From: Reclinomonas americana ATCC 50394
Taxonomy: Eukaryota
Direction of reading: 5' to 3'
NCBI GenBank assembly: GCA_048213135.1
Contig: PS015045.1
Span: forward strand, 37,279-101,278
DNA length: 64,000 nucleotides
Shown here: in pieces, positions 1 to 64,000 of the stretch
Position numbering within the stretch: position 1 is the first letter of the stretch
Layout of the letters: each line of letters begins with the position of its first letter
Notes under the pieces: model-generated
The model's input: the letters and a program-made list of their open reading frames with translations, nothing else
Told to the model about the DNA's origin: nothing
The model's database searches: none
Translations under genes and position numbers: made by a program

Positions 1-648
1 GCGCAGGCGAATTCGGCGCGACAGGTCGCATCCGCACGCAGCCTGCACCGGACCACCGTGTCGACGGCGCAAAAGGTGCGACAGCGTGAGCCACCGGCTC
101 CCTCGCCACTCATGGTGGATCGCGATGCCGCGGCTGGCCTTGTTTCGTCGCCGCTGCGCCAGCGTGCGGGCTCACCGTCGCCCATCTCGGCCGCCCTGAA
201 CAGCCTGCGAAGGCAAGGCAGCGTGTCGACGATAAATGGCGGCGGCAACGCGCATTCGCCCGGGTCGTCGGTGGGCAGCGGTATGGAGCCCCTCTATGCA
301 CCGCAGCTGACCATTGACTTGCTCCGGCGGCACAATCGGAAGCACGAAGGCAATCAATTCCTGCGCGCCAATGCCCACGGAACCTTCTACTCTGACGACG
401 AGACGGTGAGTGTTTGTCGAAAATCACAGTGTTGAAGAATGTCGATGCTCATTGCACACGCAGGCCAAGAGAATTGTAGCATGGCGCGGCGATGTGGCCG
501 CAATGGTGGCCGAGCGCGAGGACCTCGCGGATGCATTGGTGTGCAACTAGACTTGTATGTGTGTGTGTATGTGTGGCAGAGGGTGGTGCGTGGTTGGTTC
601 CGTTTTTCTCCAATATGCGTAGAAAAGATCAATGAAGAACGATTGTAG
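1..648 (+). CDS. 3' end of a multi-exon gene, Ser/Pro-rich hypothetical protein (partial, runs in from the window edge)
   Basis: Open frame from base 1 to a GTGAGT donor at 406. In-phase exon 464-538 (AKRIVAWRGDVAAMVAEREDLADAL) lies between CAG and GT. The last exon RVVRGWFRF...NEERL ends at TAG 646-648. No domain recognised. Confidence 0.55.
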
Positions 649-1218
649 CCTGTTTTGTGTTACTGCGGGTGATTTTTTTCGACAGGGCACAAGGGGAAAA
701 AGAGAGTGGGGGAGGTGAGNNNNNNNNNNNNNNNNNNNNNNNNNNNNNNNNNNNNNNNNNNNNNNNNNNNNNNNNNNNNNNNNNNNNNNNNNNNNNNNNN
801 NNNNNNNNNNNNNNNNNNNNNNNNNNNNNNNNNNNNNNNNNNNNNNNNNNNNNNNNNNNNNNNNNNNNNNNNNNNNNNNNNNNNNNNNNNNNNNNNNNNN
901 NNNNNNNNNNNNNNNNNNNNNNNNNNNNNNNNNNNNNNNNNNNNNNNNNNNNNNNNNNNNNNNNNNNNNNNNNNNNNNNNNNNNNNNNNNNNNNNNNNNN
1001 NNNNNNNNNNNNNNNNNNNNNNNNNNNNNNNNNNNNNNNNNNNNNNNNNNNNNNNNNNNNNNNNNNNNNNNNNNNNNNNNNNNNNNNNNNNNNNNNNNNN
1101 NNNNNNNNNCAAGGAGAGGGAGAAAGAGAGAGAGACTATCACAGGCATTGCCACTCAAACAATTGGGGGTGAGGAGGGAAAAAATATCGACAACCAAAAA
1201 CACAAGGTGGGGGTATGC

Positions 1219-4200
1219 TTATTCGCTGGAACCAACGGCACTCTCCTCGCCATCCGCGGCTGGTGCCGCTGCCGCACCACCCACACTCGACTTGCTCGTG
1301 TGCTGTGCGAAGAGTGAATGAGGGCGGAGTGGGAGATGAATTGCTTGCTCTCGTGGCACACACACGCACCTTCTCGAGTGCCGCAGCCGACGGCGAGTGC
1401 GGCGGTGTGGCAGCACGAGCGACACTGGCCATTGTGGGATCAGCATAGTTGGTCTTCTTCGGAGTGTGATCCGCTGCAGCCGAAGCCGCAGCCGCAGCGT
1501 CCTCCTCACTGTCGCCGGCCGCGGCCGCAGAGTCTTCCGCGGCTTCATCGCCACCCGCATCAACACCACCGGATCCACTGGGTCTGCGCGACTGTCAGCG
1601 TGACAGGAGAAGAGGAAGATGAAGAGCAAGCAGTGTGTCTCACCCCGCAGCGCCGTCCTCGTCGACGCCCGACACGTCCAGTGGGTCCTCGGCTGCCTCC
1701 GCCGCCGCTGCTGCGTGCTCGGCGTGCTGGGAGTCGCGCTGATGGGAGGGAGGTGAGAAAAAGGGGAAGGGAAGGAGGGGGAAGGGGGAAGGGGGGAAAG
1801 GGGGGGGAGGGGGGAGGGGGGAAAGGGGGAAAGGGGGAGGGAGAAGAGAGGGAGAGGAGAAGGGCAGAAAGAAAAAAGCAGGATCAACAACAAGAAACGG
1901 CGAAAGTGAAGGCGGATGAGGACATGCACGAAGGAAGAGACGAAGAGAAGAGGAGAACGAAGTAGAGGAGAGAAATGGAGAGAAAAGAGAGGATGAGAAG
2001 AAGAGAAAGAGAAGGAGGAAGAGAAAAGGGAGAGAAAGAGAGAGAAACAAGTCAGTGATGACGTAGAAGAAATCAAAAGTAAAGAATGGAGAGCAATGTC
2101 TCCTGCAGTCACGCTTTCTCTCCTTCTCTTCCCGAGAAACTCCCTTCCCCTACAAAACTCGAGCCGATGGCAGTGTGCTGGCCGCCGACGAGGCCGCCGC
2201 CGAGATGCTCTCAATCTTCTTGCGCAGATCGGTCTCCGCTGGAGGCTCAATGACATTGTCGAATGAGTCGGGGCCGTAGCCCTCCATCAGTGACATTTCG
2301 CCGTCGGCGCGGATGCGAACGGCCGACGGGAAGTCCACGTAGGCCAGCTCGAGCGTGAACTGGAACAGCTCGATCTCGTCGGGGATTTGGCCCTTCCACT
2401 GCGCGCAGCGAGAGGGTGAGGGAAGTGGAGAAGGGGGGAGAAGATGAACAGATTTTCACTCAATCTCTCTCTCTGTCTCTCTCTCTCTCCCACACACATA
2501 CACACACATTGTTAGCAACAGACTGTTCCTGACGTACTTCATCACATCAACAGTCACGGCGGCATTCTTCTCTTTGGCTCTCTGTCTTCGACGTCCTGCA
2601 TCCGCTGTCTCTCTTTCTGGCAGCCTCTCACTTCCATAAACAACACAGTATTCCTGCTTGTCTCACACTCAACAGCATTTCTCTTCCTCGCTCTGCCTCG
2701 TTCTCTCTTGCCCTCTCTGCTACTCTCTCTCTCTCTCTCCCTTCCCCTTCTTGTCCCTTCCCCTTCTCCTCCAACTCACCAATTTCCTCGCATCCGTGTG
2801 CATCACCGACTCGTCGACGAACCGCGCAATCAACCCCACCGTGTCCTTGGCCATCACGTGGTGCGCCTCCTTGACACCAATGCTAATCTTGTACGTCTCT
2901 CCCGGTCGCAGGTATGCGCAATCCGGTCGCACCAAAATGTGCTCACGCGAACTCGGCTTGCAGCAGAACGTCACACACCTCGACGACTCGTTCCACAGCA
3001 TGAGAGTGTAGACCGTGGCATCCGAGGGAATTCCTGGGCCGACGAAGATGAGGACGGCGGTGAGTGATAAACAGGAAGACTATCGATCCGCAGCTCACCC
3101 ATGTCGATCACACTGCTCAGCTGGAACGACAGCATCTTCTTGATGGCATTCTCGTCCATGTTCTGTGCCATTGCTCACGCACATCAGCAACATCGTGAGA
3201 TGCCGCGCCTGCCACCATCCACACAACGCAACTCGCCCGACGACCAGGCTCTCCAGCACCGCGTCCGTGTCCTCCACGTCAATGGTCTCGCGGAACGCCT
3301 TTTTGATGTCGTCCATCAGCGGGCCGTACACCTTGCGGAAAACACGTCCATTCTTCACAAACAAGAAGATGGGGCGCGACTTGCTCGCCGCCTCCTCAAT
3401 GTGCGGCAGCATGTCGCGCAGTGGCTGCGACAGCGTGCGCAGATCGACCGGTGCATTGGCGTCAGGCACGGCCTCTGTGCACAACTCGTGAGTGATGAGA
3501 GAGAGGGAGAGGAGAGGAAATGGGACGCACCCACGGCTACACTGGTGCGACGGAAAGCGGGCTTGGTGGTGCCAGGGCGCGAGGCGCTGTACTGGCCCGG
3601 GTTCTGCAGCGAGTCGATGACCTTGTCGGCGTTCAGCTGCAGTGGGAGGTTAGGGCGAAGAAGAAGAAGATGAACAAGGGTGGGTGGGTCGAGGCAACGC
3701 AACGCGCAAAAAGTGCACTGGGCGCTCCATGCAGTCGTATTCGCGGTACAAGAAGGCCCACACGTGCTCGACGGTGGTGCATGGACCGAAAAAGTCCGAG
3801 TGCAGGTCGATGGCTGGAGGGCGCAAGAGTGGGGAAGGGAGAAGTGAAGGCGAGGGGAGAGGGAACAACGTGTGAGGAACAACTCTTCACTGTCGCGACT
3901 GCATAAAGGAAGACAGCGGTTTCAGATATAGGAGAAACTCGACGACAAACACCACTGACCCTCACAATCGGCTCACAAGACGCATAGAGAGGGAGAGTGA
4001 GGGGAGAGAGAGAGAGTGAAACGAAACCGCCAAAGGGCGAGACCTCGACCCATTGATCGGTGCAAAGCAGAGATTGCCACACAGAATCCCTCACAATCAC
4101 GCAGAGAACGAGATCACCCTTCGCCCTTATCAAGTGAGAGATCAGAACACAGAATCCTCTCGCAACCAGCACACAAAGACCAGCCTTCTCTCTCACAACC

Positions 4201-5153
4201 GACGAACAAACACCACAACAAAACAATGAAACGCTCACAAAGATCGACGAAAGGCGTCAGAGTACGGCCTCACAACGGTGAGATCGCCACACAGCATCTC
4301 TCGAACAAACACCAGACAGGATGAAAACCATCACAGAACGAGATCTGCCTAACCGAGTGGCAACCCAAGAGCAAAAACTACCAAAAGATAAATGAAAAGC
4401 TCATGAAACACGACAATAAGCACAACAGAGCGAGATCTCCTGTCGCCCTCACCAAGTGAGAGATCACCACACAGAACCCTCATAAAACAAGCACCAGACA
4501 AAGAACAAACCTGCTCTCTCACAACTCAACAAACACCACAACAAGATCAATAAAGAAGCTCATGAAACAAGAAGAAAAGCACAACAGAACGAGACCACGC
4601 GTCGCCTTCACCAAGCAAAANNNNNNNNNNNNNNNNNNNNNNNNNNNNNNNNNNNNNNNNNNNNNNNNNNNNNNNNNNNNNNNNNNNNNNNNNNNNNNNN
4701 NNNNNNNNNNNNNNNNNNNNNNNNNNNNNNNNNNNNNNNNNNNNNNNNNNNNNNNNNNNNNNNNNNNNNNNNNNNNNNNNNNNNNNNNNNNNNNNNNNNN
4801 NNNNNNNNNNNNNNNNNNNNNNNNNNNNNNNNNNNNNNNNNNNNNNNNNNNNNNNNNNNNNNNNNNNNNNNNNNNNNNNNNNNNNNNNNNNNNNNNNNNN
4901 NNNNNNNNNNNNNNNNNNNNNNNNNNNNNNNNNNNNNNNNNNNNNNNNNNNNNNNNNNNNNNNNNNNNNNNNNNNNNNNNNNNNNNNNNNNNNNNNNNNN
5001 NNNGAGAGAGAGAGAGAGCACTCACTCACCCAATGTGCCCGAGTGCTGCTGCGAAAACGTCAACTCCTCGTCGAGTCTCGAGTATCGCTCAATGGGACGA
5101 AACACCTCGCGGATGCCCGCGGCCTTGGCGCCTGCTCCTGCTCCCTTGCGCAT
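1219..5153 (-). CDS. Thioredoxin-domain protein (NME8/TXNDC3-type TRX fold, degenerate active site) with MSP/VAP-like Ig domain and acidic Ala-rich tail; multi-exon
   Basis: Exon 5153-5030 (MRKGAGAG...SGTL) splices in phase to AIDLHSDFFGPCTTVEHVW...VHFLR (3813-~3705), then LNADKVIDSL and KSRPIFLFVKNGRVFRKVYGP. This parallels the NME8 TRX pattern VIDVY..WCGPC...LHFAVAEAD...PVFLF..NGK. Exon ~3035-2780 (LMLWNESSRCVTFCCKPSSREHILVRPDCAYLRPGETYKISI) resembles an MSP domain. Stop TAA at 1219. Confidence 0.65.
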
Positions 5154-5331
5154 AATGCTGTTTCTTCTGTCTCTCTCACACACGCGTCACTGAGGCACAC
5201 ATGAGACAGAGGAGAGAGAGCACAAGAGAAAGACATAAGCGCACCTGTTCAGACAAAGATCGCTCTCTCTGTCTCTTTCGCTGTGTCTCTGTTTTGTGTG
5301 TGTGTCTCTCTTGCTCTCACTGTCACACGAT

Positions 5332-5362
<31 letters not shown>

Positions 5363-6151
5363 GGCTGTTCCCTCTCGCAGAGTGATGATTTAGATGGAGT
5401 TTGGCGCCAATTTTGTGACTCGCGATCAACGGCCGCGTCGTGTTCGGATTTCGGTTTCTTTCGTGCGATCTCTCGTAAGTGCATTACGTTTACCTTCTCC
5501 TCGGTTGTATTTATCATGCAGACCACGCAGGCAGCGACAGAACAGGGCTTTTCGTCACAAGTTTGCCAGTAGCAAGGTTATTGAATCGAAATCGTTATGT
5601 ATGCCATGGCCAAGGTTCTCAGGGCAAGGGAGAGAGTTCACACAACTGCCGTGGGGCGCATGTAAGAAGTCATCGCGGTCCGTCTTCGAGATGTCTGGTC
5701 ACGAATTCGGAAGAAACATTGTGCAGTTTTCCCAGATCACCATATTCAGGATGTTGCTGTTGAGTTGAGTGTTGCTGAGAGACGAACTACCGCGGCACTT
5801 GCCGGGTGTGCTATCCTGCTGCAGCACGATCGCGATTGCTATGCGGTGAAGATATCGATCGCAGTTGTCGACTTGTTCACACACACAAGTAACCTGCTGC
5901 TGCCTCAAGATTAGTGTCTGTGTTGATGTTCTGAATATGGCTGGACTTGGACTTCAAGACAGCTGTTGCTTGTTTGTTGGTGAATGAATTGTTGTTGTAC
6001 ATACTGGCATCAAAGTCATGGTGAGAAAGAGAGCGAGACAGCGAGAAAGCGAGAGAGAGAGAGAGAGAGTGTGTGTGTTAAACGCCTTCCTTCGTCCCTT
6101 CTCGCCCCTTCTCGCCCCTTCTCGCCCCCTCCCTTCCCCTTCCATCCTCCC

Positions 6152-7504
6152 TCACAGATGCATCAAGGGATCCGCGCGACAGCGGAACAGCACGCACTCG
6201 GCATCCTGGACCACGAAGCAGCGCAGCACCAACTCTGCCAGCACGCGCGACTCCGCGTCGTCGTCGTTGTCCTCCTCCACCTCCTTCTGCTGCATCTCCT
6301 GGACGGCCTCCATGGCCGCCCGCGCGCGGTCGAACTCGTTCCGAGCAAAGGCGCACGGTGTGGAGAACACTCGCACTGTGTCCTCCTCCATGCCACTGAC
6401 GATGCGCTGGCCGTCGCGAGTAACAGCGATGCCAGTCACTGCAAAAGCNNNNNNNNNNNNNNNNNNNNNNNNNNNNNNNNNNNNNNNNNNNNNGTAGTCG
6501 CACACCTGCTGCACTTCATCCCCGCTCTCGAGCGACCACACTCGCAGAGTGCAGTCAGTACCGCCACTCAGCACATGGCGGCCATCGGGAGTGACGGCAA
6601 CGCAGGTTACTCCGTCGGTGTGTCCCTGCAGCCGATGCACCTCCTCGCCACTCTCCAGCGACCACACGCGCACTGTGCAGTCGTTGCCTCCGGCAATGGC
6701 GAAGCGTCCACAAGGCGTGACCGCGACACAATTCACCGATTCGCGGAATCCCTCAAACAGTCGCACCGCCTCGCCACTCGCCAGTGACCACACTCGCACT
6801 TCCGCGTCACTACTGCCACTGACAACGAGCTGGCCGTCGGGAGTGACAGCGACGGAGTTCACCCGGGCAGGGCACATGTAGCGCTTCAATCGATGCACCA
6901 CCTCGCCCGTCACCAGTGACCACACAAACACTTCCCCATCTCCGCCTCCGCTCACAATGTGCTGGCCATTGGGAGTGACGGCGACGCATATGACCCATCC
7001 AGCGTGCGCCTGGAATCGCTGCACCTCTGCACCACTCGCCAGTGACCACACGCGCACTATCTTGTCCCAGCCGCCACTCACTACGTGCTGGCCGTCGGGA
7101 GTGATGGCGACACAGTACGCCCAATGCTCGTGCATAGGCAGTTGTCGCNNNNNNNNNNNNNNNNNNNNNNNNNNNNNNNNNNNNNNNNNNNNNNNNNNNN
7201 NNNNNNNNNNNNNNNNNNNNNNNNNNNNNNNNNNNNNNNNNNNNNNNNNNNNNNNNNNNNNNNNNNNNNNNNNNNNNNNNNNNNNNNNNNNNNNNNNNNN
7301 NNNNNNNNNNNNNNNNNNNNNNNNNNNNNNNNNNNNNNNNNNNNNNNNNACTTGTTCTCCACTCGCGAGGGCATACAGTCGCACGGTGCCATCGTGATGG
7401 CCAGTGATCACGTGCAAGTCGTCGGGCGTGACAGGCGTGGTCATGGAGCACACTGAACGTGCGCACTCAAACTCGCGTGTGGTGATGAGAAGAGGAGAGG
7501 TCAT
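6152..7504 (-). CDS. WD40-repeat protein, array copy 1 (intronless where visible; two N-gaps), with family-specific C-terminal helical tail
   Basis: Repeats of GH..V.CVAVTPDG.HVVSG..D..VRVWSL.SGE.V; ends TPCAFARNEFDRARAAMEAVQEMQ...RVLAELVLRCFVVQDAECVLFRCRADPLMHL*; ATG at 7504. Confidence 0.85.
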   Translation of the reverse strand: MTSPLLITTREFECARSVCSMTTPVTPDDLHVITGHHDGTVRLYALASGEQXXXXXXXXXXXXXXXXXXXXXXXXXXXXXXXXXXXXXXXXXXXXXXXXXXXXXXXXXXXXXXXXXXXXRQLPMHEHWAYCVAITPDGQHVVSGGWDKIVRVWSLASGAEVQRFQAHAGWVICVAVTPNGQHIVSGGGDGEVFVWSLVTGEVVHRLKRYMCPARVNSVAVTPDGQLVVSGSSDAEVRVWSLASGEAVRLFEGFRESVNCVAVTPCGRFAIAGGNDCTVRVWSLESGEEVHRLQGHTDGVTCVAVTPDGRHVLSGGTDCTLRVWSLESGDEVQQVCDYXXXXXXXXXXXXXXXAFAVTGIAVTRDGQRIVSGMEEDTVRVFSTPCAFARNEFDRARAAMEAVQEMQQKEVEEDNDDDAESRVLAELVLRCFVVQDAECVLFRCRADPLMHL

Positions 7505-8325
7505 GGTGCTGAGCAAGAAGGGAGTGAGCTGCGCGTGTGTGTGGATATGTGAAAGGCGAGTGGCACTGCTCGCGCGCTGGAGCTTTTACCTTTCTAGGTG
7601 ATGCATGAGACCGCCGAAAGAACGTGCTAATGCATTGAAGGCAGGCGGAAAAGTCATCGGAAATGCAGCTTGATTTCTTGGTGCGACCAGCGGTGTCGAT
7701 CGCTGCCCTCGACGCAATGGATCACGTGTTGTTTTTCTGATTTTTCGAGGTACGCCAGCGATCCAGCTACAAAATGGTGTGAGTCACGCGAATAGTGTGC
7801 CACGGGAAGGTCGGGGCTTATGCTGCGCGCCGTCAGAGGGTGTGAGAAAATAAAGCATTTTGTGCACCACAAAAGTTCTGCTTTGTTGCTGGTGCCGCTT
7901 CGCAGCTCATTCGAGAGCTCTAGAAACGGGCTTTTCAACGCTCTGACACGATGAGCGCAAACACACACGAACACCAAGTGAGAAATGGATATGTCATTTC
8001 TCTCAAGAAGCCTGAGAAACCCATCTTGCGAGTTTTTGTTACTGATTGTGTCATCCCCTCCCTTTGATTTACCACGCAGGAATCCGGACGTTGCCTGAAG
8101 GACGACAGTGCAACTCATTTGTTGCACCGCAACTGGAAGCAAAGACAGGGAGACGAGAAACACGACGTTTCTGGTCTTGGAGGGTCGGGTTGGTCACTCG
8201 ACGTTGTCGCCGGTGATCATGAAGAATTCAAAGTCCACGGTGAAGACACCTCAACAAGACGGCCTAAAGACGATTCGTAAAAGTACACTGCTTCGTCACA
8301 AGGGATCAACACTATAGCCCTTCCC

Positions 8326-8710
8326 TCACAATCGCATCGAAGGGTCCGCACGGCACCGGAACAACACACACTCGGCATCCTCCACCAAGAAGCACCGCAG
8401 CACCACCTCTACCAGCACGCGCGAGTCGTCGTCCTCCTCCTCCTCCTGCATCTCCTGGACGACCTCCAAGGCCGCCCTCGCACGGTGAATCTCATCCCAA
8501 GCCAACGCACACGGCGTGCNNNNNNNNNNNNNNNNNNNNNNNNNNNNNNNNNNNNNNNNNNNNNNNNNNNNNNNNNNNNNNNNNNNNNNNNNNNNNNNNN
8601 NNNNNNNNNNNNNNNNNNNNNNNNNNNNNNNNNNNNNNNNNNNNNNNNNNNNNNNNNNNNNNNNNNNNNNNNNNNNNNNNGAGAGGGGCAGGAGGAGGGG
8701 GAGAGGACAT
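8326..8710 (-). CDS. WD40 family copy 2; only the N-terminus and C-terminal tail are visible, and the repeats presumably collapsed into the N-gap
   Basis: MSSPPPPAPL before the gap; TPCALAWDEIHRARAALEVVQEMQEEEEDDDSRVLVEVVLRCFLVEDAECVLFRCRADPSMRL* after it, near-identical to copy 3; flanking DNA is also homologous to copy 3. Confidence 0.65.
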
Positions 8711-9109
8711 GGTGACACAGAGAGGGAGGGAGAAGGAGAGGAGGAGCGGTAGGGAGGGATAGCACGCGGACGAATGAATGTGTGAGAAGCGGACAGAATG
8801 TGCTGGGAGGACAGGTTGTCTTTCAACATTATGAGCACCGCGAAACTCGGATACAACTACAACTCGGCGATAGGGGAATGAGAACGAAGAAAGGGAGTTT
8901 ACTCGACTCGAGTGATTGACAAACACTCAATGTCGGTGAGCTCAGATCGATCAGGGCTGCAGGCCGGAGAGAGACAAGAGGATGTGCCTGCTGCTCGCTG
9001 CATACGGAATAAAAGAAGAGTTGATGTCACAAATCTCGTGAAGTACACTGCTGCGTCACGAGACAGAAAGAGAGAGCACCAGCTTCTCCTGTCTCTTCCT
9101 CTTCCCCTC

Positions 9110-10252
9110 TCACAAATGCATTGAAGGGTCCGCGCGACATCGGAACAACACACACTCCGCATCCTCCACCAAGAAGCACCGCAGCACCACCTCTACCAGC
9201 ACGCGCGAGTCGTCGTCCTCCTCCTCCTGCCGCATTTCCTGGACGACCTCCAAGGCCACCCGCGCACGGTGAATCTCGTCCCAAGCCAACGCACACGGCG
9301 TGCACCACACTCGCAGCATTCCGCCACGGCATCCGCTCACTACGTGCTGGCCGTCGGGAGCGACGGCGACAGACTGCACTTCCCTAGCGTGCCCTTCCAG
9401 TCGGCACACTTCCTCGCCAGTCGCCAGTGACCACAAGCGCACTGTGCGGTCGCCACACCCGCTCACCACGTGCCTCCCGTCGGGAGTGACAGTGACGGAA
9501 TGCACGGGACCTGCGTGGCCCTTCATTTGTCGCACCTCCTCGCCACTCGCCAGTGACCACACTCGCACAGTCCTGTTGTTACCCCCACTCACCACGTGCT
9601 GTCCGTCGGGAGTGACGGCGACAGACAAAACTCTTCCATAGAAGCGATCACCGAAGCGACGCACCTCCTCACCACTTGCCACGGACCACACTCGCACTTC
9701 CGAGTTGTTACTCCCACTGACAACATGCCGACCATCGGGAGTGACGGCGACCGACCATATCAAGTCTGTGTGTCCCTCAAGTACATGCACTTGTTCGCCA
9801 CTCGCCAGCGACCACACGCGCACTGTCTTGTCACTGCTTCCACTCACCACATGCAGCCCGTCAGGAGTGACTGCAACACATATTACTCCTGCAGTGTGCC
9901 CCTCCATTCGCAGCACCTCCTCACCACTCGCCAGTGACCACACTCGCACGGTGTTGTCCCCACTGCCACTGACTACAAACTGACCATCGGCGGTGATGGC
10001 GACAGAGAGAACCCACTTGGCATGTCCCTCCAATCGTCGCACTTCCCAGCCAGTGGCAAGAGACAGCAGTCGCACTGTGCCATCGCGATTGCCACTCACA
10101 ATGTGGTGGCCATCAGCAGAGACTACGATACCACTCACAGAGCCACCACAGCCAAACAGTCGTGAGTAGGGGAAGAGAGGAGGAGGAGGAGGAGGAGGAG
10201 GAGGAGGAGGAGGAGGAGGAGGAGGAGGAGGAGGAGGAGGAGGAGAGGACAT
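9110..10252 (-). CDS. WD40 family copy 3, complete: poly-Pro N-terminus, 7 WD40 repeats, conserved C-terminal tail
   Basis: Gap-free intronless ORF; MSS followed by ~22 Pro encoded by a (CCT)n tract; seven ~42-aa repeats counted; tail ...LFRCRADPSMHL*. Confidence 0.9.
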   Translation of the reverse strand: MSSPPPPPPPPPPPPPPPPPPPPPPLFPYSRLFGCGGSVSGIVVSADGHHIVSGNRDGTVRLLSLATGWEVRRLEGHAKWVLSVAITADGQFVVSGSGDNTVRVWSLASGEEVLRMEGHTAGVICVAVTPDGLHVVSGSSDKTVRVWSLASGEQVHVLEGHTDLIWSVAVTPDGRHVVSGSNNSEVRVWSVASGEEVRRFGDRFYGRVLSVAVTPDGQHVVSGGNNRTVRVWSLASGEEVRQMKGHAGPVHSVTVTPDGRHVVSGCGDRTVRLWSLATGEEVCRLEGHAREVQSVAVAPDGQHVVSGCRGGMLRVWCTPCALAWDEIHRARVALEVVQEMRQEEEDDDSRVLVEVVLRCFLVEDAECVLFRCRADPSMHL

Positions 10253-10703
10253 TGTGTCACAGAGAGGGAGGGAGAGGGAGAGCGCGCAAGGAATGTACTG
10301 TATGCGCGGGAGTTTGAGGGACAGAATGATGGGAGACCGCGTCTTCGTCTTGCAGCTTCTCTTCTGCACTATGAGCACCACGAAACGCGAGTACAAGCTA
10401 CATTCGGCAACAGGGAGAAGGAGAACGATGATAACGGGTTCACTCGACTTGTGAATGCACAGCATAATATGCATGCTTCGACGTCGAGGGCGTCGAGTTT
10501 GCGAGCCACTTTGGAGGGCATCACCAGATGATGCAGGTGGGTGGTGGATGAGGTGCCAGGCCGGTAATTAAATGAATCAGTTGTTTTGTGCGTGCAGAAG
10601 ACAACTCAAGAACGAGATTAAGGGCGCTTCGTGAAGTACACTGCCATGTCCCGACGAGGGGAGAGCGTGTGCAATTGAGAGAGCAGCGTCTTCCTTGACA
10701 TCT

Positions 10704-11937
10704 TCACCCCTTCCTCTCCCCTTGGTCCGCACGACATCGAAAGAGCACACACTCGGCATCCTCCACCAGGAAGCACCGGAGCACCACCTCTGCCAGCACT
10801 CGCGAGTCGTCCTCTTCCTCCTCCTGCATCTCCTGGACGACCTCCAAAACCGCCCGCGCACGGTCCAGCTCGTTCCGTGCGAGTGCGCACTGCGTGGACC
10901 ACACTCGAACAAATCTGCCGCTGCCGCTCACCACCTGCTGACCGTCGGAAGCGACGGCGACACACTGCACCCACGCAGTGTGACCGCCAAACTGCCGTTC
11001 CTCCTCTCCACTCTCAAGCGACCACATTCGCACGGTCATATCACCACCGCCGCTCACTACGTGCCTCCCGTCGGGAGTGACAGTGACAGAATGCACCGGA
11101 CCAGTGTGCCCCTCCATCGGTCGCACTTGCTGGCCACTCGCCAGAGACCACACACGCACTATGCGGTCCACACTTCCACTCACCACGTGCTGGCCATCGG
11201 GTGTGATGGTAACAGCATGCACGCCTCCCCCGTGACCCCCAAATCGCCGCACCTCCTCACCCCTCACCAGTGACCACAAGTGCAAGGTGTAGTAATCACT
11301 CCCACTGACAATGTGCCGACCATCGGGAGTGATGGCGACTGAATACACCACCCCGGTGTTTGCCGCACACCGTTGCACGAGNNNNNNNNNNNNNNNNNNN
11401 NTCCTCACCCCTCACCAGTGACCACAAGTGCAAGGTGTAGTAATCACTCCCACTGACAATGTGCCGACCATCGGGAGTGATGGCGACTGAATACACCACC
11501 CCGGTGTTTGCCGCACACCGTTGCACGAGTTCTCCACTCGCCATCGACCACACGCGCACTGTGCGGTCAGCACTCCCACTCACAGCGTGCTTCCCATCGG
11601 GAGTGACGGCGACACAATGCACCGGTTCAGTGTGTCCCTCCATTCGCCGCACCTCCTCGCCACTCGCCAGTGACCACACGAGCACAGTCTTGTCCCAGCT
11701 GCCGCTGACTACAAACTGACCATCAGCTGTGACGGCCACTGATGTCACCCACCTGCTATGTCCCTCCATTCGTCGCACCTCCTTGCCAGTCACCAGAGAC
11801 AACACTCGCACACTGCCATCTTGGTGGCCAGTCGCAACGTGCTGACAGTCGGGTGTGACGGTGACACAGTTCACGGAGCCTCCACTGCCAAGCAGGCAGT
11901 GGCTGGGGAACAGAGGAGGAGGAGGAGGAGAGGACAT
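10704..11937 (-). CDS. WD40 family copy 4 (7 repeats once the duplicated overlap around the 20-N gap is collapsed)
   Basis: MSSPPPPPLFPSHCLLGSGGSVNCV... The ~128 bp on each side of the gap at 11382-11401 are identical, so the two ORFs join into one. Tail ...CALARNELDRARAVLEVVQEMQ...LFRCRADQGERKG*. Confidence 0.85.
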
Positions 11938-12320
11938 GGTGTCACACAGAGGGAGGGAGAGAGGGTGAGAGCGCGCTGGTGATGTGAATGCGTGAGAGTG
12001 TGGGGGACAGAAAAATCGAGGAGGACAGGTCTTCCTTCTGACCACTTGCCGCTCCTCTTCCTCCTGCTCATCATCATCAGTACGTTCCCTGCGCACAGTT
12101 TCTCTGAGCACCACGAAGAGTACAACTGCAAGTTCAGCGACAGGGAGAGGGAGAACGAAAAAAAGGTTCACTCGACTTATGATGCAACGTCTCTGCAAGG
12201 CCGGAAAGGAATTCAGTTGCTTGCTGTTTGGCGCAGATACTCAACAACCGGATAAAGGCGCTTCGTGAAATACACGGTTATGCCCCGACGAGAGAGAAAG
12301 AGAGCAGAGTCTTGACATCT

Positions 12321-13247
12321 TCACCCCTTCTCTTCCCCTCGGTCCGCACGGCACCGAAACAGCACACACTCGGCATCCTCTACCAGGAAGCAGCGCAGAA
12401 CCATCTCTGCCAACACGCGCGCATCCCCCTCCTCTGTCAGCATCTCCTGGACGGCCTCCATGGCCGCCCTCGCAGCNNNNNNNNNNNNNNNNNNNNNNNN
12501 NNNNNNNNNNNNNNNNNNNNNNNNNNNNNNNNNNNNNNNNNNNNNNNNNNNNNNNNNNNNNNNNNNNNNNNNNNNNNNNNNNNNNNNNNNNNNNNNNNNN
12601 NNNNNNNNNNNNNNNNNNNNNNNNNNNNNNNNNNNNNNNNNNNNNNNNNNNNNNNNCTGACCGTCGGGGGAGACGGCAACCGAGTGCACGACACGCGTGT
12701 GTCCCTGCAGCCGACGCACCTCCTCGCCACTCGCCAGTGACCACACGCGCACACTTCTGTCTCCACATCCGCTCACAATGTGCTGGCCATCGGGAGTGAC
12801 GGCGACTGTGGAGACTCCACTTTGGTGGTTGTCAAATCGTCGCACCTCATTCCCCGTCGCCAGTGACCACACTCGCACAGAGTTGTCACTGCCTGCGCTC
12901 ACGACATACCGACCATCGGGGGTCACAGCAACACACCACAGGTTGTTCAGGTGCCCCTCCATGCGTCGCACCTCCTCGCCACTCGCCAGTGACCACACTC
13001 GCACAATGCTGTCATAGCCGCCACTCACAATGTGCTTGCCGTCGGGGGTGACGGCGACAGAGTACACCCACTTGTTGTGCCCCTCCATGCAACGCACCTC
13101 ATCCCCTGTCGACAGTGACCACACGCGCACTGTGCCATCGTGGATGCCACCCACCACGTGCATTCCATCGGGCGTGACGGCGACAGAGTACACTGCACGT
13201 AGCCAGCTTGACACCCACAGGCTGTTGACGACGAGAGGAAACGACAT
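12321..13247 (-). CDS. WD40 family copy 5 (gap in the last repeats)
   Basis: MSFPLVVNSLW...AVYSVAVTPDGMHVVGG, five repeats visible before the gap; tail ARAAMEAVQEMLTEEGDARVLAEMVLRCFLVEDAECVLFRCRADRGEEKG*. Confidence 0.85.
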   Translation of the reverse strand: MSFPLVVNSLWVSSWLRAVYSVAVTPDGMHVVGGIHDGTVRVWSLSTGDEVRCMEGHNKWVYSVAVTPDGKHIVSGGYDSIVRVWSLASGEEVRRMEGHLNNLWCVAVTPDGRYVVSAGSDNSVRVWSLATGNEVRRFDNHQSGVSTVAVTPDGQHIVSGCGDRSVRVWSLASGEEVRRLQGHTRVVHSVAVSPDGQXXXXXXXXXXXXXXXXXXXXXXXXXXXXXXXXXXXXXXXXXXXXXXXXXXXXXXXXXXXXAARAAMEAVQEMLTEEGDARVLAEMVLRCFLVEDAECVLFRCRADRGEEKG

Positions 13248-13780
13248 CAGCTCGAGAGAGGGAAGAGAAGGCAAAAATAGCTCGACGTTTATGTCCGGGC
13301 GCGTCTGGATCAGCAGCTCACTGTGCCTGCGCTCTCACACAGAGTTAGGAGAGTACTGTAATTGTAGAAACAGCAGGGAAAGTGCCTGGACGCTGCTGGA
13401 AGACAATTTGCGGTGTCGACGTCGACGTCGCAACTCTCTGTGAATCCACTGCGCTCTGAGCACTGTTGCTTTGACCCTTGCATTCTTGTAGCATGGTACC
13501 CTTCATCCTCGATCCTTAACCCTTGCATCCACGACCCTCTGGCAGCTGCAGGACACCGAATTCTAAGGTCAATTACGTATCACTTCGCGCGCGAACTCCC
13601 CTGAGAACTGCTTGCTGGAGAGTGCGTGATGGCGCTCCCACAGCTTCTTCCGTGTGCAAATTGACACGAGACGGCGCTCATTGTTTCTGATTCGGCCCGC
13701 AGGACAAAGGGCCCTCATCACTCAACACGCGCGGGCCCAACGCACGCACGCACACACTCTCACTCTTTACCACAACAACC

Positions 13781-14042
13781 ATGTCAGCACCGCCTCCAGC
13801 AGCAGCAACAGGCACTGCAGGACGCTTCCTGGCACATGCAACGTCGAGCACAGCGGCTCCCGTTTTACGAGTCGACAGCAGCAACAGCAATAGCAACAGT
13901 GCAACAGCGCCCGTGATGATGTCACCAGTCGCACCGCAAGTTCGCGATGCGCAAGTCGAGAAGAGGAAACGAAAGGTGGGCGGTTTTTTCGCGCTTTTTT
14001 GTGTGATTTAGGTGCTTGTTTTNNNNNNNNNNNNNNNNNNNN

Positions 14043-14077
<35 letters not shown>

Positions 14078-17000
14078 GTGAGTGAGTGAGAGAGACAATG
14101 AGTGAGTGAGTGAGAGAGACAATGAGTGAGTGTGTGTGTGTGTGTGTGTCGTTTGCTGACGATTGCTGACGATTGCTCGTCTTTCTCTGCTCTTTAGATC
14201 TTGTTGGATAAGAAGCAGCGGAACCAACTCAAGTTCAAGATCAAGATGCTGTTGCACGATGAGCGATTGCAGCCGCGTGATTGTTGCGTTTGCGAAGCTT
14301 TGCATGTTGGTGTTCGTTTGTCTGTGCGATCGCCTTTCTGCGTTTCTGCATTCCAAGCCATCCTCGCACTCCACTGCCGATGGTCAAGTTACCGCCGCTC
14401 ACGCGCTGTCTATCACGAAGAAGCGACTGTGTTCATTCAAGCACGAGAGTCTTCTTCTCTCCCGCTCTTCCAAAGCACGGCTGATTCGTTGCCTGATATG
14501 TGTCTCTATTGTCTCCCTTTGCTACATGCACACTCCCGATCTCTTTGAGTGAGCCTTGCTCCTGTGTGCTCCTCTTTCCAGTCCAATTGATCATTTTTAT
14601 CTCTCTCTCTCTCTCTATGTATGTGTGCGTGAGTGCGTGAGTGTGTGTCGCTAGATGATCTGGCTTTGACTCCTCTTCCAAAGCACGGCTGATTCGTTGC
14701 CTGATATGTGTCTCTGTTGTCTCCCTCTGCGGCATGCACACTCTCCATCTCTTAGAGTGTGTTAGCTTATGTGTGCTCGTCTTTCTGGTCCATGGGATCA
14801 TTTGCGTCTCACTCACTCTCTCTCTCTCTCTNNNNNNNNNNNNNNNNNNNNNNNNNNNNNNNNNNNNNNNNNNNNNNNNNNNNNNNNNNNNNNNNNNNNN
14901 NNNNNNNNNNNNNNNNNNNNNNNNNNNNNNNNNNNNNNNNNNNNNNNNNNNNNNNNNNNNNNNNNNNNNNNNNNNNNNNNNNNNNNNNNNNNNNNNNNNN
15001 NNNNNNNNNNNNNNNNNNNNNNNNNNNNNNNNNNNNNNNNNNNNNNNNNNNNNNNNNNNNNNNNNNNNNNNNNNNNNNNNNNNNNNNNNNNNNNNNNNNN
15101 NNNNNNNNNNNNNNNNNNNNNNNNNNNNNNNNNNNNNNNNNNNNNNNNNNNNNNNNNNNNNNNNNNNNNNNNNNNNNNNNNNNNNNNNNNNNNNNNNNNN
15201 NNNNNNNNNNNNNNNNNNNNNNNNNNNNNNNNNNNNNNNNNNNNNNNNNNNNNNNNNNNNNNNNNNNNGCAGCAACTGCAGCAGGAGCAACCGCCGTCTC
15301 AGCCGCATCATCACCATCACCACCACCATCACCTCGCACCACCGCAATCCTCGACCAAGCATCACCGATTGTCGCCAACAGACTCGTGGAGGCGATCGTC
15401 GGCCAGTGGAGAAAGAGGAGGAGGAGGTGGTGGTGGTGGTGGTGGTGGAAGTGCAAGGAGGACATCCACCTCGCCCGGCAGTGGGAGACGATCGCGCAGC
15501 CCCACTGCATCGCAGCCTGCGGCAACGTTGCCGCAATCGACGCGACCGACCATTACTGCACCCCTGCGCACGTCGGCTCTACCGACGACCACGGAACCCT
15601 TGTCGCCGGCCGATTTGTCGCGACTGAACAAGTCGCCACGCTCGCCAGAGGATGCTGCCGCCGCTCGCGCGTTCCTCGCGTCGGTTATGGGCGCGCCACC
15701 ACCTCCAGCGACCACCACCACCACCACGTCCACGACGACCACGGCCACGTCGCCACCGCCTGTGGTCTTTAACGCAGCGCCGTCGGCATTCTCACCTCCG
15801 CGCGTGCGTGCCAACGGCACGGGTGCGTCGCCACCGCGACAGAGAGAGGACGCAGCAGCAGCTCGAAACATGCCCTCGCAGTTTATCGCACAAGCGCCGC
15901 CCTCTGCCGACTTGTTTGCCGAAGCCAGCAAGCAATTATTGGCGCATGTGGGATCGTTGCGTTTCTCGACTCGGCGTGCTCTCGAAGGGGGATGACATGG
16001 TTGCCTCACTCTCTCTCGCAGTCCACCTGCGCAGGAGGCTGGCGGAGCGAATGGCAGCTTTCTCGCACCTCCAACATCTGCTTCGAATGTTCAGCGTGCC
16101 TTTACACCGCCGAGCTCGCCACCAGCACCCGCGCCACCTGTGCACACACCCGTTCCGTCCACCGTATCGCGCAGGTGAGCGCAGTGTTCCTTCATTGTTC
16201 GTGTGTCTCGCCACGCACTCACTCGCTTCCATATGGGGCAGTTCTGACGCCTCACCGTCACCCGCGCTCTGTATTCTCGTCCGAGCCGTTGCCAGTCCGG
16301 CCATGTCGATTGAGGTGTCACCGCGCACCACTGTGGGCAAACTGAAATCACTGATTCAGGAGCGGAACGGTGCACCGGTGGAGGCACAGCGGCTGGTGTT
16401 CCTCGGTCGTATGTTGGACGACGACTCACGATCACTGGCCGACCTCAAGGTCACCAACGACAGCACCGTGCAACTGGCTGTGCGTGGTCAGCGGCGCGAT
16501 GTGAACGGGACGGTGACCATGTCGCCACTCACGCTGATGGTGCCGGGACAGATGCCAGTTGCGTGAGAAACACGATCCATTGCTGCCAGGCAGCACCGCC
16601 ATCCGTGTTTCAACTCTCCTGATTTACTCTTCTCGTTGTCTGTTCTCATTTTTATGTCATGCTGTCTCGCCTCACTTACTCTCCAAGCTCACGCTTCCCT
16701 TTCCTCTCTCACATATCTATTTTGTCTCCGTTCTTATCGTGGACCATCCATCTCGTGTCTTCCCTCGTCGTACTCATCGCTGCAGCTGTCCTTCGCGTGC
16801 CTGTGATCTCGCTTTCATCCTTTCTCGCTTCATGCGTCAACCCTCTTCCTTTGTCTTCCTCCTGCCCCTCTAGCTCACACACTCTGCTTCTGTCCGTCCC
16901 TCTCAGTCCCTCTCTCATCCTCTCCCTCTCCGTCTCCCTCTTCCCTCTTCCCTCTCCCTGTCCCTCTCCCTGTCCCTGTCCCTCTTCCCTCTTCCCTCTC

Positions 17001-17806
17001 CCTGTCCCTCTCCCTCTCCCTCTCTCTCGCCCTCTCCCTCTCCCCCTCTCTCGCCCTCTCCCTCTCCCTCTCCCTCTCCCTCTCCCTCTCCCTCTCCCTC
17101 TCCCTCACCTTTGCCCTCTCCCTCACCCTCTCCGCAGCCACCACCTGCCACAGCATCCACCGCTTCCCCTTCCATCCCTTCTGCCCCTTCCGCCCCCTCC
17201 GCCCCTTCCATCCCTTCCGCCGCCCCTCCATCACAAGCAAGCTCCAACGGCTCCTCGCCGGCCAGCTCCGTGTACCTACCACGCACCGCCAGTGCGACGG
17301 TCGGCGCCGGCGTTCCGCTCGGCTACCGCGTCCCGTTGGCCTCGCCGCACTCGCCGGCTACTTCGGACTCGCTGAACACGACCAGTGCCGACATGTCGCC
17401 GTCGACGCCAGGCAGTCACCCGCGGTCGGCCTCGATGAGTCCCACGGCGGCGGCCCGTGTTCGTGCACGGATACGCGACGTGTGTGCACGCTCGGAAGAC
17501 GCCATGCGTCCATCGCACCCCGCTCGTCGTGTGTGGAAGGACATTATGCGTGCACATGCTGCGCTGGGAGCGGATCACAAGGTGGAGTGCTTGAAGGTCG
17601 AATCGTTGCTCGGTGAGTCTCTTGCTGTTGTTGTCGTGAACGGGCTTTCTGTCGTGTGACTCAACTCCCGATCAGAGGAACTGTCGGCCATTGTTACCGA
17701 GCAGACCAATCTTCTGTCGTTTATCATGGAACGCGGTGGCATTCCGCAGGCGCCCATGTCGCCTCCCAGTGGCACGCACCAAAACGGATTCGACATGAAA
17801 TTGTAA
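13781..17806 (+). CDS. Low-complexity (Q/H/G/T/P-rich) protein with an internal ubiquitin-like domain and a C-terminal helical region; multi-exon
   Basis: ATG 13781. Ubl-like segment ILVRAVASPAMSIEVSPRTTVGKLKSLIQERNGAPVEAQRLVFLGRMLDDDSRSLADLKVTNDSTVQLAVRG at ~16273-16490 (QRL.F.G..L.D motif). Last exon EELSAIVTEQTNLLSFIMERGG...FDMKL ends at TAA 17804-17806. Continuity across the 14832-15268 gap is inferred. Confidence 0.6.
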
Positions 17807-17944
17807 ACCACGCTGTACTAAGTAAGGCATTTCTTATCCACACACTTTAAAGAGAGAGAGAGAAAGTAACAAGATTTGAACAAGATTGGCTGTCGATTCA
17901 CACACGCGGACGAGGCACGCGGACCACCGACGAAAAACATATCA

Positions 17945-20900
17945 TTAGACTCTTCTGGACAGCGACGCCGACACACCCGGCTGCTGCTGCTGCTGCTGTG
18001 GAGGCCACGGCGGCAATTCTGTGGAGCTCTGCACGCGTCGTGCAGCCACCGCAGTTGTCGTGGCTGCGCCCGCCGGCACCGCCTGTCGCACAAACTGCAC
18101 GTGCACGAGAATGCACTGCTCCGTGCGACCATCCTCGTCGTTGACAAACACATACACGTGTCGCGTAGCCTCCTGTGATTGGGCCGGCAAGCGCAAGCGA
18201 ATCCAACCCTTCTCTCCCGGACCGAGGCGCAGTTGCTCCGCTCCCACCGGAATCGACATGAGAGGCGGATGGCTGGTGCGAATGGTGAACGTGCGCGCCA
18301 TTTGGAGTGCGTTGCGGAAGGAGATTTTCTGAGAGGAAGCGAGTGAGTGAGATGCAAGCACACACTCACCCTGAGAAGAATGAATGCCAACACACCCTCT
18401 TCGACTCCTCATTGAGTGGCAACACAATGTCGAACTTGTAGTCCACTGCCGGCGGCGCAGCGTGACACACGGCAAGAGTGGAGTACAGAATGACACCCGC
18501 AGAAGCATCTGCAGAAAATGCGTCAACGGCTGATGCAGCACAAACACAGCAGCCAACGGCTCCGCGTACCGAGCGTGTTGAGAATGATCTCTGCTTGCCC
18601 CGGCTCACGCGGCTGGAACTCCAAATCCAGCACCGTTGTGGAACCCGGCTGCACCACCACCGGCACCGCTGGCACTGTGTTCAACACCGGATTGGACGAC
18701 ACCGTGACCACCTACACACAACAAAAAACCCGCATGTAAGTGACTTGTCCACGTGTGTGCTCCCTCCCTTCTTTTTCTCTCACCTGCATCGGCGCCGCAC
18801 TCGTCAACACCGGCAAGCGCAGCATGTCGCGCGACACCTGGCCAGCCGTCCCATTCACGCTCAGCTTGTTCAGCGGGTGCACCGTCACCTCCCACAAATC
18901 CGTCAAATTGACCAGGAACGAATCGCTGTAGAGGCACACGAGGAAGGTGCTGGGCTGGCCCACGTCGCCGCAACGGACGCGCAAATCCACCAGGTGCATC
19001 TCGCTCTCCACTTGTCGCTTGCGCACCGTCACTTGCGCCTCGGGTGTCGTGGAGCATCCGTACCGCTGCTCCACCGGATACAAACGCACCGAGCTCACGC
19101 TGTTGCCGACGGCGGAGGACGGTGGCGGTGGACCGTCGGTCCACGCCTGCGCGTCTGAGACGGCGCCGGGGAAGAGGTGGGCCATGTAGGCGTCGCCGAG
19201 TGTGCCCGGTCGCAGGCACAGGCTCTTGCGGAAGATCTCGTTGCGGCCGCAATAGAACGAAAAGTGACTGTCGACCACGTGCGGGCGCATCTCGATCTCG
19301 AACGACAGAATGCGGAACACGTCGCCCGAGCCGTCGTAGATGGTCACCTCGGCGTGCCGCAGCTGACCGCCGCGTCGACGCAGGGTGTCCACAGGAATGT
19401 CGGGGGCGCGCAACGTCTTGAACACAAACGGCAACTGCAGCGTCTCTCCCGGATGTACCGTGACCACGCCGTCGCGATCGGCCAAACCCTCCTCCACTGG
19501 AATTCCGCTGCGTGCTCGGCCAGCGGCAAACGGATTCGCCTGCTCGGCCGAGATCTCACGCAGCAGCTCCCACTCCACCGGCTCGGTCACCAGTCGCAGC
19601 TCCGATTGATCGCCTGAGGAAGAGGAGGGGTGTGGGCGTCATTGGGGGATGAAGGGGCGCCGAAAGTACTCAAATATACCTTCCACAACCACTCGCAGCA
19701 ACTGCGGCTGCTGTGTGGGATTCTGCAGCGTGTACTCGTAGAACACGGCGTAGCCGACGGAGCTGCGGAGTCGCACCGTGTCGGTCAGGGTCTTGCGCGC
19801 AGCCATTTTGGCGGCCTCGAGTCGGTGATCGGTGCGGTAGTTCTCCACCGACACCATCATTTTGTCGGGCGCACCAATGGCGGCACGCTGGTGATGCAGC
19901 TCCTCGCGCACGCCCTGCATGGGTCGGGCGTGCAGAAGAGGGTTTTCTGGGGGGAGTGGAGGAGAGAGAAAAGGGTGAGGACAGGGGAAGTGTGAATGAG
20001 AGAAGGGAACTGAGAAGGAGTCAGAAAGCAAGAGTGAGAAAGTGCGATATGATGGTACACTAAACGAATGAAGAAGAAGAAGAAGGAGGAGAAGGGGAGA
20101 GGAGAAGAAGAAGAAGAAGAAGAAGAAGAAGAGAGAGAGGAGAGAGCTAACAAGATGAAAGACTGGGAGACATGGGTACGTCCAGTCTCCAAACCGTCAG
20201 TCTCACAGTCTCTCCCTGTCCTTCAAGTCTCAACCTCTCAACCTCTCAGTCTTCCTATCTCTTCTCCCTCCTTCTCCCTTTCCTTCTCCTCCCTCTCCTC
20301 CTCCCTCTCATCTCCTTCCCCCAGCTCACCTGCTGGACCAACCACCGGCAACCCGCTATCATCGCGACAGCCGATGCAGGCCAACCGCAAATGCAACTTG
20401 CCGACCACATACTGCCGTGCGGTGAACGAGTCCACGTCACTGATGACGGGGCACGACAGCAGCTGCTTCACGCCCTGTCGCTGCTGCCGCAGCAGATTGC
20501 GCAACGGCGCATGCACACGCCCAATGACCGTCTGCGTGTCACTGTCCCACACATCGATGACGATGGTGCGGCACATCATGTACTTGAGGAAGTTCTCAAA
20601 CTCGGCCGCGGACATGCCGTTGCGCTCGACGCGGTGGCGGATTTCGAAGCCGCTCTGTGTGAGGAAATAAGGAGGAATGGGTGAGCGTGTGAATTGGGAA
20701 TGAATCTCATGTCTCCTCTCTTCCCTGGCAATCCACACTCTGACTGAGAAAGCCAAAGTGCTGCGCTTGCTCTTGTCTTGCGGACACAGGCATTCCCACT
20801 GTCCTCTCTCATTTTTTCATTGCACTTCAATATCCCCACTGCATTCTTTCTCCTTCCTTTCTGTGGCTCTGCTCCCTCTAAACTCACATTCGACACATGT

Positions 20901-23900
20901 CTCGACTGACGAGAGAGCCAAAACGCTCCCTCTAGCTCTCATGCATCCTGTTCCTTTGTTCACTGCTCCATTGGCCATTTCTCTCTCCCTCACAGACTCA
21001 ATGGACGAGAAACCCACAAAGTTGAGTCGTTCTTTCTCTCGCACACGCACTCCAATTCAAAACAAACCCGACAGATATTTCTCTCGACCCTGTTGTAGCT
21101 TATCAAACCAGAAACATCTCTATGTCCCCTCTTCTGCCCCATCTCGACAGAAACGCCCGCCTCCACTTGACAACCGCATTCTTTCTCCCTCTCTCTCTCT
21201 CGTCCCTTCCATTCCCTTATCTTCCTTCCCCTTCATCCCTCCCTCACGAACATTGTCCATTCCCTTTTCCTTCATCCCCCTTCCCCCGCATGCCCCTTCC
21301 CCNNNNNNNNNNNNNNNNNNNNNNNNNNNNNNNNNNNNNNNNNNNNNNNNNNNNNNNNNNNNNNNNNNNNNNNNNNNNNNNNNNNNNNNNNNNNNNNNNN
21401 NNNNNNNNNNNNNNNNNNNNNNNNNNNNNNNNNNNNNNNNNNNNNNNNNNNNNNNNNNNNNNNNNNNNNNNNNNNNNNNNNNNNNNNNNNNNNNNNNNNN
21501 NNNNNNNNNNNNNNNNNNNNNNNNNNNNNNNNNNNNNNNNNNNNNNNNNNNNNNNNNNNNNNNNNNNNNNNNNNNNNNNNNNNNNNNNNNNNNNNNNNNN
21601 NNNNNNNNNNNNNNNNNNNNNNNNNNNNNNNNNNNNNNNNNNNNNNNNNNNNNNNNNNNNNNNNNNNNNNNNNNNNNNNNNNNNNNNNNNNNNNNNNNNN
21701 NNNNNNNNNNNNNNNNNNNNNNNNNNNNNNNNNNNNNNNNNNNNNNNNNNNNNNNNNNNNNNNNNNNNNNNNNNNNNNNNNNNNNNNNNNNNNNNNNNNN
21801 NNNNNNNNNNNNNNNNNNNNNNNNNNNNNNNNNNNNNNNNNNNNNNNNNNNNNNNNNNNNNNNNNNNNNNNNNNNNNNNNNNNNNNNNNNNNNNNNNNNN
21901 NNNNNNNNNNNNNNNNNNNNNNNNNNNNNNNNNNNNNNNNNNNNNNNNNNNNNNNNNNNNNNNNNNNNNNNNNNNNNNNNNNNNNNNNNNNNNNNNNNNN
22001 NNNNNNNNNNNNNNNNNNNNNNNNNNNNNNNNNNNNNNNNNNNNNNNNNNNNNNNNNNNNNNNNNNNNNNNNNNNNNNNNNNNNNNNNNNNNNNNNNNNN
22101 NNNNNNNNNNNNNNNNNNNNNNNNNNNNNNNNNNNNNNNNNNNNNNNNNNNNNNNNNNNNNNNNNNNNNNNNNNNNNNNNNNNNNNNNNNNNNNNNNNNN
22201 NNNNNNNNNNNNNNNNNNNNNNNNNNNNNNNNNNNNNNNNNNNNNNNNNNNNNNNNNNNNNNNNATCCCCTTCCCCTTCATCCCCCATCCCCCTCATCCC
22301 CCTTTCCCCGTCATCCCCCTTACCCCTCATCTCATCCCACTCACCGTCTGCGCACCCGCCGCATCCGTCGCATGATGTGACGCCGAATCGTGGGAGAGCA
22401 GGCACATGGGATCATTCGGATCGGCACCGCGCACGAGCTGCATCGGCGCCCGACGAGTGTTGACCAGTGGGAACCAGAAGAAGCGCACGGAAAAGTGCAC
22501 GCGACGTGGAGGACCAGCGTAGCCGCCTGCAACGCACGCCACAGCCGTGAGACTCGGCACAAGAGATCGTACATGCGCGCAAAGACAAACCGAGCGGGAC
22601 TGCAGTCGTGTCCGCCGGTGTGTAGGCCCAGAATTGGGCGACAAACTCGTTCACGTCCAGCACATCGGTACTCTCCAACGCAAAGTCAATGTCGTCCAGC
22701 GCCTGTGGCCAGTCATTCAGTCAGCTCCTCCATTCGATTTGGTGCACAGAAGAGAGAGACGGCGACGCACCTTGGCATTCGGAATCCCGTTGACAGAGCT
22801 GGTGACGTAGCTGACATCGATGAGCGGCAGACCGTGCTCGTTGGTCAGCGTCGGAATGTCCATTTCCATCAACTTGCGCAGCTCCGACCGCGTCATCCGC
22901 ATGCCACTCGGGTAGCCGCCGGGTTGCACGGCCGGTGCGCCGATTGAACTCTGCATCGTCACGGTGAGACATCTTCGGAAGAACGCAAGAGGAGTTGTGG
23001 TGCACTGACCGCCATACTGGCGCCAACAGGCACATGGAAGGTCGACACCGGCAGTTCGTCTTCATCGTCCCACTCGCGGCGCGAGCGTGAGCGCGCATTT
23101 GTCGGTGATATGCTCATCTCAGGCGCCGCCGCGTTGCCGGCATCGGTCATCTTTGCCGGCGGATCGGCCGTTGGGGTTGCTGTCATCATAAATGAATCAC
23201 GAGGTGAGCGTGGAAGTGCTGCACTTTGCTGAAAGGAACAAGCTGACGCAACTGAGCTGGAACACGGCCGATGCCTGCGAATGACCGCCGCTGCGTGTGA
23301 CGGCAAACGCTCGCACAAAGTACCTTCCGCCGGGAGTCAGTCCGTGGAAGGTGGCAACCAGCCCGTTGCCGTCGCGCGTATATCCAAGGACTTCGCGCTT
23401 CAGCGTGTCGACCTTGTCTGCGGGACGGAAATGGTAAGGCACATGCATGATCCCAAAAGGCGGATGCGAAGAAAAGCAGATTCAACTGTCGGTCGAGAAC
23501 GCCGGCGATGAGCACAGCTCAAACTCGTGACGCGACACAATGGCCAACTTGGGCGCCTCCAGCTCCACTTCTGCGGTGGTCGCCGACAACGCGGTGGCCG
23601 ACAGAATCGCTGGCGCTGTGGACCACGCCCGTTAGTTAGCAACAGACAATCACGTGTACTTGTCAGAAGGAGGCGAGCACACACCGGGAGGCACAGGAGC
23701 CGCTGGCTCTGATGGTGGTGGAGGGGCCTGTGCGCGGGCGGGTTCGGCATCCGGCGCCCCCGCACCCGTTGCTTCCTTCGAGGACATCACGTGATGCGTG
23801 CTCGCCTCGTGGTTGACTTGTGCGGGTGCAGGTGTCGGTTGCGGAAGTGGGAGATCTGCAGAGCGATATCACACACGACGCATGAGCATTGAGACTGCAA

Positions 23901-25184
23901 TATATCCACTCCCGGTCCCAGACGAACCCCGAGTGAACTGCGCATGTGCCTGGGAATCGGCCTTGGGCGACAGCACCGAAGGAAGTTCTGCCACGAGCAA
24001 CAAGCGTGTGAGCAATGCAGCAAACCAAGGAGCCACTGAGGACGAAAGTAAGCAACTGGTGTTCGGCCGCGCCATGTACCCGGTGGCCGAGAAGCGACAG
24101 GTGATGGGGTACGTGTCGGGATCATCGGGTCCTGGCGGCGGCAGACAGTACACGGCACAACCGGGCACGAGCAGAGATTCGCGAGGACGCGACTCGAACG
24201 AGAAGAGCCGCCGATCGCCGACCACTGGATGCACGTGCGGCAGCAGCACCAACTGACCGACCACGAAAGATCTCTCAACTGACACGAAAGGTCGTGAGGC
24301 GCTCAGGAGATAAAGGAAGTGCATGATGGCAAACAAACCAATGGAGGCGGCGCCAACAGAGGACCCAGCAGCCAGCAGAGGCGCGGTACTGCTCAGCGGC
24401 AGTGGAATGTGCGCGACAAACACCAACTCGATGACGAGCGCCACGGAGGGATCGGAGAATGGGGCTTCAGTGGTGAGGCTTCCGTGGAACTCAAAGACTC
24501 GAGGGCGAACTGCGGGGGAAGATGTAAGGCAAGGGAGGAGAGGGGAGGGAAAGGGAAAGCGGGAAGGGGGCAAGGGGTTAAAGAAGGTGGGACACGGAAA
24601 GGGGAAGGAAAGAGTGGGGGAGAGAAAGGGCAAGCGAAGGGGGTAGGCTGAAGGCGGAGGAACAAGGTGAATAAGGAATGGGGAAAAGGAGAGGAATACA
24701 GAATGGGGAAGGAAAAGACACAGCGTGAGAGAGGAGAGGGAGGGAAAGCAAAGGGGGAAGAGGGCAAGGGGGCAAGGGGTTAAAAAGATGGGAAGGGAAA
24801 AGAGTGGGACACGGAAAGAGAAACGAAAGAGATTGGGAGAGGTGAGGGAAAGGGGGACAGGGGGTAGGAGGGATAAGGTGACTAAGGAATGGGGAAAGGG
24901 AGAGGGACGCAGAATGGGGAAGGAAAAGAGACTGCGAAAGGGAGGAGGGGGAGTGAGAAGAAGAACAGAGACTAAAGGTGTCACAGTCTGCAAGCATGAG
25001 AGAATGAGAGAGAGAGAGAGACAGATAGACTGAAGGATAGTGAAAGACAAAGAGAATGGAGTGGAGATTGAGAAAGAGTAAGAAGAAAGAGACAGACAGA
25101 GAGAGAGAGACAGTGAATGAGAAGATGAACAAAGACTCGAAGGCGTCACAGGCTGCAACCACGAGACAGAGAGTAGGTGACACG

Positions 25185-25231
<47 letters not shown>

Positions 25232-25367
25232 CGCGACGAGAGACGACGACGACGACGTACGGCGGACGGTACGGGTCGTACGTTCGGTTCGGGTTCCGGG
25301 NNNNNNNNNNNNNNNNNNNNGAGACGACGACGACGACGAGACGACGACGAGAGAGAGAGAGAGAGAG

Positions 25368-25411
<44 letters not shown>

Positions 25412-26139
25412 GCGATCGCAGAGTGACGCGCAACTGGCAGTGGGCTCATTCGTGGGCGCCGCAGACCGTGCCATGAAACCAGTGGGTCCGCCAGCCACTC
25501 CGGCGGCAAGAGGACGCACGGGCGGTCGGCGTGCCGTCATTGTGGTGCGCTTGGTGGACACGGAGTTGCGTAGCAGCTTCAGCACGCTCTATGTCGTGGA
25601 GAGGGGTGGTAAATACATCGAAGAGAGAGGGGGGAAGGGAGAAAAAGCAGAACATCCATGCGCACCTCGGATTCCACGCGCGATGCTGGTGGACGACCAT
25701 CGCCCACCACCAGCGATGACACCAGACGATGAATGGCCAGTGTGTCGTCGTCGGCGTGTGACATGGGCGACTTGGGTGTGACGGAATCGTTGGCGGGATC
25801 CTCCGCGTTGAGGCGCTCGCGTTTCAAGATGCCGACGTGAGGACCGTCGATGCGGCGCAGAGTGTTGTGTGCGCCCACCAGCAGTCGCCGCTCGACAATC
25901 GTCGTCTTGTTGACGGTGTCGAAGAAGGCGCCTGGCGAGAGGCGAGAGAAGGGGGGAGAAGGGGGGAGAAGGGCGAAGAGCAAGGGGGAGAAGGAGGGAG
26001 AAAGAGGGAGAAGGGGGGAGAACGGGGAGAACGGGGAGAAGGAGGAGAAGGAGGGAGAGAAAGAGGAAGAAAGAGAGAAGGAAGGAAGAAAGAAAGAGAG
26101 AAAGAAGAAACAAAGAAAGAGAGAAAGAAGAAACAAAGA

Positions 26140-26182
<43 letters not shown>

Positions 26183-26253
26183 GAGAGAGACGACGACGAC
26201 GACGACGACGTACGACGACGACGACGACGACGANNNNNNNNNNNNNNNNNNNN

Positions 26254-26322
<69 letters not shown>

Positions 26323-28123
26323 AGAGACACAAATACTAGAATGTAATAACGAGAGAGAGAGAGAGAGAAGTTAGACACAATTGTGGAGTGCTTGTCTTCC
26401 CTCTTTCACGATCCACTCACCATGATGGCGCTTTCGGAACTCGTCAAGACGTGCCAAGAATTCCCGCTCAAACGATCGCTCCATGGCCACACGCATGGAC
26501 GAAATCGAAATGTTGGCCAGTGGCGCGAGGCTGCAAAAGCCAACAGATGTCAGTTTTGAGGGAGACGAGTGATCATGCAAGGAAACACAGCAGAACCTTC
26601 CACGATAGAAATCCGTTAGGGCCACACGAGCGGACCTACGGACTTGGTCAACACCAAGATAGCCACCAAGAGTGACGACAGCAAAAAAGAACTCAACGAC
26701 AGGAACACGGTGCCAAAGCCGGGAATGTAAGACTCCAGCCCTTGAGGCTCCAGCGGTCGCCACAGATTGTACGTGTGCCACAGTCCCGGATGCTCCGACA
26801 AGCGATACTCGATGGTGGCGTTCAGCGGAGGCAGCACGCGGTCGGCACCATCTTGTGTGGCCGAATGACGCGATGTCGGCGCCATGATGCTCGGCTGATT
26901 GGCCGTCGACGACGTGTCGACTCGCTCACGGAACAAGAACAGGCAACGTGGAGTGCCTTGCACGAGCGCTGCGCGGTGATCCTTGGTTTCGGGGGCCACC
27001 GGCTACAGATCGAAGAGTGAGACGAGAGCACAAATTCGTGCGCACACCATTGGCGCTCACCTCACGATTGTCGCCTCGCGACTGGCCCTCCATGGTCACG
27101 GGCAGGCCACGAATCACCGTGAAACCCAGTGAGAATGACTGCGCCACGGCGCCGCCCACATGCACGCACACCGAGGCCACCATTTCCACCACAATGTTGA
27201 GTGGGCGAGCGGCGTTGTAGAGGGTTGGGATGCGAATGTAGACGGGCATGTCGAACCTGCAACAAGGAGAAGGAGGTGAGTAAAGGGAGAAGGGGGAGAA
27301 AGGTTCTCACTTCTCTCTCGCTTCTTCCTCCCCTTCTCTCCTCTCCGCAACTCCAACATATCAATCGACTCGGGCGCCGGCATCGCACTCGCCGGCGCAT
27401 CGATCCTCCGCGCATAACTAAACGCCGTCGTTCCCGCCGGCTGTGACGTGTACGTCCGCCCCACAAACGCCTGCGCCAGCACATCGAACAAGTGCACTCG
27501 ATACGACACCGTCACGTCGGCGTCATCGCTCACGCGCAGCACCTTTTCCAACGCATCCTGCGATCGATCGACGGATGAGTGAGAAAGGCGACACCCTCTG
27601 TGCCCCATACGAGCCCACTCACCAACACCTGCGTCGGCAACCGCAAGCCGACCACCCGATCGATCAGCAGCACCGCCACCACATCATCATGTCCCTCCAT
27701 CAGCTCCTCCTCCTCATCCGACGGAAGCTCCTCATCGCCTTCGCCTAAACCCCGCGCAGGCACACTCGCACCGCCTTCGTCGTCCTGCTCTGCGCGACGC
27801 AGGATCGATGCCGCGGCCGCCGCCTGCTTCTTTCGCGCCTGCATGGTGGCAGTTACCGATCGCGCGACGGTTGGATGGTGCAGGTGTTGCACGTGTCCGT
27901 TGATCGGGTCGATGAGAGGCGCAGTGGGCACAGGCGCGTACGAGGAGAGCTGGAGGCGCGCCCATTGCATCCAGCGACGCACGACGCGAGAGGCGCGCTG
28001 TTCGGGTTGTGTGGAGGCGTCGAGAACGCGACGGGAGAGCGGTGTGGTGATGGTGTTGGGTGGTGGGGGTTGTGGGGGGGACATGGGCACTGTCAGGGGT
28101 GCAGGGCCGTCGCGGCCCTCCAT
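17945..28123 (-). CDS. NPHP4: Nephrocystin-4 (ciliary transition-zone protein), multi-exon
   Basis: Diagnostic motifs occur in order: LFD...FVGRT, LVQGTPRCLF, IVERRLLVGAHN, VHFSVRFFWFP, FLKYMMCRTIVIDVWDSDTQTVIG, GKLHLRLACIG, GYAVFYEYTLQNP, VHPGETLQLPFVF, VYVFVNDEDGRTEQC. ATG 28123, stop 17945. Confidence 0.9.
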
Positions 28124-29007
28124 GTTTGAGCACGCGCAGAGGTGTGGGGGAGAGAGGGGAGTTTCGTTCGCGCCAATTTCGGTGCTCGCGGCAACGGTCA
28201 GTCGCGCGACGTTGAATGATCATGAGTGAAAGGGGGAGAGCGGAGGAGAATGGTGGGGGAGTTGATGTGGAGTGGTGTGGGGAGGAAGAGCTGCGTGAAT
28301 TCGTGAGGAATGGATGGCCTCGACGTCGACGTTTGTTCGAAATCAGTTTCCTCTCTCATTGAGGAGCAACATGATGATCGGACAAGTCGAGCCCTCTGCA
28401 CGTAACCATGCAAGCATCAGTCTTGACGGTGGCGAGTTTTTCTGCGCTTTTCGGACCCGGCTTCGAGCAACTGCATGCGCAAGTCGATCGCGAGAACTGC
28501 GCAAGCGATGATCCGCGTTGCATAGCAAATCTCTCGCCAGTGCGTGTTACCTGCCATTCAACTTTGTAGTTGTGCTTGTCGCAATGCACGAGTCAAACGA
28601 TCCGGAGACTTCTGCGGATCCACTTGTCTGTCATTCCTGCATCCGAATTTGAATTCGAGAGGAGACCACGGTAATCAGAGCAGCTGTAGCTGTTGTGCAC
28701 GCATGAATTACCTGTAACAAACAAACGGTGACGCCTGCGTTCGTGACGCAGTTGCCGATCGATATCATTCGTGAATCGCGAATTCGAATTGCTTGCTATG
28801 GCGTGCCGGACCTCATTCGAGCTTGACTCATCGCCAAGCAGTATGCATGCCTTGCAGCTGCGAGCTGGGAGATCCACAGAAAGCTGTCCAGAAAAATGCC
28901 TTCCAAAATCGGCATTTCACTCCGACGCATTGGACACACGCACACACACGCACTCCGAGTGAGAGACACGTGAGCGCGTGGAGGGCATCTCTTGTCACCA
29001 AGAGAGA

Positions 29008-32000
29008 ATGTCCGTCGCCTCCTCTCCGCTCAGCATCAACGTTGACGAGAGCAGCGAACACAGCGGCCTGCTCCTTCAGCAAACACGCAGCAGCGCACAA
29101 TATGGAGCAGTCGACAATGACGATGACGACGCACTGCTTTCTCCCGCCGAGGCGACCCGTGTGGCCGTCTACACAAGGCGATGGTGGGTGGTGTTTGTGT
29201 ACTCGGGCATTGCCTTCTTGCAAGGTACAAGCACGTGCATTGATGATGAAATGAGATGATCATTTGTCTCACGCTTTTTTGTGGTGAAAAAGGGTGGTTT
29301 TGGGCGGTGCCAGGCACGATTGCCGTCAACATGCAGACTCTGTATGGCTATGGCGCCAACATGACTCAGCTGCTGGTCAACCTTGGTGCGCGCAGGCAGA
29401 GTCCACAGAGAGCACACTTTTCCCTGCGCTCACTTGCACGCACTTGCGTTCAGTTTTCCATACGCTTGTCCACGCTTTCCCGACTTTCACTCCCTCCACA
29501 CACACTTGCACACTCTTCTACGCCCTTTTACATACCTTTTCCACTCACTGCGACACATGTCCATGCATTTTTACACTCTTCCGCACACTTGCACACACTC
29601 TTTTACATAATGCCACTCACTTTCACGCACTTTCACACACTTGCACACTCTTCCCCACACTGCCATACACTTTCATGCACTTTCGCACACCTCCACACTC
29701 TTCCACAGACTTTTGCACACTTTTCTACACCTTTTCACCTTTCGCATACACTTCCAAACACTTCTACACACTTTCACACACTTTCCCACCCCTTTCCAAC
29801 CGTCTACACACTTTACCACCTTTCGCACACTTGCAACACCTTTCTATTACACACCTGCACACACTTCCATGAGCCTCACACCCTTCCGCCTTTTCACGCC
29901 CTTCCAAACACTTCCACTTCCACACTTCAACACTCTTTCCCACGCTTCCGCTCATTTTGTCTTGCCTTCCTACAGGCCCCATCTACTTCCTACCCACGGC
30001 AGTGCCTCTCGGACTATGGATGGACCGGCCTGGTGGCATTCGACAAGCGGTGATCTTTGGCTACGTGTGTGTGGTGGGCGGGGCGCTCATTCGGTGCTTT
30101 GCGAAGGACGACTCGACGACGGCACTGGTGCTGCTCATCATTAGCTTCTCGTTGAATTCGGTGGCGGGACCCGTGGCCATGGGAGCGCCGTCGAAGATCA
30201 GTGAGTCGTGGTTTCCGGTGCATGAACGAACCACAGCCACGGCCATCATGGCTGGTGAGTGAGAGAGCGAGTGCGAGAGAGACGAGGAAGTATTGACTCA
30301 TGCGAGGAAATGCGCAGAGGCCAACTCGTTTGGACTGGCGGCGGCGTTCATCGTTGGCCCGCTGATTGTGACCTCGGTGGATATGTCGCAGATGGTGCGC
30401 GCATACGTGTGTGCGTGCCGGTGTTGGTTTTGGTGATTGCTTATTTGGCGGTGGTGTGTTAGTTGCTCTTCAACTATGTTTGTTTGGCGATTGCGGTGCC
30501 ATTCGCCGCCGCGTCAATCATCTACTTCCCCTCGTTGCCGCCGCTGCCGCCGACACCGTCGGCGTCGAAGAGCAGCTTGTTGGAGAAGCGCCTCACGCTG
30601 CGTGTGTTTTGGGAGGATCTGAAGGCGCTGTCGCGGAACAAGTCGTTTTGGATTATCAGCTTGTCGTTGCGTGTGTGTGCGAAGTGCATGCGTGTGCGTT
30701 GCTGGAGGAGACACGCACTCACATTTGTGTACACCTGTAGATACGGCGTCACAACAGGTGCGAAGTCTACGGATGGTGCAGGTTGAGTGTGCAGACTGAG
30801 GAAGCTGTTCTGCGTGCGCAGGTGTCTATGGCGCGTGGGGCACGATCTTGGATCTGAATCTCGGCAATCTGGGGTACAATCAGGTGCGGAGGTGGAAGAG
30901 AGTGAGAGAGGGAGCACGAGAGAGAGGAAAATGGAGAGCACCGCCATGAAGGTGTCGGCGAGGAAGTGTCACGACACTCTCCTCTTCTCTTGTATGAGTA
31001 CACAAAGTGCAATAGAGAGAGAGAGGAAACGGGAGAGCATCAGCATGAGGAAGTTGATGAGGAGCAAGAAACCACTTGGTCGTTTCTCGCCACTCTCTTC
31101 TTCTCGAGCATGCAGACATTAGAAGCAAGAAAGGGGGAGAGAGAGAAAAGGAAGCGCATCAAGATGAGAGGAAGTGCCTTACCGCTCTCTTCTTCTCGAG
31201 CATGCAGATAGTTGGAGCAAGTGTGTGTATGAGAGAGAGAGAGAGAGAGAGAGGAAACGAGAGCACCAGCATGAGGGAGCGAGTCGGCGAGGAAGTGTCG
31301 CGGCACTCTCCGACGCAGACACGAAAGAGAGAGAGAGAGGTATGGAGGTGAGTGACGAAATACGAGCGCTTGCAGGAGGGAGTCGATGGAGAACAAGAGC
31401 CACCTTGAAGTGACTCGTCAAGCTCCTCTTCTCGCGCTTGCTGGCATGAAGAGCAAAAAAGAGAGGGAGAGAGGAACGAAGGGGGGAGAAAGATTGAGCA
31501 CCAGCATGAGGGAGTCAGTGTGGAACAAGAAACCACTATTTGAAGTGTCGTGCCACTCCAGTGCTCTCCTCTTCTCGTGCACAGAGAGAGCGAGAGAGAG
31601 CTCGCCGCCACATCGCACTCTCCCCTCACTTCCCCCCGCAGACTGTCGCCGGGTGGGTCGGCTTCTCCGGCACCGTCGCCGGCAACATCGGCGGTATCTT
31701 CTTTGCTCGGCTGGCCGATCGGTACAGCAACCACAGGCGAGTGCTCATCTTCTTGCTGGTGGTCTCCACGGTGTCCTTTGTTGGATTCGCCCTCGTCCCG
31801 CTGCTTCCTGCGTCGTGGGTACCGCGCGGTGGCGCCGCTGGCGAGGCGCTGTTCTTTGTGTTCGCCACCATTGGCGGACTCGTCCTCAACTCCACCATTC
31901 CGTTGAGCTACGAAATCGGTGTGGAGGTCACCTATCCGCGACCAGAGGCCACTGTGGTGCGTCGATGATGCAGGAGTAGAGGGCTGACAGGAGGGGTGTC

Positions 32001-32373
32001 TTACCTGTGCACACAGGTCACGATTTTGGCAATGTGGAACAATGTCGGTGCGCTGATTTTCCTCGGTGTGCCGATCGACCAGCTGGGAACTGCATGGCTC
32101 AACTGGTGTGTGTGTCTTTGTGTTTGCATTGCTCCTCATTTTGTGTGCTCACGTGATATCGGCAGGTTCATGGCGGCGTGCTGTTTGTTGCGGAAAGCAC
32201 TTGCTTTGGAGCACGCATGGATAATGGTGATTTGACGTGGTTGGTTGCACAGGTTCGGCACGGTGCTCATCATCTTCTTCCTGGACAACAAGAAACTGCG
32301 TCTCGAGTACGACGAGACGCACAAGGCCGTCATGGCGTCGCCCACGTCAGGGAAACTTACGCTGCGGTTGTAA
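29008..32373 (+). CDS. MFS transporter, SLC49 (FLVCR/DIRC2-like) family, multi-exon
   Basis: VYTRRWWVVFVYSGIAFLQG at TM1, PSKISESWFPVHERTTATAI, YEIGVEVTYP.PE, and multiple hydrophobic segments; ends LRLEYDE...LTLRL TAA 32371-32373. Confidence 0.85.
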
Positions 32374-32705
32374 AAATGTAGTTTGTCGATAGAGATGTGA
32401 TATGATTTGCAGGCCAAGATCAATTTTCGTGCAGCGCACGCGACCTCTGGAGCCGTGTGCAGGCGTGTGGCAAGTGCTGCCGTACATGCACGGCCAGCCT
32501 CACAAGACAGAGAAGTCGACGCAGACGTCGACGTCACAGATCGAGATAAAGAAGAAATTCGAAGGTTCAAGAGAACTTGCACTCATTAGGAGGAGGTAGA
32601 GGGTGTAGAGAGGAGAGAGAAGAGAGCATGAAGCAAAGGAATAGAAGAACGACAAGCTTGGCATGTCCTTCACGCAGTCCTGTGTATTTGTCTCTTGCAG
32701 CAGGA

Positions 32706-32876
32706 ATGAGTGGCGCCGAGGTCAACATGTGGGTCTCTCAGCGACCACCCTTCCCGCTCTCCATGTACCCCATGCTGGCGCTCATTCTGATCACACTGGG
32801 ATTGCTGTCGGCGAGCTGGTTCAGTCTGTTGCGTGACATGTGTGACACGCACACTCACTCACACAGACACACGTGC

Positions 32877-32908
<32 letters not shown>

Positions 32909-34285
32909 CGTGTGTGTGTGAGAGAGAGTGTGTGTGTGCGTGCATGTGACGATTCTCCGTGTCCAATTGATGCATTTCATCATTGTTGGTCTTCTCACTC
33001 ACCTCCTTCCTCTTCGCTCTTCTTGTTCTTCTTGTTCTCCTCCTTTGNNNNNNNNNNNNNNNNNNNNCTCTCTTCTTCTTCTTCTTCTTCTTCTCTTCTT
33101 CTTCTTCTTCTTCTTCCTCATCTTGTTCTCCTCCTCCTCCTTTGCATTCTCCTCATCCTCCATTTTGTTCTTCTCGGTCTTTCCTTTCTTCTCCTCCTCC
33201 TTGTTCTTCTTCTTCTTGTTGTTCCCCTCCTTGTTCTCCTCCATTGCCGTCTCCTTCCTGCTGCTCTTCTTCTTCTCCTCGTTCTTCTCATTCTCATCCT
33301 TCTCCTCTTCGCTCTCATCTTCCATTATGTTGTTCTCGATCTTTCTCATCGTTCTTCTCCTCATCTTCTTCTTGTTGTTCCCCTCCTTGTTCTCGTCTCC
33401 TTCCTGCTTCTCTTCTTCTTCTCTCCTCTTTCTTCTCATTCTCATCCTTTTCCTCTTTTCGCTTTCTTCCTCCATTTTGTTGTTCTCGGTCTTTCCTTTC
33501 TTCTTCTCCTCATTGTTCTTTGTCTTCTTCTTGCTCCCCTCCTTGTTCTCCTCCACCGCCGTCTCCTTAGTGTTGTTCGTCTCCTCCTCGTTCTTCTCAT
33601 TCTCATCCTTCTCCTTTTTCGCTCTCATCCTCCATTTTGTTGCTCTCGGTCTTTCTCATTCTTCTCTTCCTCCTTGTTCTTTGTCTTCTTCTTGTTCTCC
33701 TCCACCGCCGTCTCCTTCCTGCTGCTCTTCTTCTGCTTCTTCTCGTTCTTCTCATTCTCATCCTTCTTCTCTTTTTGCTCCAATCTGTGTCATCCATTGT
33801 TCATCGTTCTTCCTGATTCTCGTTCTTCTCCTCCTCGTCCTTCTTTCTCCTTCTCATTCTTCTGTTTGTTCACCCCCTTTTTCGTGTTGTTGTTCTTCTT
33901 CTTCTCCACCTCCTCGTTCCTCTTCATCTTTGTCTCATTCTCAGCCTCTCTCTTGCGGTTTCTTCTTCTAGCTCTCATCCTCGCCCTCTTTGTTCTTCTT
34001 ATTCTTCTCCTTTCCTTTTCCTTCTTCTCGTCTTCTGCTCCTCGTCCTCTTCCGGCTTCTTCTCCTCCTCTCCCTTGTTCTTCTTCTTCTTCTTCCCTTT
34101 TCCTCCTTATTTTTGTCGCTCACCTCTTCTCCCTCTCTTCCTCTTTTCGCTTGTGCAGCTACGAGATCAACACCAAGAAGGAGAACCGCAACGTCGTCAA
34201 GGAGGTCTTCATCGCTGTGCTGTCGTCGGTGCTGCTCGGCTCGGGCGTACTCTTTGTGCTCTTGGCCTGTGGATTATTCGTATGA
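32706..34285 (+). CDS. TMEM258: Oligosaccharyltransferase subunit OST5/TMEM258, two exons
   Basis: Exon 1 MSGAEVNMWVSQRPPFPLSMYPMLALILITLGLLSASWFS; exon 2 YEINTKKENRNVVKEVFIAVLSSVLLGSGVLFVLLACGLFV*. This matches the two-TM TMEM258 pattern (YE...RN..KE....S..LG.G.LF.LL..G..V). Confidence 0.85.
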
Positions 34286-34354
34286 TGGCGGTAGCAGCGA
34301 GACGAGAGAAGAGAGACAGAGCGAGGGATGTTTTTGTAAGAGACATATATTTGT

Positions 34355-37300
34355 TCATACAAAGATGACCTCGCATGCCATCTCCGGGAACGATCCTTGC
34401 TGCTGCATGAGGGTGACTTTTGACACAGTGGACTCCAGCTTGGCTTGTCGTTCGGCAATCTGCATGCACGCACATAGAGAGAAGAGAGCGGATGAATGGC
34501 AGGAAATAGAAAAGGTGATAAGACGAGAGATGACCGAAGCAGGTGGTCGATACCGAAGACATAGAAGACAGCAAAAAAAGTGCTCAACTGGAGAACAAAC
34601 AGCACTGGCAAGAAAGCAGAGAGAGAGCGGGCGACAGAGCGCACATCTCACTGCCCCACGCACACATACGCGACAGAAACAACGAGAAAGACGTCAGCTG
34701 GCGCGCTTCCCTTACCCCCCTCCCCCCCTCCCCTTCCCCCTAATTCCCCCCTCCTCTCTCACCTGCTTCTCCACCATGCTCAGCTGCTCCTCCACCATCC
34801 TAATCGACGTCTGCGCGGCATGCGACAACTGATACTCCTCCAACTGCAGACGATGCTTGTGCGCCTGAATATTGGCCAGTTGCAACAGGCGCCGGTCCTC
34901 ACTCAACTCCTCCAGCAGCTTGAGTTTGGCCTTGCCGTCCTCCAGCACCTGCACATTATCGTGAGATACACACGCACTTGTCAAAGAAGCTCAGCTGCCA
35001 AGTTTCTCACCTTGTGCAATCTCTCCACCATGGCGTGCCAATCGCCCGTCGGCACCTGCTCGGCCACATTGCGCGTCCGCTCCAGCCAATGCCGCACAGC
35101 TGGCACGCACGTACGCAGCACCTGAGCCTCCGCCTGGTACACCAGCAACGCATGAGAAACCATCACGCACAGCGCTCTCACTCGCCAATCGCCCCGCCTC
35201 TCACCTTGCACCACTCCGTGGCCGCCGCATCCATGATCGTCTTCTCGTTGCGCAGCGCCTCCGCCATCTGTCGGAACACGGCATGGGCGGCCTTTTGCGC
35301 CGTCATAATCTTGTCTTGGTGCTTCGAGACCCACTCGCACGCCTCTGCCACGGCCTTGGCAATGGCGTCGTCCGACACGGGCGGTGCAGNNNNNNNNNNN
35401 NNNNNNNNNAGCAGTGGCAGCATCGTCGAGTAATCGAGGCGGTACGAGGACGACGAGGAGCCGACGGGTGCCTGCATGGACCGCAATCGATTTTTTTGTG
35501 AGAATTCAACAAACGCCAGTGTTCATGACTGAACAAACACACTCACCCACGGCTGCTCGAGGTTGCTCAACACAACGGTGCTCTCACCGCGGAGGCGAAC
35601 GAACTCCTTAAACACGTCGAGTTCGTGTTGTATTCTCCGCAGCAGCTGCTCCCGTGACTGAAGATCGACAATGATGCGAGTGAGTGGATAATAAAAGAGA
35701 GAATGCAAGGATATTGACACTCATAAACAACACATTCTCAAGCTCTAGCATGAACACACAAAGAATTGAAGCATGATTTCTGTCACCTGACATCTTTCGC
35801 TCTCCTCTTGCTTTCTCACCTCCATTCTCTTCAAATGTTCTCACCCTCTCATACACCCAAAAACCGTGCAAGCTCGCGAATCCCAACTATCCTCTGCATT
35901 CTGTTGTCCTCCTCCCTAAATCTCCACTTCAGTCACTCACCCTCATCACAACTATTCTCACTCTCTCACACACACCCATAAACCGTGCGTGCTCGCGCTC
36001 AACCCAGTCTCCTCTGCATTCTGCTTTCCTCACCCCCAGTCTCATCTTCATTCACACTCGCTCGCACACGCGCGCACTGAAATGAACACATTCTGTTCAC
36101 TTCAAATTCCAACTCTGCGTGCCCACCATACTGTCTGTTCTTTCGCCCTTGTCTCGCAATATATGTGAATGCTCGACGCGATGAATTCACAGTATCCTCG
36201 TGCGTGAGCCAAGGTAACGAGCCAACACTTCCCTCTCTTCTCTCTCTCTCTCTCTTTCTCTCTCACTTCTTCTTCTCACACACACAGTGCAGACTTGTGC
36301 GTACAGCCAACACTTCCCTCTCCTCTCTCTCTCGCCCACCTCCCTCTCTCTCTCTCTCTTCTTCTCACACACACAGTGCAGACTTGTGCGTATGTGTGTC
36401 TGTCTATCAGTCGACCTGCCTGTTCCTCTCCACGCTGCCTTTTCTCCAATCCTCACCCTTCGTCTCTCCTCTTCATTCGCTTTCGCCTCTCCCGTACATC
36501 TTCCCTTCTCTCTCACCCTCTCCCACTCAAATCATACTTCTCTAACCTTTTCGCGACACACAATCCTTGCACACTCACTCATTACCTATCTATTCGCCAT
36601 GCTCTCTCTCAGCATCCTCATGTCTTTTGTCATCCTTTCATGTCTTTCCTCTCTCTTCTCTTTCCCTCCCTCTCCTTTTCCTCCCTCCTTCTCCTATTCC
36701 CTCTCTTCTCCTCTTTTCCCCCTAACCCACCTTATCCCTCTCCGCCACCAGCGAATTGAGGGTGGCCCTCGCATCTAGATTCGAGCGATCGCCCAGCACC
36801 TTGGCCACCTGCTGCACCACCACATTCTCCAACTCCGCCGTGCTCGCCACCAGCTGCGCCACGCCGTGCACGTCAACCTGCGGCGGCAGGCCCGTAATGT
36901 CTTCGGCGACCTCGCACAAGACACCCACCGCCGTGGTGCGACAGTAGGGTAGCCGTGAGGCGAGCGTCGCGCGCAGATCCGACAGCAACGCGTGCAGCGA
37001 TCGATCGGCAAACACCACGCGCGGCAACACACCCTGCAGCGGCTGCGGCGTGGGCGATGGTGACGGCGCNNNNNNNNNNNNNNNNNNNNTGAACTCGCGG
37101 CGGCAGCGGCAGCAGCTGCAGCACTCTTGGAGGACGACGACGACGACGGCGGCGGCGCAGCACCCAACGGCAGCGACAGTCGCGCCGCCGTGTCACTGGA
37201 CATGGCACGTGGCGCGGCCGCCGTCGTCGGCGTGGGAGACGATTTGACACTCGGTGGCGAGCCACCAGGAGTGCCATCGCCGTTGAAACGCGCCGCTCGT

Positions 37301-38270
37301 TTCTTCTTGGCCTCCAACTCGGCGAGGGTCTCCGTATCCAGCGTCATTGACGATCCCGTTAGGTTTTGCCTGCATGCGAGAATGAGTGATAAAGAGAGAG
37401 ATACGAGAGGTAGGAGGAGGTGATGACATCACTCACCGGCGTGCTTTCTTCAACTCCTTCAGGCAATTGTCGAGACGACGCACCAATCCGGTCGCCAGCT
37501 TGCCATTGGAGCGCTCTTTCGTCAACGCCGGACGCCAGTGTGAAAACCACGCGTGCATGTACTCCACGCGAGTGGCGCTCTCCTCCGCGTTGTTGCCGTG
37601 GTGGAACGAGCAACGACGCTGGTTGTGCGATCGGTGCGTTCGGCACTTGGTCTCCATCCACAGCACGGGGTGGAAGAGCAGTTCGGAGACCGAGTGAGCG
37701 AAGATGCAGGTCGGGGAGCACTGAGGGACCGAGGGTCCGCCGGGCATGCGCTTGGCGTATGACTGGGGGGTGGGAAAGGGTGAATAGGGGGGAAAGGGGG
37801 AAGGGGGAAGGGGGGAAAGAGGAAGAGGGGAAGAGAGAGCAACGGACAATTGAAACACATACTGCTTGCGTGCGTGTGTGCAACAAGGGACGCAGTGAGT
37901 GAGACTTACGAGGGGGGACTGGAGAGGAGACAAACGACAACAACATAAAGTAAGAGTGCGAAAACAATCGTGCAATCTCAATACACAGTCGCATGCACTC
38001 CCCAACCGGCACGCACCTGTCGGCAAGCCTGTGGCAGGTAGAACACTTGCATGGGGTTCCGTCGCTTCTCGAACGGCATGTGTGCATGCAAGCACAGAGG
38101 GTCCACACATTTGCGACGAGGGCAGTCCACGCCGCCGAGCACGCATAGTTCGTCGGTGTTGAGCACTAATGGGGGAGAAGAAGAAGGGAAAGGGTTAGGT
38201 CGAAGGGGAGGAGAGGGGGGCGAGAGAGAAGGGGGAAAGGGAGGGAAGGGAGAGAAGGAGGAAAGGGAGA

Positions 38271-38324
<54 letters not shown>

Positions 38325-39047
38325 AGAAGAGAGAGAGAGAGACGAGACGACGAAGAACGAAACGAAGAACGAACAAAGTAAGACGAACAAACGAAGAAGA
38401 GAGAGAGAGAGAGAGAGAAGAAGAGGAGAAGAAGAGAGAGGAGAGAGAAGAACAAGACGAGACGACACGACGACGACNNNNNNNNNNNNNNNNNNNNNNN
38501 NNNNNNNNNNNNNNNNNNNNNNNNNNNNNNNNNNNNNNNNNNNNNNNNNNNNNNNNNNNNNNNNNNNNNNNNNNNNNNNNNNNNNNNNNNNNNNNNNNNN
38601 NNNNNNNNNNNNNNNNNNNNNNNNNNNNNNNNNNNNNNNNNNNNNNNNNNNNNNNNNNNNNNNNNNNNNNNNNNNNNNNNNNNNNNNNNNNNNNNNNNNN
38701 NNNNNNNNNNNNNNNNNNNNNNNNNNNNNNNNNNNNNNNNNNNNNNNNNNNNNNNNNNNNNNNNNNNNNNNNNNNNNNNNNNNNNNNNNNNNNNNNNNNN
38801 NNNNNNNNNNNNNNNNNNNNNNNNNNNNNNNNNNNNNNNNNNNNNNNNNNNNNNNNNNNNNNNNNNNNNNNNNNNNNNNNNNNNNNNNNNNNNNNNNNNN
38901 NNNNNNNNNNNNNNNNNNNNNNNNNNNNNNNNNNNNNNNNNNNNNNNNNNNNNNNNNNNNNNNNNNNNNNNNNNNNNNNNNNNNNNNNNNNNNNNNNNNN
39001 NNNNNNNNNNNNNNNNNNNNNNNNNNNNNNNNNNNNNNNNNNNNNNN

Positions 39048-39085
<38 letters not shown>

Positions 39086-42000
39086 GCAATAGAGGAAGAA
39101 CAACAAGTATTCGCACAATACCCAGCTTGAATTTGTGGAAACGAGTGCGATGACGAGCGCCAAACAAAGCAAGAAGGTACAAACGTATTCCTTCACCCTC
39201 GCCTCTCCCCCTTCCCCCCTCGCCCCTCGCCCCATCCACTCACCCGCGGTTGACGTCACCCTCACCGGCGCCTCGACACCCTCCTCCACTCCCCCCATCA
39301 GCGCATCCCCACCATCGTCCGCATAGTCCCCCTCGGCAAACTCCGCCGCCAGCTCGTCCTCATACGCAAACTCAATGTCCTCCGCCACATCCTCCAAATC
39401 CTCCTCGTCCAACATGTCCATAATGTCGCCCGTGTCCTCCACCAGCAGCGCGTCGTCGTCGTCGTCAGCGTCGCGATCAAACACGCCGGGGAAGGCGGAC
39501 AGGTTGCTATAGTCCTCCTCGTCGCCGTCGTGCACAAATTGCCGTGCGCGTGGGACCGCCAGTGCGTCTGCTTGTACAAGGAAAGCAGGTGTGAAAGAAA
39601 AGAATGATAATGAATCAAGGGTGGGACACGTACCACCACTCGGATGTCGCACTTGCACTCGCAACAACGACTCCACCTCGGCCAGCAGGTGCCGGTTCAA
39701 CGACGACTTTTGTGCATCGGTCGCAATCTCCAACAATCGCAGTGTCTGGTTGCCGCGAGTTGGATGCAGTGCATCGCGAAACGCCTCCAGCGTGGCGTCC
39801 GTGATGGGATTGCCGGCCGCGTGCAGCTCACGCAAGTGCGAGTTCTTCAACAGAGCCGCCGCAATGGCAATCATGCCGTCGTCGCTGATGGCGCCGGCGC
39901 TAATGTCCAGCACGCAGAGAGAGACGGGGTTCTCCTCCACCAGCGTGGCAATGTGGCGGGCGGCCGCCGCCGACACGCAATCTGTGCGCGAGAAAAAAAA
40001 AAGGTGAGAATGCCGATGATAAAAAGAGATGATGATGGGACAGACGCAACTCGTCACGCGAAACTCGCGCAATCGCTGCGATTGCAGAATGCCCATGGCG
40101 AGCAGGCGAATGTTGTCGTCGGTGAGCGGGTTGGCGCTGAGGCGGAGGGCGCGGAGGGACAGCTTGGCCTCGGCGAGGGCGCTGGCCAGCGAGCCGACAG
40201 GGGCGCCAGTGATTTTGTTGCGCGAGAGGTCGAGCATGCGCAGTCGGCGGCTGCGTTCGACGAATGGTCGGAGGGCTTCCAGGCCGCCGCCGACGATCGA
40301 GCAGCCTTGAGGGGGGGAAGGGCGATGAGGGAAAGGGGGAAGGAGGAAAAGGGGAAGGAGGAGGGGAGAGGGGAGCAAAGGGGGAGGGGGAGAGGATGGG
40401 AAGGAAAGGGGGAGACACAAGAGGGAAGCACAAGGGGAAGGCACAAGGAGGGGAAGCACAAGAGGTAAGCACAAGAGGGAAGCACAAGGCGAAGCACAAG
40501 GAGAAGCACAAGGAGAAGCACAAAGAGAGGCACAAGGGGGAAGCACAAGGCGAAGCGCAAGGGTGAAGAGAAAGTGGGAAGCACAAAGGGAAGCACAAGG
40601 GAGAAGGCCAAGGGAGAAGGCCAAGAAGGGAAGCACACGGGGGAAGGCCAAGGGGGAAGAGAACGGGAGGGCGAAGAGTGAATGAAATGGAAAGCGGAAG
40701 AGAGACACAGAGAGGTGAGAAGTATGACCAGGAAATACAACAAGAGAAACAAGAGAGATGTTCGACAATGATTAGAGGAGATGAACAGCAGTCCCACACG
40801 AGAGAAGAAACGGAGGAACAGAAAAGAAATCTGCACGAAAGAATCATCGTGTCAGCAATTAACGTACCACGGAAAGCAATGAGTTCCAGGCTCTGGTTAT
40901 TCACCAAGCCCTTGCTGAGAATGCTCATGATTTGCGTCGACAGTGGGATGTCTGCACCAGAGAATGAGTTGTGGCCACGGAAGATAAGGAGGAGTGAGAC
41001 TCACCGCTGATCGTGAACTGCAGTACGGAGTTGTTCGTGGAGAAGAACTCGGCGAGTGCGCTGGCCATCTCGGGTGTCATGTTGGTGCCTGTGATGGGGA
41101 TGGGAGTGAGAGAGGGATAGAGACACAGAAGGAAGGAGATAGAAGGCAGGAGACAGAAGGCAGGTGACAGAAGGAGAATGACTCGCGCATGCACGCTCTC
41201 TAAAGTCTCGAGAGATCTGCTCGACAAAGATGATGGACACAACGACGCAGAGGTTGGAAACGAAGAAGGGTACGACTCGCTGATGGGAAATCGAGAACGA
41301 GGGCGAGAGAGAACAAAGCGGAGAGTGAAGGAGAAATGAGAGAGGCAATGAGCATCGACATCCTCAATGTTAATCTGCATCCGCCAGTGCCCTTCCCCTC
41401 CACCCGAATCTCCGACTCACCCTCCACATGCACTCGCGCCACCCACGGCCACGACGGCATCAACAGCAGCACCTGCTGCAGCTGGACAGGCGACAGAGTG
41501 CCATCAATCACCAAAGTCTGCAACAAAAGGCGGGGAAAAGTCAGCAAACAAGTGCGAGAGAGAGAGACTCGCTGTCTCTCACACGCACAGACTCCGCCTC
41601 TATGCAAATCCTCTATCTCTCGCTCTCTCTCTCTCTCTCTCTCTCATTCTCCGATTGTGCGTTTCTCTGCAGACAACTGTTCAGCCTCACTAGCACGCAC
41701 AAAGCCTCGTGCAGGACACAGTCGCTCTCTGTGTGTGAGAGAGTGTGTATGTGTGTGCAAGCGATTCTTTGCAAACAGTGTTGAGTCTCTCCCTCACGCA
41801 GACAGACACACAGTTACTCTCCTTCTTGGCTCTCTCTCTCTCTCTCTCTCTCCCACTCTTCTCTCTTTTCTCCGAATGTGTGCATTCCTGTGCATACAAG
41901 TGTTGAGCCCCTCTCACACGCACAGAGGCACCCTCTGAGCACGACAGTCTCTCTCTCTCTCTCTCTCTCAGTGTGCAAGAGAGTGAGAGAGAAAGAGTGA

Positions 42001-42247
42001 CAGAGAGGGTTTGCATTGCATGAAAGTCAAAAAGACAAGTCCGCGCGCGAAATCACACGCACACACAGACACACAAAATGCACCTGTCACGCTCACTATG
42101 CCTCTCTCTCACACACACTCACACACACACACACTCTTTGCACGCAAGTGTGACATGGACATTGCCTCTCACTTTCCCCCAAGTTTGAGACGCAACTGTG
42201 GCATCCTGCATCGCATCGAGCAGCTGCTCAAACGCCTGCTTGTTCAT
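34355..42247 (-). CDS. RNI-like LRR + acidic linker + Unkempt/TZF-like tandem CCCH zinc fingers + C-terminal coiled coil; multi-exon
   Basis: ATG 42247 (MNKQAFEQLL). LRR exons LRMLDLSRNKIT, LRALRLSANPLTDD, LCVLDISAGAISDDG, LRELHAAGNPITD. Zinc-finger exons CLHAHMPFEKRRNPMQVFYLPQAC and CIFAHSVSELLFHPVLWMETKC...CSFHH. Coiled-coil exons end ...MACEVIFV TGA 34355. The join across the 38478-39048 gap is inferred. Confidence 0.65.
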
Positions 42248-42358
42248 CTCTCTCACTCTCACTCTCTCTCACACACACACAAACACAAACTTCCGATGGT
42301 AACCCTTGGGTTGCCGGTTGGATTTGCGGAATGGTAAGCCCACCTAGTTTTTGTGGCA
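42248..42358. promoter_or_regulatory. Probable bidirectional promoter region between divergent LRR-CCCH and methyltransferase genes
   Basis: The predicted ATGs (42247 on minus, 42359 on plus) are only ~110 bp apart. This is inferred from geometry alone; no motif was identified. Confidence 0.4.
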
Positions 42359-42523
42359 ATGTGCGAGAGGGAGCAACAAGTGATGTTGGCGCGAACGGCG
42401 CAGTATATGGCTGGTGAGAGAGGAGGCAAAGAGAGAGAGTGTGTGTGAGAGAGAAAGGGGCAAAGAGGAGAGATTGAGAGTGAGATTTTTGTAAAGAGAA
42501 AGATAAAAAGAGTGTGTGAAAGA

Positions 42524-42561
<38 letters not shown>

Positions 42562-43100
42562 CGCACTGTGTGCGAAGGGAGAGAGAGGAGGCAAACGGAT
42601 AGAGTGAGTGAGTGAGAGGAAGAAAGGGGCAAAGAGGAGAGACTGAGTGTGAGATTTTGTAAAGAGAAAGATAAAAAGAGTGTGTGAGAGTGAGTGAGAG
42701 AGACGCTGTGTGCGAAGGGAGAGAGAGGAGGCAAACAGATAGAGTGAGTGAGTGAGAGGAAGAAAGGGGCAAAGAGGAGAGACTGAGTGTGAGATTTTGT
42801 AAAGAGAAAGATAAAGAGTGTGTGAAAGAGTGTGTGAAAGAGTGTGTGAGGGAGGCAGTGTGTGCAAAGGGAGAGTGTGTGTGTGAGAAAGAGAACGTTG
42901 AGTGAGAGGGACAGGGTGCAAGGTGACTGTCTGATTTTTGAGATTTTGTAAAGAGGCAGGCAAAGAGTGTGTGAAAGAGTGTGTGGGAGTGAATGACTGA
43001 GTGAGAGTGCGAGAGACAGAGTGTGCAAGGAGAATGGGGATAGGGAGNNNNNNNNNNNNNNNNNNNNACTCTCTTCCGTCTCTTCTCTGTTCCGTCTCTT

Positions 43101-43148
<48 letters not shown>

Positions 43149-44161
43149 TCTCTCTCCGACTTTCCCCGTTTCTTGCCTTCTCATGCTCTCTGTGTTTCCA
43201 CGTGCAGCCTGCCGCGCTCTGGAGACCGCCAAGGACGACTCCGTGCGTCAGTTTGTCGATCCCTTTGCCGAGGCGTTTGCAGGCAAAGAAGGACGGTGAG
43301 TTGTCCCTCTTTCTCCCTTCACAACCTTCTCCCCATTCCACCCACCCCCTTTCCCCCATTCCCCTCAGCGATTTCCTCGACGACCTCGCCTCCTCACTGC
43401 ACACCACCGTCACCGCGCTCTCCGACTACGCCAACGCACGCGTGCTGTTCATGGACCGCGCAGTGTCCGAGGCGCTGTCCTCCTCCTCCTCCTCTGCTGC
43501 GCCCCGCCAAGTCGTCATTCCCGGCATTGGTGGTGACGCGCGATTCTGGCGCCCACTGGCCCCGCCCCCCGCCGCCGAGGTGCTAGCCCACGTGCACGTG
43601 TACGAGATCGATGTGCCGGAGGTGATGGAGATGCGACGACGCGTGCTCGACAGCGTGCAGGCGGAGGAGGCGGCCCCACAGTGTGCCGCCATTCACTCGG
43701 TGGCCGCCGACTTGGCCGCCGGCGACGAGTGGGAGCGCGCGCTGGTGGCCGCCGGCTACGACGCCACGCAGCCGAGTGTGTGGCTGCTCGAGGGCCTGCT
43801 GATGTACCTGCCGCTGGCCGACTGTGAGGCTTTCATGCGTCGCGTGGCGCACTTGTGTTCTCCGGGCAGTGTGGTGTGCGGCGATGTGCTGAACGAGTTG
43901 CACATGACGTCGCCGGCGGTGGCCAAGTTGCGGGAGGTGTGGGGCCGGCACGGTGCGCTTCCGGTGTGCGGCGTGAACAAGCCGGAGCCGTGGTTTGCCG
44001 AGCTCGGCTTTCGCGTGACGGTGAGTCAGTTTGGCGACGCGGAGGCCGATTTTGGGTTGATTCCGGCGGCGTCGAAGAAGTTTGTGGAGGATTATCCGCG
44101 CGATAACTCGCCGGAGGATGGGATTCCCCGGAACTATCTGTTCAGGGGGGTGAGGGAGTGA
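42359..44161 (+). CDS. SAM-dependent methyltransferase, leucine carboxyl methyltransferase (LCM)/TIGR00027-like family, three exons
   Basis: MCEREQQVMLARTAQYMA|ACRALE...FVDPFAEAFAG, R..FMD, QVVIPGIGGDARFWR, VYEIDVPEV, VAADL, PSVWLLEGLLMYL; stop 44159-44161. Confidence 0.85.
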
Positions 44162-44933
44162 AGTCGAAGGGAAAGGGAAGATTAGAGAACAGAGGACGAG
44201 CTCCTTGAGTTTCATTGGCTTTGCCTCCTGACTGTTGGGGAGGAGTGGCTGTTCTGTTGTTTTGTGTGTCACACGTCCGTGGTAGGAGGCCAGCACCCTT
44301 TGAGTTGGCGTTGCCTCCTGACAGAGGAGATGACCGATGGAGAAGACTGGCTGTTTCTGCTGTGTGGCCAGCGCGCGTTGCAATTGATTTGCTTTGCCTC
44401 CTCGCGTTCGGAAGAGCGGTCGCTCTTCTTGCTGGTTGCAATTGGTTGCAATTGTTGTTGTGGCACGAACTCCTTGATATGAGGCCAGCACTCATATGGT
44501 GTGCTTTGCCTCCTGAAGGTGAAAATAACTGTCGGAGAGGAGTGGCTGCAGACAGCTGGCTTGTTGCAGCGTGAATCCGATGTCAACGTCGACGCTAAAT
44601 GGTCGAAGTTTTGCCTTGAAGGCCAGTGCTGAAGCAGTCAGAGTAGAATGCAATCAAGGAAAGTTGGGGGCAATGAGCTGCACGAAGGCTGGAGACGAGG
44701 AATCAACCATCACTTGTCCTTGGTGTCCTGCGCATCAATCACAGCTTTCCGCAGTCACCTGTGCGAGAGGAGAGTGCTCGTCATCAACCAACCGACCACC
44801 TGTACCCAGCATCCGTCGAGAAAGAGCAAAAAAAGTGAGCGTGTGAGAGTGTGAAGTTCGCTGTGCATGTGCATCTGCACGAGCGCACTCACTCTCTCTC
44901 TCTCTGTCTCTTCGTGTGCGCGCCAGTTCATCC

Positions 44934-45100
44934 ATGGATCACTTGAACTTGTCAGTGGTGCCTCGTGTGGGACAACGGCGCTCGCTGTTCTCGGGGTTGA
45001 CGCGCAAGATGAATGATGCAATGCTCCGGCAGCAGCAGTTGTTGGAGCGCGGAGATGAGAGTTGCGGGGAGGGGGAGAGAGAGGGGGGAGGGGAGGGAGG

Positions 45101-45163
<63 letters not shown>

Positions 45164-48100
45164 NNNNNNNNNNNNNNNNNNNNNNNNNNNNNNNNNNNNN
45201 NNNNNNNNNNNNNNNNNNNNNNNNNNNNNNNNNNNNNNNNNNNNNNNNNNNNNNNNNNNNNNNNNNNNNNNNNNNNNNNNNNNNNNNNNNNNNNNNNNNN
45301 NNNNNNNNNNNNNNNNNNNNNNNNNNNNNNNNNNNNNNNNNNNNNNNNNNNNNNNNNNNNNNNNNNNNNNNNNNNNNNNNNNNNNNNNNNNNNNNNNNNN
45401 NNNNNNNNNNNNNNNNNNNNNNNNNNNNNNNNNNNNNNNNNNNNNNNNNNNNNNNNNNNNNNNNNNNNNNNNNNNNNNNNNNNNNNNNNNNNNNNNNNNN
45501 NNNNNNNNNNNNNNNNNNNNNNNNNNNNNNNNNNNNNNNNNNNNNNNNNNNNNNNNNNNNNNNNNNNNNNNNNNNNNNNNNNNNNNNNNNNNNNNNNNNN
45601 NNNNNNNNNNNNNNNNNNNNNNNNNNNNNNNNNNNNNNNNNNNNNNNNNNNNNNNNNNNNNNNNNNNNNNNNNNNNNNNNNNNNNNNNNNNNNNNNNNNN
45701 NNNNNNNNNNNNNNNNNNNNNNNNNNNNNNNNNNNNNNNNNNNNNNNNNNNNNNNNNNNNNNNNNNNNNNNNNNNNNNNNNNNNNNNNNNNNNNNNNNNN
45801 NNNNNNNNNNNNNNNNNNNNNNNNNNNNNNNNNNNNNNNNNNNNNNNNNNNNNNNNNNNNNNNNNNNNNNNNNNNNNNNNNNNNNNNNNNNNNNNNNNNN
45901 NNNNNNNNNNNNNNNNNNNNNNNNNNNNNNNNNNNNNNNNNNNNNNNNNNNNNNNNNNNNNNNNNNNNNNNNNNNNNNNNNNNNNNNNNNNNNNNNNNNN
46001 NNNNNNNNNNNNNNNNNNNNNNNNNNNNNNNNNNNNNNNNNNNNNNNNNNNNNNNNNTTCAGAGGCAGCAGAAACGAGAAGAGCATGAGCACCTGAGAGA
46101 GAGCGAGGACTGCACGAGAATTGAGAGAGTGCTTCACAGATGCAGACAAACAAGCGTGTTCAAAGCAGAAACTGAGAGACAATGAGGCGGAAACGGAAGA
46201 GCTTCAGAGGAGGAGACACATGGAGTGAATGCAGATGCAAAGTGACGTGGACGCAGAAAAGAGACCACAGGATAGCTACAGATGAGAGAGAGAGAAGCAT
46301 GGAAAAGGAGGAGAGTGTTTAAGAGGGACCGAGAGAACAGGCAAGGATGCTGAGAACAGAAGCAGAGAATAATGAGGCGGAAACAAGACCACAGAAGAGC
46401 AAGAGAGATTTAGAGTGGGAGAGAAGCACTGATGGCGTTACAGAAATGAGGGTTGAGTGAGTTTGCAAGCGACGAGCGGAAGCCCTCGCCGAGAGGATTC
46501 GATTGTCGCACGTATGAGCACCCTGCCGTGTATGGCTCTCTGCAGGTTCAGTGCGTGTTCTTCCTCGGCACTCTCGCTTCTACATCGTACCGTGGCTCGT
46601 TCTACATTGCCATGACCTGTCGATGATGTCTGTTTGCAGCTGAACTGTTTGGTGCTTGTCTGCATTGCATCATGCAACAGCCCACTCCCTCAGTCAGTGC
46701 TGCACTCTGAAACTATGTCTGGTAATCTGTCCTCCGTCGATTCCCTGTTTGCATTGAGTTGCACTCTGGAGCTCATACTGCGTCAACTATAATCGTGATG
46801 CCCACTCTGCATGATTTCTTTGTCACCACTTAGCACCTTTTCCTTGTCACCGCTCAGCACCCTCACGTCGTTACCACTCAACGCGCCTTCTCTTTGTCTC
46901 TCATCTTCGCATGATTTCTTTGTCACCACTTAGCACCTTTTCCTTGTCACCGCTCAGCACCCTCACGTCGTTACCACTCAACGCGCCTTCCTTTGTCTCT
47001 CATCTTTGCATGATTTCTTTGTCACCACTTAGCACCTTTTCCTTGTCACCGCTCAGCACCCTCACGTCGTTACTACTCAACGCGCCTTCCTTTGTCTCTC
47101 ATCTTCGCATGATTTCTTTGTCACCACTTAGCACCTTTTCCTTGTCACCACTCAGCACCCTCACGTCGTCACCACTCAACGCGCCTTCTCTTCGTCTCTC
47201 ATCTTCTCATCATCCTTTGTAATGTGTGCCGGAGTGTGCATAACTGTGATGTGATTGGTTGGGTACTTGTCGCGATCTGCGGCTTTGCCCCCTTTCTCAT
47301 CTCTTCCTCCCCCATCCAGTGGTCGCCGAAAGCCCCTTCCGCGCCATGTCCATTGACCTGGCCGACGACGACGAGTTCTGGGGCACCGCCACTGTGCGCT
47401 ACACTCCAGGTATATCCGCCCTCTCCAATCACCCCTCTTTGCAAAGTCTTTCTAACCACCACCACCATGCAGGCAGCATGGACGGACACTTTTTCTACAC
47501 CAACCCGGACGCCGAGGATGCGTCGCATGTGGACACCTTCCACGACCTGCTTGCGCGCGTGCTGGCCGCCGGCACGAACGCTGCCGAGCTGGCGACGGCA
47601 GTGATTGAGTTTTATGAGTTTCTCACCACCACCTACACGCACGACAAGACGCCCTTTATCGCCAGCGCGTTTCCGTTGATGGAGCGAGTTGTGTGCTGGT
47701 GCTAATGATGGGACCTGCTTTAGTCTCTGCTGTGCTCACTCTGCTGGTGCAGCTGTCCAAGGGACTGCAGAAGCGCAGAAAGGGACTCGACGGTGAAATG
47801 TGCTACAAGTTTGCCAAGGTATATTGTGGCACTCTCTTTTCTGTGTGATGCATCTGCTGAGTGCGCGCTGGGTGGCAGGCACTTGTACGTCAGAGTCCGG
47901 ATCGCGTGGTTGTGAAGGCCGGGTTGTTGCTGTGGTCGCTCAGCGCGCAGCAGATGACGGAGAAGGATTATGAGGTTAGTTCAGCGGAAGGAAGTGGAGG
48001 AGGAGAAGGTGTTGCGAGACACTGATTTCGATGTGCAGGCGACGATGACTGTTGGCTGCTGCGAGGAGTTCACGTGGTACTCTGCGCGTGTGTTTTTCCA

Positions 48101-49958
48101 GGTATGTCGAAGTCAGTGCACTTCACTACTTCTCGCGACTTCCACACTGTGCAGAATGCTGCTCCATGCATGTCTGCTCTTGCTCCTCCCTGCACCTGTC
48201 CAATGTTCCCCTTCTTCGCCTCGCTATGTTTCTTTCTGTGGTCAATTCCAGTCTCGCTCTCGTCGTCATTCCGCGATTCTGCGGCCTTTCAACAACAGTT
48301 CACATGCCGCCTTTGTCTTCCACTCTCATTCTCACAAAGATTCCAGTTCTTCCACAACCATTGGCCTTGCCGATTTCCCCGCTACTGAGTGCCACCACTC
48401 TCCTTTCCCCTTCCACTCTCCTGTCCCTTCCACTCTCTTTCTCCTGTGCTTTCCACAATCCCTCGCCTTCTCCTCTTTTTGCTCACAACCCTTTATCACC
48501 CCGCAGACGCTGCAATTCTTTGAAGCCCCGCTCGTGCAGCTCGGTATCGCCACCTCGACGTGGGGTCGCATTTTCATCGTTGCGTGTGCCCCCTACAAAT
48601 ATGCTCAGCGCGCAATCACCACTCACTTTCGGAGCGACAGGTGACACTCCTCGCGCAAGAGGAACGACTTGCCGAGCAAGTGAAGCGGTGGCTTCTTCTC
48701 GAGGGCTACAAGGTGTGCCCCTTCCATGCCATTGGAGTGTGTTGACGCCCTTCCCTCACTTGAACGAGCAACGCAGAACGCCGTGTCTCCCGAGTACACT
48801 GCATTTGCGATTTGCACGGGGTGCGATCTGCCGGACTTGCTGTCGCTGGAGGCACGCGCCGTCGACGACGACGATGAAGATGACGATGATGACGGTGACG
48901 AGGATGATGAGGGGGAGGAGGGTGAAGATCAAGAAGAGGAGGACGGAGATGGTGGAGTCACGGAGGAGAGTGAGGAGGATGCCGATGCGGGAGGTGCGAG
49001 TGGATCGGGATCTCGAGCGCCAGCAGCTGCAGCAGCAGCAGCGGTGGCCACTGTGGGGGGAGAGGTGCCCGATGAGGTGCTGGCGGCGGCGGCCGACATT
49101 ATTACGGTGTTGATTCAGTTGGAGCCGGGCAACAGTCGGGCGTTTGCGGATTTGGAGGAGGTGGATCAGGAGTCGCTGCTGCGTAATTTTTTGCGGCAGT
49201 TGGAGAGGCGGCCGGTGGGGGGAGTTGCGTGTGGGGGTAGAGAGGGGAAGGGAAGGGATTGCGATTCGAAGTGTTGCACTCTGTCGCTTTCTGTTGCACG
49301 TTCGGCATGTGTTAAAGTTCATGTTGATGAAGCTGTGTTTCCGTATGTCGTGAACAGTTCTCTGTACAGTGAACGATTGACTCTTTTTTCTTGAATGCAT
49401 ATCTATTCCTTCTCTCCCTTCAAGGTAGTGCCGGTCTTTCATGTTCTCATGCCTTCCATCTTTACTTCTCCGCAGCGCGACGGCTTCCTTTCTCTGAAAT
49501 CTGTTTCTTATTCTCTCTTCGAGACGGTGCCCAGCCTTGCATTCTCTTGCTTCACATCTCCCTCTTCACTTCTCTGCACTGCCACGCTGCTCGTTCTCGC
49601 ACTTTGAGCCAGTGCCCTACTCTAATATTCTGCTTCTGCCTCCCTCTACCTCCCCGCAGCGTAATAGATTTTGTGCAAATTAGTCTGTTTTTCCTTCTCT
49701 CTTTCACTTTCCCTCTCTCTCTCTCTCTGTCTGTCTCTCTCGCTAGTGCACTGTCTTATGCTCTCTCTCCCCCCTTCCCCCTTCACCTCTCCACAGCGCG
49801 ATACCTTCCAGTGGCGCATCATTGCCGCGTTTGCGGCTGCCGGCGGAGTGGTGGACGGGGGTGTGCGTGGCAAGGTGCCCGACGATGCGCGTGAGTTGGC
49901 CGCTCAGCTGTTGGCCGAGGCAACACCGGCGCCTGTTGTGTCGGCTGCGGTGGAGTAA
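44934..49958 (+). CDS. Hypothetical alpha-helical protein with an acidic insertion, multi-exon; motifs resemble a bacterial conserved hypothetical family
   Basis: Exon 44934-45060 is in phase with the acceptor at 47319. Exons include VVKAGLLLWS, EEFTWYSA, TWGRIFIV, VKRWLLLEGYK|NAVSPEYTAFAIC, DEVLAAAADIITVL; stop TAA 49956-49958. Assignment of the first exon is uncertain (an alternative ATG is at 47346). Confidence 0.55.
46809..47207. repeat. Minisatellite, ~99-100 bp unit x4
   Basis: The unit gcatgatttctttgtcaccacttagcaccttttccttgtcaccgctcagcaccctcacgtcgttaccactcaacgcgccttc...tctcatctt starts at ~46809, 46909, 47008 and 47107; probably intronic. Confidence 0.9.
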
Positions 49959-50046
49959 ACAAGGACCAATGGTGACAGCCGTTGACATGTATTGATGCAG
50001 TTTTCACTGGTGTGCCACTATCGTCGCCGAAGCCAGCTCGGGAACA

Positions 50047-54752
<4,706 letters not shown>

Positions 54753-55008
54753 TCCACTCGACCGCGTTGCGCTTTGTGAGCGCTCTCTGCAGCGAGGAAG
54801 AAGAAAAAGTTTCGAACCCACCGAACAATTTTGTCCTCGCAGCTCTCGCTGATAAAGGTGGCACACTTGCACTGTGACCTGGAAGCATGCAACAGTGACG
54901 AGAAGTACAGGAGGTGCATCACCAGCATCTTCGCAACCAAAAACACATGCCGGCGCCGGTGATCGCGTGTTTGTCTGAATCTTTCGTCATGAAGACCGGG
55001 CTTCTCAC

Positions 55009-58000
55009 TCATTCACTCTTCCCCTTCTTCCCATCACCTCCCACCCACCACCACCCCCGCCCCCGCCAACTCAGGAGCCGCACCACCCCACCCCCACCCA
55101 CCTCTCCCGCCATCCTCCTCACAATCCGCTCCATCTTCTCCTGACTCGACCTCGCCAGCGGATGCTGTTCACCAAGCTGACGCGCCACATTGCACGCCAC
55201 CTGCTGCGTTCTCCGCGCCTCCTCGTACTTGCCCTCGTAGAACAGCGTCGACGCCAACCGACACTGCGCACGAATGGTCGCCTGACTGCCGGCTCCGACG
55301 GTGCTTGCCAGCTGCGAACAGACCTGACGCAGCATGCTCTCCGCCTTTTGCAGCAGCTTCGCTCGCTCGCTGTCCGACATGCGACCGCGCACCGCTCTCG
55401 CACGCAGCGTCAGCGCGAGCGCCGACTGCGCCTCGGCGGCGCGGTGGTCCGAGTAGCCGTACAGTCGGCGATTGGCCGCCAGCATGCTGCGCTGCATGCG
55501 CTCCGCCTTCGCATAGTTGCCCTGCTTGCAAATGGTGCGTGCGAGGAAGCCGCACGCCATTAGCGTCATGGGATGATGACGGCCGAACATGCTCTCCGCA
55601 ACCGACAGCGCCTCAAACTGCGCGTCCAGTGCCTCCCGGTAGTCGGGCGTCACCGACTGGTGGCGAGCGGCCTTGACCTTGGCCACCCACAAGTGACTGC
55701 GCGCCACGATGGTGTTCGGGTGGCTGTCGCCGAGGAGCCTGCTGATCGACCTGACGGCCTTCTCCTGCACCGCCACCGCCTCGTCGTACTTGCCAGAGTC
55801 GTAGAGCACCAGTGCCAACCGGCGCTGCAACTGCACCAGCTCCAACTCGACGTTGCGCTGCAGAGTGATGCTGCCTGACAGCGTCCGAAGGAGAAGTGTG
55901 CCCTTGTCGATCAGGCCCGCCAGCAACGCTGCGGCCTCGTCGTGCATGCCCGAGGCGCGCAGTGCCGCGGCCAGTTGCATCTGCATCGGCAGAGTGTCGA
56001 CATCAGAACCACGCGGGTGGAGCCGCTTGTAACTCTCAACGCAGGCTCGGAGAATTGTCGCCGCACGCTTGGCCACCTCCACGGGCACCTGGTGTGAGGA
56101 GAAGAGTGAGCAGAGTAGGAGATGGAATGACAATGAAGGAATGAGCTGTGCATACCAGACGGGGCATATCGTGCTCGGCGGCAATGTTCGTCGCAATGTA
56201 GGCAGCCACGTGCCAGCGCTGCATGGTTTGCTGATCCTCGGCTGTGCACTCACAGTCAGCAACCGACAATGGAAGACAGAAGAACATGATGCGGAACTCA
56301 CGAATTCGGTGAGCTCCAAAAATGTCCGTCTCGAGCTTCTCTAGGTAATTCGCCCAGAGAGCCGGGTCTGCAGGGAAGAGTCTCAGTCGCAGCGATCAAA
56401 GTAATGAACCCGCAATTGTATCCGAACCATCACCGCGCAAATTGAAGAGCACCNNNNNNNNNNNNNNNNNNNNGTACACATTCTCACTCCCCTGCATGAA
56501 TGGGAAGGAAAGAACGGACACAGTCTCGTCGCCCATCTCTCCTGTACACATTCTCATTCCCCTGCATGAATAGGAAGGAAAAGAACGGACACAGTCTCGT
56601 CGCCCATCTCTCCTGTACACATTCTCACTCTCCTGCACTCACTATTCTAGAAACTTCACTGATCGGCACACAACAATGAGCATCTACCAGTGATCGCCAA
56701 CAAGTCTCGTGTACCTATACTCGCAGCATTCAACGACACAGAGTGCGAAAACATCAAGCGGACGGCGACGCAATGAGAGAGAGAAGCGACAAAAACTCTT
56801 CTCCTTCTCATACGGTTCGGTTTTTCGCTCATTCAAGCCCGAGTATCTTGACGCATTGTCACTCTCCGTCTATTCCCCCGCCTTACTTCCTTCCCCCCTC
56901 TCTGGCTCTCTTCTCTCAGGCCTTCGGCGTCGTTCTCTTTTCTTGCCTTCCATTCGCTTCCATCTTCCCACCCTTCAATTCCTTCTCTCTCCTTTCCCTG
57001 GCACGCTCACTTTTCTCGTTTGCCTCCTTTCCCTCCTTCCCATGCCCTTCCTTCCTTGCTTTCCCTGCCTTCATTCCGTCTCCTCCTCTCGCACTCTCAT
57101 TTATCTCTTCTTTCTTCCCTTCCTCCCTCCCCCTCTCTGGCTCCCTTCTCTCAGGCCTTCGGCGTCGTTCTCTTTTCTTGCCTTCCCTTTGCTTCTGTTC
57201 TCTGTCTCTGTCTCGATATCTTCCCCCCATCCCTTTCTAATCCCTTGTCTTACCTTCTCTCTTCTTTCCCTGGCACTCTCACTTTTCTCTTTTGCCTCCC
57301 GCCACTTCCTTCCTTTCCCTTCCCTTCCCTTCCCTTCCCTTCCCTTTCCTTCCGTCACTTCCTCGCTTCCTTTCCCTTTCCTTCCCTTTCCTTCCCTTCC
57401 CTTCCCTTCTCCTTCCCCCTTCCCCCTCACACTCACAATCGTCGATCCAAGACTGTGGCCATGTAGGCACACGCGGTACTCATGCCGCTCCGGCTTCTCA
57501 CCCGCCGCCTCACCGCCAAACGAATCAGCGCGGCTCCTGGCGCACGCGGGAGCGAGCTCGTCAAACACCCACTGCATCACCTCCTTTGCTTCATCGAAAC
57601 GCTCATTGGGGCCACCGAGTCCGGTGACCATTTTGAAGTCCGTCCAAAAGTCGCTCGCAGTGGCAAAGCTGGCACGCGTGCCGGCGATGCAAATGTTGAT
57701 CTCGCGGTGCTTGTGGTCCACCTGCGCGAAAGAAGGGAAGTGAGCAGAAGGGAAAGAAGGAGGAAGGGTGAGGGAGGGAGAGAGACAAAAGACAGAGGAA
57801 TAGAGAGACCGACAGAGACTGCGAGGGATAGGGGAGAAGCTCAACTGACGGACAGGAAAAATACAAAGAAAGCAGCATGGGTGAAAACTGGAGTGAGGGG
57901 GAAAAGACATTGAAAGTGAAAGACGACAGAGACCGCGAGGGAGAGGACAAGAGTAGAAGTAGCTCAACTGACGGACAGGTAAATACAAAGAACCATCTGC

Positions 58001-59141
58001 GTTGCAGTTTGAGTGCCTGCATCTCCTCCGCTTAGATAGTCTGTTGGTGAGACTCTCTCCAACACTGACTGTCTGTGTCCTTGCCTTGCTTACTCTTTGC
58101 CCCTCCCTCCTTCATGTCTGTTTGTCTCTTGCGCCCCCACTCTCCCTCTCCCTCGCTGTCTCTTTCTCTGTCGCTTGCTCTCACTCCCCTGCATCACCCG
58201 TCTTGCTTCTCTTTTTTGCCTTGTCCCCCTCTTTTCCGACTTCTCCTCTCGAGCTCGATCTCCCTCGCTGTCACCGTCGACGTCAGTCTCTCTCTCTCTC
58301 TCTTTCTTTGTCGTTTGCTCTCACTATCCTGCATCGCCTTCGTCCTTCTCTATTCGCTGTCTTCTCCCCCTCTTTTCCGACTTCTCTCCGTCCCACTCTT
58401 TCTCCGTTTTTTTGCTTTCACTCCCATTCATCGCCCTTCTTCGTGTCCCCCTCCTTCTCCTTGTCCCCCTCCTTCTCCTCGTCCCCCTCCTTCTCCTTGT
58501 CCCCCTTTCCCCCTATTCCCTCCCCGACGCAACGAGAACAACGATCGTGTCATCGGCGCGGCTCACTTGCAGGCCCTGGAACAACTGGCGCACATTCTCC
58601 ATGCCGGCACGGGAGGCCTTCACAGCCAGCGCCTGTTGCACAATGGCCACACGACCCTCGGGGGTGGCGGAGCTCGTCTGCTTCTTGGCCTCCTTGCCAG
58701 CCTCGGTATTGGGATGATCATGACGGAAGACGGCGTACGACAAGTCGGCCAGGCCGCCACGATACTCTTTCATCGCCAACATGCCGTCCTTGATGGCCTG
58801 AATAACGAATGTGTACCGATCGTCCAGGTCCTTTGCCATCCACCAGTTGGAGAGCGCGTGAGACCGCAAGTCGGCAGCACTCGACTCGTCGCCGTCCTCT
58901 GTCAGCTGGATTTTACCGACAGCCAAGGCGAGCGGCGGGTCTGGTCCGCGAGCCGTGTGCACCTGAGGCACAGTGTACGCGACACCAGCGGCGCCCGCCA
59001 GAGTGCCCTGTGTGTGGAAATGAGAGAAGTGAGCAAAGGATGTGTGATGACACACACGCACACAGCACACACACACACAGACGCAACAATACAGCGCAGT
59101 GGGTGCCGCGCAAACAGAGCGGCGGCGCGTTGGAAGAGCAT
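55009..59141 (-). CDS. Class-3 lipase + TPR protein, copy B (middle exons not visible, probably in the 20-N gap at 56454-56473)
   Basis: MLFQRAAALFARHPLRCI|GTLAGAAGV...; VDHKHREINICIAGTRASFATASDFWTDF...YRVCLHGHSLGSTI at 57722-57437; DPALWANYLEKLETDIFG; the TPR exon at 56088-55009 is homologous to copies A and C. Confidence 0.7.
56474..56640. repeat. ~70-bp tandem repeat (about 2.4 copies) next to an assembly gap
   Basis: gtacacattctca(c/t)tcccctgcatgaat.ggaaggaaagaacggacacagtctcgtcgcccatctctcct recurs at ~56474, 56544 and 56615. Confidence 0.8.
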
Positions 59142-59388
59142 TGTGTGAGCTCTCACACGCGACTCAGAAAAAGATGTGTTTGTGACAGGTTTTGTTCTGA
59201 AACCCACCGAACACTTGTGTCCGCCTCCGCTTGCGTGCCCACGCGTCGTGATGAGGCGTTGCCACTTGCATTCATGGCACTGCGCATGTGTCGGGGACAA
59301 GGCGTTCGAAACAGTATCGCCGCCGGCATCTCAGAAGACATGCCGGCGGCGGAAGGCCTATAAATGGAGTCGGCCGGGTTGCCGGAAA

Positions 59389-60471
59389 TCACAGTCGCAA
59401 CGACGGATCAGTCGCGCAGCGATGCACCACCACCTCCGCCTCCTCCACCATGAAGCACCGCAGCACGATCTCCACCAGACACCGCCGCTCCACTTCGCCC
59501 TCCGCCGCCTGCATCTCCTGCACCGCGCGCAGAGCAAACCGCGCCCGCGCAAGCTCACGAGTCGCGAGACCACACGGCGTCGCCCACAGACACAGCGCCA
59601 TTTCGCCACCGCCAGCACTCGCCACAAACTGCCCATCCGCACTGACGGCGACCGACTCCACGCTCCACGCATCGACTTTCACCCTCGGTGCCACTTCTTC
59701 GCCACTCGCCAGCGACCACACGCGCACAGTGCAATCATTGCTGGCACACACCACTCGTTGACTATCCACCGTGATCGCCACCGAGTTCACCGCATGAACA
59801 CGCCCATCCAACCGCTGCACCTCCTTGCCCGTCACCAGCGACCACACTCGCACCATGCCATCCCGCGAGCCACCACTGACCACGTGCCGACCATCGCGCG
59901 TGACCGCAACGCACTGCACACCATCGACATGCCCGTCCAGGTGGCACACCTCGCGCCCATTCTCCATTTGCCACACGCGCACCACTCGATCCGTGCCGCC
60001 ACTCACCACATATCGCCCGTCGACGGTGATGGCCACACACAGCACCCACCCTGTGTGCCGGTTGAAGAGTCGCATCTCCTCGCCTGTCGCCAGTGACCAC
60101 ACGCGCACAGTCTTGTCCCAGCTGCCGCTGACAATGTGCAGGTGGTCGACAGCCACTGAGCTGACATACATGGTGTGTCCCTCCAGTCTGCGCACCTCCT
60201 CGCCCGTCGCCAGCGACCACACGCGCACAGTCATGTCACTGCCTCCGCTCACCACGTGGCGGCCGTCGGGAGTGACGGCGACGCACAGTACCTCGTCGGT
60301 GTGCTCGCCAAACTCTTGCACTTGTGTGCCAGTGGCCACGGACCACACGCGCACGGCGTGGTCTTCCCCGCCGCTCACAAAGTGCTGGTTGTCGGGGGTG
60401 AAGGCGACGCAGTGTTGGGGGGAGAAGTCGCCGAGGGGGGTGGCGCAGAGGGAGAGGAGTGGGGAGGTCAT
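59389..60471 (-). CDS. WD40 family copy 6 (diverged, intronless, 7 repeats + same C-terminal tail), located between lipase-TPR copies B and C
   Basis: MTSPLL start as in copy 1; seven repeats; tail TPCGLATRELARARFALRAVQEMQAAEGEVERRCLVEIVLRCFMVEEAEVVVHRCATDPSLRL*. Confidence 0.9.
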   Translation of the reverse strand: MTSPLLSLCATPLGDFSPQHCVAFTPDNQHFVSGGEDHAVRVWSVATGTQVQEFGEHTDEVLCVAVTPDGRHVVSGGSDMTVRVWSLATGEEVRRLEGHTMYVSSVAVDHLHIVSGSWDKTVRVWSLATGEEMRLFNRHTGWVLCVAITVDGRYVVSGGTDRVVRVWQMENGREVCHLDGHVDGVQCVAVTRDGRHVVSGGSRDGMVRVWSLVTGKEVQRLDGRVHAVNSVAITVDSQRVVCASNDCTVRVWSLASGEEVAPRVKVDAWSVESVAVSADGQFVASAGGGEMALCLWATPCGLATRELARARFALRAVQEMQAAEGEVERRCLVEIVLRCFMVEEAEVVVHRCATDPSLRL

Positions 60472-60944
60472 TGCAGAGAGGGGAGGAGGAGAAGGAGAAG
60501 AAGGCGGGATATTGATGTCCTATCGAGCGTTGGTGAAGGGAGGGCGTCACTCTGCTTGTCGGCGTAAGACGGTGTGTCTGCGATTTTCTTGCATACCGTG
60601 TTGCATGCATACAGACATGAGAGGAAGAACATGAAGCGTCTTTGACGTTGACGTCGAAGAAATGTTCGACAGCAGTGCAGAAAAGGCAGGCGCTTGGTGG
60701 ACAGACGAAAGCGACAGCTCTCACACTCACTGGTTGCACCAAAAAGGCACTTGGCCAAACGTAGGAAACCCACATGCATCAACACAGCATCGTCGTCGTG
60801 GATCATGATCAGCAGACGCACTCCAAGTGAAGCAGATGTCAGCAAATCTTGCAATGTATGCATGCACAACGCGTTCAACTATTGAGTATTTACACTGTAC
60901 ACATCTACTGTTACTGGTGACCACCACGACCGTCGGGCGTAGAG

Positions 60945-63838
60945 TCATCCGCCGCGCGCGGCCGCTGCTAACAGTTCCATATTGCGCTGGATGCGCTCCA
61001 GCTTCTGTTGGCTTGATCGTGCCAGAGGATGCTGATCGCCGAGTTCAAGAGCCGCATTGCACGCCGCCTGCTGCGTGCTGAGTGCTTCGTCGAGCTTGCC
61101 CTGGTAGAACAGAGTGGAGGCCAACCGACACTGCGCACGAATGGCTGCCGGGCTGCCTGCGCCCATGTGGTAGACCAATTGTGTGCGTACCTCAAGCAAC
61201 ATACCCTCAGCAGCGACAAGCAGATCGGCCCATTCAGTGAACGACACAAGGCCATACAGTGCCTTGGCGCGCAGTGTCAGCGCGAGCGCCAACTGCACCT
61301 CGGCTGCACGGTGGTCCGAGTAGCCATACAGCCGGCGAATGACCGCCAATAGGCTTCGCTGCATTTGCTCTGCCTGGTCATAATTGCCATGCTTGCACAT
61401 GGTCCGCGCAAGGTAGCCGCGCACTGCCAGTGTTGTTGGGTGGTGACGGCCAAATACAGTCTCCGACACACAGAGGGCCTTGAATTCCTCGTCCAGCGCG
61501 GCGTCATAGTCGGGCCCGGTACCGGTCGTCTCCGAATTGTGGCGAGCGGCCTTGATCTTGGCCACCCACAAGTTGCAGCAAGCAAAAATTACGTCCGCAT
61601 GCGGGGACAAGCCGAAAGATCCAATAGCCTTCTCCTGCATCTCCACAGCCGCATCGAACTCGCCGGATTCGAACCGCACCAATGCCAATCTTCGCTGCAA
61701 CTGTCTCAGCTCGGACTCGACGAGCTGCTGTTGCGTGACATGACCTGCATCTGACAGCGTCTGAAGCAGCACAGTGCCCTTGTCGATCAGGCCCTCCAGC
61801 AGCGACGCAGCATTGTCGTGCATGCCGGCGGCGCGCAATGCCACGGCCAGTTGTCTCTGCATTCTCAGGGTGTCGATATTACCATCAAGGCCGGCCCGCC
61901 GCCGACACGCTATATTGGCTTGCAGAACGGCTACTGCACGATTGGCCACCTCCACTGACATCTGCGGTGCGGAGTGACGACGGGTGAGTCAAAGCGGGAG
62001 ATGAAAAGCGTAACGCATCGTGCGTGCGATTTATGAGCAGCACCCACCACACGAGGCATGTTGCGCTGAATGGCCATGTTCAACGCGATGTAGACAGCCA
62101 CTTGCCAGCGCTGTTTCAGCCAGTGAGCGTCGGCTGCACACTCACAGTCAGCAACCGACTACACACACAAGCATTGCATAGTGCGACCGACACTCACGAA
62201 TCGGGTGAGCTCCAAAGATGTCCGCCTCGAGTCTCGTCACATGGTGGATGGAGAGCGCCCCGTCTGCAACGAATGGCATCAGTCGGAGCACTTAACTGAG
62301 AAGAGCACATCATCATTTCCGTACCATCACCATGCTTGCGGAAGAGCACAGCGTCGATTGTGGTGTTGTCCAAGAGGGTAAGCACCTCCAGCGCCGAGGC
62401 AGAGTCCTTCTGATACTGCTGCGCGTCTCGAATAAGGGCTGTGATACAGTGAGTGAGCCCGTGACCTTGTACAGCTGTATGCAGTTAAACGCAATTCGGT
62501 TTCAAACGCACCTGCCCAGGCACTCCCCATGAATTGCACGAGTGCACTCTGCACCTTGCTCGTCTGTTGGATGTCAAGATTGCACGTGTTGATCGCTTGC
62601 AGTGCCGCAAGGTACAGTTTCACGCAGACGTTGACCGACAGTGCGCGCGTGGAGTCAACCTTGAGCATATCAAACAACGGCATTTTGATCGTCTCCAAGA
62701 GGTCCTCATCGCCAGGCCCAAGAGCTGTCAAATACAAGTGACTGTCAGTAACAACGGCCACGACAATACCGCACTCTCAAGCGTAACGAACCGCAGAAGA
62801 ATGCGTCGTCAAAGTGGCGCGCATCGTGACCGAGCGTCGTCACTCGATGATCGATGGCGCCAGGGAACGCGACAAAATGCTTGCTGACGCCACCCATCAA
62901 TCCGTATTCGACAGAACGAATCGAAGAGACCAGCCGAGAGACCTTATCATCCTCGTTTGAGTACGTGTGCACGCAACCGCCGCTGTGGCGTACGCCAGAC
63001 ATGGTCGGACGTTGAACACCGTCCTGTGTGCACGTATTATGCATCAGCGCGCGCGACTACAAGACAGAATGCAGTGCTCGAGACCGCCACTCACCGAGTC
63101 GTCGCTGACCTGCGTTTGCGCCGATGATTTCCACTTTTCCCCCTGCGCCCAGGAGAGGGGGGGTGGAATGGTGGCGAATGCGTACACATTGACTCGATTC
63201 TCTTGTGCACTCTTGCTTGTGTTGAGCCAGAGGGCCTGTGCGATGGGCGAGAAGAGGCGTCAGTGACTAGCAATCGAGAGACTGAGAGAGATGAACAGAA
63301 AAATAAATAGATACGAGCGCAGATATGCAATACAATGCTGTCTTGCCGCTGACTAATTCCACTACTGCTTTTGATCGCTTCACACTTCCCTTCCTCACTT
63401 CCATTACGATCGTGCAAACAGTTGTCTCTTCTATTTTGTGCACCGATATAGTGCTCCACACATGCTAATGTCAAATATCTCCACTCCCTCACTCCTCAAT
63501 TTCTTTTTTCTTCGCCCTCTTCTCCCTCCCTTCCCTCACTCCCACTCACAATCGTTGATCCGAGACTGTGACCGTGCAAGCACACACGGTACACATGTCT
63601 ATCCAATATGTTGGCATCGCAGGCTTCGTCGCCAAGGTGCTTGGCACGACGCCTGGCGCACTCAGGAGCCAGGACCTCGAACGCCCACTCCATTCTCTCT
63701 TGTGCATGCATGAAACGCCTGTTGGGGTGACCAAGCCCAGCGACCATTTTGAAGTCGGTCCACCAATCTCCCCTCGTAGAGAAGCTGGCACGCGTACCGG
63801 CGATGCAAATGTTGATCTCGCGGTGCTTGTGGTCCACC
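60945..63838 (-). CDS. Class-3 lipase + TPR protein, copy C (5' exons lie beyond the window end)
   Basis: VDHKHREINICIAGTRASFSTRGDWWTDF...YRVCLHGHSLGSTI|ALWLNTS...NVYAFATIPP, YSNEDDKV, LGHDARHF. The TPR exon at 61961-60945 ends ...AAAARGG*. Intron positions are shared with copies A and B. Confidence 0.8.
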
Positions 63839-63868
63839 TACGCGAAGTTGGGAAGCAAATGAGCAGCC

Positions 63869-63936
<68 letters not shown>

Positions 63937-64000
63937 CGACAGAGACGGACGAGGAGAGGAGAAGAAGAGTAGAGAGAGACGGTAGGAGGAAAGAGACGAC

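What the first reader, a model, noticed from the sequence alone, without database searches (positions are those of the whole stretch)
6152..13247. Tandem array of intronless seven-blade WD40 genes with homogeneous repeats but hypervariable surface positions
Seen in sequence: five consecutive same-strand paralogues (unit ~1.5 kb, flanks also homologous), intronless where visible, although every single-copy neighbour is intron-rich. Each complete copy has exactly 7 repeats with a near-invariant scaffold (VAVTPDG.HVVSG..D.TVRVWSLASGEEV). The residues after GH (AKWVL, TAGVI, TDLIW, AGPVH, AREVQ, SRWVT, NKWVY, LNNLW) and after SG (SG, SS, SN, GN, CG, SW, SA, GY) change in almost every blade. Established knowledge: these are the top-face binding positions of WD40 propellers, the ones diversified in Podospora HET-E/HNWD allorecognition proteins. 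Inference: a repertoire of variable binders, i.e. receptor- or substrate-adaptor-like genes, spreading by retroposition or transfer followed by unequal crossing-over.
Basis: partly seen in the sequence, partly recalled or inferred. Interest (0 to 1): 0.72.

Follow-up and report, generated by a model that had tools for sequence, protein, structure and literature searches.

The report
NLR-derived stand-alone WD40 binder library
These five neighbouring genes belong to a family of roughly six hundred small ring-shaped binding proteins in a single-celled flagellate; they use the same building block as the cell's immune-type receptors, each has a different binding face, and all end in one undescribed tail, which looks like an inherited library of binders feeding one shared, still unknown partner.

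Summary
Confirmed, with corrections. The array recurs on a second colinear contig, so the copies are not mis-assembled alleles. The family is huge: 1,065 + 152 exact tail-pattern hits (controls 0) in an apparently two-haplotype assembly, about 600 per haploid set. Variation peaks at the top-face positions selected in Podospora HET-E. These sites differ between paralogues (20 of 28) but hardly between haplotypes (2 of 60). Selection looks episodic: omega about 3 on 37% of branch-site combinations, but 1 or less site-averaged. Recent blade shuffling was not found. The blades share amino-acid and codon consensus with the WD40 domains of at least 97 NACHT (NLR-type) hits in the same genome. The tail matches no Pfam or PDB family and only three library proteins, one a Reclinomonas (jakobid) EST. 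Best reading: a fixed library of variable binders with a constant adaptor tail, probably for defence. The partner is not shown; a cullin ligase is my leading guess. The scan noted this family repeatedly on other DNA of this genome.

The parts
6152..7504 (-). Copy A: WD40 propeller + tail, most diverged copy; gaps 6449-6493 and 7149-7349
   Evidence: tail pattern hit C37:43479
8326..8710 (-). Copy B: first 10 codons and tail visible; propeller lost in 161-N gap (8520-8680); seven blades seen on the second contig C35:227435-228305
9110..10252 (-). Copy C: complete intronless 380-aa ORF, poly-Pro leader, 7 WD40 repeats, tail; blades 1-2 are mosaic relative to its counterpart on C35
   Evidence: (7 PF00400 stretches)
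9110..9304 (-). Conserved ~60-aa tail of copy C: helix, acidic linker, helix with core E-x-x-L-R-C-F-x-V-E-x-A; no Pfam or PDB family
10704..11937 (-). Copy D: 7 repeats + tail; apparent frameshift is a 20-N gap with a 128-nt assembly overlap; intact 362-aa ORF on C35
12321..13247 (-). Copy E: four blades, part of a fifth, gap 12477-12656, tail
8276..12276 (.). Homologous spacer motifs repeated in three to four spacers (tandem DNA duplication units)
59389..60471 (-). Sixth, dispersed family member (360 aa), with a 97%-identical counterpart on C35

Best explanation
A germline-encoded library of about 600 (per haploid set) stand-alone WD40 binders. One seven-blade propeller of the same repeat lineage as the sensor domain of the cell's NACHT-WD40 (NLR-type) genes was joined to a constant two-helix tail and amplified by tandem and dispersed DNA duplication. 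After duplication the top-face residues diverge quickly to a new specificity and are then held by purifying selection. The variable face binds a target, most likely foreign proteins from engulfed or infecting bacteria or viruses; the constant tail hands the target to one shared host partner. Shown: architecture, copy number, location of variation, repeat kinship with NLRs, tail conservation. Inferred: defence role and adaptor function. My leading guess for the partner (about 0.3) is a cullin-RING ubiquitin ligase, through DDB1 (H-box-like helix) or an Elongin-C-like protein, leading to target degradation.
For: Copy number: 583+482 and 71+81 exact pattern hits, controls 0; single-copy genes occur in pairs. 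Entropy 3.4-4.0 bits at repeat positions 4, 5, 7, 23, 25 against 0.3-2.7 elsewhere; 642 distinct six-site codes in 728 blades. Positions 5, 7, 23, 25 have the spacing of HET-E codons 7, 9, 25, 27 (PMC1805685 passage) and lie in d-a/b-c loops and the start of strand a (DSSP). Non-synonymous rate 1.65-2.84 against 0.06-1.01 at all other positions. Branch-mixture test: omega 2.98 on 37%, 2dL 41.8; four control sets 15.1, 0.5, 0, 0; largest of 32 null simulations 6.0. Paralogues B'/C' differ at 20 of 28 such codons against 23 of 168 scaffold codons (omega 1.97 vs 0.23, p 0.03); haplotype pairs at 2 of 60 (omega 0.29, p 0.02). NLR kinship: 97 NACHT hits of 287 candidates; 116 blades from 14 NLR ORFs are 64.4% identical in DNA to 670 stand-alone blades (within-class 65.8% and 65.1%), third positions 0.49 against 0.40 expected, same variable sites. 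Tail omega 0.19-0.25 over 22 pairs, and its core is kept in two divergent WD proteins from other samples. A family member exists as an EST. The host encodes DDB1, an Elongin-C-like and two Skp1-like genes, and 13 cullin C-terminal loci. The tail core has a hydrophobic residue and an invariant Arg at H-box positions 7 and 10 (PMC9975947 passage).
Against: Site-averaged omega at the variable positions is 0.66-0.99 with site-specific synonymous rates, and 0.78-0.92 over 22 pairs, above 1 only in the 10 older pairs with a shared synonymous rate (1.38; 0.98 when freed); relaxed constraint explains much of this. One control set also gave 2dL 15.1, and my models ignore recombination and multi-nucleotide changes. 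The tail matches no F-box, SOCS-box, PRANC or LisH model and has Phe and Ile/Leu/Met/Val where the H-box prefers L/I/V and Gly. No target, partner or induction is known. 13 of 137 assessable loci had short or broken ORFs. Conservation between haplotypes is not what a fast arms race would usually give.
Confidence: 0.55

Rival explanations
1. Detached sensors of an NLR network: each propeller senses a ligand, and the tail (alone or as an oligomer) activates or restrains the genome's NACHT-WD40 proteins, as in sensor/helper pairs, with no ubiquitin ligase involved.
For: Shared repeat lineage and variable sites with the NLRs; both families massively expanded and mostly intronless; members lie within a few kb of NLR genes on C986 and C4074; tail is a helical hairpin typical of interaction modules.
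Against: No NLR seen beside this array; the tail is absent from the NLR ORFs read; no recent blade exchange between the classes (maximum 87%).
Confidence: 0.2
2. Lineage-specific adaptors for ordinary cell regulation (many host substrates), without a defence role.
For: Variable sites conserved between haplotypes; trypanosomes, also Discoba, have lineage-specific cullins with novel kelch and LRR adaptors lacking an F-box (PMC12816148 passages); highly repetitive WD40 proteins in general vary at hotspot sites (PMC5587647 section 11).
Against: About 600 paralogues, tandem birth-and-death, broken copies and NLR-type repeats are the pattern of defence families; trypanosome adaptor sets listed are a few genes each.
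Confidence: 0.15
3. Largely non-adaptive amplification: a stable propeller gene is copied by unequal crossing-over and its exposed top face simply drifts.
For: Site-averaged omega close to 1 at the variable positions; short or broken ORFs at 13 of 137 loci.
Against: Purifying selection on scaffold and tail (omega 0.2-0.3) and on the variable sites between haplotypes; other exposed positions have far lower rates; episodic test exceeds all 32 null simulations.
Confidence: 0.1

Closest known systems
Podospora anserina HNWD/NWD NLRs (HET-D, HET-E); Paoletti et al. 2007, PMC1805685 (passages read)
   Same: WD40 repeats with a fixed scaffold and the same four variable codons on the interaction face; a NACHT-WD40 family with the same repeat exists in this genome.
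   Different: Stand-alone single propeller with no NACHT or HET domain; about 600 genes instead of 10; blades about 65% identical instead of up to 100%; no recent repeat shuffling; diversity lies between paralogues, not between haplotypes; novel C-terminal tail.
Highly repetitive WD40 proteins (Hu et al. 2017, PMC5587647, abstract and section 11 read; PDB 5yzv, best Foldseek match, TM 0.97 to target)
   Same: Consensus-like, internally repetitive propeller with diverse hotspot residues.
   Different: Here a very large eukaryotic multigene family with a constant tail of no known family.
Cullin-RING substrate receptors with WD40 (DCAFs with H-box; WSB1/2 WD40-SOCS box; F-box-WD40)
   Same: Variable propeller plus short constant helical module; H-box positions 7 and 10 fit; Atlas lists WD40-SOCS clusters at 0.84-0.86 for the divergent relative P0002, a lead only and possibly due to the propeller alone.
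   Different: No F-box or SOCS-box profile match; H-box positions 12-13 differ; module is C-terminal; binding to DDB1, Elongin C or Skp1 is not established.

Membership tests
HNWD/NWD fungal-type NLR | NACHT NTPase domain | tested here: not met
   ATG directly precedes blade 1; 350-380 aa; Pfam shows only WD40-type models among the 25 best shown
HNWD/NWD fungal-type NLR | N-terminal effector (HET) domain | tested here: not met
   only a short leader before the propeller
HNWD/NWD fungal-type NLR | Four variable codons per repeat flanking two conserved residues on the interaction face | tested here: met
   entropy peaks at 5, 7, 23, 25 (and 4), same spacing as codons 7, 9, 25, 27
HNWD/NWD fungal-type NLR | Site-wise positive selection at those codons | tested here: inconclusive
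   site omega 0.66-0.99; episodic test 2dL 41.8 against null maximum 6.0; one control set 15.1
HNWD/NWD fungal-type NLR | Concerted evolution: near-identical repeats exchanged within and between genes | tested here: not met
   within-gene 0.649, between-gene 0.652/0.646; 0 cross-position pairs at 90% or more among 728 blades; in-register mosaic of C blades 1-2 only
F-box-WD40 / PRANC-type receptor | F-box profile match | tested here: not met
   0 of 67 tails match; genome scan with PF12937 gave 24 matches, none at a listed family locus
WD40-SOCS box (WSB) | SOCS-box profile match | tested here: not met
   0 of 67 tails; 0 matches genome-wide
DCAF (CRL4 receptor) | H-box helix: L/V at 7, R at 10, L/I/V at 12, G at 13 | tested here: inconclusive
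   M/I/L/V at 7 and R at 10, but F at 12 and I/L/M/V at 13; the paper notes low motif conservation
DCAF (CRL4 receptor) | WDxR motif in repeats (feature recalled, from no call) | tested here: not met
   positions 30-33 are W-S-L-A
Any cullin substrate receptor | Physical binding to DDB1, Elongin C or Skp1 | not testable with these tools
   needs pull-down or modelling with spliced host proteins
Known structural class for the tail | Specific fold match | tested here: inconclusive
   helical hairpin, pLDDT 75; best Z 8.3 (rmsd 2.8, 64 aligned), tied with many unrelated hairpins
Highly repetitive WD40 (Hu 2017) | Conserved repeats with diverse hotspot residues | tested here: met
   their identity cut-off was not applied

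The most novel reading that the evidence does not exclude
A free-living jakobid has turned the WD40 sensor of its NLRs into about 600 stand-alone intracellular binders, each coupled by a new helical box to one ubiquitin ligase: an inherited, antibody-like 'bind and destroy' immune repertoire in a single-celled eukaryote, with a new adaptor motif.
Probability: 0.3. Interest if true: 0.85.

Novelty: new variant of a known kind. Interest (0 to 1): 0.64.

Why it matters
Immune repertoires of free-living protists are barely described. A deep-branching eukaryote with about a hundred NLR-type hits and about 600 stand-alone propellers from the same repeat pool gives a direct test of whether NLR sensor domains can be redeployed as modular binders. 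The constant tail gives one handle (a pull-down) to find the pathway for the whole family. The family is also a natural sample of which residues can vary on a seven-blade propeller face, useful for binder design.

Tried and rejected
Complex prediction of the tail with a stand-in plant DDB1 (two pieces) and the host Elongin-C-like protein: no answer (ipSAE 0.00 and 0.00, alignments not used, partner fold uncertain); neither for nor against binding. Tail against the 5.8-billion protein set: 0 of 38 candidates, near lengths only; PDB sequences 0; Atlas best 0.76; viral contigs 0 of 24; metagenomes 1 of 17, a wrong-frame chance match. Fold search of the tail listed no F-box, SOCS or LisH chain among 50 rows, which excludes nothing. 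The first dN/dS fit did not converge and was replaced. Pfam gave no family for the NLR N-terminal 264 aa, so 'HEPN-like' rests on a recalled R-N-x3-H motif seen in some copies. Mis-assembled alleles rejected. Literature searches (listings only) showed no paper on this family; the library lacks most subscription papers and supplements were not searched. The neighbour's NPHP4-like label is recalled; Pfam gave only weak C2, MSP and Ig-like hits.
Full report
Observation. The window (G000:C37) carries five minus-strand paralogues between 6152 and 13247. C is complete (380 aa, seven PF00400 stretches). D is complete once a 128-nt exact duplication around a 20-N gap is seen as an assembly overlap. 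A and E have internal gaps, and B's propeller is lost in a gap. A sixth member lies at 59389-60471.

Not mis-assembled alleles. Contig C35 is colinear with the window over about 16 kb of flank at 88-94% identity in its long blocks and holds E', D', C', B' and the 5' end of A' in the same order, apart from a small gap-bounded inverted piece. Single-copy genes come in pairs (four CPSF_A-type genes twice each; Skp1-like genes). I read the assembly as holding two haplotypes; a genome duplication or two strains would look similar.

Family size. A degenerate pattern for the tail core has 1,065 exact hits, and a second, non-overlapping variant has 152; reversed controls give 0. That is at least 1,217, or about 600 per haploid set. 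Of 200 distinct tail occurrences in the loci fetched by then, 124 had an intact-length ORF, 13 were short or broken, 28 ran into gaps and 35 were cut by the locus edge; 104 with a clear ATG were analysed. This sample favours close relatives of the query and dense arrays. 103 of the 104 have seven blades. Some subfamilies appear to have a short 5' intron (GT-AG after four codons), so the family is not strictly intronless.

Host. A tail profile against 1.84 billion representatives gave three hits: an EST-derived protein labelled Reclinomonas americana by EukProt, 80% identical to the nearest of the 104, and two unnamed proteins with divergent, non-repetitive propellers and the same tail core. 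The host is probably a jakobid, a family member is transcribed there, and the tail seems older than the homogeneous repeats. Expression of this array is not shown.

Structure. AlphaFold on 56 members gives a closed seven-blade propeller and two helices, 301-325 and 332-356 (mean pLDDT 89; tail 59-79). The best fold match is the repetitive bacterial propeller 5yzv. The tail alone is a helical hairpin with no specific match and no Pfam or PDB sequence family. Its 'invariant' core is partly a result of how I picked members, but the two outside proteins keep it too.

Where the variation lies. Counting from the G of GH, entropy is 3.4-4.0 bits at positions 4, 5, 7, 23 and 25, 2.7 at position 3, and 0.3-2.3 elsewhere; 728 blades give 642 six-site codes. 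Positions 5, 7, 23, 25 have the spacing of HET-E codons 7, 9, 25, 27 (PMC1805685, passages). They fall in the d-a loop, the start of strand a and the b-c loop, which form the top face by established WD40 geometry; I could not measure the coordinates.

Selection. Results are mixed. Over 22 disjoint pairs omega is 0.78-0.92 at the four sites, 0.26-0.28 on the scaffold and 0.19-0.25 in the tail. In the 12 pairs of 92% identity or more it is 0.26-0.33. In the 10 older pairs it is 1.38 with a shared synonymous rate (p 0.001) but 0.98 when that rate is freed. On the 104-gene tree the non-synonymous rate is 1.65-2.84 at the five sites and 0.06-1.01 elsewhere, yet site omega is 0.66-0.99. A branch-mixture model gives omega 2.98 on 37% (2dL 41.8); control sets give 15.1, 0.5, 0 and 0; 32 null simulations reach 6.0 at most. 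In this array, B' and C' differ at 20 of 28 such codons, while 15 haplotype blade pairs (C blades 1-2 left out as mosaic) differ at 2 of 60. The simplest reading is a burst of change after duplication, then fixation. My models ignore recombination and multi-nucleotide changes, which can inflate the test.

Shuffling and spread. Blades are 65% identical within and between genes, and no two blades at different positions reach 90%, so HET-E-like concerted evolution is not operating now. C and C' differ at blades 1-2 (68%, 81%) but not 3-7 (91-99%), which points to in-register exchange with a paralogue. Shared spacer motifs favour DNA-level tandem duplication; nothing supports retroposition.

Link to NLRs. 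The ORFs read encode an N-terminal domain, NACHT, pentapeptide repeats and up to about 14 WD40 repeats. 116 blades from 14 ORFs share the consensus, the variable sites and many position-specific codons with the stand-alone blades: 64.4% DNA identity across classes against 65.1-65.8% within, third positions 0.49 against 0.40 expected, maximum 87%. The two families share a repeat ancestor; the direction (NLR to stand-alone) is inferred, not tested with a root.

The tail's partner. It is not a canonical F-box or SOCS box. It fits H-box positions 7 and 10 but not 12 and 13 (PMC9975947, passages). The host has DDB1, an Elongin-C-like gene, two Skp1-like genes and 13 cullin C-terminal loci, and trypanosomes use non-canonical adaptors with Skp1 paralogues (PMC12816148, passages). 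This makes a ligase link plausible, not shown.

Verdict. A real, ordinary-sized piece of an extraordinary family. It works like the HNWD sensor repertoire but is not a member: no NACHT, no effector domain, no concerted evolution, diversity between paralogues rather than haplotypes. No paper on it appeared in five searches (listings only; supplements not seen). The scan noted the family many times on other pieces of this genome; those notes are not independent support. New variant of a known kind; interest 0.64.

Noticed in passing
G000 genome-wide, e.g. L146-L160: At least 97 NACHT hits; long apparently intronless ORFs with N-terminal domain (R-N-x3-H motif in some, no Pfam hit), NACHT, pentapeptide repeats and about 14 WD40 repeats; some seem preceded by an in-frame ubiquitin-like-looking stretch (L156, L157, L159; impression only).
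   Followed up: partly
window 50050-61988, minus strand: About three tandem copies of a TPR_12 gene (50050-51252, 55012-56340, 60948-61988) with shared further exons and a lipase-like exon (57104-58111; likeness recalled, no Pfam hit); the sixth WD40 member sits among them.
   Followed up: partly
window 10160-10245: Copy C has a GGA/CCT microsatellite encoding about 24 prolines; its counterpart on C35 has 5 to 6.
   Followed up: no
window 10704-10730 and 12321-12347: Copies D and E end in a different last octapeptide than the family's D-P-x-L-x-L end, on both haplotypes; the C51/C56/C58 subfamily stops even earlier, so the last residues are dispensable.
   Followed up: partly
L186-L215 (152 pattern hits): Second tail type with W-x-L-V-D-V-V-L-R-C-F; it resembles unnamed protein P0003, while type 1 resembles P0002, so both types may predate this genome's repeats.
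   Followed up: partly
L096/L098 (C71, C72, C46, C152): Two distinct SF3B3-like genes, each in two haplotype copies (label recalled from sequence likeness).
   Followed up: no
L051:1501-1872 (+): Divergent Elongin-C-like gene with one in-frame intron; no SOCS-box match anywhere in the genome.
   Followed up: partly
L166 (C175:93500-96500), minus strand: Gene joining a UEV/TSG101-like domain, a coiled coil and an IRAK/Pelle-like kinase (labels recalled), head to head with a family WD40 gene.
   Followed up: no
G000:C35:228498-229268: Gap-bounded segment inverted relative to the window, probably a scaffolding error caused by the repeats.
   Followed up: no
window 16300-21300: Split genes next to the array: a ubiquitin-like-domain gene and an NPHP4-like gene (labels recalled; only weak C2 and Ig-like Pfam hits).
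   Followed up: partly
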